From contig OY763937.1 in the NCBI GenBank assembly GCA_963667705.1, positions 515,821-579,820 of the forward strand: a stretch of 64,000 bases of DNA, in the 5' to 3' direction. Both the position numbers and the translations under genes were made by a program. This document shows, one piece after another, positions 1 through 64,000 of the stretch (positions within the stretch are counted from its first letter, which is position 1; each line of letters starts with the position of its first letter). The DNA is from Alphaproteobacteria bacterium. Lineage in GTDB: Bacteria > Pseudomonadota > Alphaproteobacteria > UBA828. The notes below the pieces were generated by a model, which ran no database searches, was not told where the DNA came from, and saw only the letters and a list, made by a program, of their open reading frames with translations.

Positions 1-546
1 TTCGACGGCCGCGCGCACGTCTCGCCCGCGACGCTCCCCGGCATGGCCGAGCGCACCATCGTGGTCGACAGCCTGTCCAAGTCCCATGCCATGACCGGCT
101 GGCGCGTCGGCTGGACCGTGGGGCCGGAAGCGTTCACGCGGCACATGTACCACCTGGGCCTCGCGCTCCATTACGGTCTGCCCAGCTTCATTCAGTCGGC
201 GGTCGCCGCGGCGTTCACCGAGGACTTTCCCGAGGTGGACGCGATGCGCGCACGCTACGAGGCCCGGCGCGATCGCGTCTGCGATGCGCTCGCCGGCAAC
301 GCTTGCACCCGCGTCGTCAGACCGGAGGGCGCCTGCTTCGTGATGCTGGATGTCCGGCCCAGTGGCCTCTCCTCCGAGGCGTTCTCCGACCGCCTGCTGG
401 AGGAAGCCGGCGTGTCGCTGCTCGCGGGAGAGGGTTTCGGCTCCGCCGGCGCAGGCTTCGTCCGCCTCTCGCTCACCGCGCCCGATGCAGAGCTCGACGA
501 GGCCCTGCGTCGCATCGACCGCTTCACGCGAGGCCTCCAGGGCTGA
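1..546 (+). CDS. Class I/II pyridoxal-phosphate aminotransferase, C-terminal part. The gene starts upstream of the window.
   Basis: The frame is open from base 1. The SLSKSHAMTGWRVGW motif (SxSK with the PLP-lysine, followed by GWR) is typical of aspartate/aromatic aminotransferase fold type I. Confidence 0.7.
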   Translation, partial: FDGRAHVSPATLPGMAERTIVVDSLSKSHAMTGWRVGWTVGPEAFTRHMYHLGLALHYGLPSFIQSAVAAAFTEDFPEVDAMRARYEARRDRVCDALAGNACTRVVRPEGACFVMLDVRPSGLSSEAFSDRLLEEAGVSLLAGEGFGSAGAGFVRLSLTAPDAELDEALRRIDRFTRGLQG

Positions 547-656
547 GGTTTGCCGGACGGGGACGCGCCGACGATTTCCGCCTTGCCGAAGCCTGCGCCA
601 TGCCAACATAGGTACTGGGGCCACATGGTCCGCATCGTCCGCTGCCGGAGGTTCTC

Positions 657-2096
657 GTGAAGGGTGCGATCGAGCCCGATTTCCAGGCCAGCGTGCGCGG
701 GATGTTCGACCGGGCGGCGCTCGCGCTGGGCGTCCCGGACGACCTTGTGGAGACCATCCGCGAGTGCAAGTCCGTCATCCAGTTGAGCTTCCCGGTGCGC
801 CTGCGGGGCCGCTACCGGAACTTCCGCGGCTGGCGTGCGGTGCACAGCGATCACCGCCTGCCGGTGAAGGGTGGCATCCGCTACGCGCCCTACGTCGACC
901 AGCAGGAGGTCGAGGCGCTGGCGGCGCTGATGACCTTCAAGTGCGCGCTCGTCGACGTGCCCTTCGGCGGCGCCAAGGGCGGGCTCGCGATCCGCCCCGA
1001 CGACTACACGGAGGAAGAGCTCGAGCTGATCACGCGGCGCTTCACCCAGGAGCTCGCCGATCGCGGCTACATCAGCCCGAGCCGCGACGTGCCCGCGCCC
1101 GATATCGGCACCGGCGCGCGCGAGATGGCCTGGATGGCGGACGAGTACCGCCAGCTCTACCCCTCCGACATCGACGCGCTCGCCTGCGTCACGGGCAAGC
1201 CCGTGACGCAGGGCGGCATTCCCGGCCGCGTGGAGGCGACCGGCCGCGGCGTCCAGTACGTGCTGCGCGAGTTCTTCCGCCACCCCGACGACGCGGCGCG
1301 GGCGGGACTGGACGGCGGCCTCGAGGGCAAGCGGGTCATCGTCCAGGGGCTCGGCAACGTGGGCCATCACGCGGCCCGCTGCTTGGTCGAGGAAGAAGGC
1401 GTGCGCCTCACCGGCGTCATCGAGCACGACGGCGCCCTGCTCTCCGATGCCGGCCTCGCGCCCGAGGCGCTGGCCGAGCACCTGGCCCGCAGCGGCGGCC
1501 TCGCGGGATTCCCCGGCGCGCGCTTCGTCGCCGACGGCGCGTCGGTGCTCGAGGCCGAGTGCGACATCCTCGTCCCCGCGGCCATCGAGGGCCAGATCAC
1601 CGAGGCCAACGCGGGGCGCATCCGCGCGCCGCTCGTGGTCGAGGCGGCCAACGGCCCGGTGACGCTCGCGGCCGAGCGGGCGCTGCTTGCGCGCGGCACG
1701 GTCATCCTTCCCGACCTCCTCGTCAACGCCGGTGGCGTGACCGTCAGCTACTTCGAGTGGGTCTCCAACGTCTCGCACATGCGCTTCGGCCGGCTCTCGC
1801 GCCAGCTCGACATCCAGCGCGGCAAACGCATCATCGACATGATCGAGACCGCCTCCGGCCGCGCGGTGCCCGACGAGCTCAAGGCGCCGCTCCTGCGTGG
1901 GGTGGACGAGCTCGATCTGGTCCAGTCCGGCCTGGAGGACACCATGCGCGAGGCCTACGCCGCCATGCGCGAGGCCTACGCCGCCATGCGCGAGGCCATG
2001 CACGGATCGGACGCGATTCAGGACCTGCGCACGGCCGCGTTTGCGGTCGCGCTCGAGAAGGTGGTGCGCTCCTACCGCCAGATGGGCCTCGCCTGA
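657..2096 (+). CDS. Glu/Leu/Phe/Val dehydrogenase family enzyme, likely an NAD(P)-glutamate dehydrogenase
   Basis: GDH signature KGGIRY...LMTFKCALVDVPFGGAKGG and a Rossmann GLGNVG motif. GTG start. The C-terminus carries a small REAYAAM tandem duplication. Confidence 0.85.
   Translation: MKGAIEPDFQASVRGMFDRAALALGVPDDLVETIRECKSVIQLSFPVRLRGRYRNFRGWRAVHSDHRLPVKGGIRYAPYVDQQEVEALAALMTFKCALVDVPFGGAKGGLAIRPDDYTEEELELITRRFTQELADRGYISPSRDVPAPDIGTGAREMAWMADEYRQLYPSDIDALACVTGKPVTQGGIPGRVEATGRGVQYVLREFFRHPDDAARAGLDGGLEGKRVIVQGLGNVGHHAARCLVEEEGVRLTGVIEHDGALLSDAGLAPEALAEHLARSGGLAGFPGARFVADGASVLEAECDILVPAAIEGQITEANAGRIRAPLVVEAANGPVTLAAERALLARGTVILPDLLVNAGGVTVSYFEWVSNVSHMRFGRLSRQLDIQRGKRIIDMIETASGRAVPDELKAPLLRGVDELDLVQSGLEDTMREAYAAMREAYAAMREAMHGSDAIQDLRTAAFAVALEKVVRSYRQMGLA
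1944..1997 (+). repeat. 21-bp tandem duplication (ATGCGCGAGGCCTACGCCGCC, about 2.6 copies) inside the 3' end of the GDH gene
   Basis: Direct reading of the sequence. It encodes MREAYAAMREAYAAMREAM. Confidence 0.6.
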
Positions 2097-2156
2097 GGAC
2101 GGAAAGCGCGGGCCGCGCAGCCGCAGGCGACCGAGGATCCCTCTCCGGGGCTGCGT

Positions 2157-2981
2157 CTATTCGGCGGCGGTCTGGTCGTCGTCTGCCTCCGCGCTGGCGC
2201 CCGGCAGGCAGCCGCCGCAGACGGTGAGCTCCTGCGCCGTGATGTGGCGGCCGCGCTCGCTCGCGAGGAAGACCGCCATGTCGGCGACACTGTCGGTGGT
2301 GACCAGCACGCCCAGCATGTTGGCGCGCATGTTCTGCGCGTAGTGGGTCTCGTAGGGGATGCCGATCTCGGCGGCGAGCCCGCGGTGGGCGTCCTGCGCC
2401 ATCTTGGTCTCGACCCAGCCGGGGCAGATGGAATTCACCCTGACGCCGTCCCCGCCCAGCTCGTCGGCGAGGCAGTGCATGAAGGCATTGAGCCCGTTCT
2501 TGGTCATGGCGTAGGCGCCCCAGCCGGCGGAGTAGGCGCCGGCGGCGATGGAGGAGACGAAGATGACGGACGCGCCCGCGCCCGAGGCCCGGAGCGCCGG
2601 AATCGCCGCCTGGGTCGCGAGATAGGGGGCGGTGAGGTTGGTCTCCACCATCGCGTCCCAGCTCTCCAGGTCCATCTCGGCCACGCTGTGGCGGGTGAAG
2701 ACGCCGGCGTTGTTCACCAGGATGTCGAGCCCGCCGAGCCGCTCGATGGCAGCGGCGCACATCGGTGCTATGGCGGCGCGGTCGCGCAGGTCGGCCGGCG
2801 CGGCGAAGGCCCGGCCTCCCGCCGCCGCGATGGCATCGACGGTGGACCCGGCGCGCTCGGCGCTGCGCGCGTGCACCGCGACGTGCGCGCCCTCGCGGGC
2901 GAAGGCCTCGGCGATGGCGGCGCCGATCCCGCTTGCCGCGCCCGTGACCAGGGCGCGACGGCCGTTGAGCGACGTTTCCAT
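2157..2981 (-). CDS. SDR-family oxidoreductase (short-chain dehydrogenase/reductase)
   Basis: N-terminal TGAASGIGAAIA Rossmann motif, NNAG motif, and a length of about 270 aa typical of classical SDRs. Confidence 0.85.
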   Translation of the reverse strand: METSLNGRRALVTGAASGIGAAIAEAFAREGAHVAVHARSAERAGSTVDAIAAAGGRAFAAPADLRDRAAIAPMCAAAIERLGGLDILVNNAGVFTRHSVAEMDLESWDAMVETNLTAPYLATQAAIPALRASGAGASVIFVSSIAAGAYSAGWGAYAMTKNGLNAFMHCLADELGGDGVRVNSICPGWVETKMAQDAHRGLAAEIGIPYETHYAQNMRANMLGVLVTTDSVADMAVFLASERGRHITAQELTVCGGCLPGASAEADDDQTAAE

Positions 2982-3073
2982 TCTTCTCTCCCTCCCTTGC
3001 CGTGCGGGCTCGGCGTGAAGTATGGCCGGATCGCGCTATCATGCCAGACATCGATGGCAGCGAGGGATCCGCC

Positions 3074-4096
3074 ATGGCCACCGCGACACCGTTTCAGATC
3101 AGAGAAGGCATGCACCGGCCGGCGGTGCGCCGCGCCTCGCCCGAGGAGGTGCCGATCATCGACTTCGGCGCCCTCTATTCGCCGAGCAAGGCCGAGCGCC
3201 GCGCGCTGGCGCAGGCGATCCACGCGGCCTGCGCGGGCCCCGGGTTCTTCTACATCGTTAACCACCAGTTCCCGCAGTCCGTGATCGCACGCGCCCAGGC
3301 GGCCATGCAGCGCTTCTTCGCCCTGCCGCTCGCGCAGAAGATGCGCAACCACTACCTCGACTGGCCCAACCACCGGGGCTACGTGCCCTCGGGCGGGATC
3401 ACCGCCGACCACAGCCTCGAAGGCTCCAGCGATATCTCGGAGGCCATCGAGATGGCGCACGACCTGCCGCCGGACGATCCCGACCACGTGCGCGGCATCC
3501 GCTTCTATGGCCCAAACAACTGGCCCGCCGAGCCAGCCGACTTCCGCTGGGCGCTCGGCACCTATTTCGACTGCCAGCTCGAGCTGGGGCGGCAGATCTT
3601 CCGCGCCTTCGAGTACGCGCTGGAGCTGGAGGAGGGGTACTTCACCTCCAAGTACACCAAGCCGCTGGCCAGGCTCCGCGTCTGCTACTACGAGCCCCAG
3701 CCCGAGCCGCTCGACATCGCCCACATCGGGCTCGGCGCGCACACCGACTACGAGTGCTTTACCACGGTCTGGCAGGACAGCGAGGGCCTGCAGATGCTGA
3801 GCCGCGACGGCGAGTGGCTGATCCTGCCGCCGGTCGAAGGCAGCTTCGCCGTCAACCTCGGCGATCTGATGCAGCAGTGGACGAACGACCTGTTCGTCTC
3901 GACCATGCACCGCGTCATCAACACCTCGGGAGGGCGGCGCTACTCCCTCGTGCAGTTCTTCGGCGTCGACTACGACGTGGAGGTCGAGGCGATTCCCGGC
4001 TGCGCCGGCCCGGACAACCCGTGGCGCTACGGGCGGATTAAGGCGGGCGACCACTCGGAGAGAATGGTCGCCCGCACCTATCACTACGACGAGTAG
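3074..4096 (+). CDS. 2-oxoglutarate/Fe(II)-dependent oxygenase (isopenicillin N synthase-like family)
   Basis: Non-haem dioxygenase N-terminal region (PIIDF...GFFYIVNH) and C-terminal HTDYECFT...H jelly-roll motifs. ATG at 3074 preferred over the upstream GTG at 3002. Confidence 0.8.
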   Translation: MATATPFQIREGMHRPAVRRASPEEVPIIDFGALYSPSKAERRALAQAIHAACAGPGFFYIVNHQFPQSVIARAQAAMQRFFALPLAQKMRNHYLDWPNHRGYVPSGGITADHSLEGSSDISEAIEMAHDLPPDDPDHVRGIRFYGPNNWPAEPADFRWALGTYFDCQLELGRQIFRAFEYALELEEGYFTSKYTKPLARLRVCYYEPQPEPLDIAHIGLGAHTDYECFTTVWQDSEGLQMLSRDGEWLILPPVEGSFAVNLGDLMQQWTNDLFVSTMHRVINTSGGRRYSLVQFFGVDYDVEVEAIPGCAGPDNPWRYGRIKAGDHSERMVARTYHYDE

Positions 4097-4106
4097 GGCG
4101 TCTGCC

Positions 4107-5018
4107 CTAGTCGGACTCGCTCAGAGAGATCTCGGCCCGCCGGTTGCGGCCGTCGCGCACGTTGTCGGCGGTCTTCGCGATCGGCTCGGACTCGCCGAGG
4201 CCTTCGACGTCGATCACGAAGCGGCCGGCTCCCTGCTCGATCAGATAGCCTGCGACAGAGAGCGCGCGGTCCTCCGACAGGCGGAGGTTGTAGGCCTCCG
4301 GACCCGAGCGGTCGGTGTGCCCCCGGATGATGACCTTGTAGGGGCGCATCTCCATGGCCGCGGTTGCGGCCTCGTCGAGCGTCACCTTTGCAGCGTCCGA
4401 GAGATCGGAGCTGTCGAACTCGAAGAAGACCACGTAGTAGGTCGCGTATGTCGGCTCGGGTTCCGGCACGGGCTCAGGCTCGGGCTCGGGTTCCGGCGGC
4501 GGTGGAGGCCGCATCGCCACCTCGGCGGCGATTACCGAGTTGTAGAATGCGTTGCGGCAGGCGGTGATGTCGTCCTGCTGGTGACCCTCCTCCTGCTCCT
4601 GCATCCAGCATTCGAAGCTGATCTGGGCCTGGGCGGCGATGGCGGGTGCCTTGCCCTTGCCGCTGCCGACCAGCATCGAGACGAGCCTGGCCCTGGCCTT
4701 GGAGAGCTCCTCCTGCTTGTCGGCGGGGAGCAGGCGTTCTTCGATGCGCGTGGGCGCCACGTCATCGCCCCGCGCCGCAACGGCCGCCTTCATGGCGAAC
4801 TTGTCGGAATCGATATAGTCGTTTTCCCCGAGCTCGTTCGAGGAGAGCTGGACATAGCCTGCGAAGAGCTGCTGATTGAACTCCGACCCCTGCGGCGAGA
4901 GGCCCTGAACGTTCTCAAGGTCCGTTCCGTGACAGGCGCCGAGCGCCGCCGCCAGTCCAACGACTGCCGCAAGGCGAAGCCCGGTCGACGGGACCTTGAA
5001 AGTCTTGAATATCCTCAT
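4107..5018 (-). CDS. OmpA-family lipoprotein (peptidoglycan-associated OmpA-like C-terminal domain)
   Basis: Signal peptide with lipobox LGAC, a Pro/Glu-rich PEPEPEPEP linker, and a C-terminal OmpA-like motif RGHTDRSGPEAYNLRLSEDRALSVAGYL. Confidence 0.85.
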   Translation of the reverse strand: MRIFKTFKVPSTGLRLAAVVGLAAALGACHGTDLENVQGLSPQGSEFNQQLFAGYVQLSSNELGENDYIDSDKFAMKAAVAARGDDVAPTRIEERLLPADKQEELSKARARLVSMLVGSGKGKAPAIAAQAQISFECWMQEQEEGHQQDDITACRNAFYNSVIAAEVAMRPPPPPEPEPEPEPVPEPEPTYATYYVVFFEFDSSDLSDAAKVTLDEAATAAMEMRPYKVIIRGHTDRSGPEAYNLRLSEDRALSVAGYLIEQGAGRFVIDVEGLGESEPIAKTADNVRDGRNRRAEISLSESD

Positions 5019-5219
5019 CTCACGTCTCCTGTCCTGTCCCCGCGATTTCTCGTTCTAGCACCACAACTATAGCGCCTTCCAGCAGAACGCCAAGAAACGA
5101 CCGGAAACCGGGGAATAATTCGTGAAATTGCGGCCCGTTGCGGCCTACGCTCGACAATTCGGAAAATAAATCCTAGACCACAAGCGACCGAGACAACGCA
5201 ACCAGAGCGGAGGCGACCC

Positions 5220-6251
5220 ATGCTGCGCCGGCACCTTGCCACCCTCCTTCTCGCCAGCGCGATCGCCGCGCCGGCGGCCGCCGACGAGGGGTCGCGCTAT
5301 TCCGAATGGAGCCCGGAGGGCGCCGGGAGCGCCGGATCGAGCGCGCTGGAGGCACTCGCGCAGGAGCTGCAGGAGCTGATCGACGAGGCCGACGCCGCGC
5401 GTGCGGCCGACCCGCGCTTCCTCCAGGATCTCCGCGACAGGATCGCGGCCCACCTCGCCGACGCCCAGCCTCGTGCTGCCCTGATCCGGGACGATTTTGC
5501 CGACGGCGACTTTACGGACGACCCAAGCTGGTCGGTGGCGAGCGGTGACTTCGCCATCGACCGTTTGGTCGGCCTGCGCACCATCGTGCCCGTCGCCGAG
5601 CCAGAGAAGCCGCTGGCCGACGACCCCCTCGATGCCATCCTCGACACCGGGGACGAGCTCCTCGACAGCGGGGAGGAGCTTCTCGAGAGTGGCGGCGAGC
5701 TTCTGGACAGCGGCGCGGACGCGGTCGGCGACCTGCTGAGCGGCGAGAAGAAGATCGGCGACCTGCTGGGCGGCGGCGAGGACGAGGACGAGGTGGAGGA
5801 GGACACAGGGCCGGAAGGGCCGGAGCCTGCGGAGATCGTCCTCGACGCGGCGATCCCCAACGCGTTCGCGCTCGAGATGGAGATGTCCTCGCGCCTCGCG
5901 GGCAAGGACGCGCGCTTCGAGATCGACCTGTTTCAGGGCACATCCGAGTACGCCGGCTATCGTCTGGCCTACATGGCGGGTGGCGATCCCGGGCTGGTGC
6001 TCTCGCGCTTCGGCCGGCGCGGCGTCACGGCGATCGGCGAGCACGACAAGAGGCTCGACCTCGAGGACGGCCAGAACCACACGGTCGCCCTCGTGCGCGA
6101 AAGCGACGGGACCATGACCGCGAGCGTCGACGGCACACCGCTCATCCGGGTGAAGAGCAGCGCCTTCGACGACCCCTTCGGCGGCCTTGCGCTGGTCAAC
6201 AGCGGGGGCGACTACGGTGTCCGCAGCATCGCGGTCTATGACGCGCGCTAG
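5220..6251 (+). CDS. Secreted hypothetical protein with an acidic repetitive middle region
   Basis: N-terminal signal peptide (LLLASAIAAPAAA), ELLDSG(E/G)ELL repeats, and a GGAGG ribosome-binding site (RBS) upstream of the ATG. Confidence 0.5.
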   Translation: MLRRHLATLLLASAIAAPAAADEGSRYSEWSPEGAGSAGSSALEALAQELQELIDEADAARAADPRFLQDLRDRIAAHLADAQPRAALIRDDFADGDFTDDPSWSVASGDFAIDRLVGLRTIVPVAEPEKPLADDPLDAILDTGDELLDSGEELLESGGELLDSGADAVGDLLSGEKKIGDLLGGGEDEDEVEEDTGPEGPEPAEIVLDAAIPNAFALEMEMSSRLAGKDARFEIDLFQGTSEYAGYRLAYMAGGDPGLVLSRFGRRGVTAIGEHDKRLDLEDGQNHTVALVRESDGTMTASVDGTPLIRVKSSAFDDPFGGLALVNSGGDYGVRSIAVYDAR

Positions 6252-6272
6252 CCTGCATTCCCGGCCGGCGTC

Positions 6273-7643
6273 GTGAGCCGGAATCCTGCCGCCGTGCCCG
6301 AGCCCGGCGCCGCGCGGGCCGCGGCCGAGCGCTGTCTCGCCCGGATCGAGCAGCTCAATCCCGCGCTCGGGGCCATGGCGACGACCACGGCAGAGGCTGC
6401 GCGGCAGCAGGCGGACGCGTGCGACCGGGCGGCCGCCGAGGGGCGCTGGCTCGGCCTCCTGCACGGCATGCCCATAGCCCTCAAGGACAACATCGAGACG
6501 GCGGGCGTGCGCACCACCAGCGGCGCCGCCTACCTCGCCGACCACATCCCCAACCGGGACGCGCCGGTGGTGAGCCGGCTCAGGGCCCAGGGCGCCGTGC
6601 TGGTCGGCAAGGCCAACATGCAGGAGTTGGCCTGGGGCGTGGTCTCCACCAATCCGGTCTTCGGCCAGTGCCGCAACCCGTGGAACCCGGAGCGCATCCC
6701 CGGCGGTTCCAGCGGTGGCTCCGGCGCCGCGATCGCGGCCGGAATGACCGAGGGCACGCTCGGCACCGACACCGGCGGCTCGGTGCGGATTCCGGCCTCG
6801 ATGACCGGCGTCTCGGGCCTCAGGCCGACGCACGGGCGCATCTCGATCCGCGGCATCACGCCGGTGAGCGTCGCGCACGACACCGTGGGGCCGATGGCGC
6901 GCACGGTGGCGGACGTCGCGCGGCTCTTCGCCGCGCTCGCCGCCTACGACCCGCTCGATCATGTCTCCCGCGACCTGCCGCTGGAGAACTTTCTGCCGCA
7001 CCTCGGCGACGGGATCGGAGGCGTGCGCATCGGCCTCGCGCGCAACTTCTTTTTCGAGGACATCGACGGCGAGGTCGAGGCCGCGGTGCGCACCGGCGCC
7101 GCGACCCTGGAATCGCTGGGCGCCGAGCTGGTCGAGGTCACGCTGCCCGGCGCGGAGACCGCCCAGCGCTGGACCACGGTCATGGCCTATGCCGATGCCT
7201 GCGCCCATCACAGGGAACGGCTCGATGCCGGCCCCGGCGCGCTCTCCGAGCCGGTCTACACGCGCATGATGATGGGCCGCGAGTTCAGCGCGGTGGACTA
7301 TGCCGAGGCGATGCGCGGGCGCGAGGCCTGGCGGCGCGCGCTGGCCCGGGTGTTCGAGGATGTCGACGTGCTGCTGGCGCCGACCACGCCCCGGCCGGCG
7401 CCGGCGATCGCCGACGACCGCAGCCTCCACCGCGCCACCCAGGACGCGACGCGCTTCACCTACGGCGGCGCGCTCGCGTCGATTCCGGGCCTTTCTGTCC
7501 CCTGCGGCTTCTCCGCCGACGGCCTGCCCATCGGCATGATGCTGGAGGCCGCCTGGGGGGCGGAGCCGCTGCTGCTGCGCATCGGCCACGCCTACCAGCA
7601 GGCGACCGACTGGCACCTGCGCCGTGCGCCCGTCTTGACCTGA
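6273..7643 (+). CDS. Amidase (amidase-signature family, GatA-like)
   Basis: Amidase signature GGSSGGSGAAIAAG with a conserved Ser-cisSer-Lys context (KDNIETAG...TSGA). Confidence 0.85.
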   Translation: MSRNPAAVPEPGAARAAAERCLARIEQLNPALGAMATTTAEAARQQADACDRAAAEGRWLGLLHGMPIALKDNIETAGVRTTSGAAYLADHIPNRDAPVVSRLRAQGAVLVGKANMQELAWGVVSTNPVFGQCRNPWNPERIPGGSSGGSGAAIAAGMTEGTLGTDTGGSVRIPASMTGVSGLRPTHGRISIRGITPVSVAHDTVGPMARTVADVARLFAALAAYDPLDHVSRDLPLENFLPHLGDGIGGVRIGLARNFFFEDIDGEVEAAVRTGAATLESLGAELVEVTLPGAETAQRWTTVMAYADACAHHRERLDAGPGALSEPVYTRMMMGREFSAVDYAEAMRGREAWRRALARVFEDVDVLLAPTTPRPAPAIADDRSLHRATQDATRFTYGGALASIPGLSVPCGFSADGLPIGMMLEAAWGAEPLLLRIGHAYQQATDWHLRRAPVLT

Positions 7644-7668
7644 GCGGGAGCGACACCACCTCCCGTCA

Positions 7669-8634
7669 ATGACCGGGGCCGGAGACACCGCCGGCGATAC
7701 GCAAGCGCGGCGGATCGTCGAGGAGGCCGCGGCGCGCTACTGCGCCGCGCGGCGCGAGAGGATCGACGCCTTCGTCGACCGCACCTTCTCGCTCCGCGGC
7801 ACCCTCGGGCTGCACCGCCACGCGCTCGGCTGGGACCTGCTGCGCTCGCCGGCGAACCTCGCGCTGTCCGCACCCCATCTCGCGGCCCGGGTGAGCGCAG
7901 GCCTTGCGCGGCGCGCCGGGCTCGCGCCGGCGGCCGACTGGCTGGATAGCAGACGATATTTCCTCAAGACCGCAGTCGCGCGCGAGCTCGAATGGCGCCT
8001 CTTCACCGAGCTGCTGGAGCTTCCCATCAGGCAGGGAGAACGTGTGTCGGTGCGCGATGCGCTGGCGGACGAGATCCTGAAGGACCCCCGCATCGCCGGG
8101 GGCGGCGCGGACGCGCCGCCCACGCCGGCGGCCTTCCGCGCCTGGCTTGCCGGCGCGACCGGCACCTACGAGGGCACCCGGGTCTCGGCCGCCGACCTCA
8201 CCACCGCGGCGGTGAGCGCCGGCGTCGGCGCGCTCGCCTTCAAGAAGCTCACGCCGGGGATGATGTCGCTCGGGCCTGCGGCCGCCCACATGCTGGTGCA
8301 GAACGCGGCCATCGCGGGCTTCCCCCTCGGCAGCGGTGCGGGCGCGCTCTGGTACGGCGTCTTCCCGGCGGCGGCGCCGGCCGCGCTCAGCATCGGGCTC
8401 ACCGGCGGCATGATGGCAGCGGGCGCGGTGGTCGGCGCCTTCGCCGGCATCGTCACCGACCCGGTCCAGCGCGCACTCGGCCTGCACCAGCGCCGCCTGC
8501 GCCGCCTCGTCGACTGCCTGGAGCGCGAGCTCACCGGGCAGGGCGAGAGCCGCTTCGCCGTGCGCGACCACTACGTAGCGCGCACCCTCGACGTGATCGA
8601 GGCGCTGGGCCTGGTCTGGCGCGCCGCGCGCTAG
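7669..8634 (+). CDS. Hypothetical protein (conserved-looking, with a Gly/Ala-rich hydrophobic C-terminal segment)
   Basis: Protein-like amino-acid composition, unlike the R/G/A-rich antisense ORF. There is no strong RBS. Confidence 0.4.
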   Translation: MTGAGDTAGDTQARRIVEEAAARYCAARRERIDAFVDRTFSLRGTLGLHRHALGWDLLRSPANLALSAPHLAARVSAGLARRAGLAPAADWLDSRRYFLKTAVARELEWRLFTELLELPIRQGERVSVRDALADEILKDPRIAGGGADAPPTPAAFRAWLAGATGTYEGTRVSAADLTTAAVSAGVGALAFKKLTPGMMSLGPAAAHMLVQNAAIAGFPLGSGAGALWYGVFPAAAPAALSIGLTGGMMAAGAVVGAFAGIVTDPVQRALGLHQRRLRRLVDCLERELTGQGESRFAVRDHYVARTLDVIEALGLVWRAAR

Positions 8635-8870
8635 CAACTTTTCGCTCGCGGCAGCCGGCCTGCGGCCGGCGCCGTCGCGCGGGACGCGCGCGGAGCGCAC
8701 GATGCGAGGGCGCCGCATGAGCGGCGGGCCGCGGTCGCGGCCCGTCGCGTGTCCGTCAGTGACGGACACGCTCCAGCAACAAGGCCATCGATCTCGGCTC
8801 CTCAGCCGGTCGCCCACCCTGCACCGGCGTGGTATGACCGGCGCGCCTGCCGCCGCCTTCAGGAGAGTTC

Positions 8871-9536
8871 ATGTCCGCCCGCCCGACCGCGCTCACCGAC
8901 GCGCTGCACGACTATCTGCTCGCCCACGGCGTGCGCGAGACCGAGGTCATGCGCCGCCTGCGCACAGAGACCGCGCGCCACGAGTGGGCGGTGATGCAGA
9001 TCTCGCCGGAGCAGGGCGCGCTGATGGCGCTGCTGGTGGAGCTGAGCGGCGCCCGGCGCGCGCTGGAGGTCGGCGTCTTCACCGGCTACAGCGCGCTCGT
9101 CGTGGCCCAGGCGATGGGGCCGGAGGGCCGCCTCACCGCGCTCGACGTCAACGCGGACTATGCCGAGACGGCGCGGCGCTTCTGGGCCGAGGCGGGACTC
9201 GCCGAGCGGATCGAGCTGCGCCTCGGCGATGCGCGCGAGAGCCTCGCCGCGCTCCGCGCCGAAGGCCGCGAAGGCGTCTACGATTTCGCCTTCATCGACG
9301 CCGACAAGTCCGGCTACGGCGCCTACTACGAGCACTGCCTCGCGCTGCTCCGCCCCGGCGGGCTGGTGCTTATCGACAACAGCTTCCACATGGGCCAGGT
9401 CGCCGAGCGCGAGCGCTGGAGCGAGAACACCCACGTCGTCGATGCGCTGAACAAGAAGATCAGGGACGACGAGCGCGTGACCATCGCCATGCTGCCGCTC
9501 GGCGACGGCCTCACCCTCTGCCGCAAGCGCCCCTAA
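8871..9536 (+). CDS. Class I SAM-dependent O-methyltransferase (caffeoyl-CoA O-methyltransferase family)
   Basis: LEVGVFTGYSAL SAM-binding motif, DADK motif, about 220 aa, and an AGGAGA RBS. Confidence 0.85.
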   Translation: MSARPTALTDALHDYLLAHGVRETEVMRRLRTETARHEWAVMQISPEQGALMALLVELSGARRALEVGVFTGYSALVVAQAMGPEGRLTALDVNADYAETARRFWAEAGLAERIELRLGDARESLAALRAEGREGVYDFAFIDADKSGYGAYYEHCLALLRPGGLVLIDNSFHMGQVAERERWSENTHVVDALNKKIRDDERVTIAMLPLGDGLTLCRKRP

Positions 9537-9757
9537 CGACCGGGCCGCAGGCCCGGCCGGCGCGACCGCGCCGGCGCGCGAAGCGCGTAGCCAAGCGAGC
9601 GGAGCGAGCGTCCGTTGCCAGGGATTCCTAACCATTCCCTCACGTTCCATAAGTTACTGAAATAGAGTTGCATATGCAGTGCGCTTGGCCCTTGCGTTCC
9701 CAGCCGTTCCCTCCCATTATTGAAACAAGTGTGGGACGCAACGTGGGTGGAATATCC

Positions 9758-10981
9758 ATGGCATCGTACCGAACGGCCACCGCGAATGCCGCCAGGCCGG
9801 GACGCCTCAACGCCGCCTTCGTCCGAACTGTCAGCCGACCGGGCGTCTATGGCGATCAGCACGGCCTCAGGCTCAGAGTCTACAAGTCCAGAAAACGACA
9901 GTCGATCTCCAAGCAATGGATCTGGCGCGGGACCGTCAACGGAACACGCAGAGATATCGGCCTCGGCGGCTTCCCCTACGTCTCCCTGGCCGAAGCCCGG
10001 CAGACCGCCTTCGAATACCGCAAGACAGCCAGAGCCGGTCTTGATCCGGTCACTCTCAGGCGCGGGCCCGACGTGCCGACCTTCGCCCAAGCGGCGGAGA
10101 TCGTGATCGGCATCCACCGCGAAGGCTGGAAGGACGGCGGCAAGAGCGAGGCGCAATGGCGAGCGAGCCTCAGGGACTACGTCTTGCCGAGGCTGCGCCG
10201 CAAGGGTGTCGACGAGATCACCACCGCGGACGTGATGGCGGTGCTCGTCCCGCACTGGCATACCAAGACCGAGACCATGCGCCGCGTGCGCCAGCGTATC
10301 GGAGCGGTGATGAAATGGGCGGTGGCGCAGGGCCATCGGGACGACAACCCTGCTGGCGACGCCATCGCCGCCGCGCTGCCCAAGGGCGGCAGCGTTCGCC
10401 AGCATCAGCGCGCCCTGCCGTTCCGCGACGTCGGCGCCGCGGTCGCCAGGGTGAGGACATCGGATGCGTACCGGCCTGCGGTGCTCGCCTTCGAGTTTCT
10501 GGTGCTGACGGCGTGCCGGTCCGGCGAGGTCCGGTACGCGACCTGGGACGAGATCGACTTCGCAACTGCGACATGGACGATACCGGCGCAGCGGATGAAG
10601 GCGAGGCGCGAGCATCGAGTTCCGCTGTCTGCGCGTGCGCTGGCAATTCTGCGCGAGGCGCGCGATATGAAAGACGGCTCGGGCCTGGTCTTTCCGTCGC
10701 AGCGCGCCCGCGCGATCCACGGTGGCACGGTCTCCAAGCTCATGCGGGAGCTGGGGATCGACGCAGTGCCGCACGGCTTCCGCTCGTCGTTTCGGGACTG
10801 GGCGGCAGAATGCACCGATGTGCCTCGCGAGGTTTGCGAGCTCGCCCTTGCGCATGTGAACTCCGACCGGGTGGAGGCCGCCTATCGAAGGACCGATCTC
10901 TTCGACCGGCGCCGGGCGCTCATGGAGCAGTGGTCGGAATTCATCGTCAGTGGTAGCGAAAACTCCTGCATCACGCCGTGA
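9758..10981 (+). CDS. int: Tyrosine-type site-specific recombinase/integrase (phage P4-like family)
   Basis: C-terminal catalytic motifs (HGFRSSFRDWAAE, LAHVNSDRVEAAYRRTDL with a catalytic Tyr) and an N-terminal arm-binding region. ATG at 9758 preferred within the longer ORF. Confidence 0.9.
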   Translation: MASYRTATANAARPGRLNAAFVRTVSRPGVYGDQHGLRLRVYKSRKRQSISKQWIWRGTVNGTRRDIGLGGFPYVSLAEARQTAFEYRKTARAGLDPVTLRRGPDVPTFAQAAEIVIGIHREGWKDGGKSEAQWRASLRDYVLPRLRRKGVDEITTADVMAVLVPHWHTKTETMRRVRQRIGAVMKWAVAQGHRDDNPAGDAIAAALPKGGSVRQHQRALPFRDVGAAVARVRTSDAYRPAVLAFEFLVLTACRSGEVRYATWDEIDFATATWTIPAQRMKARREHRVPLSARALAILREARDMKDGSGLVFPSQRARAIHGGTVSKLMRELGIDAVPHGFRSSFRDWAAECTDVPREVCELALAHVNSDRVEAAYRRTDLFDRRRALMEQWSEFIVSGSENSCITP

Positions 10982-11213
10982 GGCACGACCAATTCGTAGC
11001 CCATCACTGCCTGACTTAGTGCTTCAGGACGCTTAGGACGGGACGCTGAAGATGCCGACGATTGGGCTGCACCGCCGATGGCTGCACCGACATAGGATCG
11101 GACCAACTGCTTGACCAAGCCGATGCGGGAGTTAACCTTGTCGCCCCGAACGTAAGTTCAACGCCGCTGCAGAGGGGAACTCGCGTGCAGCTCAACCGAG
11201 GAACGGGACGATC

Positions 11214-11456
11214 ATGGCGCGACATGTGAAGATCGGTGAGGCCAAGACCCACTTGTCAGCGCTGCTGGCGGAGGTTGAAGCGGGCGAGGACCTGGTGATC
11301 TGCCGGGGGGCAACGCCGGTCGCCCATGTGACGCGGGTCGCACGGGAGGGCGAGCATGCCAAGCTCTCTGCGACGCTCCGGCGCGAGCGAGCGAAGCAAA
11401 GGGCAGTGACGACCTCCGAGATACTGTCCTGGCGCCATGAGGGACACGCGCGCTGA
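11214..11456 (+). CDS. Type II antitoxin (Phd/YefM or VapB-like)
   Basis: 80 aa. The N-terminal motif GEAKTHLSALLAEVEAGEDLVI is typical of Phd/YefM-fold antitoxins. The stop overlaps the start of the next gene (ATGA). Confidence 0.75.
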   Translation: MARHVKIGEAKTHLSALLAEVEAGEDLVICRGATPVAHVTRVAREGEHAKLSATLRRERAKQRAVTTSEILSWRHEGHAR

Positions 11457-11857
11457 TGGCGTTCGTTCCCGACGCTTCGGTGGCGGCCGCCTGGGTGCTG
11501 CCGGACGAGGAGGCAGCGCTGGCCGACATCGCACTCGACCGGTTGGGTGGGGAGGCGGTGAAGGTTCCGGGCGTATTTTGGCACGAGCTGCGCAATCTTC
11601 TGCTGTCGGCCGAACGCCGGGGCCGGATCGACGAGAACCATGCCGCCGCCTCGATGACGCGGCTGCGCCGCCTTCCCATTGCCAGTGCCGACGACGCGGA
11701 CGACCACGTTGTGATGGCATTGGCGCGTGTTCACCGCCTGACCGCCTACGATGCAAGCTATCTGGCGCTCGCGATTCGCGAGGGTTGTGCGTTGGCCAGC
11801 CTGGACCGGCGCCTCAATGAAGCAGCGGCGGCCGAAGGTGTCGCTCCATTCGCTTGA
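11456..11857 (+). CDS. vapC: PIN-domain toxin VapC
   Basis: 133 aa. A conserved PIN acidic residue sits in FVPDASV, with later acidic residues. The gene is translationally coupled to the upstream antitoxin. Confidence 0.75.
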   Translation: MAFVPDASVAAAWVLPDEEAALADIALDRLGGEAVKVPGVFWHELRNLLLSAERRGRIDENHAAASMTRLRRLPIASADDADDHVVMALARVHRLTAYDASYLALAIREGCALASLDRRLNEAAAAEGVAPFA

Positions 11858-12007
11858 GGCCATGCCGCAAGTTTGGCAATCGATCCGGCTCAAGGAGGCC
11901 CAACGATTTCAACCCAGCAGGTGAAGCGCGCCGAGCCCCTGCCCCATCAAGCGATATCGTGGTTCAGGAATTGACCACCCTGGACGGCGGTAGCAGCGGA
12001 GAGCCGC

Positions 12008-14430
12008 ATGGCGCAATCGGATACCTGTGCCGGGGAGGCCGCCCGGATACGCGAGCGCCTGGCACTGCTCGACGCCGAGCGGGCGGATCTTGAGAAGCGG
12101 CTTGCGGAGCTCGCGCGCTCGACTTCGATGCAGCTGGCGAATGCGAGCCCCGGCGGTACGGTGACCAACCGTTCGCCCACGAACGACAAGATCGCGCTCT
12201 TCCGGACGCTCTTCGGCGGCCGGGAGGACGTGTATCCCCGGCGCTGGGAGAACGCTGCGAAGGGCAAAGCCGGGTACGCACCGGTCTGCGCCAACGAGTG
12301 GAAGCCCGACGTGTGCCACAAGCCCCGGGTGCGCTGCGGCGTCTGCCCAAACCAGGCCTTTGAGCCGGTCACCGAGGAAGCCATCGAAAGACATCTTCGC
12401 GGGCACCACACGATGGGCGTCTATCCGATGCTGGCCGACGATACCTGCCGGTTTCTCGCAGCCGACTTCGACAAGGAGACCTGGCACCGTGACGCGGGCG
12501 CTTATCTCGACGCCTGCCGCGCGAAGGGGATCCCGGCGGCGCTCGAGCGCTCGCGCTCGGGCAACGGCGCGCATGTGTGGTTCTTCTTCGAAGACCCCGT
12601 ACCGGCATCGCTGGCTCGCCGCCTCGGCGCCCACCTCCTGACCGAAGCGATGGAACGCAATCCCGATATCGGCTTCCGCTCCTACGACCGGTTCTTCCCG
12701 AGCCAGGACACGGTGCCCCAGGGAGGATTCGGCAACCTCATCGCGCTCCCCCTTCAAGGCGGCCCGAGGGAGAACGGCCACAGCGTGTTTCTCGACGCAG
12801 ACTTCGAGCCGTGGCCGGACCAGTGGGCGTTCCTCTCCGGGCTCCGGCGCCTTACTGGGCGGAGGCCGGAGTGATCGTGGATGAGGCCGGCCGGCTGGGC
12901 CGCGTCGTGGGGCTTCGCCTGCCGCTCGACGACGACGATGAAGAGCCCTGGACCGCGCCGCCGTCGAGGCGAAAACCGCTGCCTGCGATCGCCGGAGTGT
13001 TGCCCGAGCGCATCGCTGCCGTGCTGGCAGATCAGATCTACATTCCGCGTGAAGGCCTGCCGCCAGGGCTGGTCAACCGGCTCGTGCGACTCGCGGCTTT
13101 CCAGAATCCTGCCTTCTACGCCGCGCAAGCAATGCGTCGCTCGACCTTCGGCACGCCCCGCGTCGTCGCCTGCGCCGAGCTTCTCTCGCATCACATTGCA
13201 CTTCCGCGCGGTTGCCTGGCGGCGATGGAGCACCTGCTCGAAGAGCTCGGCATCCGTCTCGATCTGCAAGACAAGCGTTTCGCGGGCCGTCCGGTCGAGA
13301 CGACATTCCTCGGTGAATTGACGCTGGAGCAGGCGGCGGCAGCCAATGCCCTGCTCCAGCATGACACCGGCGTGCTGGCGGCGACCACCGCGTTCGGCAA
13401 GACAGTCGTCGCGGCATCGCTCCTGGCGACCCGCAGGGAAAACACCCTCGTCATGGTTCACCGCCGTCAACTCATGGACCAGTGGATCGCACGGCTCGGG
13501 GCGTTCCTCGATCTGCCGGCTTCAGCGATCGGGCAGATCGGCGGCGGCAAGCGCAAGCCCACGGGCGTCGTCGACGTTGCCGTCATCCAGAGTCTCGTGC
13601 GCGGTGACGAGGTGGACGACATCGTCGCCGACTACGGCCATCTCATCGTCGACGAGTGCCACCATCTCTCCGCGGTCAGCTTCGAGAAGGTGGCACGCCG
13701 AGCGAAGAGCAAGTTCGTGCTGGGGCTGTCGGCGACCGTGACACGCCAGGACGGTCACCATCCGATCGTGTTCATGCAATGCGGCCCGGTGCGGTTCCGG
13801 GCGAGCGCGAAGTCCCTCGCCCGTCAGCGCCCCTTCACGCATCGGACGTTGCTGCGCCCGACGGCGTTCCGCCTTCCCGACGACATCGCGGAGGAGCGCC
13901 CGCCGATCCAGCAGATCTATGCGGCGCTTGCCGAGGACGAGGCCCGCAACGATCTGATCTTCGACGACGTGCTGAACGCGCTCGAGGCGGGCCGCTCACC
14001 GCTCGTCCTCACCGCGCGCAAGGAACACGCCCGCCGGCTTGCCGAACGGCTCGACCGGTTCGCGCGGAACGTGCTGTTCCTTCGCGGCGGCATGGGGGCG
14101 AAGCAGCGCCGCTCGGTCATGCAGCGCCTCGAAGAGATCCCCGATGCCGAGGAGCGGATCCTGGTCGCGACGGGGCGCTATATCGGCGAGGGGTTCGACG
14201 ATGCGCGCCTCGATACGCTGTTCCTCGCGATGCCGGTCGCGTGGCGGGGGACGCTCGCGCAGTATGTTGGGCGGCTGCATCGGCTACATCCGTCCAAGTG
14301 CGAGGTTCTGGTTTACGACTACGTCGACGAGGCGGTTCCCGCACTGCGACGAATGACGCAGAAGCGCGTCCAGGGCTACCGCAGCCTCGGCTATTCGGTC
14401 GAACGGCCCGGCGGTGAAAGCACTGTGTGA
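12008..14430 (+). pseudogene. Frameshifted gene for an archaeo-eukaryotic primase (AEP/PrimPol-like) N-terminal domain fused to an SF2 DEAD/DEAH-box helicase. It resembles the conflict-system AEP-helicase proteins that annotation pipelines label 'TOTE conflict system' (name recalled from memory, not checked).
   Basis: Frame 2 (12008-12874) encodes the AEP-like region (CxxC...C..C, NGAHVWFFF). Frame 1 continues from about 12860 with Walker A (TAFGKT), DECHH (motif II) and a helicase C-terminal domain. The two reading frames overlap and switch near 12845-12870. Confidence 0.6.
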
Positions 14431-14769
14431 ACAGTCCGGCGATGGTCACCGCGCGACCTGTTACCTGGAGTACCCGCACTTGCCGTTCGGTCCACGCCGC
14501 CGCACCGGCATAGTCCCGTTTCATCCACCGATTTTCCGGCACCGAAACCGGGGGTTCAGGCTGTTCGAGTATGAACCGTGACACGTCCAATTCCAACTGC
14601 GCCAACGCGCTCCTTGAGCGTCAGCCAATCGGTCGCCATGATCGAACACTGCCGTGGCGCCGCAGCCGCGACCGCCGGCCTGGAGCGGCTTTGGCGATGG
14701 CCTTGAGACGGGCGCTGGGGCGGCAAGGGCGGCCGGCGGCCTCGATAGCCGCAGCACAGTGAGGGCAAC

Positions 14770-15264
14770 ATGAGCACCTGGAGCGATCCGGCGCGCTGCG
14801 CGGTGACGCTGGCCGAAATACTGGAGGCCCTCGACCGAGCGATCCTGACCGATGACGCTGCCTTGCGGCACCGCCTCGCGCACGTCGAAACGCTGCGGGT
14901 TGGCGTCTACTGCGGCGACCGTGACCGCTACTCAAACGAGGCCGATGAGCGGTTGGAAGAGATCGGCAACGTGCTCTACGAGGCCGGCGATTTGACCTTG
15001 CGCATGCGCGGAAAAGTGGCCACAGCCCGAGAGGTACGCGGCCGGCTGGCGCGCGCCCGAGAAGCGGTAGCCGAAGAGGCGGATATTGACCGCGCGGCCA
15101 ACGCCAAGCGCGTGGCGGCCAAGCACGTGGCGGCAGACCGCGCGACGCTCACGGAAGCCGACCGCAAGGCGCGGAGGGCCGAGGTGGCCCGCGTGGCGGC
15201 GCTCGCACCGGACGAGGCGCGGGTCGAGGCGCTCCTGGTCGAGCTCCAGGGAAGGACGACTTGA
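14770..15264 (+). CDS. Hypothetical protein (Ala/Arg-rich, predicted helical)
   Basis: ORF with protein-like composition in the gap between the helicase gene and the PKS operon. Confidence 0.4.
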   Translation: MSTWSDPARCAVTLAEILEALDRAILTDDAALRHRLAHVETLRVGVYCGDRDRYSNEADERLEEIGNVLYEAGDLTLRMRGKVATAREVRGRLARAREAVAEEADIDRAANAKRVAAKHVAADRATLTEADRKARRAEVARVAALAPDEARVEALLVELQGRTT

Positions 15265-15380
15265 TACGGCGGGACTCCGACGAGCGCGCGATCACCCCAT
15301 GGCAGGCGCTCATGTCCGTATCGCCCCCCGGAACCGGAACGGTGAGCGGCGGCGTCCACTCCTATCGATACGCCATGGGG

Positions 15381-17876
15381 CTACGCGATCTTCCGTGAGG
15401 CAACAAACTCCCGATACGGCGCAAATGCGGCTGCGACCTGTTCGGTGGTGAGGCCGAAGTCCTTCAGGCTATATCGATGCGGTGGCTCCCGGCGACGTTG
15501 TTCCGCCTGCCGTTCGAGCCAGCTCTCCATATCGGCCGCAGCCGCCGGCTCGAGCCGCCAGTCGAACCGTTCGTAAATTTCGTTGACCACCGCCATCGGG
15601 TTCTCGACCAGGTCGCGGTAGCTCACATCGACCCAGCGCGCCTCGAGCTCGGGGCACGACGCCCGGAACCGCATCGCCTCGTTGAGCATGCCGCTCATCA
15701 GGTCCAGCTGCTCGGCACCGGTGTCGTGCCGCGGGCGCGGTTCGATGGAGACGGAGCGTATCCGGTCCACAAGGCTGTTCCACGATCCCATAAACTGCGT
15801 GGGCTCGCGATGGGTCTGGATAAAAACCGCATCCGGGTAGTTCGCGAGCAGCGCCTCCAGCTCCATGAGATGGAAGGGCATCTTGAGCAGCCAGCCCTTC
15901 CCGGCATCGGGCTCGCGCTGCCGGCGCTGCCAGGTGAAGTGCCGCATGACGCGACGGTGATAGGCGTAGGCATTGTCCGAACCGGTGGCGGCAAGCCAGC
16001 TGCGGTAGTCCGGCACGTAGTACGCGACGGCGTTGACCCAGGATGCGAAGGACTGCCTGAGGATCGGGAAATCCTCCTCGGGCTCGTCGATATCGATGCG
16101 GTGCATTTCGGCGAACTGATCCACGACCCGAATGGAGTCCAGCAACTCCTTCACGTGAGCCCGGCGCGGGTCGCCGGCGGTGCGCGCGACGGAGCCGTAC
16201 TCTCCGCTTGCCAGAACCGGCTCCGACAGCTCGTAGCGACGCAGCGTCCAGAATCTTCCGTCGCGCGCCATCATCCGGTGCAGAAACGTGGTGCCGGTTC
16301 GATTGATCCCCACGATGAACACCGGACGCACGATCTCCTCGCGCTCGATCTCGGGGTGCTGCTGCCACTCGCGGGCGAGCGCCGCATTGTTGCGAAGCTG
16401 GCGGTTCAGTTCGTAGACGAGGTGCGGGCGTCTCTCCTTCAGCAATCCGGCCTGTGGTGCGCTGAGTACCTCCACAAGGCGCTGGAATCCCGTACGCATC
16501 CACGCGGGAAACGTGTGGTCGAAGGGAACGCCGACGCGTTCGGCGTAACCCTCGGCCTGCGCCATCAGGCGGTCGAGGTCCAGGCGGGCTTTCGGCACCG
16601 GATAGGGCCACCCGTCGCCCTGTCGCCGTATCCAGTCGTAGGAGCGCGAATGCCGGAGGAGCAATGCCGGCCACTGGACAGGAAAGGGACAGTCCTCGCG
16701 AATGGCGCGATCGTCGACCGGAGCAACGCCGCCGGCCTCGCCGTCCGCGAACCAGTACGGTGCGAAGTAATCGAGAAGCGTCCACAGCCCGTGCAGCGGA
16801 GAGCGCTCTCCAAGCGCCTCGCAGGCACGCTTGAACGTCTCGTATGGAACTTCGCGCAAGTAGAGGCCGAAATCGGCCGGCCCGAAATCGTCGTGCGGAG
16901 GTTGCGGATCGCAGCAATGGTAGATTGTGAACCGCCGCTCGGGATTCGCCGAGATTGCGGCGCATATCTCGGTGAGCGTATCCACGGGCTCGGCACAGCT
17001 CTGTATGGAGAAGCCGGCGGGAGCCATTTCGACCTGTATCGCCGCGAGGTAGATGGAGAGCGCGACGGCGCTCGCGTTCGTGAATCCCGTGCTGGACATC
17101 CCTGTCTGCGGCAGGCGAAAAATCGCCACCGGCAGTCCGGCCGCGTTCGCGAAGAGCAGGACCTGTTCGGAAACGAGCTTGCTCCACGGGTATCCAAGGA
17201 AGCCGAGCGGCAACACCCTCTTCATGGTTGCCAGATCGGGCTGCATGTGGTGCTCGATACGACTGCGACTGAATTCGTTCGAGAAATTGCAGAAGTACTC
17301 AGGGAAAACGGCCATCGTGGAAGCGTAGAAGACGTGCTTGAAACGCGTTCGCAGGCACAACGCGAGCACATTGCGAAGACTGGTCGCGTTCACGTCGCGT
17401 ATCGAGGAGTAGGACGACACGAGGGAGAGGTCGGCGGCAAGGTGGTAGACCGCGTCGATGCGTCGGCACAGATCGTCGAATTCCGCATTGCTCAAGCCGA
17501 ATCGAGGCGCGCAAATATCCCCGGCCACGACCCGGATGCGCGGCCCGAATGCGTCGTCCCAGATCTCGGCGTGCTCCAGGGCGGCGCGTATCCGCGCGAA
17601 GCCATGCTCGACGCCGTCCGTGCGGACCAAGCAGTGCACCACGAGGCTGTCGTCTTGCCGCAGGAGATCGCGCAACAGAAAGCGGCCCACGAACCCGGTG
17701 GCGCCGGTCAGCAGGACTTCCCGGAAGTCGTTCGCCGATACCGGCTCGGCCGGCGATTCCTCCCCGATGGTGGAATGAACGAATCTGCGCAAACCGTCGA
17801 GGTCGCGCTGGCACTGCATCGGCAAGCGACCGGCGAGGGAGGGCACCGCGCAGGAAGCGGGGAGCGTTTCAGCCAT
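15381..17876 (-). CDS. Bifunctional thioester reductase (SDR-type R domain) and sulfotransferase fusion protein
   Basis: N-terminal LLTGATGFVGRFLL NAD(P)-binding motif and YPWSK (YxxxK), matching NRPS/PKS terminal reductase domains. C-terminal VFIVGINRTGTTFLHRMM is a PAPS-binding 5'-PSB loop of the sulfotransferase family. Confidence 0.8.
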   Translation of the reverse strand: MAETLPASCAVPSLAGRLPMQCQRDLDGLRRFVHSTIGEESPAEPVSANDFREVLLTGATGFVGRFLLRDLLRQDDSLVVHCLVRTDGVEHGFARIRAALEHAEIWDDAFGPRIRVVAGDICAPRFGLSNAEFDDLCRRIDAVYHLAADLSLVSSYSSIRDVNATSLRNVLALCLRTRFKHVFYASTMAVFPEYFCNFSNEFSRSRIEHHMQPDLATMKRVLPLGFLGYPWSKLVSEQVLLFANAAGLPVAIFRLPQTGMSSTGFTNASAVALSIYLAAIQVEMAPAGFSIQSCAEPVDTLTEICAAISANPERRFTIYHCCDPQPPHDDFGPADFGLYLREVPYETFKRACEALGERSPLHGLWTLLDYFAPYWFADGEAGGVAPVDDRAIREDCPFPVQWPALLLRHSRSYDWIRRQGDGWPYPVPKARLDLDRLMAQAEGYAERVGVPFDHTFPAWMRTGFQRLVEVLSAPQAGLLKERRPHLVYELNRQLRNNAALAREWQQHPEIEREEIVRPVFIVGINRTGTTFLHRMMARDGRFWTLRRYELSEPVLASGEYGSVARTAGDPRRAHVKELLDSIRVVDQFAEMHRIDIDEPEEDFPILRQSFASWVNAVAYYVPDYRSWLAATGSDNAYAYHRRVMRHFTWQRRQREPDAGKGWLLKMPFHLMELEALLANYPDAVFIQTHREPTQFMGSWNSLVDRIRSVSIEPRPRHDTGAEQLDLMSGMLNEAMRFRASCPELEARWVDVSYRDLVENPMAVVNEIYERFDWRLEPAAAADMESWLERQAEQRRREPPHRYSLKDFGLTTEQVAAAFAPYREFVASRKIA

Positions 17877-18136
17877 CTCCTGTCTCGCTCGCTACCGGGG
17901 ACGCCGAACCTGAGCCCACCCGGTCGCCGCGGACTGCGACTGCCGGGCCGCGGATCGGAGACCGAGCAGCCAGGGAGTGCTCGGGTCTTCAGAACCAGGG
18001 GTGCGACGCTGCGGAGGAGGCCGTGTCCGATCCATGAGTGCCACCCTCCCAACAACGTGCCGCAAGGAGGCATGCAGGTTTCGGTAACGTGACGGTGTCC
18101 TGGTCGGTATGGAATCCGGGCCGGTCTGGCGAATGG

Positions 18137-21100
18137 TCAGGACTCCGACGTCATTTCGTTTCGGCTCGCACAGAGCACCGGCGGAAAGTGATCTTCCAGG
18201 ACGCTTGCGAATTCCGACGGCCTTCGGCGCCCGCGGAGCCGACCGGAGAGAGGCGCGTCCGCGCTCTCCACTGCATCGGTCTCGCCTTCCACTTCCTCGG
18301 GCTGTTCCGCTCTGTGGACGATCGCATGCGCCAAGGACTGGCAGGTGGCGGTGGTCATCAGCTCCAGAGCGCTGACCTGGAAGTTGAACTGATTCTGAAG
18401 AAACGCCACGAGCTCGGCAACGGAGATCGAATTGAATCCGAAACTCGCCAACGGCTCGTCCATGTCGCCTTCATCGTGGCCGCATAACTCGGCGACCTTC
18501 TCGGCGATCTGCGTCATCACGGTTTCGAGCGTGAGCCGGTCGTCGGAATGACCCTGGAACGCATCGTGGTTGCTCATCAGGCGGCCGATGCGCATGTAGT
18601 CCGCAGAGTCAACGGTCAACGGAACCCGCTTGAACAGCGCGGTCACAAGATGGTCGCTGTCGGACAGTCTGCGCAGCGCGTAGTCGAGGTTGGCGATTGC
18701 GAAGTGAACGCTCACCGGGGGCATGCCGGCCATCCTCAGCATGCGCAGTACATGGTGGTTACGCGAGGCCATGCCGACCTCGGCGACCGCCGCAATGTTG
18801 TAGGACAGCGCCGGCAAACCCTGCCCGCGGCGCCACGTTGCGAGGCCATCGAGGTAGGCGCTGGCGGCGCTGTAGTTGATCTGTCCGGGATTGCCGAAGG
18901 TCGAGGCAGTGGACGAGACCATGACGAAGAGGTCGAGCGGATGCCCGGCTGTCGCCCGGTGAAGATTCAGCGCGCCGGTCGCCTTGGGAGCGAACACCGT
19001 CTCCACGGATTCCCGCGACATGGTGTCGAGCAGACGGTCATCGAGTACACCGGCGAGGTGAAAGACGCCCTTGAGCGGGCGGCGCAGGCTGGCGACGCAG
19101 CGCTCCACGTCCGCCGCAATCGCGACATCGCCCGCGACGATGTCGATCTCGCATTCATGGGCCATGTATTGCAGCGAGCTCGATTCGCGCAACCAGTCGG
19201 CGCTACGGCGACGCTCAGGGTCCCGATCCATCAACGTGAGATGGCGGGCTCCGACTGAGACGAGATAGGGCAGCAGGCACAGACCGAATCCGCCGAGGCC
19301 GCCGCTCACGAGGTAGGTCGCATCGGGGTCGAGCAGCGGGCGCCGGTCGACGATCGGGAACTGCGGATGAACACCGGCCGGCGGGGACCTGAGCACCAGC
19401 TTCCCCTGATGCTTGCCGCTGGTCATCAGGCGCAGGGCCTTCGCGTAGTCCTCGTAGTCGTAGACGGTGATCGGCAACGGCGGCAGTTCGCCCCGTTCGA
19501 GCAGGTCGAGACAGGTCTCGGAGAGTCGGCGCAGGAGCCAGGGGTCGTCGACCATCAGGCGATCCACGTCGACCGCGGCGAAGCGCAGGTTCTTGCGGAA
19601 GACGTAGAGGCCCAGCGGATTATCGGAGTAGATGTCGACCTTTCCGATCTCGCAGTGCCAACCGCCCGGACGCAAGGCCTCTAGACACAGCGCGAGGTGA
19701 CGGCCGGCGAGGGAGTTCAGGACCACGTCGACACCTTCGCCGCCTGTCGCTCCCATCAACTGGTCGTACCAGCTCTCGCTGTGCGAATCGAACGCCGCGC
19801 TCGCACCGAGCTCGAGAAGCCGATCACGCTTGGCCTCGCTTCCCGCCGTTGCGTAGATCGTCGCCCCTGCGCGCCTGGCAAGCGCGATGGCGGCCTGTCC
19901 CACTCCGCCCATGGCGGAGTGAATGAGGACGCTCTGACCTTCGGACAGCCGAGCCAGGTGAACGAGGGCATAGTACGCGGTGAGGTAGACCGAGAGCGAA
20001 GACGCGGCTTGCTCCATGTCGAGGCGGGCAGGCTTGGAAAACACGAGGGGGGCGTCGACGACTGCCCGATTGGCGATACATCCGCCCTGGGTGAAGATCA
20101 CCTCGTCGCCGGCCAGGCAACGGTCCACCCCCTCGCCGACCCGGCGCACGACTCCACTGGCTTCCATGCCGACCTCCAGCCCCAGCGCGGAGCGTTCGTA
20201 GGCCGCCGAGGGCAGCAGTCCCAAGGTCGCCATGACATCGCGGAAGTTGAGCGCCGCCGCCTTCACGTCGACCTCCACCATCCCCGGCCCGAGCGCCGCG
20301 GGTTCGTACGTCTTCATCTGCAACCCGCCGATCTGCCCCGGGTTGTCCAGGCACAGGCGGTAGGTGGTTTCGTCGCCGGCGGGGACGCAGGGAGCATGGT
20401 CGCGAATGCTTTCAATGCGGGGTACCCACAGGCGGCCCCCCCGCACCGCGACCTCCCGATCGCGCAGATCGCAGCGAGCGAGCGAGGCCAGGGTCTTCAG
20501 GTCGTCGTCGGCACCGAGATCCACCAGACGGAAGTCGATTCCGGCATCCTCGCCCACCTCGATCGCCATGCTGCGAACCGCGCCCCACAGGCCGCACCCG
20601 CGCGGGTCTTGAACGTCAAAGGCGGCGCCCCGAGTCACGACGGTGACGCGGCACCGGGACTCCGCATGCTCGGTCCGGTACGACACCAGCGCCCGGACGA
20701 GGGCGACAAAGGCCGACACCACCCCCTCACCGGTAGGGTCCTGCGGATCGCGACCGCAGAAGAAGTCGACGGCCTGCAAGTCCGCCACCCGAGGCCATTC
20801 GTCGATGTCGTGGACCTCGCCGCAGACGAGAGGCTCAAAGGCAATCGGGTACACCTCCGGATCATCGAGCAGGGACGGCCAGTCCTGCGCCGGGCTCTGC
20901 GGCTCGCCCACCACCCAACGGGGTGTCGGAACAGCCGTCGCATTCAGGGGTTTCGCCCACGACTGCGGGGCCTGAAGCAGGGTGCTGCGCGCGGCGGCGC
21001 GAACGACGGCCCAACCGGCGCCGGGTTCGAGCACGTCGCCTTCGGAGTGAGAGACCAGTGCCAGGCCTCCGGCCACCAGCAAGCGTCTCCAGAACTCCCA

Positions 21101-24100
21101 GTCCCCGGGGGCGAATGCGGCCGCATCGCGATGCAGAAGGAGCACCTCCACCGCAGCCGGGCGCAGCAGGCCCTCATCGAGTGCAGTCGCCTGGCACTCG
21201 GCCGCGTCGATGCATTCGAATCGCAGAGCGGCGTCGGCTGCGTGAAACGCCTCGTAGCTCTTGCCGGCGCTATCTTCATCGTGGCTGACGAGCCAATACT
21301 CGCTCTGCCGTCCGGCACCCGACAGGTGCCCGACGCATTGCTCGAGCATGGTCTGCTCGGGCTCCCTGCACCCTGCGAACTCCAAGACGCGGCACGCGCG
21401 GTCCGCTCCGTCAACGGGTTGTTCGAGAGCGGCGAGCAACTCCGCAGGGTCGATGTCGCCGGCGGACAGCCGGTCGGCGAACGCCCGGCCGTTCGGCAGG
21501 AACTTGGGCTGCCAGACGATCCGGTGCTTGCTGTGAGGCAGGTCGCCCCTTTTCAGGTTCGAGTCGAAATGGATGTATTTCTGGACGTAGGCAACGAGGG
21601 CTCCATTGGATTGGTCGTAGAAGCTGATGCTGCCCGACAGCCGCTCGCCCTCGGACGGGTTGAATTGACCCTTGTCGTCGATATCCACGGCTCGATCGGG
21701 AGGATCCCTCAGAAGACAGGTCAGCCGCGGTCCCGACGCCACACCGAGAAACGTCATGTGCTCGATTCGCCGCGGGATGCACAGGTGATCGGGAGTAAGC
21801 AACATGTTGTAGAGAAACGCCTGAAATGCGCCGTCGATCAGCGGGGGGTAGAAGACGTACCCCTCATCTCTGCCGTCGGCCCACAGGGTTTCGTCGATTT
21901 CGAGATCGGCCAGGAAGGACCGGGTCGCCTCGTCGCGCTGAATCTGCCGGATGTTTCTGCAGTGGGGGCCGTAGCCGTACGTATCGCCCAGAACCGCCTC
22001 GAAACGTTCGTAGAGTTCCTCTCCGGAGGCATGCTTGAGGGGCGCGTAGGCGGAGCGGTCGATGTCTCCGAGCCGGCCTGGAGCGTCCAGCGCCGGCGGG
22101 TCGCTCAACACGCGCACCTTGCCCCGACAGTGCGACTCGCTCCTGGTGTCCTCGCCGTAGGGCCGGGTGGAAATGACGAAGGTGTATTCGGACGGGGAAT
22201 TGGCGACCGGATGCAGCGCCGTCTGCAGGCGCACCGGCGTTCTCGGGACCGGGCAAGGCTGAAGAAACTCGATCACGTCGAAGTGCACCGGCGCCCCGCC
22301 GAACGCCTCGAGAATCATCTCGATGTAGCCCGTCGCCGGCATGATCGCCGCGTGATGGACCACGTGGTCGGCGGCCCACGGAAAGGCCCGGTCAGAGAAA
22401 CGCGCCTCGAACATCAGGTGATCGCACGGGATCCGGTGACCGACGAGCGGGCCGTGAGAGTACTCGGCTCCCTGATTGTGGAACTCGTCGTCCGCCATGG
22501 TATCCGCCTTCTTCTCCTCGTCCTTCGGATGTCCGGGCAGCAGGTGAGGAAGGGGCTCCGGGCGCGGGTACCGGGAGGCAAAGTCGAGCGGCACGCCGGC
22601 TCTGAACAATGCCCCCAGCGATTCGAGAAAACCGATGCGCGTATCGCTGTCGCGCATGAATGTCGCGATCGAGGTCGGGGCGGACACACCGTCGGCCAAG
22701 CATTGTGCGATGACGGGCTGCAGCGCGCAGTGCGGCGCAAGCTCGAGCACCGCCTGCGGCCGGTGGTCGCGCTTGACGGCGTCCATCGCGGCGGCAAAGC
22801 GCACGGGCTGGCGGATGTTCGACCACCAGTACGCGCTGTCGAGGCGCTCGGTGAGGCTGCCGGTCACGGATGAAACGAAGGGAACGTCGAGGTCGAAGGC
22901 CAGCTCGTCGAGGAAGGACAGCGCCGCCGCCACGTCCTCCCGGATGGCGTCCATCGCCCGGGAGTGAAAGGCGATGTTTCCGGGAACCAGTCGATTCTGC
23001 AGGTTGCGCCGTTCGAGCTCCTCGATGACAGGCTGCAAGGCGGTTTCGCTGCCGCAAATGACGGTATTGGCCGGCGCATTCTCGCAGGCGATCTCGACCT
23101 GGACCGGCCGGTTCGCATCGAGCCGGAAGGGAACTTCGAGGGTGTCCAGCAACTCCTCGACGCCGCAACGATCGAGGCCGATCGCCAGCATACGGCCCGA
23201 CCCGGCGGCGCGTTGCTGCAACGTGGCGCGATGGAAGACCAGTCGCGTCGCGTCTCCCAGGGAAAGCGCTCCGCAGGCGTAGGCTGCGGCCACCTCGCCG
23301 GAGCTGTGGCCGACCACGCAGTCCGGATAGACTCCCCAAGTCTTGAACAATTCGACGAGCGCGCACTGGAGCATGAAGATCACGGGCTGGGCCAGCTCGC
23401 ATTCGTCGAGCTCCGACTGCGGCGCGGAGAAGCAGGCCTCGCGTAGCGAGACGTCCGAATGTTCGCGCCAGTGCGCCTCGATCGCGTCGATGACGCGGCG
23501 AAATACGGGGTCGGCGCCATAGAGCGCGCGGCCGCAACCGGCCCACTGCGTGCCCTGTCCGGCGAACACCATCGTCAGCCGCGGCTCGCCCTCCTCTGCG
23601 GTCGCAACCGGGGCGCGTTCCTCCGCAACGGCATCGAGCCCCTCTTCGAGCTCCTCCAAGTCGCGCACCGCAAGCGCGGCGCGCGTGGAGAAATGGGTGC
23701 GACGGCGGCTGAGATTGCCGGCCAGCGTATAGAGATCCACAGGCCGCCGGTCGAGCATCTCGCGAAGCTGCCCCGCGCTTAGGGCGAGCGACTTCGCATT
23801 GCGCGCCGAAAGGGGAATGACGTAGCCGGCCTCCGGAGCCAGGGCGACCGACCAGATGCGGGGACGCGCCGGGCGGTACTCGCGCACCACACAGTGCCCG
23901 TTGGCGCCGCCGAAGCCGAAGGAGTTGATGCCGACGACGACGGGATGTTCGGGAAAGGGCTCGACCTCCGTCTGCACCCGCATCGGGCAGCGGTCGAAAT
24001 CGATTTCGGGATTCGGCACCAGGTAGTTCTTCGATGTCGGCGCGAAGGTGCGGCGCTGCATCATCAGGACGACCTTCAGCATCGCGCAATGGAATGCGGC

Positions 24101-25192
24101 CGCTTCCATATGCCCGACGTTGCTCTTGACGCTCGAGACCCGAAGCGGCACCTCGCGATCGAACCCGCCGAACGCCTCCGCGATGGCATTGCCTTCGATC
24201 CGGTCTCCCACCACGGTTCCCGTCGCGTGGGCTTCGACGTAGTCGAACTCCCGGGCAGTGCGCCCGGCACGGGCGGCAGCGGTGCGCATCAGCTCGACCT
24301 GCGCGTGACGGGTCGGCGCGACGATGTTGCGACCGGGGGGCAGGCCCACGGCGTCGTCCGCCGCGCCGGCCGCGTTGACCGCGCTCGCCTCGATCACGAC
24401 ATGAATGGGATCTCCATCGCGCTCCGCCGCGGCCAGGGGCTTCAGCGCGAAGATGAATGCGCCTTCGGAGCGCATGTAGCCGTCGGCCTGGGCGTCGAAG
24501 GAGTGGCACTTACCTTCCGGGCTGATGACCCCCATGAGGTTGAAGCTGCTGCTCAGCCTTGCGCTGCCCAGGTAGGTAACAGATCCGACGAGCGCCTGAT
24601 CGCAGTCGCCGCACTGAAGGGCGTTCATGGCCGAGTGCAGCGCGCTCAGACCGGCGGAACATGCCGTGCAGTACGCGATCGAGGACCCCATGAGGTTGAA
24701 GTGGTACGAGATCCGGTTGGCCAGCATGGCCACGCTGATGCCGATGACGGAGTACTCGCTGACGCCATGCTGAGGCCGCCAGCTCGACACGGCCGGAACT
24801 TGTGCCCCGATGAACACTCCGGTGGAGCTATTGCGCAGTGCATGGAAGTCCCAGCCGGCATGCTCGATCGTCTCCCACGCGCAGTTCAGCAGCATCCTGA
24901 CCTGCGGTTCCGTCTTCATCATTTCGTTGTGGGACATTCCGAACAGTGTGCGGTCGAAGAGCAGCTCGTTGCTGTCGCGGATCAGTCCTTCCCAGGGACT
25001 GGCAAGGCGCCCCGGGCCAGAAAACTCCCCGATCGGCAGGTGGCCTTTGCCGTAGCGATCGGTGATCGGCTCCTGGACGATCTCGCGCTCGGCGAGCAGG
25101 CGCCAGAAATCGGAGTCCGAGCGGATGCCACCGGGCAGGCGGTGGCCGTATCCCACGATGGCGACGTCGCTTTCTCTCCTCTGCGACGTCAT
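18137..25192 (-). CDS. Type I polyketide synthase, fully reducing single module (KS-AT-DH-psiKR/linker-ER-KR-ACP). FAS/mycocerosic-acid-synthase-like. No thioesterase.
   Basis: KS active site TACSAGL with HGTGT and NVGH motifs. AT motif GHSSGE with IAFHS, which predicts malonyl specificity. DH HxxxAxxxxP-like motif. ER motif LIHSAMGGVGQAAIALA. KR Rossmann motif YLVSGGLGGFG. ACP motif GFNSIS. Confidence 0.95.
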   Translation of the reverse strand: MTSQRRESDVAIVGYGHRLPGGIRSDSDFWRLLAEREIVQEPITDRYGKGHLPIGEFSGPGRLASPWEGLIRDSNELLFDRTLFGMSHNEMMKTEPQVRMLLNCAWETIEHAGWDFHALRNSSTGVFIGAQVPAVSSWRPQHGVSEYSVIGISVAMLANRISYHFNLMGSSIAYCTACSAGLSALHSAMNALQCGDCDQALVGSVTYLGSARLSSSFNLMGVISPEGKCHSFDAQADGYMRSEGAFIFALKPLAAAERDGDPIHVVIEASAVNAAGAADDAVGLPPGRNIVAPTRHAQVELMRTAAARAGRTAREFDYVEAHATGTVVGDRIEGNAIAEAFGGFDREVPLRVSSVKSNVGHMEAAAFHCAMLKVVLMMQRRTFAPTSKNYLVPNPEIDFDRCPMRVQTEVEPFPEHPVVVGINSFGFGGANGHCVVREYRPARPRIWSVALAPEAGYVIPLSARNAKSLALSAGQLREMLDRRPVDLYTLAGNLSRRRTHFSTRAALAVRDLEELEEGLDAVAEERAPVATAEEGEPRLTMVFAGQGTQWAGCGRALYGADPVFRRVIDAIEAHWREHSDVSLREACFSAPQSELDECELAQPVIFMLQCALVELFKTWGVYPDCVVGHSSGEVAAAYACGALSLGDATRLVFHRATLQQRAAGSGRMLAIGLDRCGVEELLDTLEVPFRLDANRPVQVEIACENAPANTVICGSETALQPVIEELERRNLQNRLVPGNIAFHSRAMDAIREDVAAALSFLDELAFDLDVPFVSSVTGSLTERLDSAYWWSNIRQPVRFAAAMDAVKRDHRPQAVLELAPHCALQPVIAQCLADGVSAPTSIATFMRDSDTRIGFLESLGALFRAGVPLDFASRYPRPEPLPHLLPGHPKDEEKKADTMADDEFHNQGAEYSHGPLVGHRIPCDHLMFEARFSDRAFPWAADHVVHHAAIMPATGYIEMILEAFGGAPVHFDVIEFLQPCPVPRTPVRLQTALHPVANSPSEYTFVISTRPYGEDTRSESHCRGKVRVLSDPPALDAPGRLGDIDRSAYAPLKHASGEELYERFEAVLGDTYGYGPHCRNIRQIQRDEATRSFLADLEIDETLWADGRDEGYVFYPPLIDGAFQAFLYNMLLTPDHLCIPRRIEHMTFLGVASGPRLTCLLRDPPDRAVDIDDKGQFNPSEGERLSGSISFYDQSNGALVAYVQKYIHFDSNLKRGDLPHSKHRIVWQPKFLPNGRAFADRLSAGDIDPAELLAALEQPVDGADRACRVLEFAGCREPEQTMLEQCVGHLSGAGRQSEYWLVSHDEDSAGKSYEAFHAADAALRFECIDAAECQATALDEGLLRPAAVEVLLLHRDAAAFAPGDWEFWRRLLVAGGLALVSHSEGDVLEPGAGWAVVRAAARSTLLQAPQSWAKPLNATAVPTPRWVVGEPQSPAQDWPSLLDDPEVYPIAFEPLVCGEVHDIDEWPRVADLQAVDFFCGRDPQDPTGEGVVSAFVALVRALVSYRTEHAESRCRVTVVTRGAAFDVQDPRGCGLWGAVRSMAIEVGEDAGIDFRLVDLGADDDLKTLASLARCDLRDREVAVRGGRLWVPRIESIRDHAPCVPAGDETTYRLCLDNPGQIGGLQMKTYEPAALGPGMVEVDVKAAALNFRDVMATLGLLPSAAYERSALGLEVGMEASGVVRRVGEGVDRCLAGDEVIFTQGGCIANRAVVDAPLVFSKPARLDMEQAASSLSVYLTAYYALVHLARLSEGQSVLIHSAMGGVGQAAIALARRAGATIYATAGSEAKRDRLLELGASAAFDSHSESWYDQLMGATGGEGVDVVLNSLAGRHLALCLEALRPGGWHCEIGKVDIYSDNPLGLYVFRKNLRFAAVDVDRLMVDDPWLLRRLSETCLDLLERGELPPLPITVYDYEDYAKALRLMTSGKHQGKLVLRSPPAGVHPQFPIVDRRPLLDPDATYLVSGGLGGFGLCLLPYLVSVGARHLTLMDRDPERRRSADWLRESSSLQYMAHECEIDIVAGDVAIAADVERCVASLRRPLKGVFHLAGVLDDRLLDTMSRESVETVFAPKATGALNLHRATAGHPLDLFVMVSSTASTFGNPGQINYSAASAYLDGLATWRRGQGLPALSYNIAAVAEVGMASRNHHVLRMLRMAGMPPVSVHFAIANLDYALRRLSDSDHLVTALFKRVPLTVDSADYMRIGRLMSNHDAFQGHSDDRLTLETVMTQIAEKVAELCGHDEGDMDEPLASFGFNSISVAELVAFLQNQFNFQVSALELMTTATCQSLAHAIVHRAEQPEEVEGETDAVESADAPLSGRLRGRRRPSEFASVLEDHFPPVLCASRNEMTSES

Positions 25193-25326
25193 GCTGTCGC
25201 TCGGGGTCTCGGCACGACGGCAACGGCCGCGAAGCGGCCAGACACGCGTGCATGCCTATTGTGCCTCGATAGCATAGCCTTCAGGTCACTTGATGGGTTG
25301 TCGACGACTGTGCATGGTGCTTGATT

Positions 25327-25338
25327 TGTCATGTGACA
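25327..25338. promoter_or_regulatory. Perfect 12-bp palindrome TGTCATGTGACA nested inside a larger inverted repeat (CACTTGATG...CATCAAGTG) upstream of the PKS gene. Candidate operator.
   Basis: Direct reading of the sequence. It lies in the 250-bp gap between the RND gene stop and the PKS start. Confidence 0.3.
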
Positions 25339-25444
25339 TCAAGTGGTTGACATTGGAGTCATCCAGGGTGATTGCGACGGGAGATTCGGCAAACGACTCT
25401 CTGCTGCCCATGTTGTCCGCCGTAAAGCGCGCGACGGGCCGCGA

Positions 25445-28400
25445 TTAGTCGTGACGACCCGCGGCGATCATCACCAGCGCCGGCAGCACGAACAGGATCG
25501 AAAGCGTGGAGAACACAAGTCCACCCACCATGCTGACGACGAAGGGCACGAACGCGATCAGCTCATCGCCGCGCTCATAGAGCAGGGGCGAGATCCCCAG
25601 CACCGTGGTGAGGGTGGTCAGGAACACCGGCCGGAATCGCTGCCGTGTCGCCGCGGCTGCGGCGGCGATGGCGGGGATCATCGCGTTGTCTCGGCGGATC
25701 GTGTTGTAGCGATCCAGCAACACGAGAGCGTCGTTCACGACCACGCCGCCGACGGCAATCATGCCGAAGATCGACATGGTGGTCAGGTCCCAGCCCAGGA
25801 TCCAGTGGCTCACGATCGCGCCTGCGAAGGCGATCGGAATGCCCACGACCGCAATCACCGGCTTCCAGTAGCTGCGCAGGAACGCCGCGATGAGGGCGTA
25901 GATCGCGATCAAGACGATGGGGACGAGAACCGCCAGCGTCTCGAGCATGTCGCCCTCGTCCCGCGCACCGGCTTCGACCTCGACAGTGAGGCCGGGATAT
26001 GCCGCCAGAAGGTCGGGAATGATCTGGTCGCGAACCTCCCGCCGCGCCTGAATCGGCGTGATCACCGCAGTGTCCGCCCGCCCGTTGACGCGCGCCGCCC
26101 GCTTGCCGTCGATCCGCGTCAGCGTCGCCGGCTCGCGCTTCTCGGTGATCGTCGCCACCAGCGAAAGCGGGATTTCGCCGCCACCCGGCCGATGGATTCG
26201 TTCGCTGGCCAGCTCGCTCAGGCTGCGCCGCCGCTCGGCCGGATACCTGACCACCACGTTGATTTCCTCGCGGCCCCGCTGGATGCGCTGGACATCCGCG
26301 CCGTGGAAGCTGGAGCGTAGCTGCTTTCCAATGAGCGCCGGCGTCAGCCCGGCAGCCTTCCCTACCGGGGTCAGCTCGATCTCGAAGTGGCGTTTCCCCA
26401 GCGCCAGGTCGTCATGGATGCCGTAGATCCCCGGCACGGTCGCCATCCCCGAGCGCAACTCGGCGGCGGCGCTTCTCAACGTCTCCATGTCGTCGTGCTT
26501 GAGCGAATAGGAAACGCTCGGCCTAGCGGCAATGCGCCCGGAGCGGAATTCGACTCTCTCCAGGTTCGCCACGGGACCGACGGCCTTGCGCCATGCCCGC
26601 TCGACTTCGGGCGCGCTCGCGGAGCGATCCACCTGATCGCTGAGATGCAGCCGCACGGAGGCGAGATGGCTGCCGTTCAGCCGCTCTCTGACTTTCCACT
26701 CCGCATCGATGTTGCCGACGATCATGCTCACCGCGTCGACAGGAGTTCCCTCAAGCTCGTCGTTGAGGCCGTGCGCCGCCTCGGCGAAGCGATCGGCTGC
26801 GGCCAGCGTCTCCTCGAACGGCGCGCCCACCGGCAGATAGATGTCCGCCTGCACGTTGTCGGTGCTGCTCAGGTTCTCGTCGAAGAGGACGATGCGAACG
26901 GTGTCGGTTCCGAGGAGCAGGACGGCAGCGACCAGAACCAGGAGTGCGCCTATGATCGACAGCCAGACGTTGCGCACGGCCCATGAGGCCGCAGGCGCCA
27001 CGACCCGGTCGCGCACCTCGTCCAGCCATCCGCCGACCTGGCTCTGCACGTCGCTCAGCGGAGAGAGGCTCCAGCGCCTTTCGTGAGACAGGTGAGCCGG
27101 AAGGATGAAGAATGCCGCAACGAGGGAGACGAGCAGGACGAAGATCGCGACGTAGGGAAACACGTTCACGATCTGGAACGCGGGCGACGTGATGAAAAGG
27201 AACGGCAGGAATGCCAGAATCGTCGTGATGGCGCCGATGGTGAGCGGGCCTACCATGGCACGCGCGCCGGAAATCGCTGCATCCAGCGCGTTCTTCCCCT
27301 TCTCGCGTTCCGCCGCGATGCTTTCCCCCACCACCACGGAATCGTCCACGACGATGCCCACCAGGAGGAAGAAGCCGAAGATCGTGCCGAGATTGAGCGT
27401 GAGGTCCGCAGCATCGAAGAAGAGCAGCGAGCCTACGAAGGACAGGGGGATGCCGACGGTCATCCACAATGCGATGCGGAGCTCGAAGACCAGAACGAGG
27501 CTGATGAACACCAGGATCGTGCCGATCGCTCCGTTCTTCACGATCTCCAGCAGCCGGTCGAATACGGGGCTGGCATTGTCGTTCCAGATTCCGACGCTCA
27601 CGCCTTCGGGCGGGCTGTAGGCCGCAAGCAGATTCCTGATGTCCTCCGCCATATCGACGACCGACTGCTGCTCGGCCGCATCGACGCGAACGAGCACCGC
27701 CGGATGGCCGTTGACCTCGGTAACCACGTCCTCGTCGACGAACCCGTCGCGAATCGTGGCGATGTCGCCGAGCGTCACGATCGTGCCGCCGACCCGGGTG
27801 ATGAGCGGAATGTCCTCGAAATCCTGGCCGACGCTCTTCTTGGCGACGGTGTGAAGAACCACGCTGCCGGTGTCCGTCCGTATCTCGCCCATGGTGAGGT
27901 TGAGGGACGCCCCTCTTATCGTCCTGGACACTTCGGCGATGGAAAGGCTGTGGCGGCGCAGTTCCTCTTCGCTGAGCTCGATCGTGATTTCGCGGTCGCG
28001 GGTGCCTTTCAGAGACACCTGAGAGACGGACGGCAGCGCCATCACGCTGTCGCGCAGGTCTTCCGCCGCGCGGCGCAGTCCGTCCTCGGACAGACTGGAG
28101 GACACGACCGCCAGCGTCATGACTTCGTGGGAGACCGTGAGAAGCTGGACGTCCGGCTGTTCCGCCCGGACCGGCGGGAAGTTCTCGATGCCGTCGATCG
28201 CACTCTGAATATCGTTGAAGACGGCGTCGGAATCCGCGAAGGTCGCCATCTCCACCGTGACCTTGCCGAGGCTCTGGCTCGCGGTCGATACCACGCGCTC
28301 GACGCCCGGCAGCCCGACGACGGCCTCCTCGATGCGGCGGTTGATGTCCTCCTCGACCTCCTGAGGCGAAGCGCCCGGATACAGCACCGACACGGCGGCC

Positions 28401-28600
28401 CGCCGCGATTCGAAATCCGGGTAGTACTGGACGATGAGTTGGAGCCCCGAAAGCACGCCGCCGACGATCAGCAGGATCATCAGCAGGTTGGCGGCAACGG
28501 GATTGCCGGCGAAGTAGGCGATCAGCCCCGACTTCAGGCCAGTCGGGCTCGGCTGCGCCGCGGGCGCGGCGTCGGTGCTGCCGGAGTCGGTCATGCTCAT
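25445..28600 (-). CDS. RND-family efflux transporter permease (AcrB/HAE1-like)
   Basis: 1051 aa, 12-TM architecture with two large periplasmic loops. The N-terminus is typical of RND permeases. Confidence 0.9.
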   Translation of the reverse strand: MSMTDSGSTDAAPAAQPSPTGLKSGLIAYFAGNPVAANLLMILLIVGGVLSGLQLIVQYYPDFESRRAAVSVLYPGASPQEVEEDINRRIEEAVVGLPGVERVVSTASQSLGKVTVEMATFADSDAVFNDIQSAIDGIENFPPVRAEQPDVQLLTVSHEVMTLAVVSSSLSEDGLRRAAEDLRDSVMALPSVSQVSLKGTRDREITIELSEEELRRHSLSIAEVSRTIRGASLNLTMGEIRTDTGSVVLHTVAKKSVGQDFEDIPLITRVGGTIVTLGDIATIRDGFVDEDVVTEVNGHPAVLVRVDAAEQQSVVDMAEDIRNLLAAYSPPEGVSVGIWNDNASPVFDRLLEIVKNGAIGTILVFISLVLVFELRIALWMTVGIPLSFVGSLLFFDAADLTLNLGTIFGFFLLVGIVVDDSVVVGESIAAEREKGKNALDAAISGARAMVGPLTIGAITTILAFLPFLFITSPAFQIVNVFPYVAIFVLLVSLVAAFFILPAHLSHERRWSLSPLSDVQSQVGGWLDEVRDRVVAPAASWAVRNVWLSIIGALLVLVAAVLLLGTDTVRIVLFDENLSSTDNVQADIYLPVGAPFEETLAAADRFAEAAHGLNDELEGTPVDAVSMIVGNIDAEWKVRERLNGSHLASVRLHLSDQVDRSASAPEVERAWRKAVGPVANLERVEFRSGRIAARPSVSYSLKHDDMETLRSAAAELRSGMATVPGIYGIHDDLALGKRHFEIELTPVGKAAGLTPALIGKQLRSSFHGADVQRIQRGREEINVVVRYPAERRRSLSELASERIHRPGGGEIPLSLVATITEKREPATLTRIDGKRAARVNGRADTAVITPIQARREVRDQIIPDLLAAYPGLTVEVEAGARDEGDMLETLAVLVPIVLIAIYALIAAFLRSYWKPVIAVVGIPIAFAGAIVSHWILGWDLTTMSIFGMIAVGGVVVNDALVLLDRYNTIRRDNAMIPAIAAAAAATRQRFRPVFLTTLTTVLGISPLLYERGDELIAFVPFVVSMVGGLVFSTLSILFVLPALVMIAAGRHD

Positions 28601-28612
28601 GGCCCGGCTCCG

Positions 28613-29797
28613 CTATTCCGACGCCTGCGCGGCGCTGACCTCGACTGCCAATCCCTCTCGCGCCCCCGTCAAGGTGCCGACGACGACGCCCTCGCCCGCG
28701 TCGAACGCCTCCACAACCACGCCAACGTCGGCGTGCCCCAGCGTGCGCGGCGCGACGGCCTTCAGCGCGCCGCCTTCGACGATCCAGACGCTGCCCCGGT
28801 CCTGAATTGCCGATTCCGGCAGTACGAGCACGTTGTCATGCACGGGCCCAGCGATCGAAACCTCCACGAACGAACCGGGGAGCGGCAGCGTCTCGGCCGG
28901 GTGAGCCGCAGCGAATTTCAGGAAGACCCTCGCGAGACGAGACTTGGGACCGATGATCGCAGACGTGCGCTCCACCACAGCGTCGTACGTTCCTGATGCA
29001 GTCCGAACCGTGGCGGAGCGACCGATGGCCGGCGCGAGATAAGCCAGACTGTCCTGCTCGATGGGCGCTCTGACCTGGAGCGCGTCGGTCCGATACACGG
29101 TGCCCAATGACGAGGCACGGCCGACCAGCTCGGCGGGACCGACGAACTGGCCGACATCGATATCCGCCGCTGCGACCCGGACGTCGTGAGGAAGGGATAT
29201 CTCCGTTCGATTCAGCCGGAGCTGCGCCAGCTTCTCTTCGGCCTGCGCCTTCATGAGCGCGGCTTCCGCCTTCGCTATGTGTGGCGCGCGGCGAACCGAA
29301 TCGGGAATGTCGGCTCCGGGGTGTTCGCGCGTGAACGAGGCTACGCTTTCCTCCGCCTTTGCCTTCTCGATCTGGACCCGGGCCGCAGCTTTCGCGACCT
29401 TCGCGGCGGCGACTTCGAGCTCGAGCTCGTACTCGGCCGGATCGACCCTGATGATGGTCTCGTTCGCGGCGATCGACCCGCCGTTTCTGAAACTGGGCGA
29501 GACCCAGACCACACGGCCGCCGACTTCGGACGAGACTCTCACGTTCCCGTGCAGCGTGACCCCGCCGGTTAGGTCGACCGTCAGCGCGTGTTCTGTTGGC
29601 GTCGGTTGAATGACCGCGACGGTTGGCTTGGCCTGCTCGACCGCCAGGTCGGAGATGGGGTCGCGATCCACGCCGCTCGGCGCCTGCGCGAAATAGAGCG
29701 CGACTCCGACGGCGGCCAATATCAGGATCAGCTGCGCGTAGCCCAACCATTTGGGACGGCCGGATCTACCTTGGGGCTCTGTCGTTTCTTGTGCCAT
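28613..29797 (-). CDS. RND efflux periplasmic adaptor (membrane fusion protein, HlyD family)
   Basis: N-terminal TM anchor, coiled-coil and lipoyl/beta-barrel regions. It lies immediately upstream of the RND permease, 12 bp away. Confidence 0.85.
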   Translation of the reverse strand: MAQETTEPQGRSGRPKWLGYAQLILILAAVGVALYFAQAPSGVDRDPISDLAVEQAKPTVAVIQPTPTEHALTVDLTGGVTLHGNVRVSSEVGGRVVWVSPSFRNGGSIAANETIIRVDPAEYELELEVAAAKVAKAAARVQIEKAKAEESVASFTREHPGADIPDSVRRAPHIAKAEAALMKAQAEEKLAQLRLNRTEISLPHDVRVAAADIDVGQFVGPAELVGRASSLGTVYRTDALQVRAPIEQDSLAYLAPAIGRSATVRTASGTYDAVVERTSAIIGPKSRLARVFLKFAAAHPAETLPLPGSFVEVSIAGPVHDNVLVLPESAIQDRGSVWIVEGGALKAVAPRTLGHADVGVVVEAFDAGEGVVVGTLTGAREGLAVEVSAAQASE

Positions 29798-30059
29798 CGC
29801 TCATTCCGAGTGCGTCTGACCAGGGCTCCACCGATCCGACTGCGCCAAGCGTACAGCCCGCGGCGCCGGACGTTGCTATCCGCCCCGCTTCCTTCGTATT
29901 CGACAGCAAATCACGTGAATTGTGAGGAGGCCGAAACCGTCGCTCCAAAGTTCAGCGACGGGTTGGCTGCCGATCGCCGCCTCGCTGGGCTTGACAGTCC
30001 TCAGTGTACCCTGCCTCCGTCGTGATTCCCTGTCAGCCAGGGCGGATAGGAGGCACACG

Positions 30060-31802
30060 TCAAGCCACCGCGGATCGCGCGACTTCATTCGCGCTTGAAT
30101 CCAGTGCGCGTTGGAAGGACTCCAGCGCATCCTCCAGCCCATCTCCCCGGTAGCGAAACTCATCGGGTATGGTCTGGTAGCGCGCCTGGGCTCGCTCGAA
30201 CGACGCCTGTCTCCGATTACTGAATTCCTCCGCCTCCGAAACGCGGTCAGGCACCGCCTCTGGGAACATCTGCAGCTCGCTCCTCAGGAAGCTCAGAAAG
30301 TCATGGATGGCGATCTGCTGACGGCCGATCCGCTCGAAGTGGTGACCCATGGCCGCCAGGTAGATCGCGTCCGGCAGCATGCGGGGGTAGTCCTTGGAGA
30401 CCTTGCCGATGAACTTCGAATAGGCATGAAGCTGCTTGGCGGAGAGACAACGGCGAACGCGCATGAAGGCTGCATCGATGTCGTTCCTGCTCCTGGGCTT
30501 TCGAAGATGCCCGACGGGCTTCAGATGCCTGAACAGAGTGAGGCAGCGGCCGAAGTAATTCTCCAGGGTCGGATCGTAGAGTGTGGCGAGCACCCGTTTG
30601 TATCCCTCGATCAGTGTCCTGTAGTCCATCTCCGGCTTGAAGTTGAGAGGCATGGCATTGGTTCCGATCGGCGCCTCCAGAAGCCGGTTTTCCGACTTCA
30701 TGCGCTCGTACATGTCCGTGCCCTTCAAGGCGGTCAACAGGTAGATGGGGGCTACGGGAATGCCGGTCTCCTGGATGAACTCGATCTGGGCATCGAACAC
30801 GCCCTCGTCATCGCCATCCAGACCCAGGATGAACCCGCCTTGGACCTGCATCCCACGCTGCTGGATTTTTCGGACGGCAGTGAAGATGTAGTTTTCCTGG
30901 TTCTTGCTGGTGTTCTGCGGCTTCTTGGTCTTGAGTAAGGCCTTGGGGTTCGGGGTCTCGATACCGACAAACACGGTATCGAAGCCGGCCTCGATCATCG
31001 CATCCATCATTGCGTCCATCAGCGCAAGATTCGCACTCGCTTCCGTGGTCAGGGTGAAGGGATATCCCTTGCTCTTTTGCCATTCGGCTATCGCCGGCAG
31101 CAGGTTCATGGCATCCCGCTTGTTGCCGATGAAGTTGTCGTCAACCAGAAAGACCGGGCCTCGCCACCCCAGACGGTAGAGGGAATCAAGCTCCTCCGAG
31201 ACCTGTTCCGGCGACTTGGTGCGAGGCACGCGGCCATAGAGCTTGATGATGTCGCAGAACTCACAGTCGAACGGACATCCCCGAGAGAACTGCACGCTCA
31301 TGGTGGCGTAGTTCGTCAAGTCGATGAGGTCGAAGCGGGGAACCGGCGTCAGGGTCACGTCCGGCTTCCGTGTTTCCCGATAGATTCTCTTGGCCGTGCC
31401 GGCTTCCAGGTCCCGAAGGAAATCCGCAAAGATTTCCTCGGCCTCGTCCAGCACGAAGTGGTCCACGCCTGCGATGTCCTGGTGAAAGGTGGTCGGATGA
31501 GGCCCGCCGGCCACCACTGGAACGCCCGCGTCGTTGCAGCGTTCGACCACGGCTCGCAGCGACAAGTGTTGCGTGATCATCGTGGACGTGAACGCAAGAT
31601 CCGCCCACTCAAGATCGGCGTCGCGCAGCGTACTCACGTTCATGTCCACCACGCGGAGCGCATAGCCGGGAGGGAACATCGCGGCGACGGTCAGAAGCCC
31701 GAGAGGTGGAAAGGTCGCCTTGAGCCCCGACATCTCGAGCGCGTGGTCGGCCCCCCAGAAGGTCGGCGGCTGCTCCGGGTAGACGAGCAGAGCGTTCGGC
31801 AT
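30060..31802 (-). CDS. B12-binding-domain radical SAM protein with a C-terminal DUF4070 (class B radical SAM, methyltransferase-like)
   Basis: CxxxCxxC motif (SRGCPFDCEFCD), an N-terminal cobalamin-binding-like domain, and a C-terminal extension typical of the HpnR/BchE-like group. Confidence 0.85.
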   Translation of the reverse strand: MPNALLVYPEQPPTFWGADHALEMSGLKATFPPLGLLTVAAMFPPGYALRVVDMNVSTLRDADLEWADLAFTSTMITQHLSLRAVVERCNDAGVPVVAGGPHPTTFHQDIAGVDHFVLDEAEEIFADFLRDLEAGTAKRIYRETRKPDVTLTPVPRFDLIDLTNYATMSVQFSRGCPFDCEFCDIIKLYGRVPRTKSPEQVSEELDSLYRLGWRGPVFLVDDNFIGNKRDAMNLLPAIAEWQKSKGYPFTLTTEASANLALMDAMMDAMIEAGFDTVFVGIETPNPKALLKTKKPQNTSKNQENYIFTAVRKIQQRGMQVQGGFILGLDGDDEGVFDAQIEFIQETGIPVAPIYLLTALKGTDMYERMKSENRLLEAPIGTNAMPLNFKPEMDYRTLIEGYKRVLATLYDPTLENYFGRCLTLFRHLKPVGHLRKPRSRNDIDAAFMRVRRCLSAKQLHAYSKFIGKVSKDYPRMLPDAIYLAAMGHHFERIGRQQIAIHDFLSFLRSELQMFPEAVPDRVSEAEEFSNRRQASFERAQARYQTIPDEFRYRGDGLEDALESFQRALDSSANEVARSAVA

Positions 31803-32403
31803 GAGCGTGACCGGCCCCTGTCAACTGGCCGGCTCGTATGTTAGTGCATTGCCGACTTATGGGCCAAGTGAGCTGACGAGGGGGTGTGGACTGCGGTCGG
31901 ACAGAACTTCGGCAAGCGCACGGCGCCCTCAAGTTGTTGTTGGCGGTCACTTAAAGGCGCGGATATTCGATCAACAATGGCGGCTGGGCGGTTATCAGCC
32001 GAGGGACCTGTAATCCTAAATCCGGTAGTTGCCGACGATGGACAGCCGGTTTTCGGGGCGGACTTCATCCCGCCAGCGCTGCCTGAGGCGGCGGGAGCCA
32101 GGGTTGTCGGCCCGAACTGCGGCAGCAGAGGTACTTCTTGAGCGCTTCCGCTTGGATTCGGCGCCAGCGATAATCGGCACTCGACTGCTCCGCACCCCGC
32201 ATCAGCGTATCGAAGAAGCCGGTGATCCGCCGCAAGACCGCGACGACCTCGATCCGTCGCCCGTGGCTCGACATCACCGTCAGCCGCGCGACCGGCGTGG
32301 TGGTGGGTCTGGCGGCCAATCCCGTGGAGAAGAAGCGACCGGCTGGTGATCGGCTCCCGGTGGTGATCAAGATCGGCCAGGAGCACGAACAGACCCCACG
32401 GGT

Positions 32404-35400
32404 CTACATACTCAACCCTCGACTCCTGCGGAGGTGCTTTCCGAGTTTTCGGTCCCGCTTCTCCGCCTTCTCGCGCAGCTCGCGAAGTTTCTCGGGATCG
32501 TTGAGAATATGGGCGAATCCTTTCTGGTTCTCGTCCGGATCCAGGGGCTTGGCCGACGGCCTGTCGAGCGTGTGAGCGAACCCCCGTTGTTCCCGCTCGC
32601 CCTGCCGCCCGGGCCGCTGTTCAGACTTGCGGCGCGCTTCGAGAGTGTGAGCGAAGCCTTGCTTCTGCTTGGGCGTCGGCTCGGGCCGGGACTGTGATAC
32701 CTCCGGCTTTGCGGCGCGTTCGCGGTTGTCGCGGAACCGGTTGCGCAATTGCTCCACGGTGAGCTGTGCCCGGGACCTGCCGATGGTCATGGCGTCGAGG
32801 TAGGCGCCGTACCTGTCCTCGTTGGCGAGGACGGCTTCGCCGGTGGCGGCCAGCATCTCAGCCGCCTCGCGCCATTGGGGCCAGACGTCGAGACGGCTGA
32901 TGGGAAGGCCCTGCTCGCCAGCCTGAGCCTCAAGAACCTTGTACGCCTCGACATGCCGCTCCGCGGCGGCGAGATAGCTCTCGACCGTCTCGCGCGCCAC
33001 GGTCTCGTCGTCGTGATACGCGAGAAGCTCGTCGAGCACGCCGCGTGCGCGTTCGGTCAGCTCGGGATAATCGGCGAGCGCGCGGACGCGACGGATCAGC
33101 GCGTCGTATCCGTCCATCAGCAAGAGCGGAAGATCCGGTTGCTGGGAGCGTGCGACGAGATCGTTCCAGTCGCGCTGCAGCTCCCTGTAAAGCGTTCGCC
33201 AGTCGGGCGGGGGCTCGCGTTCCGGTCCGGGCGCTGCTGCTTCCGAAGTCCGGGGCGGCAGGGACTCTTCGGGAGCGGGTGCGGCGATCCCGGCCGCTAT
33301 GGTGTCGACGATCTGCGCTTCTTCGCGCGGTGCGTCCTGGCGCTTCGCGTCTTGGCGCTGCGTGTCCTGCCGCGCCCGGTGGGCGGCCCTGGTCGTCACC
33401 GACCTGAGGTACTTGCCGGCGCGCGTGTGCTGTCTGCCGAACTCCTCGATTTCGCCCCGGCCGATACCGGCGCGCTCGGCGAGCAGGCGCTCGAACACCT
33501 GCGGACGACGGCGGAACGATGCGGCCTGCTTCATCAGCGCACCGTGCCGGCCGAGAGTCTCTCGGAAAGCCGGCGTCAGCGCCACCGCGTCGCCGTCGGC
33601 GCGCGCACGCCGGCGAAGCTCGTCCCAGGCCGCCATCACTTGCGTGCGCTCCGCCGCGAACGCGTCCACGGCGGCGCCGTGGCGCCAGCCGTTGACGGCG
33701 TGACGGATTTCCTGGGCAATGCGCATGATCGCGTTGTCGTTCACGGCCACTGGTGTCTCTACTGTCGCGCGGCCCTCGGCGGATACTGCCTGCCCTTCGC
33801 CGGGTCCCTCGCGCACCGCACCCGGCTGTCGATTTGCCCCGTTCCCGACGCCGGCCCGTCCAAGCTGCGCTTGTTCGCTCGCTTCGCGCCATGCACCGTC
33901 GGTGACGTAATCGAGCGCCGCCTCCTTGGGTTGCGAGCGCGACCAGCGCTCGGCCAGATAGGCACGGATGTCGCTGTCCAGCACCGGCCGCTCGGCCTCG
34001 TCCTCGGGGAGGCTCTCGGCGATGTCGAAGACGATGGGCGAGCGGTTGACGTAGACGTCGATCCCCTCGCGGTGCCGTGTGGCTGCCGGATAGATCGTCT
34101 CCCGCGCCGGCCGGTCGTCAATCAGCAGGAAGGCGCGGTCCACCGTCAATCCCTGGGCGGACGCGATGGTCATGGCATAGCCGTAGTCGAGACGGATGTT
34201 GTCGTGGTAGTCGCGGATCTCGTCATGGCGGAACTCCACGCATCGCCCGTCGTCGGTGCGCGCGGTGATCTGAACCGATATCTCTGGTTCGGGCTCGCCC
34301 CTGTCCAGATGCGAAGCCCGCCCGGCGCGGCCACTGGCCAGCCGGTTGCGGGCTTTGCGCGTGACCGCCGCGCCTTCCACCTGCCGCGCCTCGATGTCCT
34401 CGACGGTGACCACCGTGCCGTTGAAGAGCTGCTTCTCCCACTGGGTGGCGCCGATGCGCAGCCGGTCGCCCACCGCGATCTCCAGCGGCTCGGTGACCCG
34501 CCCGTCGAGGTCGCGGCTCACCTCGATCACCGCGCGCTTGATGTCCGTCCGTTCTCCGAGCACGCGTTCCCGCATCAACCATGACAATGCGCGCGCCTCG
34601 GCCTTCGTGCGCGCCAGCACCACGGCGGATTTTTCGGGCTCGTCCTTCACGAGCCGCGCCCAGTCGTCGACCAGGCGCCTCAGCGTCTTCTCCTCGTCGT
34701 AGCAGAGATGGAGCCGGCCCCTGAGCCGCCACGCCTCGATCGCCTGCGCGGCTTCGCCGTCCCTGAGCGCTTCGGAGACCGCAACCTGCCACGGCGTGAA
34801 CAGCGGTTTGCGATCCATCGCCTCGTACTCGGCCATGATGGCGTCGCGTTCCTGCGAGCTCGTGAGTCCCGCCCTGAACCGCGCTTGCTCCGGCGTCTCC
34901 CTGTGGACATGGACGAGCACGTCCTCGAGGTCTGCTTTCTGGCGCCGGATGCGGTCGACGCGGACGCTGCCGGCGACGTCGCGGATCAACCTGAGCCCCG
35001 GACCCGCCTCGACCGGCTGCTGTTGCCTGGTGTCGCCGGCGAACACCACCTTGGCGCCGTGGCGCTCGCAGAGCTGCAGGATGTGATGCGCCTGGCGCGT
35101 GGACAGCATCCCTGCCTCGTCCACCACGATCAGGGTGTTGCGGTCGACCTCGAGTTGCCCCTTCGCCGCGAGCTTCAGCAGCTTGTCGACGCAGTAGGGA
35201 CGCGCGTCGCAGTCGTCTCCCAGCGCCACCGCCGTACGCCACGCGACGGCGGTGGGCACGATCTCGTAGCCGTGCTCCCTGTGCAGGTCGGTGATGGGCC
35301 GGAGCGTGGTGGTCTTGCCAGACCCCGCCGCGCCCTCGATCACGGCCACACGGCCGCCCATCGCGGTGGCGTGCCGGATCGCCAGAGACTGCTCCTGGCT

Positions 35401-36735
35401 CAAGGGATAGCCGCCGGCCAGGAGCGTCTCGACCTTGTGCCTGACCGCATCCTCCGGAATCCCGTGGCCGGTATCGGCGGCCATGGACGATGCCATGTCC
35501 TTCACCGCCTGTTCGAGGCCGAGGTTGTGGCGGGTGGAATAGATCTCGGTATGGGCCATGCCCGCCAGCGACTCCGCCGTGGGCTTCTTGGGCTCCAGCC
35601 GCTCGATCTCGGGGTTGCGGCGCAGCCGCTCGATGGCGGTCTTCAGAGCCTCGGGGCCGATCAGGCCGGCCGCCGCATTGGCTGCCGCCTCCACCATGTC
35701 GGGGCGCCGGAACACCGCCTCTTCCCGGGCCAGGTGGGCGGGAAGGTCGTCGAGCCGGGCGGTCAGCTCCCGGATTTCTTCTCGTCCGATCCCGGCCTCG
35801 CGGCCGGTCACGGACCGGATCAGCTCTTCGCGCTCGACAAAGCCCTGCGCCTCCTCGCGCCAGCGCCCGTGGCGTACCTCGGGATCGTTGTCGTGGGACT
35901 TGCCCGCCCGCGTCAGCTTGTTGACGCCCGCCATGCGCGAGGCGTTGCCGCGCGACGGAATGCCCAGCTCTCCGGCCTTGGCAACGATCGTCTTGCGCCG
36001 CTTCGACCAGAAGACCTGCAAGTCTTCCGGCATGCCCTCGATCCGGGTGAAGGCGGAATCGGGACCGTACTGCTCTATCCGCACGCCCAGACGCTCGCGC
36101 AGGTTCCAGGCCAGGGCGTTGCGGTAGACCGCGCCCGCAGCCTTGGCCCAGCTGTAGACCGGGTACTGGTGCATGGCCCGCCACTTGCCGTCCTCCTGCG
36201 TCCGGGCCGCGTTGAAGATGACGCAGTGGGTATGGAGCTGCGGGTCGTTCTCACGGCTGGTGCCGTGCTGGAACATCGCCGCCGCGATATCGGCAGGCAG
36301 GGCCCTGATCCGTCCCTCTCTGTCCCGGATCCGCGTATACGAGCAGTAGCGGAGCACCGTCTCTTCCAGGGCCACCCGGGCGGCGTCGTTGTGCGCCTGC
36401 TCGATCTCACCACGCAGCTCGGGATCGGCGACGGCCCAGAGCGCGGACACGCTCTTGTCGGCCGAGAAGGTCATGTCGAGTCCCGCCGAGCGGTTCTCGC
36501 TGCCTGCGTTCCTGGTGAGTTTCTGGGACCCGTCCGGCGCGAAGCCGTGGTAGAGCCGGTGGAAGTCGCTGCTGTCGACCTTGCCGCCGTTCTCGAGGCC
36601 GAGCAGGCCCGCAGGATTGAACCAAACCCCGTCCGGCTCCTCGCCGGCCGTGTAGTACTCGTTGGGATGGCGGAACGAGCGCTGGCTCTCCAGGTAATAG
36701 GCGGCAGACGCGGCCTGCGCGAGGGTGGCTACCAC
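32404..36735 (-). CDS. traA: Conjugative relaxase-helicase TraA (MobF/TrwC family, Ti-plasmid type)
   Basis: The N-terminal relaxase domain has histidine-triad-like HTHCVIFN and YY motifs. A central RecD-like helicase carries Walker A (GAAGSGKTT) and Walker B (VVDEAGM). 1443 aa. GTG start. Confidence 0.9.
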   Translation of the reverse strand: MVATLAQAASAAYYLESQRSFRHPNEYYTAGEEPDGVWFNPAGLLGLENGGKVDSSDFHRLYHGFAPDGSQKLTRNAGSENRSAGLDMTFSADKSVSALWAVADPELRGEIEQAHNDAARVALEETVLRYCSYTRIRDREGRIRALPADIAAAMFQHGTSRENDPQLHTHCVIFNAARTQEDGKWRAMHQYPVYSWAKAAGAVYRNALAWNLRERLGVRIEQYGPDSAFTRIEGMPEDLQVFWSKRRKTIVAKAGELGIPSRGNASRMAGVNKLTRAGKSHDNDPEVRHGRWREEAQGFVEREELIRSVTGREAGIGREEIRELTARLDDLPAHLAREEAVFRRPDMVEAAANAAAGLIGPEALKTAIERLRRNPEIERLEPKKPTAESLAGMAHTEIYSTRHNLGLEQAVKDMASSMAADTGHGIPEDAVRHKVETLLAGGYPLSQEQSLAIRHATAMGGRVAVIEGAAGSGKTTTLRPITDLHREHGYEIVPTAVAWRTAVALGDDCDARPYCVDKLLKLAAKGQLEVDRNTLIVVDEAGMLSTRQAHHILQLCERHGAKVVFAGDTRQQQPVEAGPGLRLIRDVAGSVRVDRIRRQKADLEDVLVHVHRETPEQARFRAGLTSSQERDAIMAEYEAMDRKPLFTPWQVAVSEALRDGEAAQAIEAWRLRGRLHLCYDEEKTLRRLVDDWARLVKDEPEKSAVVLARTKAEARALSWLMRERVLGERTDIKRAVIEVSRDLDGRVTEPLEIAVGDRLRIGATQWEKQLFNGTVVTVEDIEARQVEGAAVTRKARNRLASGRAGRASHLDRGEPEPEISVQITARTDDGRCVEFRHDEIRDYHDNIRLDYGYAMTIASAQGLTVDRAFLLIDDRPARETIYPAATRHREGIDVYVNRSPIVFDIAESLPEDEAERPVLDSDIRAYLAERWSRSQPKEAALDYVTDGAWREASEQAQLGRAGVGNGANRQPGAVREGPGEGQAVSAEGRATVETPVAVNDNAIMRIAQEIRHAVNGWRHGAAVDAFAAERTQVMAAWDELRRRARADGDAVALTPAFRETLGRHGALMKQAASFRRRPQVFERLLAERAGIGRGEIEEFGRQHTRAGKYLRSVTTRAAHRARQDTQRQDAKRQDAPREEAQIVDTIAAGIAAPAPEESLPPRTSEAAAPGPEREPPPDWRTLYRELQRDWNDLVARSQQPDLPLLLMDGYDALIRRVRALADYPELTERARGVLDELLAYHDDETVARETVESYLAAAERHVEAYKVLEAQAGEQGLPISRLDVWPQWREAAEMLAATGEAVLANEDRYGAYLDAMTIGRSRAQLTVEQLRNRFRDNRERAAKPEVSQSRPEPTPKQKQGFAHTLEARRKSEQRPGRQGEREQRGFAHTLDRPSAKPLDPDENQKGFAHILNDPEKLRELREKAEKRDRKLGKHLRRSRGLSM

Positions 36736-36913
36736 TGCGGGCCTCGCACAGCGTTTCGTCCGGGAGCGATCCAGCAGACGGGCGACGGCACCCCGTCCGG
36801 CACCGGCATGATGACCATCTCCATCGGAGGCGAATCTCTCATGAACGTCAGACCCTTACACGTATTGACGGAACATTGTGCTGTCCATGTCGTACCATAT
36901 AGGCTATGTATCC

Positions 36914-36946
36914 CGGCACAGCGCACCTTGGTGCATAGGTGTGCCG
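36914..36946. promoter_or_regulatory. Candidate oriT inverted repeat (CGGCACAGCGCACC/TTGGTGCATAGGTGTGCCG) in the traA-traC divergent intergenic region
   Basis: A nested palindrome in the region where Ti-type oriT sites lie, between divergent traA and traC. Confidence 0.3.
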
Positions 36947-37061
36947 AGTCACATACGCAAACATCAGTAGACCGTCAACGAAATTCAACATCGGAGCGAA
37001 GAATCGCGCCAGGCTTGCGGGCCGCACAAAGACGGAAAGCGCTCGCTTGCGTGCGGAAGCC

Positions 37062-37448
37062 ATGGCGGTCTTGACCGAGTGGAGGGCGCGGAGGATCATG
37101 CGCAACGCTCTGGAATCGCTAAACTTTGCGGACGGAGGAATCATGGTGGTCAGGCGCTACAACGAATCGGACATCGACTTCGAGGCCATCGATGCGGACC
37201 TTGCGAAGCTGGCGCCGCCAAAGCTGAGCCTGAAGGACGTGCTGGACCGCTTGCGGGAGCGCATGCTCGAGCAGCGGGCCAGGGGCGTGACGGTGGCTCA
37301 GATGCACGAGGTTCTGAAGGCGCGCGGCATCGAAATGGGTGAGCGCAGTCTCAAGGCGTTCCTCGACAAGGGAGAGCTGCCGGGACGCAAGGCGGCGAAG
37401 GTCGCGGCGCAGATCGGCGGCGGGGATTCGGAGGGAGATCCCTTCTGA
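37062..37448 (+). CDS. Small relaxosome accessory-like protein (TraC/TraD-position gene), divergent from traA
   Basis: Position and orientation match traC of Ti-type Dtr modules. No sequence motif recognised. The start is uncertain (ATG 37062 or 37098). Confidence 0.35.
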   Translation: MAVLTEWRARRIMRNALESLNFADGGIMVVRRYNESDIDFEAIDADLAKLAPPKLSLKDVLDRLRERMLEQRARGVTVAQMHEVLKARGIEMGERSLKAFLDKGELPGRKAAKVAAQIGGGDSEGDPF

Positions 37449-37824
37449 GCTGACGGCAGGTGATGGCGCGCAAGCGCCGAGCCGGATACCGGGACAGACG
37501 CATAGCGACGATTCAGAGCGTCGAGCCGGGGACGGCGATGCGTCGTGCGCAGCACGGCGAGCCGTGGGGCGGTGCCTGACACACACTCTATTGGAGATGA
37601 AGCAGGCGAGCGTTCGGCGAAGCCGCGCATGCGGCGAGCCGGGCGCGAGGCTGCGGCGGACCGAAGGGCAACAGGCGGCAACGGGAGAGCGCGAGCGGCG
37701 AAGCGAAGCCGCTTATGCGGCGAGCTCGCCGCGATGCGCGACGGCGGGCACGGAGCAGGAATAGAAGGCCGGTCCCTCGCCGAAGCAAAGGACCGACCTC
37801 GATGGCGAAGAGGAAAGCGCCGCC

Positions 37825-38760
37825 TCATGCGCGCCAGACCGGGATACCCATCTGCCGGGCCTTGTCCATCAGGTTGCCGGTGACGCCGCTGCCGGCGAAG
37901 GCGATCACGCCCTTGGGCAGCAGGTCGAGCAGCGCGTCGTTGCGGCGGAACGGGGCGGCGCGTCCGTGCGCCTTCCAGTCGGGGCGGACGATCACCTGGT
38001 CCACGCTGCGGGCCTCGGCCCACTTGGCCGCCACCGTCTCGATGCCGGGGGCGCCGCCGTGGACGAGGACCATGTTGCCGTGCTTGGCGCGGGTGCGGTC
38101 GAGGACGCTCCAGACGGCGGCGGGGTCTGTGACCTCCTTGCCGCCGGTGACCGCGACCAGGGTGCCCTCCGGCACGTGGCTGCTGATCTCCCGGTCCTTG
38201 CGGGCGCGCCTGTAGTCCCGCGCGTCGATCGCTGCCGAGGTCAGCGTTCCGGTCTTCGAGGTATGCGATCCGTTGCGGGGGCGCCACACGTCGCCGGTCT
38301 CAGCGCGGTAGGCGTCGGCGGCGGTTTCGCGCAGTCTCTCGAAGGCGTCCCTGCGGTCGCCGAGATTGCGCGCGCGGTCCGTGAGGAGCTGCAGCTCCCA
38401 GGCCTTCACCTCGGTCCCGTCCTGGGCGGTCTCGAGGTCCTTCATCTCCGGGGTAATGCGGTCCACCGCGCGGTCGAGGCGGCCGATCTGTGCATGGAAG
38501 CAGTTGACGATGCTCCAGAGGAGCGCCTCGCGCTCGTCGGCCATCTGGGTGCCGTCCACGGTGATGCCTTCCACCATGATGCGGATGGCCTCGCCGAGCG
38601 CGCCGGTGGCGTCCTCTTCGTCCCAGATCTCCCGGCTGTCGATCTCACCGCGCTCAGGCGCTGTGCCGTAGAGTGCTGCGTTCTCGCAGATGGCGGCGGT
38701 CTGTGAAGCGGTTGCGGTGTCCTGGTTCGTGTCGATCATGTCGACCTCCCTTTCGTTCAT
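37825..38760 (-). CDS. Hypothetical protein with a C-terminal SLOG/DUF2493-like nucleotide-binding-fold domain, recalled as common on Rhizobiales ICEs and plasmids
   Basis: The C-terminal region LVAVTGG...VLVHGGAPG...IAFAGSGVTGNLM resembles YspA/DUF2493-type SLOG domains. Confidence 0.4.
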   Translation of the reverse strand: MNEREVDMIDTNQDTATASQTAAICENAALYGTAPERGEIDSREIWDEEDATGALGEAIRIMVEGITVDGTQMADEREALLWSIVNCFHAQIGRLDRAVDRITPEMKDLETAQDGTEVKAWELQLLTDRARNLGDRRDAFERLRETAADAYRAETGDVWRPRNGSHTSKTGTLTSAAIDARDYRRARKDREISSHVPEGTLVAVTGGKEVTDPAAVWSVLDRTRAKHGNMVLVHGGAPGIETVAAKWAEARSVDQVIVRPDWKAHGRAAPFRRNDALLDLLPKGVIAFAGSGVTGNLMDKARQMGIPVWRA

Positions 38761-38824
38761 CCTCCGGGGCGGTGCGCCCCGTCGTGATGCGTTGTTGGGA
38801 CACGCGCCCGCAGGGCCGGCACCT

Positions 38825-39095
38825 TCTCCTAGAGTTTCTTGGACCGGATTCGGTGCGGAAGATGCCCGATTTGGTGCGGAAGTCGGCGTTCTCAGGGTCT
38901 GGGAGGGCCGGCGCGCCGCGTTGCCGGCTTGCCGCGTTACGAGTAGGCCTTCTTCAGGACTCTAGCGCCGGCCCGACACGCCGGCCCCGCGCTGAGGGGC
39001 CGGCGTGCCCCACGCGAGGCGTTGGAGGGTTCAGGCAAGCCGACTTCACGGTCGGGCATCTTCACGGCCGGTCCTAGAAACTCTTGGAGAAGGCC
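38825..39095. repeat. Imperfect palindrome of about 270 bp with roughly 60-bp arms and internal GGTGCGGAAG direct repeats
   Basis: Left arm CCTTCTCCTAGAGTTTCTTGGACCGG...GGTGCGGAAGATGCCCGA...GGTGCGGAAGTCGGCG matches the reverse complement of the right arm (CGACTTCACGGTCGGGCATCTTCACGG...CCGGTCCTAGAAACTCTTGGAGAAGG). Confidence 0.6.
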
Positions 39096-39362
39096 GGAAC
39101 GGAGCGCAGCGGAGTGGAGGACCCGCAGGGTTGTCGGACCGAGGACGCGTGGCACAATGGCGGATCACGACGGGGTACGACCTCCCTCTCGACACGCTCG
39201 ACATCCCTTGTTGTTTCTTTCGCTGCCAGCGCATTTGCGGGATGCGGCGGGGAGGGGAACAGGGACTCCGATCTAGCTGCATGAAAGGAGGGAGCGGCCT
39301 GCCGTCGGGGTATGACGGAGGCTCGCTCCCAAGGTCGGAAAGGAGAATAGCGGTGCGCGCCG

Positions 39363-39731
39363 TCACCGCGCACTGGAGAACGCGGGATGCACCGGCGGCG
39401 AGGTCCAGGGCACGAGGTCGCGGTCGACCAGCATGCGCGCGACGGTTGGCTTGACGGCGTCGCGGTCGTCGAGCAAGCGGGGACCCCGATGGTCATCGAA
39501 CAGGTGAAGAGCATAGTAGAACCGGCCCGGCTTCGGGCTGGCGATGTCGGGGCGCTTGCTGACCGTTCCCACCGTCTGATCGAAGACCACGATATCGCAT
39601 TCATGGTCGAGGCGCCAGCGGAAGCGGATGTCACGGATCGAGAAGTCGCAGCTCGACATGGCGTGTCTCCGGGGAGGAAACGGGAGCGCGAGCGCGCGCT
39701 TGGGCGCGCCGCGCCCCGGTCGTTGACACAT
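39363..39731 (-). CDS. Hypothetical small protein
   Basis: ORF with reasonable composition in the conjugation-module region. No motif recognised. Confidence 0.3.
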   Translation of the reverse strand: MCQRPGRGAPKRALALPFPPRRHAMSSCDFSIRDIRFRWRLDHECDIVVFDQTVGTVSKRPDIASPKPGRFYYALHLFDDHRGPRLLDDRDAVKPTVARMLVDRDLVPWTSPPVHPAFSSAR

Positions 39732-39800
39732 GAGGAAGGGCCGGTCCCGAGACCCTGGGGAAGGGCGGGACCGGCCCGGAGACGGGAGGGAGGAACCCGT

Positions 39801-40253
39801 CTAGAAAGGTACCGTGCCGCTGTCGAGTGCGTCGGTAGCGGCGGCCGCAACCGGCGCCGCTGCCTCACCGTTGGGGGCCTTGGCACCGCTGCCGTTGTGC
39901 GTCGCCGGGCGCTCCAGGAACTGGATCCGTGAGCCCGGAACGAGGATGATCTCGGTCGAGTAGCGGTCGCTGTCCTCGCCCTCCTTGCGCCACTTCCGGG
40001 TCTGCAGCTTGCCCGCGACGTAGACCAGCCGCCCCTTCTTCGCGTGCTTCTCCAGCATGTCGATCAGGCCGCTCTGGAAGCTGACGACCCTGTGCCACTC
40101 CGTCCTGTCGACCCTCTGGCCGGTCTTGTCGATGAAGGACTCGTCGGTCGCTACCGACATGTTGGCGACGCGCCCGCCGGAGGCGAGGCTGTTGATGGCG
40201 ACGTCGGCGCCCAGGCGCCCGATGATCTGCGCGGAGTTCAATCCGAAGGACAT
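39801..40253 (-). CDS. ssb: Single-stranded DNA-binding protein (SSB)
   Basis: OB-fold N-terminus (IIGRLGADV...WHRVVSF), a Gly/Ala-rich tail, an acidic C-terminal end, and an AGGAGA RBS 6 nt upstream of the ATG at 40253. Confidence 0.6.
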   Translation of the reverse strand: MSFGLNSAQIIGRLGADVAINSLASGGRVANMSVATDESFIDKTGQRVDRTEWHRVVSFQSGLIDMLEKHAKKGRLVYVAGKLQTRKWRKEGEDSDRYSTEIILVPGSRIQFLERPATHNGSGAKAPNGEAAAPVAAAATDALDSGTVPF

Positions 40254-40617
40254 TGTTCGTCTCCTCATATCCAGGTTTCTGACGATGGGTGACGAGCGGA
40301 CCGGGGACACTCTCTCGACCCCCTCCCTGCTCACTCTTCGCGAAGCCCTTCTCGAACTCTCCTCTGCCGCCTGCCTCGACGGTCACGGGACAGGCGCGGA
40401 GCTTGCGGACCTCGCGGACCGTACGGATGACGGCGCAGGATGCCGTGAAGGCCGAGTGGCGTCGGTTTACGACGGCGCGGCGCCGGGGTCGGAGGAACGG
40501 GTGGAAGCGGCCGCACCCTCGCGGCGCGAAGCGCTGCACGTGGACACGGGGTGGGGCGCGGTCTCGGTGGCCGATTACCGCGTCCCCCCAGCAGCAGCCC
40601 CGGCGCCGGCGAGCGGG

Positions 40618-41427
40618 TCAGGACCAGGCCGCGTAGCGCGTCATCGCGGAGGTGTCGGACATGATCTCCACCTGGTCGTGTCCGAGCCCGGCGAAGACCA
40701 GGCAGGCGGCCACCTCGGCCTCTGAGTCGAAGCTGCCGTGACAGACTCCGGTGTCGATCTCGATCACCGTGAAGCGCGCGGGCCAGGCCGGCAGCCCGCG
40801 GTGCTCGGACGAGCGCACGTAGCTGCGCCGCGCGCAGGGCTCGCATCTGGATGCGTTCCCGGCCGGGGCGCTGCATTCGGTGCACAACTTCCTGGCGCGC
40901 CGACGCCAATATATCTTCCGGGCGTAATCCCTGCGCGACGGGCGGCCCGACTGTAGCCTGGCGCAGGCCTCGCAGCGCGCGGCGCCATCGGGCACGGGAT
41001 CGCCGCACGCGCCACATCGGCCATCGAAGCGGCGTGCAGCCCAGCGCTGCTTGTCGCCGTCGTTTCGCCTTGACCGGCAAGGCTCGCAGCGGCTGCTCCC
41101 TTCGGTGGGCGGGCGAACGCCGCACCGGACGCAGGCGCCGGCGGCGTGGCGCTCGTGGTAGCGCCTCTTGCTGCCGGCGCGGGCGTTGCGGCGCTTGGCC
41201 TCTGCGCGCTTGCCGCCGTAGAGGGCACCGGAGGCCTTGGCCCGGGCGTATCTGGCGCGGTCCGCCCTGCGCCTCCTCTCGCCGCATTCGGCACAGAGGC
41301 GGCGATCGGCCTCGGGCGGGGCTGCTCCGCACTTGGGGCATGTCCCCGCTGCGATCCTCTCCTCAGCCAGGCGCCTGTCCCGCTCGCGCTTGCAGCGGCG
41401 CCGCTTCTCCGGATCCCTGGCCGGCAT
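40618..41427 (-). CDS. Hypothetical protein with four tandem CxxC...CxxC zinc-ribbon repeats and a C-terminal globular region
   Basis: Repeats CPKCG..CAECG, CVRCG..CEPC, CGACG..CEAC and CTECS..CEPC, each followed by an Arg-rich spacer. GGAGGA RBS 7 nt before the ATG at 41427. Confidence 0.5.
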   Translation of the reverse strand: MPARDPEKRRRCKRERDRRLAEERIAAGTCPKCGAAPPEADRRLCAECGERRRRADRARYARAKASGALYGGKRAEAKRRNARAGSKRRYHERHAAGACVRCGVRPPTEGSSRCEPCRSRRNDGDKQRWAARRFDGRCGACGDPVPDGAARCEACARLQSGRPSRRDYARKIYWRRRARKLCTECSAPAGNASRCEPCARRSYVRSSEHRGLPAWPARFTVIEIDTGVCHGSFDSEAEVAACLVFAGLGHDQVEIMSDTSAMTRYAAWS

Positions 41428-41513
41428 CCGACGATCCTCCGTGCCATGGTGCAGGTGACGGGGATGGGGGGGCGGCCGGAGCGCCCGTATCGGACGCCCC
41501 CGCCGAATGCCTG

Positions 41514-41840
41514 TCAGCGCTGGCGCGACATATGACCCCAGACAGCGAGGCAACCCCAGTATTGCACCCCGCTGTCTTCGAGGTTCACGGCGGTGCAGAC
41601 GATGATCTCGTCACGCGCGGGCCGCATCTGCTTGACGTTGCTCAGGCTGGTGACCGTGTTCCGGGACCGGCGCCTCTTCTTCCCCCGCGCGGGGGGCGTG
41701 GCGATCGGCACGGGACTGATCTCGCCGTCGGCGGACGAGTGGAAGCGCTCGACGACATACTTGTCGCCCTCGAGGCCGCGCCCGAAAATATGAACGAGAA
41801 ATGTTTCGGTGTTGCCGCGCTTCGCGCCGCCGATCTGCAT
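41514..41840 (-). CDS. Hypothetical small protein (108 aa), upstream of and co-oriented with the zinc-ribbon protein
   Basis: GGAGGG RBS directly upstream of the ATG at 41840. The longer ORF upstream of this start has junk-like composition. Confidence 0.4.
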   Translation of the reverse strand: MQIGGAKRGNTETFLVHIFGRGLEGDKYVVERFHSSADGEISPVPIATPPARGKKRRRSRNTVTSLSNVKQMRPARDEIIVCTAVNLEDSGVQYWGCLAVWGHMSRQR

Positions 41841-42998
41841 GACTCCCTCCGCCAGGTGGATGGTTGGAAGCTGCGGGACCGCCTCTCTCCCCGAGCGCCG
41901 CCTCCGCCGCGCTCCGTCCCGGCCTTCCTCTTCCTCCCGAGGAAGCTCAAGCGGCGGGTCGCAGAGAAAAAATGCGGGTGCCGCTTCGGCGCATGTCGTC
42001 TCTTTTCGCGTATGCCGCGGGGTGCAGGATTGGCCCGAACGAAGGTGCCTTTCAATTGCGAACGTTCCGCCTACGTTCGCCTGTATGGATACTCTCGATC
42101 GCTCCATCCGTGACTTGAATCCGGCTCGTCCGAAGCGCTCCGGGCTCTCAGGCCGGCGCTTCGGGGTGCTCGGCGAGCCCGCCTTCGCCGCCTTGCTCAT
42201 GCACGCGCCCACAAGCCCGGATGCTCGGGGCGAACCGTCCCGCGGGTACGGATCATGGCTCATGCGCGGCAGATTGTGTCTGCCGATGTTCTCGTTTTGT
42301 AAGTGGACGAATTTGCGAACGGCAAATTCGTCCATTCCCGGGCCTTCGAGGTGCCGCTCCAATGCACCGCGACTGTCGCGGGCAGAGGACGGCACTGGCA
42401 TGGGCAAGACGCGCAACGGCTGGCTGACCACGGAGCAGGCGGCGGCGCACGTGGCGTCGAGCTCGCGCACCCCTGAGCGCGATCAGGCGCGGCGCGGCGG
42501 GCCAGCCTGTGTCTGCTGTTGCGAGCGCGTGCACGAGCTGCGGGACGACCTCGACAGCCGCATCGCGGAGGACGAGCGCCCCGCCGCCGCCGACTCGAAG
42601 GACGATTGCGGCCGCGACGGGAACGAAACCCGAAAGGCAAAAAAAATAATTCGGTGTATGGAAGATCCTTAAAGCGTCGACATGGGCGGACATGAGCGGA
42701 CATAAGCGGACATATGAGGGCAGCAAGCTATTGACATCGAACGGGTTCCTCCGGGTGTCACCCTTGAATCAATTGGTTCCCCTGACCATTTTCAACGACC
42801 GGACGGAGGTGTGGGGGCGATGTTAAGCGCGGCAAGTCCCGATTACATGAACGAGCTTCTCACCGGTCTCTTTGTTGGTGGCGCCGAGAGACCGGGATCG
42901 CAGGCGGTGGGGGCTGGAGGCGTCGCGCGGACCGGGCACAAGCCGTGCCGCTGCCGACCGATTGAGGCGCCATTCTCGAATGAGGGGAGATACACACA

Positions 42999-44975
42999 AT
43001 GAGAACCGTCGAACTGTCCATTTGCGCCCTCCTGCTCGCCGCAGGCGGAGGCTGGGCGATCTGGCTCACAACCGGCTACAGGCCGGACGACATCGCCGCC
43101 GCCGGTCTCGCGCTCGCGGCCGCGGCGTCGCTGGTGACCTTCTTCGTGACCGACCGCAAGCGCTCCGGAGACTGGATCCGCTTCGGCATCTACAGCGCGG
43201 GCCTGTCGGTGTCGGTGGCCTCGTTCTGGACCGCCATCGTGCGCCCCTTGGGGAACGTCCGGTGGCCCGATGGTGCCCTGGACTGGCTCCTTGGGCTCGA
43301 AGGGGCCGGGCTGGTCCTGCCGGTGCTCTCGATACCCGCCGTCATGGTGCTGGCCCTGCTCTGGGGCGGGGCGGCGGTCCACGTGATCAGGCATCCCGGC
43401 GGCGGTGAGCGGCGCCGCCGGGCGCGGTCCGACCTGCACGGCAGGGCCGCGCTGCTTGACCGGCGCTCCATGCGCCGGCTGACGAAGGGACGGGGCATCC
43501 TGCTCGGACAGTCGGGGGCGCGCAGGAACGACAGGTTGATCGCCTGGCCCCTCGAGGGCTCGGCCATCACCGTCGCCCCGCCCCGCGCAGGCAAGGGCGC
43601 GCTCATCGCGCTCAACCTGCTCTCGCCCGAGGGGCGCGGCTTCGACGGCTCCACCGTCACCATCGACCCGCGCGGCGAGCTCTGGTGCATCGCCTCGCGG
43701 CGGCGCCGCGAGATGGGCCGGCGCACCGTGCTGGTCGATCCCTTCGGCGTGGTGAACAAGCACAAGGAGGATTTCGGGGCGTACCACCTGCCGGAGGTGG
43801 GGAACTCCAGGTACAACCCGCTCTCCTTCATCCGCGATGACGAGGGCCTCGCGGTGCGCGACATCAACGTGCTGCTCGACGCCCTGCTGACGCCGCCCAG
43901 AGCGGGCGGGCCCGAGAACAGCAGGCACTTCTACGAGTCCGCCCGCGCCATCATCGCCGGATACATCGCCTGGGTGCGCTTCCGCGAGCCGCGCGAGTTC
44001 CAGACCCTGGGCATGGTCCATCGCATGCTCTCCATGGGTCTGGAGGAGCGGGAGGAGTTCTCGGAGCTGGTACGGCGCACGGAGCGCTTCGCCGGCGGGC
44101 TCGCGCACATCGCCGTCGAGCGCCAGGCGCAGGTGGGCAAGGAGGAAGGCGGGTCCAACTTCAGCACCGTCGCCAACCAGCTTTCCTTCCTCAACTACCC
44201 GGAGCTGCTCGCCGGCACCGACGGGACGGACTTCGATCCGCTGATGCTGGCCGACGGCGACACCGACCTGTTCGTGGTCGTGCCGGAGGATACCGTGGAG
44301 CACGTCAAGGGCTGGCTCCGCCTCTGGGTCGCGATCCCCAACGCCATCGCGAGCATCACGCCGCTTGAGCGCGACATGCTGATCGTGATCGACGAGATGC
44401 CGAGGCTCGGCTACCTGAAGCCGGTCATGGACGGCTACACGATGGCCGCCGGCAAGGGGGTGCACTTCTGGTGCTTCGCCCAGTCGATCTCGGCGCTGGA
44501 CTCGACCTGGGGCAAGGAGCACCGCAAGACCCTGCTGGACCTCGCCGAGGTGGTTCAGATCCTGGGCTTCCCGCGCACCGACGCGGAGGGGGCGGAGGCG
44601 ATGTCGAAGGCCATCGGCACCGCCACCTATGAGGGGCGGACCGAGAGCCGCTCGGGCACCGTCTCCGACAGCGGCGGCGTTGCAGGCAACGCGCAGTGGC
44701 AGGCAGGAGAATCCTTCGGCCTCGTGCGCGAGCGTCTGGCGACGCCGGACGAGCTGATGACGCTGGCACCGGACCGGCAGTACGTGATCGGTGCGGCCAA
44801 GGACATCAAGCGCGACGCGCTCTATCTCCATCACGCGCGTTACTGGGAGCGGCCGGACACGTACTACCTTGCCGATCCCAACCCCTACGTGCTGCGCAAG
44901 GAGCGGGCGGCGGCCAACGCCGCTGCGGGCAGTCGATCGAGCCGGCCGATGACGGCCGCAGGAGGCATGCGATGA
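42999..44975 (+). CDS. traG: Type IV coupling protein TraG/VirD4 family (conjugal transfer ATPase)
   Basis: N-terminal TM helices, Walker A (PPRAGKGA), Walker B (LIVIDEMPRLG), and TraG/VirD4-like length and architecture. Confidence 0.9.
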   Translation: MRTVELSICALLLAAGGGWAIWLTTGYRPDDIAAAGLALAAAASLVTFFVTDRKRSGDWIRFGIYSAGLSVSVASFWTAIVRPLGNVRWPDGALDWLLGLEGAGLVLPVLSIPAVMVLALLWGGAAVHVIRHPGGGERRRRARSDLHGRAALLDRRSMRRLTKGRGILLGQSGARRNDRLIAWPLEGSAITVAPPRAGKGALIALNLLSPEGRGFDGSTVTIDPRGELWCIASRRRREMGRRTVLVDPFGVVNKHKEDFGAYHLPEVGNSRYNPLSFIRDDEGLAVRDINVLLDALLTPPRAGGPENSRHFYESARAIIAGYIAWVRFREPREFQTLGMVHRMLSMGLEEREEFSELVRRTERFAGGLAHIAVERQAQVGKEEGGSNFSTVANQLSFLNYPELLAGTDGTDFDPLMLADGDTDLFVVVPEDTVEHVKGWLRLWVAIPNAIASITPLERDMLIVIDEMPRLGYLKPVMDGYTMAAGKGVHFWCFAQSISALDSTWGKEHRKTLLDLAEVVQILGFPRTDAEGAEAMSKAIGTATYEGRTESRSGTVSDSGGVAGNAQWQAGESFGLVRERLATPDELMTLAPDRQYVIGAAKDIKRDALYLHHARYWERPDTYYLADPNPYVLRKERAAANAAAGSRSSRPMTAAGGMR

Positions 44976-45712
44976 CGACGAAAAGGCCAAGGATGCCGAA
45001 CGGCATCGACCGGGACGCGGATCGTGAGACGCGGCCCGTGAACGGGCAGCGGCACGAGGCGTGGAGAGAATCCCGCGGCGGCAATGCCGGGACGGACGAA
45101 GCTGCGGGCGCGGCCAGGCCCGGTTCGCGCAGCAACCCGCGGCAACCGGCATCCTGCTTCGGGGTGATTTTCGCCGCGACGGGTAAGCGCGTCGGCGATG
45201 TGCGGGTACGCAGCGCAATGCCGCATATGGAGCGCTACTTCCGGGGGCTGCTCGACGAGCAGGGACGGCTTGGACTGCCGCCGCCGCAGGCGGCGCAGGA
45301 AACCGCGGTCGAGCCGGCAGAGGCGCCCGGTGGGGGCGCCGCCTGTATGGAAGCGCCGCCCGAGCCGCCGCGGGACGAGGCTCATGAGCCCTGTGAGGCG
45401 GCGGTGAGTGCGACGGCGGAGTTGAAGGCCGTGCTCCTGACCTTCAAGGCCGACTTCGTGCGCTGGACCCGGAACGAGAGGCGGGGCCGCAGGCGCCGGG
45501 CGGGTCTCATGATGGCCGCCGGCTTCCCCGCCTGTCTCCTTCTCGGCCTTCTGATCCAGGTGCAGTTCGAGGTCGTTCCCCCGCACGACCCCACCAGCGG
45601 CTGGGGCAAGCACATCCAGGACACCTACGGCCGGACCATCGGCAACTGCGAGATCGAGGCGATGCTGACGAAAAGCGAGGTCGATTGTCTGCTGACGGTG
45701 GGTCGGCCGTGA
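44972..45712 (+). CDS. Hypothetical protein, translationally coupled to traG (ATGA overlap)
   Basis: The ATG overlaps the traG stop. Contains a C-terminal hydrophobic segment. Confidence 0.35.
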   Translation: MTTKRPRMPNGIDRDADRETRPVNGQRHEAWRESRGGNAGTDEAAGAARPGSRSNPRQPASCFGVIFAATGKRVGDVRVRSAMPHMERYFRGLLDEQGRLGLPPPQAAQETAVEPAEAPGGGAACMEAPPEPPRDEAHEPCEAAVSATAELKAVLLTFKADFVRWTRNERRGRRRRAGLMMAAGFPACLLLGLLIQVQFEVVPPHDPTSGWGKHIQDTYGRTIGNCEIEAMLTKSEVDCLLTVGRP

Positions 45713-45778
45713 CGGCGGCGGAGAGAACGCGGCGGGGAATGCGGCCCCGTCCCGAACGAAACAGAGGGAGATATTGCC

Positions 45779-45991
45779 ATGAGCATCGGTAAGGTGCGCG
45801 AGCTGCTGCGCCGCGAGGAGGTCGAGAAGCGCTACAGCGTCTCGCGAAGCTGGATCTACAGTCAGATGCGCGCCGGGCGCTTCCCGGAGCCGATCAGGAT
45901 CAGCCTGCGCGCCGTGAGATGGCGGGTGGTTGACCTCGACAAGTGGGCCAAGGAAAGGCCTGTCGCGCACGGAGAGATCGGCCAGCGCTGA
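45779..45991 (+). CDS. alpA: AlpA-family helix-turn-helix regulator (prophage CP4-57 type, excisionase-like)
   Basis: 70 aa with the VSRSWIYSQMRAGRFPEPIRIS motif characteristic of AlpA/MerR-like phage regulatory proteins. Confidence 0.8.
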   Translation: MSIGKVRELLRREEVEKRYSVSRSWIYSQMRAGRFPEPIRISLRAVRWRVVDLDKWAKERPVAHGEIGQR

Positions 45992-46983
45992 TCGACGCCG
46001 GCGATGTGCTCACCTGCGCAAACGATCGAATAAGCGCGATCGATCCGGGTAATCGTCGACAATCCGACCCGGTGCGTTCGCATGTTCAGGGAAAAGGACT
46101 CGCACGGTCGGCGCCTCACGCGCGGTGGCAGCGCCCGAATTCGGTACGAGGCCAACCCGCAAGGTCCTCCATGTTCCGATCCGCCTTGTTGGGCGGAATG
46201 TGGGGCCGATCGCCGGCAAGACGAGAAAGCGGCGCCTACGCAGTGAGTTATCCGAGGCGAAGGCTTCCACTCCCATAACCATCGGATAAGCCCCAATGAT
46301 GCTGCACGGCGTCCGACGCACGACTCAAGGCGGAGGTAGTGGTTAGCCTATTCCCTCCTGGAAGACTTTCACCCGCTACCCAACTGCCAGTTAGCTTCGT
46401 GCACAGACTTCCTGACCCCGTGCTGGAAGGTTACGGCCTTGCCCATTAGCCATGATATTGAAGTCGAGGGCATATCTCCTGCCATCAATCTCCGTGATCA
46501 AATGCGGCGCGGCTGCCACTTCCAATTTTGAAACGATGGGACATTTCGAGCCGGAGCCGCTCCAGGTAACCGGAAAGCCGCAGAAATCGACGCTTTCCTC
46601 TCGTCTGGCAAGCGGGCGCCTTATGCAAACCGTGTCATCTCAAATTGGCAGAGTTCAGAAAGTCTGAGGTTATCGGCGTTGCCGCACTCGTCGTCATCTT
46701 CCAACGCTGGTGAGTCGATCACCGCAGTCTATGGAGATTGACTAGACCGTCACCTCAATGTATTGACCCGGTGAGTCAATTTAGAGCGCTTGGCATTATC
46801 AGCTTGCACTTGCGGGACACAGCAATAGGATGCAGGCGACGGAAACGTACAGATTATCGGTGACCGTGAATGGGCATCCACCCGCGGTAACCCGGCCAGT
46901 TCCTGTACTACTTCGAATTTGCGTTGAGTCTGCACAAGATGGCGCGTCGGTGAGCCTTTGCAGCGTAAGGGAGACAAGTCATT

Positions 46984-47397
46984 ATGGCCGTATTTTCTGA
47001 AACAGAATGTAGGCATTGCGGGAGCAAAGACCATGCTTCAGATGATTGCCCGCACGATCATGGCTTCTTAGGCATCGGAGCATCAACTGAGTGCGCTCAC
47101 TGCGGAAGCAAGGAGCATTCAACCGAAAACTGTCCGCATGATCGTGGTCTCTTAGGCATCGGTGCATCAAAGGTGTGCGCCCACTGCGGAAGCAGAGAAC
47201 ACGCATCAGATTGCTGTCCGCATGATCACGGGCTTTCAGGTGTCGGTGGATCGACGCAGTGCGCTCACTGTGGGAGCAGCAACCATGCGTCGGATGATTG
47301 CCCGCACGATCATGGTTTCTTAGGCATCGGTGCATCAATTGAGTGTGCTCACTGCGGAAGCAAGGAGCACGCGACAGAAGATTGTCCACATGAGTAG
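46984..47397 (+). CDS. Protein made of five tandem CCHC zinc knuckles (CX2CGX3HX4C, retroviral-nucleocapsid/CNBP type), each followed by a PHDHGFLGIGAS linker
   Basis: The translated sequence shows five repeats of CAHCGSKEHxxxxCPHDHGxLGIGAS. GGGAGA RBS upstream of the ATG. The antisense ORF is a shadow of the repeat. Confidence 0.7.
   Translation: MAVFSETECRHCGSKDHASDDCPHDHGFLGIGASTECAHCGSKEHSTENCPHDRGLLGIGASKVCAHCGSREHASDCCPHDHGLSGVGGSTQCAHCGSSNHASDDCPHDHGFLGIGASIECAHCGSKEHATEDCPHE
47008..47394 (+). repeat. 81-bp tandem DNA repeat, about 4.8 copies, encoding the zinc-knuckle units
   Basis: Direct reading of the sequence. Confidence 0.8.
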
Positions 47398-47748
47398 TCG
47401 GTTGATCAGAGCCACAGGTCAGTACTCTCCCAGCGCATCGGTGGCAGGGTGCGCCATCCTCGTCCTGTTTGCCGGGCCCGCAGAGTGCCGCGGTTTTTCA
47501 CCGTTGCAAGCGATACTCGCGGGCCCCTTCGGTGAGGCATTCCGAGGCACCGCGTTGTCCCGAGGAATCCATGAACGCACATACACGCCCCTTAGCTGGG
47601 GCTGGGGAGGGGTTCGGCTTGCCCCGACGGTCGTACGGTGGCGAAGGCAGGAGGAAGCGGCGGATCGGTTCGTCCGCGACGACACGCGTCACCTTGGGAG
47701 ATCGGCAACGGCCAAGAAGGCTTTTCACCGATGCGTAAGCTGGTCGGA

Positions 47749-64000: not shown

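Follow-up and report, generated by a model that had tools for sequence, protein, structure and literature searches.

The 64-kb stretch of DNA analyzed here (the window) carries a transfer backbone that we consider likely to be part of a ∼43.8-kb integrative mobilizable element (IME), extending from ∼9600 to 53439 of a high-GC alphaproteobacterial chromosome and predicted to transfer with a relaxase and a coupling protein of its own. This is the best explanation of the data, and the island, which bears an integrase, combines, as the original prediction had it, genes for DNA transfer and processing and a coupling protein without MPF genes. The helper is probably to be sought among MPF_I ICEs of the same family; a VirB/Trb-type helper had been expected, but among the relatives the nearest to carry a T4SS have an MPF_I apparatus of IncI1/Dot-Icm-like type.

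Extent and cargo of the element

Features that bear on the ends of the element and on its cargo are the following.

9600..9614, + strand: candidate attL core CGGAGCGAGCGTCCG, direct repeat of the copy at 53425
9758..10981, + strand: P4-type tyrosine integrase (Arm-DNA-bind_3, Phage_int_M and Phage_integrase domains)
12008..14430, + strand: AEP PrimPol (12008-12874; PF22548 AEP-TOTE, 335 bits) and SF2 helicase (∼12871-14430; ResIII/DEAD)
15381..31802, − strand: cargo, comprising reductase-sulfotransferase, PKS, RND pump, HlyD adaptor and B12 radical-SAM genes (Pfam)
46102..46279, + strand: right arm of the backbone conserved in the family, containing motif CATGTTCCGATCCGCCTTGTTGGGCGGAATGTGGGGC, with homology up to ...CCACTCCCAT
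46280..53424, − strand: variable cargo region or tandem islet of low GC content (55-60%; GC profile)
47749-50106 and 50206-51111, − strand: TbpB-like lipoproteins (TbpB_B_D matches)
51261-52859, − strand: orf532, no match in family and structure searches
53425..53439, + strand: candidate attR core CGGAGCGAGCGCCCG, partner of the attL core, 18/18 identical to the distal copy in locus L032

The element is delimited by an exact 15-nt direct repeat (9600-9614 and 53425-53439) that coincides with both shifts in GC content and of which the window holds these two copies and no other, both on the + strand, against a chance expectation of 0.01. A Pfam scan of the window ORFs places housekeeping genes on both flanks. 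Because the repeat sits at the GC shifts and housekeeping genes lie on either side, the element is wholly within the window, which excludes the possibility left open by the original prediction that T4SS genes lie just outside the window yet inside the element. The flanking genes include an O-methyltransferase gene. The right boundary was set to ∼53.5 kb by a fine GC profile, in which GC reaches the host level at ∼53.50-53.56 kb, the true start of an M20 peptidase gene; earlier k-mer and local-alignment repeat searches had returned chance-level matches. Two other repeat candidates were dropped, the CC(A)CTCCCAT likeness between 9709 and 46270 as an att pair, being unconserved in elements with the same integrase, and a weak, non-significant match at 52893-52922 that is part of an 82-nt block common to the window and L063.

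The integrase ORF opens at 9668, with ATG 9758 the likely start, and its product is 86-90% identical to those of int genes downstream of traA in three related loci (L029, L032 and L049). The core sequence adjoins int in these three loci as well, and in L032 a second direct copy lies 4.75 kb from the first, the two flanking a 4.75-kb islet. The candidate integration-target sequence is CGGAGCGAGCG(Y)CCG, and the int-proximal 11-mer GTGGGACGCAA is found again at 53359. The element thus has what an IME is expected to have, its own recombinase and flanking att repeats, with the integrase and AlpA genes at opposite ends and both inside the direct repeat. The integration of P4-like elements at tRNA 3'-ends is not seen here: a search of the window found no tRNA or RNA-family target at the element ends, its sole tRNA gene (Gly, 59767-59841) being 6 kb beyond the element, and no tRNA genes were found next to int in L029, L032 and L049.

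The conserved family backbone stops at 46274-46279, 7 kb short of the outer repeat. Its right arm is kept in L060, L063, L020 and L069, and in the last of these a housekeeping gene, metH, starts within ∼460 nt of alpA. The mobile unit may be shorter than the outer repeats suggest, or a distinct islet in tandem may make up its right part, and the lipoprotein genes could be just such an islet. They are absent from the relatives, where other cargo occupies the same position. The stretch at 15381..31802, including a single-module PKS (KS-AT-DH-ER-KR-ACP), has no match in any related locus compared and is therefore element-specific cargo, between int and traA. Both cargo regions had been proposed to be mobilizable in trans; for the PKS operon this is to be expected of genes located between int and traA, and the lipoprotein islet is inside the att repeats but beyond the backbone end at 46279. 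The PrimPol and helicase genes, matched also by PADLOC (PrimPol) and PHROGs (helicase), are conserved at 85-87% in L036, there downstream of traA, and are possibly a replication module of the excised element.

Relaxase, predicted origin of transfer and coupling protein

The transfer backbone is made up as follows.

32404-36735, − strand: traA, fusion of a MOBF relaxase with an SF1B helicase and a long C-terminal extension (1443 aa; Pfam)
36923..36943, + strand: candidate oriT core, hairpin GCAC-cttg-GTGC (36923-36934) then ATAGGTGTG (36935-36943), from conservation
37143..37448, + strand: orf101, small all-helical protein (101 aa) divergent from traA
37825-38760, − strand: YAcAr/SLOG protein (Pfam)
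39363-39731, − strand: orf122 (synteny; no family match)
39801-40334, − strand: SSB (Pfam)
40618-41553, − strand: Zn-ribbon protein (synteny)
41514-42470, − strand: orf318, uncertain gene call (synteny)
42999-44975, + strand: traG, VirD4-family type IV coupling protein (PF02534, 136.9 bits, cutoff 20.1; PF12696 TraG-D_C; PF10412 TrwB_AAD_bind)
44972..45712, + strand: orf246, membrane protein, reading frame overlapping the stop codon of traG (TM helix)
45779..45991, + strand: AlpA-family HTH protein (PF05930, 45 bits)

Pfam bears out the relaxase-helicase, the coupling protein, the SSB and AlpA of the original prediction at these positions. TraA contains a TrwC relaxase domain (PF08751, 229 bits against a cutoff of 25), AAA_30/AAA_19 helicase domains and TraI_hel_assoc_N; it scores 214 bits against the MobF family NF041492 (cutoff 100), placing it in MOBF, and matches F/R1 TraI and R388 TrwC in the PDB. 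Its translation includes AAYY (residues 11-14), EYY (residues 26-28) and HGTSRENDPQLHTH, giving YY...YY and HxxxxxxDPQLHTH; the paired catalytic tyrosines and the metal site of HxDxxxxHxH type were judged by eye against TrwC and TraI. With R388 TrwC and F TraI it shares the TrwC-fold relaxase, the paired tyrosines, the 3-His motif and the fusion to an SF1B helicase, but it has ∼700 additional C-terminal residues and is just 26-31% identical to any plasmid MobF relaxase. The element also differs from R388 and F in being integrated, not a plasmid, and in lacking a linked T4SS.

A Ti-type module had originally been proposed, and it is quite improbable that the genes form a Ti-plasmid-type Dtr module dependent on VirB/Trb (MPF_T). 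There are likenesses to the Ti Dtr region, in the large relaxase-helicase TraA, the TraG coupling protein, the divergent transcription at oriT and a TraA_Ti-like helicase part, and the best NCBIfam E-value for TraA is indeed that of TIGR02768 (TraA_Ti). MPF_T is moreover common in alphaproteobacteria, and MOBF relaxases are often paired with MPF_T or MPF_F, both of which count for such a module. The TIGR02768 match is confined, however, to the helicase part (residues 313-602) and at 244 bits is far under the cutoff of 590, while the nuclease domain at the N-terminus is TrwC/MobF and not MobA/MobL, that is, MOBF where Ti has MOBQ. TraG scores only 52.7 bits against TIGR02767 (TraG-Ti), for which the cutoff is 686. 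No traC, traD, traF, traB or traH is present, and the order of the genes is not the traAFBH/oriT/traCDG of Ti plasmids: only orf101 diverges from traA, and traG is away from oriT, 6 kb off and behind an oppositely oriented block. Finally, all T4SS-bearing relatives found carry MPF_I genes. The Ti label was accordingly given up.

The traA/orf101 intergenic region contains nested inverted repeats (36905-36955), and the original suggestion of a palindromic oriT candidate is strengthened by comparison with relatives. The hairpin followed by A(T/C)AGGTGTG occurs once per locus in 47 related loci, ∼200 nt upstream of traA, and is the sole invariant block of an intergenic region otherwise 45% identical. 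Six covarying stem types are found across these loci, the 9-mer being invariant. That the intergenic hairpin is the oriT is well supported by this pattern, and the nick is predicted at or adjoining GGTGT/G (the slash marking the nick), in the predicted nicking substrate 5'-GCACCTTGGTGCATAGGTGTGCCGAG-3'. The geometry equals that of the R388 nic site, where a 4-nt loop is followed after ∼9 nt by nic and then by a purine (PMC4176350): the window oriT has a 4-nt hairpin loop, then 8-9 conserved nt, the predicted nick and a purine. The element has both features by which an IME may be recognized on the transfer side, its own well-supported oriT (conserved hairpin and predicted nic motif) and its own MOBF relaxase. 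As in R388 and F, the relaxase gene lies beside oriT and is predicted to enter last, and ssb is in the predicted leading region. The type of hairpin (GCAC or GCAAGC stem) was tried as a marker of pore-less as opposed to ICE-type loci and rejected, L064 and L007 being counter-examples.

The small gene reported across the palindromic region is present with a corrected start, the ORF spanning 36939-37448 and the real start being ATG 37143 after GGAGG. Gene calls in L060, L063 and L064 give orf101 equivalents of 101-116 aa with nearly identical sequences, and dN/dS is 0.15 relative to L060. Searches of Pfam, PHROGs and the PDB gave no match, and an AlphaFold2 single-sequence model (pLDDT 70, five helices) gave no fold match at E<=0.001. 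From its gene position only, orf101 is a candidate relaxosome accessory factor or regulator. Unlike the relaxase partners in R388 and F, it is not TrwA/TraY-like by any search.

The block at 37825..42470 is syntenic across many related loci and is predicted to be a leading-region block, its genes reading the predicted T-strand as template and being transcribed toward nic. Beyond it, TraG matches TrwB in the PDB and has the PPRAGKG P-loop and the hydrophobic N-terminal segments (residues 3-50 and 97-131) of a coupling protein. The adjacent orf246, with no family match, has equivalents called as 235-256 aa in all relatives and diverges fast, at dN/dS 0.67-0.86 against 0.27-0.34 for traG (0.27 relative to the T4SS-less L060). 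The alpA gene always follows traG-orf246, in T4SS-less and ICE-type relatives alike, and its product is a candidate excisionase or activator.

Absence of a pore and the family of related loci

The claim that the element has no VirB/Trb component holds. Pfam finds no T4SS family (VirB/Trb or other MPF) in any sizeable ORF of the whole 64 kb, and a tblastn search with 11 MPF_I proteins of related ICEs finds no MPF_I remnant in the window. In particular, the genes by which MPF_I is recognized (DotA/TraY, DotH/TraN, DotI, TraO, TraQ, TraW and a VirB4-class ATPase) are missing, as is expected of an IME. A VirB4 is required in every known ssDNA conjugation system, and a relaxase without VirB4 is classed as mobilizable (PMC3158045).

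Searches of Pfam, NCBIfam, PADLOC, PHROGs and the PDB returned no match for orf101, orf122, orf246, orf318, the Zn-ribbon protein, orf181, orf233, orf164 and orf532. In principle, then, the element might be self-transmissible through an unrecognized, minimal or divergent pore encoded by orf318, the Zn-ribbon protein, orf246, orf122, orf181, orf233 and orf164. Eight backbone or neighboring ORFs lack a family assignment, and Pfam hardly detects even the relatives' MPF_I proteins. We regard such a pore as highly improbable, however, given that no ORF is of the size of a VirB4-class ATPase, P-loops are confined to TraA, TraG and the helicase, and the unassigned proteins are short and partly of low complexity (one gene call being ambiguous), over and above the negative tblastn result and the general requirement for VirB4.

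Related traA loci number 59, with up to 7 per MAG, and since dozens of them repeat this gene order the module is not a chance pattern. Seven relatives bear a T4SS (L065, L066, L067, L030, L031, L044 and L048), with MPF_I genes straight upstream of traG: DotI, DotH, TraO, TraQ, a 1030-aa P-loop protein, TraW and TraY/DotA, the last matching TIGR04346 at 236 bits (cutoff 100). The 3' order of the operon is traW-traY-traG-orf-alpA, and the TraG proteins that close these operons are 66-71% identical to that of the window. The candidate TraU/DotO of these relatives has no PDB sequence match, showing a P-loop and a weak VirB4_CagE match only. The seven loci resemble IncI1 R64/ColIb-P9 and Legionella Dot/Icm in DotI/IcmL, DotH/IcmK (TraN), a TraO/DotG-like, a TraQ-like and a TraW-like protein, DotA/TraY and the R64 gene order, whereas the window element holds none of those pore genes. 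R64 has the relaxase NikB (MOBP) and a DotL-like coupling protein, TrbC; in the window family a MOBF relaxase is paired instead with a coupling protein of VirD4/TraG type.

The T4SS-less architecture of the window, without the operon precisely upstream of traG, is found in at least five relatives; L036/L063, L060, L064 and L069 have complete T4SS-less backbones, and L009 has the junction as well. Homology of the window to ICE-type relatives starts at 42992-43023, at the traG start codon. Because it begins exactly there and no MPF remnant is left, the window element is a T4SS-less branch of the ICE family. One MAG (isolate 09f1bc1b) has both a window-type locus, L009, and an ICE-type locus, L044. 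None of the 120 TraY matches listed, out of 158, lies on a chromosome of the T4SS-less relatives closest to the window (contigs 5.62, 6.17 and 1.17 Mb long). The nearest plasmids were set aside as a guide to the helper type, being a Methylobacterium MobF plasmid region without T4SS and the sphingomonad pSY2, with MobQ and a coupling protein only.

An architecture that amounts to an ICE from which the MPF operon is missing, the break falling exactly where traG begins, might also be that of a decaying MPF_I ICE, its pore genes deleted and the rest immobile and inherited vertically as junk, and the lack of TraY on the chromosomes of those relatives, among the matches listed, fits such a remnant. 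We think this unlikely. The transfer genes are all intact, with their catalytic motifs, and T4SS-less copies of this architecture, six or more of them in five or more MAGs, have diverged (traG 76-94% identical) under purifying selection (dN/dS 0.15-0.34; 0.22 for traA relative to L036). The oriT is conserved with compensatory changes and the att repeats are exact. The copies also differ in cargo and genomic context, which argues for continued movement.

Predicted transfer and its significance

As an IME the element would be expected to move in the following manner. The integrase and AlpA would excise the island as a circle, after which TraA, perhaps with orf101, would bind the + strand hairpin and nick at GGTGT/G. 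TraG would then dock the TraA-DNA complex on an MPF_I pore supplied by a related ICE, whether already resident in the cell or newly arrived, on the assumption that a ∼70%-identical coupling protein is compatible with the ICE pore. The + strand would enter the recipient with the YAcAr-SSB block first, transcribable from the incoming strand, and traA last. TraA would reclose the strand, the PrimPol-helicase and host enzymes would make the complement and the integrase would insert the circle where a copy of the core occurs. The PKS-sulfotransferase operon would travel with the element, and so would the lipoprotein islet if the outer repeat is used.

IMEs with their own relaxase and VirD4 coupling protein follow a recognized strategy (strategy I, Guedon et al. 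2017, PMC5704250), and the window element is like them in its integrase and excision factor, its own oriT and relaxase, its coupling protein and its lack of MPF. That review knew of no canonical IME with a MobF or MobH relaxase and of none reported from Proteobacteria, and the few IMEs with their own VirD4 had MobC relaxases (PMC5704250); the element studied here differs from them in having a 1443-aa MOBF relaxase-helicase and in residing in an alphaproteobacterium. The combination of MOBF with its own VirD4 was thus unknown among characterized IMEs in 2017. A literature search found nothing specific on the family in sponge symbionts or on ICEs combining MOBF and MPF_I. What we describe is a known lifestyle in an undescribed family. 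CloDF13-type mobilizable plasmids are the plasmid analogue of such IMEs.

The corrected label, a MOBF, MPF_I-associated family and not Ti-type with VirB/Trb, changes the co-resident system to be sought, and the analysis predicts a helper (a same-family ICE of IncI/Dot-Icm-like type), a nick site and an attachment core. It also points to a transition from ICE to IME whose breakpoint, at the coupling-protein gene, is clean. More tentatively, and as a conjecture about which we are doubtful, the integrating elements of uncultured Rhodospirillales-like Alphaproteobacteria sampled here may constitute an undescribed MOBF/MPF_I superfamily, some of whose members have lost the Dot/Icm-like operon entirely and kept relaxase, oriT and coupling protein. 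These pore-less derivatives would multiply to several diverged copies per genome by integrating at a short dispersed core, not a tRNA gene, parasitize the ICE members and be the main carriers of biosynthetic (PKS) and defense cargo in these genomes. On the same conjecture, the rapidly evolving membrane protein coupled to traG could determine groups of exclusion or compatibility. For the element itself, the predicted transfer would provide a concrete way for a PKS-sulfotransferase operon and genes for surface lipoproteins to pass between uncultured, high-GC alphaproteobacteria.

The transfer genes and the predicted oriT

Real genes were told from shadow ORFs by codon-position GC, and identities between 32404 and 45991 were assigned with Pfam and NCBIfam. 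The components of the DNA-transfer (Dtr) module that the original prediction had claimed for this stretch are all present, among these genes:

32404-36735, minus strand: traA, 1443 aa, TrwC relaxase domain (residues 10-297), then AAA_30/AAA_19 helicase and TraI_hel_assoc_N
37825-38760, minus strand: YAcAr/SLOG protein
39801-40334, minus strand: SSB
42999-44975, plus strand: VirD4/TraG coupling protein (traG), with T4SS-DNA_transf, TraG-D_C and TrwB_AAD_bind domains
44972-45712, plus strand: orf246, a 246-aa membrane protein, its start overlapping the traG stop codon
45779-45991, plus strand: AlpA

The small gene divergent from traA (orf101) is real, yet shorter than its ORF, with a start in the window at ATG 37143 after GGAGG and relatives annotated at 101-116 aa. 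Upstream of traG (41514-42998) gene calls are ambiguous: orf318 on the minus strand overlaps a plus-strand 287-aa ORF (41809-42672), neither has a family match, and in two related loci, L060 and L064, the gene caller favours the plus strand over that of orf318.

The label "Ti-type" did not survive. The TraA relaxase domain passes the MobF equivalog NF041492 (214 bits, cutoff 100) and matches by sequence the solved structures of TraI (F/R1) and TrwC (R388), whereas the Ti models score far under their cutoffs, TIGR02768 (TraA_Ti) with 244/590 bits over the helicase part only and TraG-Ti with 52.7/686 bits. Nor does the window have traC, traD, traF, traB or traH, and traG does not adjoin oriT. 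The closest plasmid relaxases are annotated MobF, at only 26-31% identity to TraA, and the closest plasmid coupling proteins are ∼30% identical to TraG.

The palindromic traA-orf101 intergenic region, proposed earlier as oriT, remains a good candidate. Identity is 45% over 26 relatives, save for one invariant block, and a pattern search that took in all fetched loci matched a single site in each of 47 loci and in the window, always on the strand opposite to traA and ∼200 nt upstream of it. Each site has a 4-6-bp stem and a 4-nt loop, followed directly by A(T/C)AGGTGT(G/A), and the stems covary (GCAC/GTGC, GCAAGC/GCTTGC, GCGGTC/GACCGC, GCATGC, GCTAGC, GCAGTC/GACTGC). The candidate in the window comprises

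36923-36934: hairpin
36935-36943: 9-mer

and its predicted nick, GGTGT|G, resembles that of F. The architecture is shared with the R388 nic site, in which the nick comes nine single-stranded bases after a five-base arm and 4-nt loop and is followed by a purine (PMC4176350). The plus strand would be the one transferred, with the block to the right of oriT entering the recipient first and traA last; the minus-strand genes for YAcAr, orf122, SSB and a Zn-ribbon protein could then be read from the plus strand as it arrives, with transcription running toward nic, in the manner of plasmid leading regions.

Island boundaries and cargo

The window is ∼72% GC, replaced between ∼9.6 and 53.5 kb by DNA of 55-69% GC; a fine GC profile places the right boundary at ∼53.50-53.56 kb, where the M20 peptidase gene truly starts (ATG 53561). 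Features from domain searches and the flanks are:

9758-10981: P4-type tyrosine integrase (int)
left flank: glutamate dehydrogenase, SDR, dioxygenase, OmpA-like protein, amidase, DUF6635, O-methyltransferase
right flank: M20 peptidase, gamma-glutamyltranspeptidase, amidohydrolase, DEAD-box helicase, glutathione synthetase, RsmI

The window has only two exact copies of the 15-mer CGGAGCGAGCG(Y)CCG. They start at 9600 and 53425, lie on the plus strand and coincide with the boundaries. The CGGAGCGAGCG core also adjoins int in three related loci (L029, L032, L049; integrases 86-90% identical), L032 has a second direct copy 4.75 kb beyond int that is 18/18 identical to the right copy of the window and encloses a two-gene islet, and the conserved int-proximal 11-mer GTGGGACGCAA recurs near the right end. 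These observations support the 15-mer as a candidate recombination core, and we take the element to extend over ∼9600-53439 (43.8 kb). Neither end carries a tRNA or other RNA gene; the sole tRNA gene of the window, Gly-GCC (59767-59841), is 6 kb away from the island, which did not integrate there. The L032 core pair (L032:17285-22086), just outside int and flanking 611-aa and 917-aa genes, suggests tandem accretion of islets at the CGGAGCGAGCG attachment sequence. The sequence right of the attR core of the window (53429-53457) is found inverted as two tandem 29-nt copies at L049:14782-14845, ∼300 nt outside the L049 element, a hint that the target of the integrase is a dispersed repeat and not a unique gene.

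Homology of the relatives' backbones to the window stops at 46274-46279, and the low-GC lipoprotein stretch beyond it (46.28-53.42 kb) is therefore variable cargo or a tandem islet; its status is the main uncertainty as to what exactly moves. These 7 kb (46280-53424) have the lowest GC of the window (55-60%), a composition unlike host and element backbone, and encode a 532-aa protein rich in Gly and Asp, besides two proteins that end in beta-barrel lobes of TbpB type. An 82-nt block (52881-52962) is 95% identical to L063:14943-15023 in another relative, in each case directly upstream of a ∼530-aa gene; the two products are not homologous (BLASTP E=0.23), and the block resembles a promoter or leader that both loci share, or else the junction of a cassette. 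Beside int (12008-14430), two genes are 85-87% conserved in the related locus L036, one for an AEP PrimPol (PF22548 'AEP-TOTE', 335 bits; also matched by the PADLOC model for CRISPR-associated PrimPol) and one for an SF2 helicase. The pair could serve to replicate the excised element, or could form a conflict system. At 15381-25192 the cargo has a fully reducing PKS of a single module (KS-AT-DH-ER-KR-ACP, 2351 aa). Its neighbour is a fusion of a thioester-reductase-like part (NAD_binding_4) with a sulfotransferase, and after that come genes for an RND/HlyD pump and for a B12 radical-SAM enzyme.

Relatives with and without a pore

With one genome searched for each species, 59 traA loci were recovered, 59-90% identical to the window traA. 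Nearly all come from MAGs that bear the label Alphaproteobacteria, Rhodospirillales or Defluviicoccus, and a MAG has up to seven. Loci in multi-copy MAGs are diverged, 66-87% identical to that of the window (e.g. contigs CBDBLP010000001-4; OZ243972.1 with CBDCCI010000002.1). Genes of defence type are frequent in the flanks (Cas3-like helicases, type I R-M, AbiE, SIR2, Mrr, HepT/MNT, and a transposase fusion with a DruA-like domain of Druantia). The recurrent gene order is alpA-orf246-traG, leading block, orf101, traA, with int beyond traA; complete backbones lacking a mating-pair-formation (MPF) operon upstream of traG are found in L036/L063, L060, L064 and L069, and L009 has the same junction upstream of traG as the window. 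Cargo past alpA varies (WYL/AAA, Mrr, UvrD/PD-(D/E)XK, transposases), and in L069 housekeeping metH lies within ∼460 nt of alpA.

The catalytic tyrosines and His triad are in place, as are the P-loops of helicase and coupling protein. Against pore-less L060, dN/dS is 0.27 for traG, 0.31 for YAcAr and 0.15 for orf101; it is 0.22 for traA against pore-less L036, and 0.67-0.86 for orf246 against L060 and L063. Covariation at oriT, exact att repeats and differing cargo and insertion contexts argue for an element that belongs to a living lineage and is not a one-off wreck.

In three further loci, L065, L066 and L067, TraG homologues (66-71% identical) end a long co-directional operon with the gene order of IncI1/Dot-Icm (MPF_I), as in an integrative conjugative element (ICE):

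1: DotI/IcmL (PF11393)
2: DotH/IcmK (PF12293)
3: TraO/DotG-like protein
4: two TraQ-like proteins
5: 1027-1040-aa protein, GxPGxGKS P-loop, weak VirB4_CagE match
6: SSB
7: TraW-like protein
8: DotA/TraY (TIGR04346, 236 bits, cutoff 100)
9: traG, then a 200-256-aa gene, then alpA

The traY-traG adjacency recurs in L030, L031, L044 and L048. Because DNA homology between ICE type and window starts at 42992-43023, the traG start codon, and MPF proteins of the ICE-type relatives have no tblastn match in the window, the window element reads as the ICE architecture minus its pore operon. All sizeable window ORFs were scanned and none belongs to a T4SS family, bearing out the predicted lack of VirB/Trb components; since both element ends lie within the window, T4SS genes outside it yet inside the element are excluded.

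The segments L065:1-12747, L066:1-12849 and L067:1-15145 each combine a MOBF relaxase with an MPF_I operon that has an embedded ssb and ends in a VirD4-type traG. This pairing is, to our knowledge, unusual, and a literature search found no description of it. The orf246 gene, translationally coupled to traG, evolves much faster than traG or alpA, its product being 37% identical to the ICE-type copy, versus 71% for traG and 75% for alpA; a role in entry exclusion or compatibility determination is speculative.

One MAG, isolate 09f1bc1b, has both types in its records (L009, with the window-type junction, and ICE-type L044), and an MPF_I operon lies ∼19 kb from the related locus L007 on the same contig. 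Co-residence is not universal, since the 120 TraY matches listed (of 158) include none on the chromosomes of those pore-less relatives that are nearest to the window element.

Classification and significance

A relaxase without VirB4 defines a mobilizable element operationally (PMC3158045), and on its sequence the window element falls under this definition, with excision, nicking and transfer predicted. The proposed reading as an integrative mobilizable element (IME) is supported by the relaxase without VirB4, the element's own coupling protein, int and both ends within the window. Recruiting a foreign pore with one's own relaxase and coupling protein is a recognised IME strategy (PMC5704250), and the lifestyle itself is ordinary. 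Because that review found no MobF IMEs, and IMEs with their own VirD4 only with MobC relaxases (PMC5704250), the family adds a MobF and own-VirD4 combination uncharacterised at the time. The predicted helpers are MPF_I ICEs of the same family, and helper, nick site and att core are predictions that can be tested directly.

Follow-up and report, generated by a model that had tools for sequence, protein, structure and literature searches.

The window analysed here is a 64 kb stretch of alphaproteobacterial DNA, in which a TrwC-type relaxase gene of the MOBF class, a DUF2493/YAcAr gene and a gene for a protein that binds single-stranded DNA (SSB) lie on the − strand. The gap between the YAcAr and SSB sides of this cluster holds the large palindrome that is the subject of this report. 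The surrounding 2 kb has a G+C content of about 69%. The genes and sites that frame the palindrome are as follows.

32404–36735, − strand: TrwC-type (MOBF) relaxase-helicase gene, 1443 aa (PF08751, E = 8.5e-68; AAA_30)
36923–36943, + strand: oriT-like site with the hairpin GCACC-TT-GGTGC and, after it, ATAGGTGTG; predicted nick behind GGTGT (36942/36943)
37825–38742, − strand: DUF2493/YAcAr (SLOG-domain) gene, 305 aa (PF10686, E = 3.5e-23)
39283–39330, − strand: hairpin with T-run, likely terminator of the upstream SSB/small-ORF operon (inverted repeat; conservation read in relatives)
39363–39659, − strand: 98-aa ORF (from the ORF list)
39801–40253, − strand: SSB gene (PF00436)

The ATG at 38742 is supported as the YAcAr start codon because YAcAr homologues are 304–306 residues long. 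These homologues number more than 2,000, and DUF2493/YAcAr genes are found on more than 700 plasmids in PLSDB. We take the SLOG fold of DUF2493/YAcAr to be common to DprA, which handles incoming single-stranded DNA. A zinc-ribbon-repeat ORF is also among the − strand neighbours, on the SSB side; a small gene (37144–37448) lies on the + strand, divergent from the relaxase gene, and a second terminator-like site is found at 39350–39369.

In MOBF origins of transfer such as those of F and R388, an inverted repeat is followed by the nick about 8 nt later, and the F nick reads GGGGTGT/GGTGC. The oriT-like site of the window, like that of F, ends in GGTGT/G. An alignment of the 400 bp gap before the relaxase gene in six related elements shows that the hairpin arms covary (GCACC/GGTGC, GCACT/AGTGC and GCAAGC/GCTTGC) and that the nonamer A(T/C)AGGTGTG after the hairpin (36935–36943) is invariant save for T/C at position 2; the sequence on the other flank of the hairpin is not conserved among the six. 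The window has a single AYAGGTGTG, at 36935. The nick motif of the F record is carried by the template strand of the leading genes as well as of the tra genes, and the same arrangement is seen in the window. With a MOBF-type oriT on the + strand, this would be the transferred strand, and the DNA to the right of ∼36942 would enter the recipient first. The YAcAr gene, the palindrome and ssb would then be leading-region DNA with the transferred strand as their template. YAcAr is the first gene past the predicted nick to be templated by the putative transferred strand, which also templates the 98-aa, SSB and zinc-ribbon ORFs to the right. The first-pass annotation had placed the palindrome in an intergenic region of the transfer module; it is intergenic, 2 kb from the relaxase gene, but its surroundings are better termed a leading region.

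Architecture of the folded element

The annotated palindrome of about 270 bp (38825–39095) is real, with both arms present in the window sequence at the annotated coordinates, but it forms only the inner stem of a larger folded element of about 400 nt (38777–39175), located on the putative transferred strand 1.9–2.2 kb past the predicted nick. An outer helix of 33 nt (38777–38809 paired with 39143–39175, 79% complementary) encloses the palindrome. In a ranking of inverted repeats over the whole window the outer helix comes first and the palindrome arms third. The parts of the element, all on the + strand, are listed below.

38777–38809: outer helix, 5′ arm; template side in the folded promoter model (top-ranked inverted repeat; helices 1–2 covary)
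38822–38890: inner hairpin, left (5′) arm, which is the left arm of the palindrome (inverted repeat, DNA fold, covariation)
38852–38882: two invariant GGTGCGGAAG modules, at 38852–61 and 38873–82 (invariant in all complete copies)
38891–39034: GC-rich apical core with two sub-hairpins (helices 11–13; length varies across the family)
39035–39097: inner hairpin, right (3′) arm (inverted repeat, DNA fold, covariation)
39044–39067: two invariant CTTCACGG partners, at 39044–51 and 39060–67 (alignment columns 143–148 and 159–165)
39098–39131: linker GGAGCG.AGCG.A..GGAG (∼40 nt, nearly invariant, mostly unpaired), then mini-hairpin ACCC-GCA-GGGT (alignment, consensus structure)
39143–39175: outer helix, 3′ arm; non-template side in the model (inverted repeat; helices 1–2 covary)

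The outermost 26 nt of the palindrome (38822–38847 and 39068–39093) are 92% complementary; these arms have no further copy in the 64 kb window, and two matches were obtained in none of 100 shuffles. Further inward, GAAGATGCCCGA pairs with TCGGGCATCTTC (38858–69 and 39052–63, 100%), followed by AAGTCGGC. Two asymmetric internal loops interrupt the paired blocks. The arm identity of about 90% given in the first-pass annotation is therefore limited to the paired blocks, which these loops separate, and does not hold for an ungapped 60 nt arm. The internal repeats noted there were found: both copies of GGTGCGGAAG in the window belong to the left arm, at 38852 and 38873, with a spacing of 21 nt; CTTCACGG, its right-arm partner, is also present twice, with a spacing of 16 nt. 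In each GGTGCGGAAG module TGGTG is unpaired in the asymmetric loop and CGGAAG is paired, while each CTTCACGG partner has one bulged A that faces the left-arm module.

Secondary-structure prediction, which had been proposed as a check, gave a strongly non-random DNA fold (z = −7.5 to −7.9). A 311 nt stretch folded as single-stranded DNA has a predicted energy of −103 kcal/mol, compared with −72 ± 4 kcal/mol for shuffled sequences (z = −7.45), and a 453 nt stretch that includes the outer helix gives z = −7.92. RNA folds of the element are likewise strongly non-random (z = −9.2 and −6.3). The other leading-region gaps (40255–40625 and 41540–41900) show no unusual folding (z = −0.5 and +0.3). Only one such hairpin is present in the leading-region gaps examined, and none comparable precedes the SSB operon; F and pESBL carry large stem-loops, several per plasmid, before their leading-region operons (PMC9849209, PMC12672017, PMC11541004).

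Protein coding across the element, by a 72-aa ORF (38937–39155) or others, was considered and rejected. GC3 is flat across 38750–39300, and single-base indels in the stems of relatives mean that the overlapping ORFs are not preserved. A search of Rfam with the element gave no family at the gathering score and only chance-level matches (E > 3) at a permissive E-value, and blastn of the 551 bp region against PLSDB gave no match.

Conservation, covariation and the folding strand

Sixteen related copies were collected from genomes and metagenomes: eight loci through the YAcAr protein (73–93% identity), and two genome and six metagenome copies through a DNA pattern. A first genome pattern, GGACCGG-N-AAGATGCCCGA, proved too loose when run over 185,579 reference genomes, with at least 119 matching stretches; among the matches listed only two (L052 and L053) are real, with one copy each. 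Each of the 16 copies has a DUF2493/YAcAr gene downstream, always in the same orientation, mostly at a distance of ∼20–35 nt and at ∼60 nt in three copies. In each of the eight protein-retrieved loci the element is found in a 480–700 bp gap before YAcAr; SSB is upstream in seven of them and a TrwC relaxase gene downstream in five, and in another (L130) a coupling-protein gene is the neighbour where TrwC was expected. The gene order, where contigs extend far enough, is SSB, small ORF, element, YAcAr and TrwC relaxase. A lack of conservation in related elements had been named in advance as the weak point of an element-specific site; the element is instead kept, in the same place and with compensatory changes.

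This distribution bears directly on the suggestion that the palindrome is a MITE-like or other selfish palindromic insertion that does nothing for the element carrying it, for which multiple identical copies elsewhere had been named in advance as the sign. Such an insertion would fit the 26 nt terminal inverted repeats, the total length of ∼270 bp and the intergenic location. A search for other copies, however, gave a single copy in the window and one per related contig, always before YAcAr, and the metagenome matches all occupy the same place relative to this gene. The element is retained across YAcAr identities of 60–93%, with covariation and with its asymmetric loops invariant. By our reading of the sequence, the flanks of the palindrome (GCCGGCA and CCGGAAC) continue the pairing and show no evident direct duplication. 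We consider a MITE ruled out because none of the contigs collected here holds more than one copy, and give selfish insertion a negligible probability.

Covariation was analysed in a 12-sequence alignment, with a consensus structure of 116 pairs in 13 helices. Paired cells make up 96.5% of this structure, compared with 35–45% when the partners are slid by 1–3 columns. Compensatory double changes are found at 33 of the 116 pairs, against 4–7 in the slid controls and 22.6 ± 2.2 in shuffled ones, none of which reached 33 in 500 trials. Helices 8–10 of the inner hairpin contain 23 of the pairs with compensatory changes, and covariation is also present in helices 1–2 of the outer helix. The 12 bp helix between the modules reads GAAGATGCCCGA/TCGGGCATCTTC, GAAAGTTTCGGA/TCCGAAACTTTC, GAAAGTCGCCGA/TCGGCGACTTTC or GAACGTCGCCGA/TCGGCGACGTTC, depending on the element. 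The motifs of the asymmetric loops (two GGTGCGGAAG and two CTTCACGG) are unchanged in all complete copies while the flanking stems covary. The apical core is plastic: it is deleted in one copy (L196) and carries insertions of 60–100 nt in three others (L125, L130 and L137). The base-pairing of the element is under selection.

The strand that folds can be told from two further observations, both of which overstate independence since the copies are related by descent. Calculated with DNA parameters, the fold of the + strand exceeds that of its complement in stability in all 16 copies, the margin being 5–21 kcal/mol (mean 14), and among variable paired columns, 19 contain A·C in the mRNA-sense orientation (G·T on the + strand) against five with G·T (binomial p = 0.007). 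As a control, Frpo1 and Frpo2 of F show a bias in the same direction, with 8–11 kcal/mol in favour of the transferred strand. On this computational evidence the + strand is the folding strand, which argues against a symmetric site in duplex or cruciform form as well as against a structured mRNA leader.

Covariation alone does not distinguish RNA from DNA, and the element could in principle act as a structured RNA, either as an extended 5′ leader on the YAcAr mRNA (− strand) or as a non-coding RNA of the + strand. Its RNA folds are non-random, as noted above, and a + strand RNA would give the same strand bias as single-stranded DNA. A sense leader, on the other hand, would be formed by the strand that is less stable in all 16 copies and in which one-sided changes are mostly A·C. 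Variable wobble or A·C cells amount to only ∼3%, with invariant G·U pairs at two positions adding 24 cells. A promoter scan found no promoter for a + strand RNA to the left of the structure, and the absence of an Rfam family match likewise weighs against a structured RNA, which we regard as improbable.

A site that works as duplex DNA, such as a cruciform, a repeat array for a regulator, partition or replication protein (iteron-type) or a second oriT, is more improbable still. The direct repeats on one arm are 21 nt apart, about two helical turns, and GGTGC is also present in the stem of the oriT hairpin; the element and the MOBF origins of R388 and F have in common this motif and a hairpin on the transferred strand. 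A duplex site is nevertheless disfavoured because compensatory changes between partners 200–380 nt apart require pairing within one strand, and the strand asymmetry also speaks against a symmetric site. The proposal of an iteron-bearing replication or partition site did not hold up: there are only two repeats per arm, set in the loops of a hairpin whose stems covary, and neither rep nor par genes adjoin the element. Unlike a MOBF oriT, the palindrome lacks the invariant nick nonamer AYAGGTGTG, which is absent from the whole element, and the oriT-like site lies 1.9 kb away at 36923–36943; the palindrome was rejected as a second oriT on these grounds. A tie between the module motif and the oriT arm (TTGGTGC) was also rejected, as the oriT arm varies among relatives while the modules are constant.

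The gaps before more distant DUF2493 genes were also inspected. In three plasmids (L001–L003) a gap of 240–350 bp precedes DUF2493, and two of these gaps fold clearly better than shuffled sequences. A GGCCTTCTC-AGAG block is common to these hairpins and the base of the inner stem in the window; in these three plasmids the promoter signature described below is absent and there is little strand bias. Long hairpins thus stand before distant DUF2493 genes on plasmids of rhizobia, Paracoccus and Methylobacterium, a hint that the hairpin–gene pairing may be ancient and widespread.

Promoter-like signature and proposed function

The leading-region position, the compensatory changes and the consistent strand preference support one of the possibilities raised in the first-pass annotation, that of a single-strand origin or hairpin used after transfer. 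We hold with considerable confidence that this part of the leading region adopts a conserved, functional fold on the transferred strand. The element is best read as a Frpo-like single-stranded-DNA promoter or priming hairpin, which would represent a new sequence class belonging to a conjugative or mobilizable MOBF-type element of Alphaproteobacteria. Promoting YAcAr transcription from single-stranded DNA is what we would, on balance, lean slightly towards as its main job. The features on which this model rests are as follows.

38743–38788, − strand: predicted 46 nt leader with the ribosome-binding site GGGAGG (from the geometry, with a start ∼6–7 nt past the hexamer)
39131–39158, + strand: candidate promoter with TTGTCG (−35-like, 39131–36), a 16 nt spacer ending in TGG (39150–52) and CACAAT (−10-like, 39153–58) (conserved signature, internal loop)

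On the 3′ side of the + strand the family conserves, in order, GGGTTG (TTG at 39131–33), a 16 nt spacer, GTG (TG at 39150–51) and a hexamer in which only position 2 (A39154) and position 6 (T39158) are invariant; the hexamer reads CATCCT, GATCCT, AATCAT, CAGACT or AAGAAT in relatives. The pattern TTGnnn-N13-TGn-nAnnnT, equivalent to TTGnnn-N16(TGn)-nAnnnT, fits 13 of the 15 complete copies in register; of the two exceptions, one has TTT for TTG and one is without TGn. The signature occurs only twice in 128 kb (both strands of the 64 kb window). The −10-like hexamer falls in the internal loop that separates helices 1 and 2 in the consensus structure, and its A and T are mismatched in the window because the opposite arm reads GTTGGG. 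The match of the candidate boxes to the σ70 consensus is weak (8 of 12 positions), and a consensus promoter scan called none in or near the element. The 3′ arm would be the non-template strand for transcription towards the base of the hairpin, and so the boxes point into YAcAr only when the element is folded; in duplex DNA their direction is away from the gene, and CCCAAC stands at the −10 position on the YAcAr-sense strand. Transcription is predicted to start at about 38786–38788. We find the promoter step from the folded boxes suggestive. Two other placements were tried: boxes within the arms of the inner hairpin, with the TTCACG modules serving as −35 or TAGAGT as −10, were dropped owing to wrong spacing or bases that are not conserved, and a promoter on the 5′ arm directed towards the loop is without conserved boxes.

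In the proposed mechanism, the relaxase would nick the + strand at ∼36942 and this strand would enter the recipient 5′ end first, with the YAcAr gene followed by the element. Inside the recipient the 60 bp inner hairpin would close and thereby join the halves of the outer helix, which are 330 nt apart. The outer helix and junction would then mimic a duplex promoter, with TTGnnn, the 16 nt spacer ending in TGn and nAnnnT on the 3′ arm. The A and T of the −10 would already be unpaired in the window and its nearest relatives, owing to the position of the hexamer in the internal loop. Host RNA polymerase would run down the stem into the single-stranded template and produce YAcAr mRNA with a ∼46 nt leader before the complementary strand is made; the transcript may also prime synthesis of this strand, and duplex conversion may be held up by the inner hairpin, which is very stable, as has been described for F. 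Once duplex, the promoter would turn off, with its boxes facing away from YAcAr. RNA polymerase binding, the start site, priming and the roadblock role are what we infer here.

The closest known systems are the Frpo and ssi elements of enterobacterial plasmids. Frpo of F is a 328 nt leading-region sequence whose stem-loop displays −35 and −10 boxes; it can recruit RNA polymerase in vitro, and transconjugants need it for early expression (PMC7690428, PMC9849209). ssDNA-promoter hairpins of three classes unrelated in sequence, each with a mapped start site, are known from pESBL and F (PMC12672017); one F hairpin holds up synthesis of the complementary strand, which prolongs early expression (bioRxiv 10.64898/2026.01.09.698686), and homology searches have placed Frpo-like sequences in thousands of elements (PMC11541004). 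The element resembles the IncF/IncI Frpo/ssi group (ssp class 1; Frpo1 and Frpo2 of F; ssi1–3 of ColIb-P9) in being an imperfect leading-region stem-loop of ∼300–400 nt, in lying on the transferred strand before genes templated by it and adjoining an SSB gene, in folding better on the transferred strand than on its complement and in showing a promoter-like signature only in the folded form.

The element also differs from this group in several respects. Its sequence is unrelated: blastn against known Frpo/ssi gave no similarity (best E-value 0.27, in unrelated parts of the F leading region), which places it outside the sequence-homology (BLAST) criterion of PMC11541004. It is alphaproteobacterial, in surroundings of high G+C content, and without an A+T-rich UP-like apex. 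Its candidate boxes are located in the outer helix at the base of a three-way junction, outside the main stem, whereas the F boxes appear, by our own reading of the sequence, near the hairpin apex. It has two invariant bulge modules, unlike Frpo/ssi, and the gene that follows it is DUF2493/YAcAr rather than ssb, psiB or ygeA. By analogy we file it as an element that would work like an ssDNA promoter or ssi while standing outside the Frpo sequence family. The ssDNA promoters of classes 2 and 3 in pESBL and F (before ardA/klcA and M.EcoGIX) demonstrate that hairpins of unrelated sequence can act as such promoters ahead of leading-region operons, and they too came from homology-independent hairpin mining (PMC12672017); their starts were confirmed by 5′ RACE in E. 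coli transconjugants, whereas the start in the present element is a predicted one. Expression of pESBL leading-region genes is strongly reduced in the alphaproteobacterium S. meliloti (PMC12672017). The single-strand origins (sso) of rolling-circle plasmids are also orientation-specific folds of single-stranded DNA, which recruit RNA polymerase for single-strand synthesis; they are defined by the RS_B and CS-6 motifs and, unlike the element, serve vegetative lagging-strand replication and have no tied downstream gene.

Priming or stalling need not exclude promoter activity, and a single-strand initiation site that is no gene-expression promoter is the alternative to which we attach some, albeit limited, weight. 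Such a site would be read on the folded transferred strand, at the bulge modules, by a primase or primosome (for example Toprim/DUF7146), which would prime or stall the complementary strand. The structural, strand and position evidence is common to this alternative and the promoter model, and the invariant loop motifs resemble protein-binding sites. A Toprim gene lies upstream of the element in two relatives (L128 and L129), with a 77-aa ORF between, and directly before the hairpin-bearing gap in the three distant plasmids. Frpo itself primes DNA synthesis, and the ssp2 hairpin of F stalls conversion (PMC7690428; bioRxiv 10.64898/2026.01.09.698686). Against this, no Toprim gene is found beside the element in the window and most close relatives, a primer made at the element would copy only ∼2 kb towards the nick, and the TTG/TG/A/T signature and the strict linkage to the YAcAr start codon are left unexplained.

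The promoter model, which we continue to favour, itself leaves the large inner hairpin, the two bulge modules and the ∼40 nt linker (39098–39120) unaccounted for. The two invariant bulge modules may be protein-docking sites. A more speculative reading, which we put forward tentatively, is that the element represents a new class of ssDNA establishment elements, specific to alphaproteobacterial MOBF elements, that are more than promoters: the inner hairpin, the modules (with unpaired TGGTG facing the bulged A) and the linker would form a protein-docking platform on the incoming strand, and early expression, priming and delayed duplex conversion would be coupled in one structure. The docking protein could be the DUF2493/SLOG protein, a primase or one that the donor passes on.

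Single-stranded-DNA promoters explain how the anti-defence and establishment genes of plasmids are expressed within minutes of entry. To our knowledge, those confirmed by experiment are all from enterobacterial IncF and IncI plasmids, and among the papers searched we found none that ties ssDNA promoters to Alphaproteobacteria; we know of no earlier ssDNA-promoter candidate from high-G+C members of this class. The element has the support of covariation and of a strand-specific fold, support that most predicted Frpo-like candidates lack. It also presents a testable design, in which the key −10 bases would be unpaired beforehand and the promoter would read correctly only when folded. The difference in strand stability and the test of A·C against G·T columns are usable in searches for ssDNA elements in other phyla. 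For the family itself, the element offers a starting point for asking why DUF2493/YAcAr would be the first gene expressed.

Natural variants of the element and its flanking sequences

Large indels are tolerated at the apex of the element (the folded structure of ∼400 nt just upstream of the YAcAr gene), as observed in natural length variants from four related loci, which are listed with an insertion in a fifth.

L196 1340–1617, element with the ∼150-nt core (the GC-rich apex) absent
L125 3458–3981, element with an enlarged core
L130 805–1325, element with an enlarged core
L137 6856–7343, element with an enlarged core
L123 1603–3072, opposite strand, group II intron-type reverse transcriptase gene (RVT_1, 489 aa)

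The L196 element retains the outer helix and both bulge modules (the invariant asymmetric-loop motifs of the inner hairpin). The insertions in the other three cores are 60–100 nt in length and are apparently hairpins themselves. In L123, the closest relative (93% identity in YAcAr), the RVT_1 gene lies between the small-ORF terminator and the element, which is intact (L123 3539–3964).

39098–39120, + strand, nearly invariant and mostly unpaired linker GGAGCG.AGCG.A..GGAG, joining the inner hairpin to the candidate −35
38742–38755 and 39178–39191, direct repeat of the ribosome-binding-site region (CGACCTCCCTTTCG/CGACCTCCCTCTCG)

The complement of the linker in the mRNA sense (GGTCGCTCC) could pair with the ribosome-binding region of YAcAr. 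The direct repeat brackets the whole structure and is confined to the subfamily nearest the window.

oriT-like site and surrounding genes

Comparison of six related elements located an oriT-like site with covarying hairpin arms and a 9-mer that is invariant except for T/C at base 2; the nick is predicted to fall 3′ of GGTGT.

36923–36943, + strand, oriT-like hairpin GCACC-TT-GGTGC followed by ATAGGTGTG
40618–41553, − strand, 311-aa ORF with repeated zinc-ribbon motifs, upstream of ssb
59767–59841, tRNA-Gly(GCC) gene

The zinc-ribbon ORF is kept in the relatives L126, L127 and L129, and the tRNA gene is a possible marker of an integration boundary. Type IV secretion genes were not found in the set of window ORFs that was scanned. 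The 15381–31802 interval, left of the relaxase gene, contains cargo-like genes that encode a reductase–sulfotransferase fusion, a type I polyketide synthase (2351 aa), an RND efflux pump together with the HlyD protein that partners it, and a B12-binding radical SAM protein. TbpB-like lipoprotein genes are found inside a stretch of low G+C content (46000–53000; 55–62% versus ∼70% elsewhere).

Distant plasmids and the F plasmid control

Three distant plasmids (Methylobacterium nodulans pMNOD01, a Lichenihabitans plasmid and Paracoccus pAMI8) share the gene order toprim, a gap of 240–350 bp and DUF2493.

L001 5750–5985, gap upstream of the DUF2493 gene
L002 5637–5988, gap upstream of the DUF2493 gene
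L003 5675–5988, gap upstream of the DUF2493 gene
L251 (F plasmid) 6165–6643 and 11400–12032, Frpo2 and Frpo1, control folds

The pAMI8 gap folds as a long hairpin (z = −8.4), the hairpin fold of the pMNOD01 gap is weaker (z = −2.7) and the Lichenihabitans gap shows no clear long-hairpin fold (z = −1.6). A GGCCTTCTC-AGAG block is common to these gaps and the base of the inner stem in the window. All three gaps are devoid of the promoter-like signature and their strand bias is small. In the F plasmid controls, the transferred strand is 8–11 kcal/mol more stable when folded than its complement. This difference in strand stability may provide a general homology-free screen for ssDNA elements.

Follow-up and report, generated by a model that had tools for sequence, protein, structure and literature searches.

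An anchorless array of five CCHC zinc knuckles in the cargo of an alphaproteobacterial mobile element, and its mostly membrane-tethered bacterial relatives

The locus lies in a 64,000-nucleotide stretch of an Alphaproteobacteria bacterium (GTDB lineage Pseudomonadota; Alphaproteobacteria; UBA828), taken from contig OY763937.1 of assembly GCA_963667705.1 and referred to here, at its full length, as the window. It contains a gene for a protein made of five tandem CCHC knuckles, and this gene is cargo of a mobile element of the relaxase/T4CP/AlpA type, T4CP being the type IV coupling protein (Table 1). A preliminary description of the same DNA had placed the gene in a low-GC islet within a mobile element, next to AlpA and the coupling protein, and this setting was borne out: both genes lie upstream of it, and GC content falls from ~0.67-0.73 to 0.52-0.60 over roughly 46000-53300, against 67% for the window as a whole. 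The knuckle ORF itself has 54% GC and a GC3 of 0.48, compared with a GC3 of ~0.9 in the neighbouring backbone and chromosomal genes. Downstream, on the opposite strand, are three paralogous TbpB-like lipoprotein genes. Relatives of the AlpA and T4CP proteins were found mostly in Alphaproteobacteria and Rhodospirillales MAGs, and an Rfam search returned only a tRNA-Gly at 59767.

Table 1. Features of the knuckle gene and of the surrounding mobile element, in coordinates of the window.
Feature	Position	Strand	Remarks
TrwC-type relaxase/helicase	32404..36735	-	Pfam PF08751, E 8.5e-68
SSB	39801-40334		Element gene upstream of the knuckle gene
Type IV coupling protein (T4CP)	42999..44975	+	Pfam PF02534, E 1.2e-39
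AlpA-family regulator, element backbone	45779..45991	+	Pfam PF05930, E 9.4e-12
Segment specific to the window's element	46275..50039		Holds the knuckle gene and a gene for a 741-aa TbpB-like lipoprotein; absent from L010 and L018
Low-GC variable cargo region	46275..53450		52-60% GC except for a GC-rich stretch (up to 0.72) at ~49200-49800
Shine-Dalgarno-like GGGAG	46969..46973	+	10 nt 5' of the knuckle-gene ATG; read from the sequence
Knuckle gene, 137 aa, five CCHC knuckles, no anchor	46984..47397	+	ATG start; TAG stop at 47395-47397
Knuckle unit 1: CRHCGSKDHASDDCPHDHGFLGIGASTE	47008..47091	+
Knuckle unit 2: CAHCGSKEHSTENCPHDRGLLGIGASKV	47092..47175	+
Knuckle unit 3: CAHCGSREHASDCCPHDHGLSGVGGSTQ	47176..47259	+
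Knuckle unit 4: CAHCGSSNHASDDCPHDHGFLGIGASIE	47260..47343	+
Knuckle unit 5: CAHCGSKEHATEDCPHE	47344..47394	+	Stops where the family's natural C-terminal arrays stop

The surroundings of the gene were compared with two related elements. One, on a metagenome contig (L010), is 93% identical over 42947-46274 and diverges beyond that point; the other (L018) matches 33799-41936, 50040-53227 and 52995-53450 and lacks everything between 41936 and 50040. Taken together, the two comparisons define the segment missing from both, and since neither element has a knuckle gene, the gene lies outside the transfer core. The homology common to L010 and L018 stops at ~53450-53462, which is probably the end of the element. 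Neither an integrase nor the left end of the element was located, and a search of a plasmid collection with 42000-53300 gave no match.

The predicted product begins with MAVFSETE, followed by the five units. An in-frame stop codon (46966-46968) precedes the ORF. As the preliminary description had stated, all five units fit C-x2-C-G-x3-H-x4-C, with P-H directly after each; all 20 zinc ligands are intact and there is no frameshift. In the six frames of the 64-kb window, the motif CX2CX4HX4C occurs exactly five times, in every case within this ORF and at a spacing of 28 aa. Five motifs in a single ORF at an exact spacing lie far beyond chance, and the knuckle pattern is thus real. The protein contains 16 Cys and 18 His among its 137 residues, has 21 acidic against 7 basic residues (net charge ~-13, pI 5.6), and reaches a maximum hydropathy of only 0.34 (averaged over 19 aa), so that it has no hydrophobic segment and no transmembrane (TM) helix. 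No leader or signal peptide was found in it. Upstream of the gene no sigma-70-like promoter was detected, and downstream the sole terminator-like site found, at 47446, is weak; neither result is informative.

The ORF is a real gene. An antisense ORF (46982-47389, GTG start) was considered and rejected, since conservation, retention of the ligands and a pN far below pS all favour the forward frame. The ORF downstream (47390-47797), which overlaps the knuckle gene at an ATGA, was considered as an anchor split off from it and likewise rejected: no family matched this ORF, and it shows no convincing TM helix and no similarity to the relatives' anchors. The exact knuckle product is absent from a collection of 15 billion proteins in which AlpA, T4CP and two lipoproteins of the same 4.15-Mb contig are present, and the knuckle gene was therefore apparently not called on that contig.

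The repeat had been described as near-perfect, with a period of 81 bp (27 aa), and had been read as a recent expansion. These statements required correction. Tandem Repeats Finder returned a period of 84 bp, corresponding to 28 aa, with 4.4 copies and 72% matches, and a separate repeat finder gave the same spacing of 84. Any two units share only 68-83% of their DNA sequence and differ by 4-13 synonymous codon changes; expressed as proportions, synonymous differences reach 0.39-0.98 and non-synonymous ones 0.07-0.20. With synonymous sites near saturation and few non-synonymous changes, the copies are old and under purifying selection, and not the product of a recent expansion. Comparison of the window gene with those of two relatives (L011 and L012, described below) gave a pN of 0.15-0.18 and a pS of ~0.8, indicating purifying selection over the long term. 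Moreover, exactly five knuckles were found in 78 of the 91 best representatives of the profile search described below; five units are the ancestral, conserved state of the family.

Profile searches also supported the identity of the units. The top three Pfam matches of the window protein are all zinc-knuckle models, each of them scoring under its gathering threshold: zf-CCHC_3 (PF13917; 20.5 versus 27 bits), zf-CCHC (PF00098; 18.9 versus 20.8 bits) and the AIR2-like ZnK4 model (17.2 versus 27 bits). The match to zf-CCHC expected from the preliminary description thus stayed under the threshold for the window protein, but it was clear for its relatives, of which 11 of 15 match both zf-CCHC and zf-CCHC_3 at E<=0.01 (best 4.7e-9 and 9.2e-11, respectively) and 20 of 38 match zf-CCHC at E<=1e-4 (best 3.4e-16). 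On these profile matches, the assignment to CCHC zinc knuckles holds at the level of the family, and each unit would be expected to bind one Zn2+ via its Cys-Cys-His-Cys ligands. The NCBIfam scan of the window protein gave only noise, including a thiazolyl-peptide precursor family at E 0.44, and neither Pfam nor NCBIfam yielded a metallothionein or metallochaperone match beyond noise. The PADLOC defence models gave no match, and in PHROGs there were just two weak matches of unknown function (E 0.002-0.004).

Among sequences of solved structures, the closest are those of yeast Air2 (3nyb_B, E 1.2e-3; 2lli_A) and of a retroviral nucleocapsid (2a51). Modelling with AlphaFold2 gave a pLDDT of 50.7 from an eight-sequence alignment and of 77.9, with a pTM of 0.60, from 38 family sequences. 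In the latter model, every unit forms a helix of three residues, located between its ligand His and its last Cys, and the pTM hints that the five units may pack into one body. The top Foldseek matches of the model were the knuckles of Lin28 and HIV nucleocapsid, at scores that were not significant.

CCHC zinc knuckles are usually regarded as a domain of eukaryotes and retroelements, and tandem arrays of them had been called rare in bacteria by the preliminary description. The gene is indeed uncommon, yet it belongs to a coherent bacterial family. Whereas a word-indexed search found only eight relatives, an exhaustive profile search of cluster representatives returned 778 at E<=1e-3, 136 at E<=1e-10 and 84 at E<=1e-30, the last nearly all membrane proteins. 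Architectures were counted in the best 91 representatives. Predicted TM helices are present in 89; an N-terminal array is followed by one to five such helices in 72, while in 17 the helices come first and the array is C-terminal. Sixteen of these 17 C-terminal arrays end in C-P-H (C-P-Q in one case) plus at most one residue, and one has a longer tail. The two representatives without a predicted helix both bear other domains. Beyond ~E 1e-22, the match list passes into proteins that bear many generic knuckles and have no predicted membrane helix.

The family unit has a period of mostly 22 aa, with 26 or 28 aa in subfamilies, and the consensus C-x-[HRK]-C-G-S-[KTR]-[EDN]-H-[AS]-[TS]-x-[DN]-C-P-H-G-[IFL]-[FL]-S-S-[KE]. 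Beyond the four canonical ligands, 88% of family units keep a His right after C-P. The family has S, A, R or G at position 2 and A or S after the ligand His. Partner domains in the scanned relatives comprise YARHG, SH3_3/SH3_4, SPOR, LprI, RCC1 and WD40 propellers; examples of membrane-tethered members are P0020, P0011, P0021, L005, L006 and L011. Genome matches came from Pedosphaera (Verrucomicrobiota), three Bacteroidota, two Acidobacteriota and one Chloroflexi MAG. Two relatives from metagenomes, P0005 and P0006, come from a 656-kb and a 481-kb contig, respectively, the former lying among ordinary bacterial genes. An all-against-all comparison of the neighbours of nine loci revealed no conserved gene neighbour beyond the knuckle genes, and no relative was found on viral contigs. 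Literature searches on bacterial or prokaryotic zinc knuckles and on DUF8363 returned nothing relevant and no paper on the five-knuckle family.

In the tethered relatives, we infer that the array faces the cytoplasm and that the partner domains lie in the periplasm, given the missing signal peptide, the thiolate zinc sites and the periplasm-type domains located beyond the membrane spans. The general layout of the relatives is like that of proteins of the zinc-ribbon - TM - extracytoplasmic-domain type and of zinc-binding anti-sigma factors (ZAS): a small zinc module in the cytoplasm is joined to a membrane span, on the far side of which lies a variable domain. The present family differs from both in its zinc motif, in that neither a sigma-factor gene nor any conserved gene lies next to it and, for the window copy, in the lack of a membrane span.

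Within the family, the window protein is a member of the subfamily with a 28-aa period. Its alignment to P0020, a protein of five knuckles, one TM helix and an SH3_3 domain, extends without gaps over 137 aa at 69% identity (E 6e-71). Identity is 73% to L011 (full-length and gapless) and 67% to L012, each consisting of five knuckles, one TM helix and an LprI-like domain, and again 67% to the Pedosphaera protein of L003, in which TM helices are N-terminal and an array of four knuckles is C-terminal. With its membrane-tethered relatives the window protein shares the N-terminal start, the C-G-S...H...C-P-H signature and the number of units; it differs from them in having neither TM helix nor extra domain. 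Its N-terminus, MAVFSETEC, is like that of N-terminal arrays and its C-terminus, CPHE followed by the stop, like that of C-terminal arrays. With a native array start and a native array end, the window protein is a cleanly delimited, self-contained array. A tblastn search of 45900-48000, with those portions of the best family representatives that lie outside the knuckles as queries, found no TM or anchor remnant; the anchor of the window copy has been lost or was never present.

The H-D-H motif is frequent in the subfamily of the window protein, although the second extra His is not conserved, its place being taken by H, R, S, Q or K. In the window protein, position 2 is A or R and the residue after the His is A or S. 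The net charge of ~-13 (whole protein) places it at the acidic extreme of the family, the family arrays having a median of -2.6 and a minimum of -12.7. It is also the sole family member seen on a mobile element. It is not the only array without an anchor: an Acidobacteriota MAG (L008) encodes one of 111 aa, a Chloroflexi MAG (L009) one of three knuckles that is followed by a separate gene for a small membrane protein, and a metagenome contig (L014) another of 111 aa that adjoins an Mrr-like nuclease and a MazEF-like pair. Anchorless arrays have thus arisen independently in at least three other lineages. For the window gene, ends that coincide with array boundaries, low-GC codon usage and a segment absent from two related elements together point to horizontal acquisition.

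The bacterial units resemble eukaryotic and retroviral CCHC knuckles, such as those of HIV-1 nucleocapsid (NC), CNBP/UMSBP and Lin28, in the CX2CX4HX4C spacing, in the tandem layout and in the Gly after the second Cys and the Pro after the last; the predicted model also has its short helix in each unit. The knuckles of NC and CNBP bind bases on a platform in which an aromatic residue following the first Cys is paired with a hydrophobic one following the His. In the bacterial family, by contrast, the position-2 aromatic is missing and the residue after the His is small; position 6, variable in the eukaryotic and retroviral knuckles, is Ser, and Asp, Glu or Asn stands before the His in place of Gly. 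The family further adds the conserved His after C-P and linkers of the form G-hydrophobic-hydrophobic-S-S. Unlike retroviral and eukaryotic CCHC proteins, the window protein is acidic rather than basic, with a net charge of ~-13 against +10.6 for NC and +3 for CNBP, and its relatives are attached to the membrane. The preliminary description of the units as retroviral-type knuckles is upheld for spacing and profile class, whereas the nucleic-acid chaperone function that it named as one possible role is not supported.

Yeast Air2, of the TRAMP complex, is a closer point of comparison, as it too has five knuckles, and its ZnK4 (CTLCKSKKHSKERCP), whose Pfam model is among the matches of the window protein, is also devoid of the position-2 aromatic. 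In Air2, ZnK2-4 bind RNA, and linker 4 and ZnK5 bind the protein Trf4 (PMC3384339). The similarity of the window protein to Air2 goes no further than the knuckle motif: it has neither the IWRxY linker motif nor counterparts of the Air2 N- and C-terminal regions. The knuckle region of Air2 is basic where RNA is bound, and we know of no Trf4-like partner in bacteria.

These comparisons bear on what the window array may do. The preliminary description had put forward, as one possible role, an ssDNA/RNA chaperone serving the mobile element; on this view the five knuckles would bind the transferred ssDNA or an RNA in the manner of nucleocapsid, CNBP/UMSBP or ZnK2-4 of Air2. The knuckle spacing and the profile matches do suit the nucleic-acid-binding class, the linkers carry conserved hydrophobic or aromatic residues and the host element bears a relaxase, an SSB and a T4CP; furthermore Air2, the nearest solved sequence, binds RNA through ZnK2-4 (PMC3384339), and its RNA-binding knuckles also lack the position-2 aromatic. 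Against this stand the excess of 21 acidic over 7 basic residues, the missing aromatic together with the small residue after the His, the membrane-bound relatives, which are not associated with mobile elements and share no neighbouring gene, and two closely related elements that do without a knuckle gene. A charge of ~-13 and the lack of an aromatic platform do not support an NC-like chaperone role, which is unlikely, and we give little credence to nucleic-acid binding on behalf of the element in any of these forms. The other role named in the preliminary description was a metal-binding peptide. A metal buffer or metallochaperone, holding zinc reversibly or binding Ni, Cu or Co through the CPHDH histidines and acting as store, sensor or delivery protein, would account for the large number of Cys (16) and His (18) in so short a protein, for the His kept after C-P and for the frequent H-D-H of the subfamily, and heavy-metal P-type ATPases offer a precedent for tandem metal-binding modules on membrane proteins. 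However, Cys3His knuckle sites are normally structural and of high affinity, the second extra His is not conserved, metallothionein and metallochaperone profiles matched only as noise, and the relatives' partner domains (SPOR, SH3, LprI, YARHG) are not metal-related, so that this explanation, too, appears unlikely.

The gene might instead be a non-functional passenger, the fragment of a membrane-protein gene caught in mosaic recombination of the cargo, its expression lost. Its closest relatives, P0020, L011 and L012, all continue into a TM helix and a periplasmic domain, of which the window protein has neither. The codon usage of the gene departs from that of the host, the search for a promoter-like site was negative, the public protein collection does not contain the product and the gene sits in a recombination hot spot. 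A decayed fragment would nevertheless sit poorly with an intact ORF retaining 20 of 20 ligands without a frameshift, with an SD-like motif in place, with exact native boundaries at both ends of the array, with missing domains that leave no trace downstream and with the separate origin of anchorless arrays in three or more further lineages; we consider it an unlikely origin. A multi-core RiPP precursor (a Cys-rich modified peptide) or a secreted metallophore-like peptide was suggested by the repeated Cys-rich unit and by the weak thiazolyl-peptide precursor match in NCBIfam, but that match is noise, the protein has no leader or signal peptide and a maximum hydropathy of 0.34, and no maturation or modifying enzymes lie near the gene. 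In the relatives, the homologous array forms one domain within a large membrane protein, and this family architecture effectively refutes such a peptide, which we regard as highly improbable.

The explanation that we somewhat favour over doubt is that of a genuine gene encoding a soluble, acidic, cytoplasmic protein of five CCHC knuckles: a horizontally acquired array without an anchor that would serve as a zinc-folded interaction module. Each of the five modules would hold one Zn2+, giving a folded array, and the free array would act in the cytoplasm by binding a partner there. Since the array has neither the aromatic platform nor the basic charge seen in NC and CNBP knuckles, a protein or a metal would be a likelier partner than a nucleic acid, and the free copy may possibly engage the same partner as the tethered versions. 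That the array is an interaction module for a cytoplasmic partner is proposed at low certainty.

A more far-reaching proposal is that bacteria own a conserved five-knuckle family, normally tethered to the membrane and joined to periplasmic cell-wall- or ligand-binding domains, as the prokaryotic counterpart, and possibly relative, of the Air2 and CNBP arrays. The bare array would then have been taken up by a mobile element and be used as a soluble effector, either to bind an RNA or the single strand being transferred, or to titrate the host partner of the tethered proteins. We hold this to be rather improbable; if true, the soluble array would work to the benefit of the element.

The window copy is of practical value, being a naturally isolated array with no membrane part and hence the easiest member of the family to express and test. 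More broadly, the family is a coherent group of bacterial CCHC proteins, spread over at least four phyla in addition to the high-GC host of the window, with a conserved array size of five units and almost always joined to TM helices. As such, it offers a handle on the role of tandem zinc knuckles outside RNA metabolism.

The element is a mosaic, as judged by comparing window positions 41936-53462 with L010 and L018, two related elements that lack the knuckle gene. The window shares 42947-46274 with L010 (93%), and 33799-41936 (84%), 50040-53227 (96%) and 52995-53450 (97%) with L018, in which an IS (DDE_Tnp_1) lies between the stretches homologous to the window. L018 carries no type IV coupling protein, AlpA, knuckle gene or 741-aa lipoprotein gene. 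For both elements, homology to the window stops at about 53450-53462, where the right end of the element probably lies. The tRNA-Gly (GCC) gene is not obviously the integration site, because it is located about 6 kb past this probable end, on its outer side.

Adjoining the relaxase is a biosynthetic-looking gene cluster (15381-31802), encoding a type I polyketide synthase (2351 aa, KS-AT-DH-ER-KR-ACP), a reductase/sulfotransferase fusion (831 aa) and a B12-binding radical SAM enzyme, as well as an RND pump and the adaptor belonging to it. The low-GC island, for its part, is mostly occupied by three paralogous lipoprotein genes (47749-52802). The 741-aa product contains a metalloprotease-like motif, HELGH, and a unit of about 64 aa that occurs three times within it, in GC-rich DNA at about 49200-49800. 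The 513-aa product has an LAAC lipobox and a repeated linker rich in Gly/Asp/Ser. The ORF antisense to the knuckle gene was rejected as a conserved frame, being a by-product of the repeat.

Features of the window and of two loci carrying knuckle-family relatives
Feature	Location	Strand	Remarks
Antisense ORF, 135 aa	window 46982-47389	-	open over entire knuckle repeat
TbpB-like lipoprotein gene, 741 aa	window 47749-49974	-	C-terminal beta-barrel domain PF01298
TbpB-like lipoprotein gene	window 50206-51111	-	C-terminal beta-barrel domain PF01298
TbpB-like lipoprotein gene, 513 aa	window 51264-52802	-	C-terminal beta-barrel domain PF01298
tRNA-Gly (GCC)	window 59767-59841	+	sole RNA gene in window
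Anchorless five-knuckle gene, 111 aa	L014 3383-3718
Mrr-like restriction-endonuclease-domain gene	L014 3785-4384		immediately downstream of five-knuckle gene
MazE/MazF-like pair	L014 5056-5708		near five-knuckle gene
Three-knuckle ORF	L009 1548-1751		Chloroflexi MAG; terminates CPH-stop
Gene for protein with single N-terminal transmembrane helix	L009 1841-2440		separate gene, starts 90 nt after three-knuckle ORF

Anchorless knuckle genes also occur elsewhere. The neighbourhood of the L014 gene looks like an accessory or defence-type one, and the L009 gene pair may represent the anchored architecture in split form.

Most N-terminal arrays are followed by a membrane domain of four to five helices that is itself conserved (P0002, P0011, P0021, P0052, P0063, L005, L006), with the motif …WLAVNVVLP..LLNSA…GG.YM.LDI.NGWFS..FV.NVV…. 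It had no consistent family match in Pfam and looks like a membrane domain that still lacks annotation. Precomputed Pfam annotation assigns a newer accession, PF27939 (DUF8363), to some relatives (P0004, P0008, P0020); we found no paper mentioning PF27939 (DUF8363) in the literature. The bacterial knuckle repeat may already be covered by this family.
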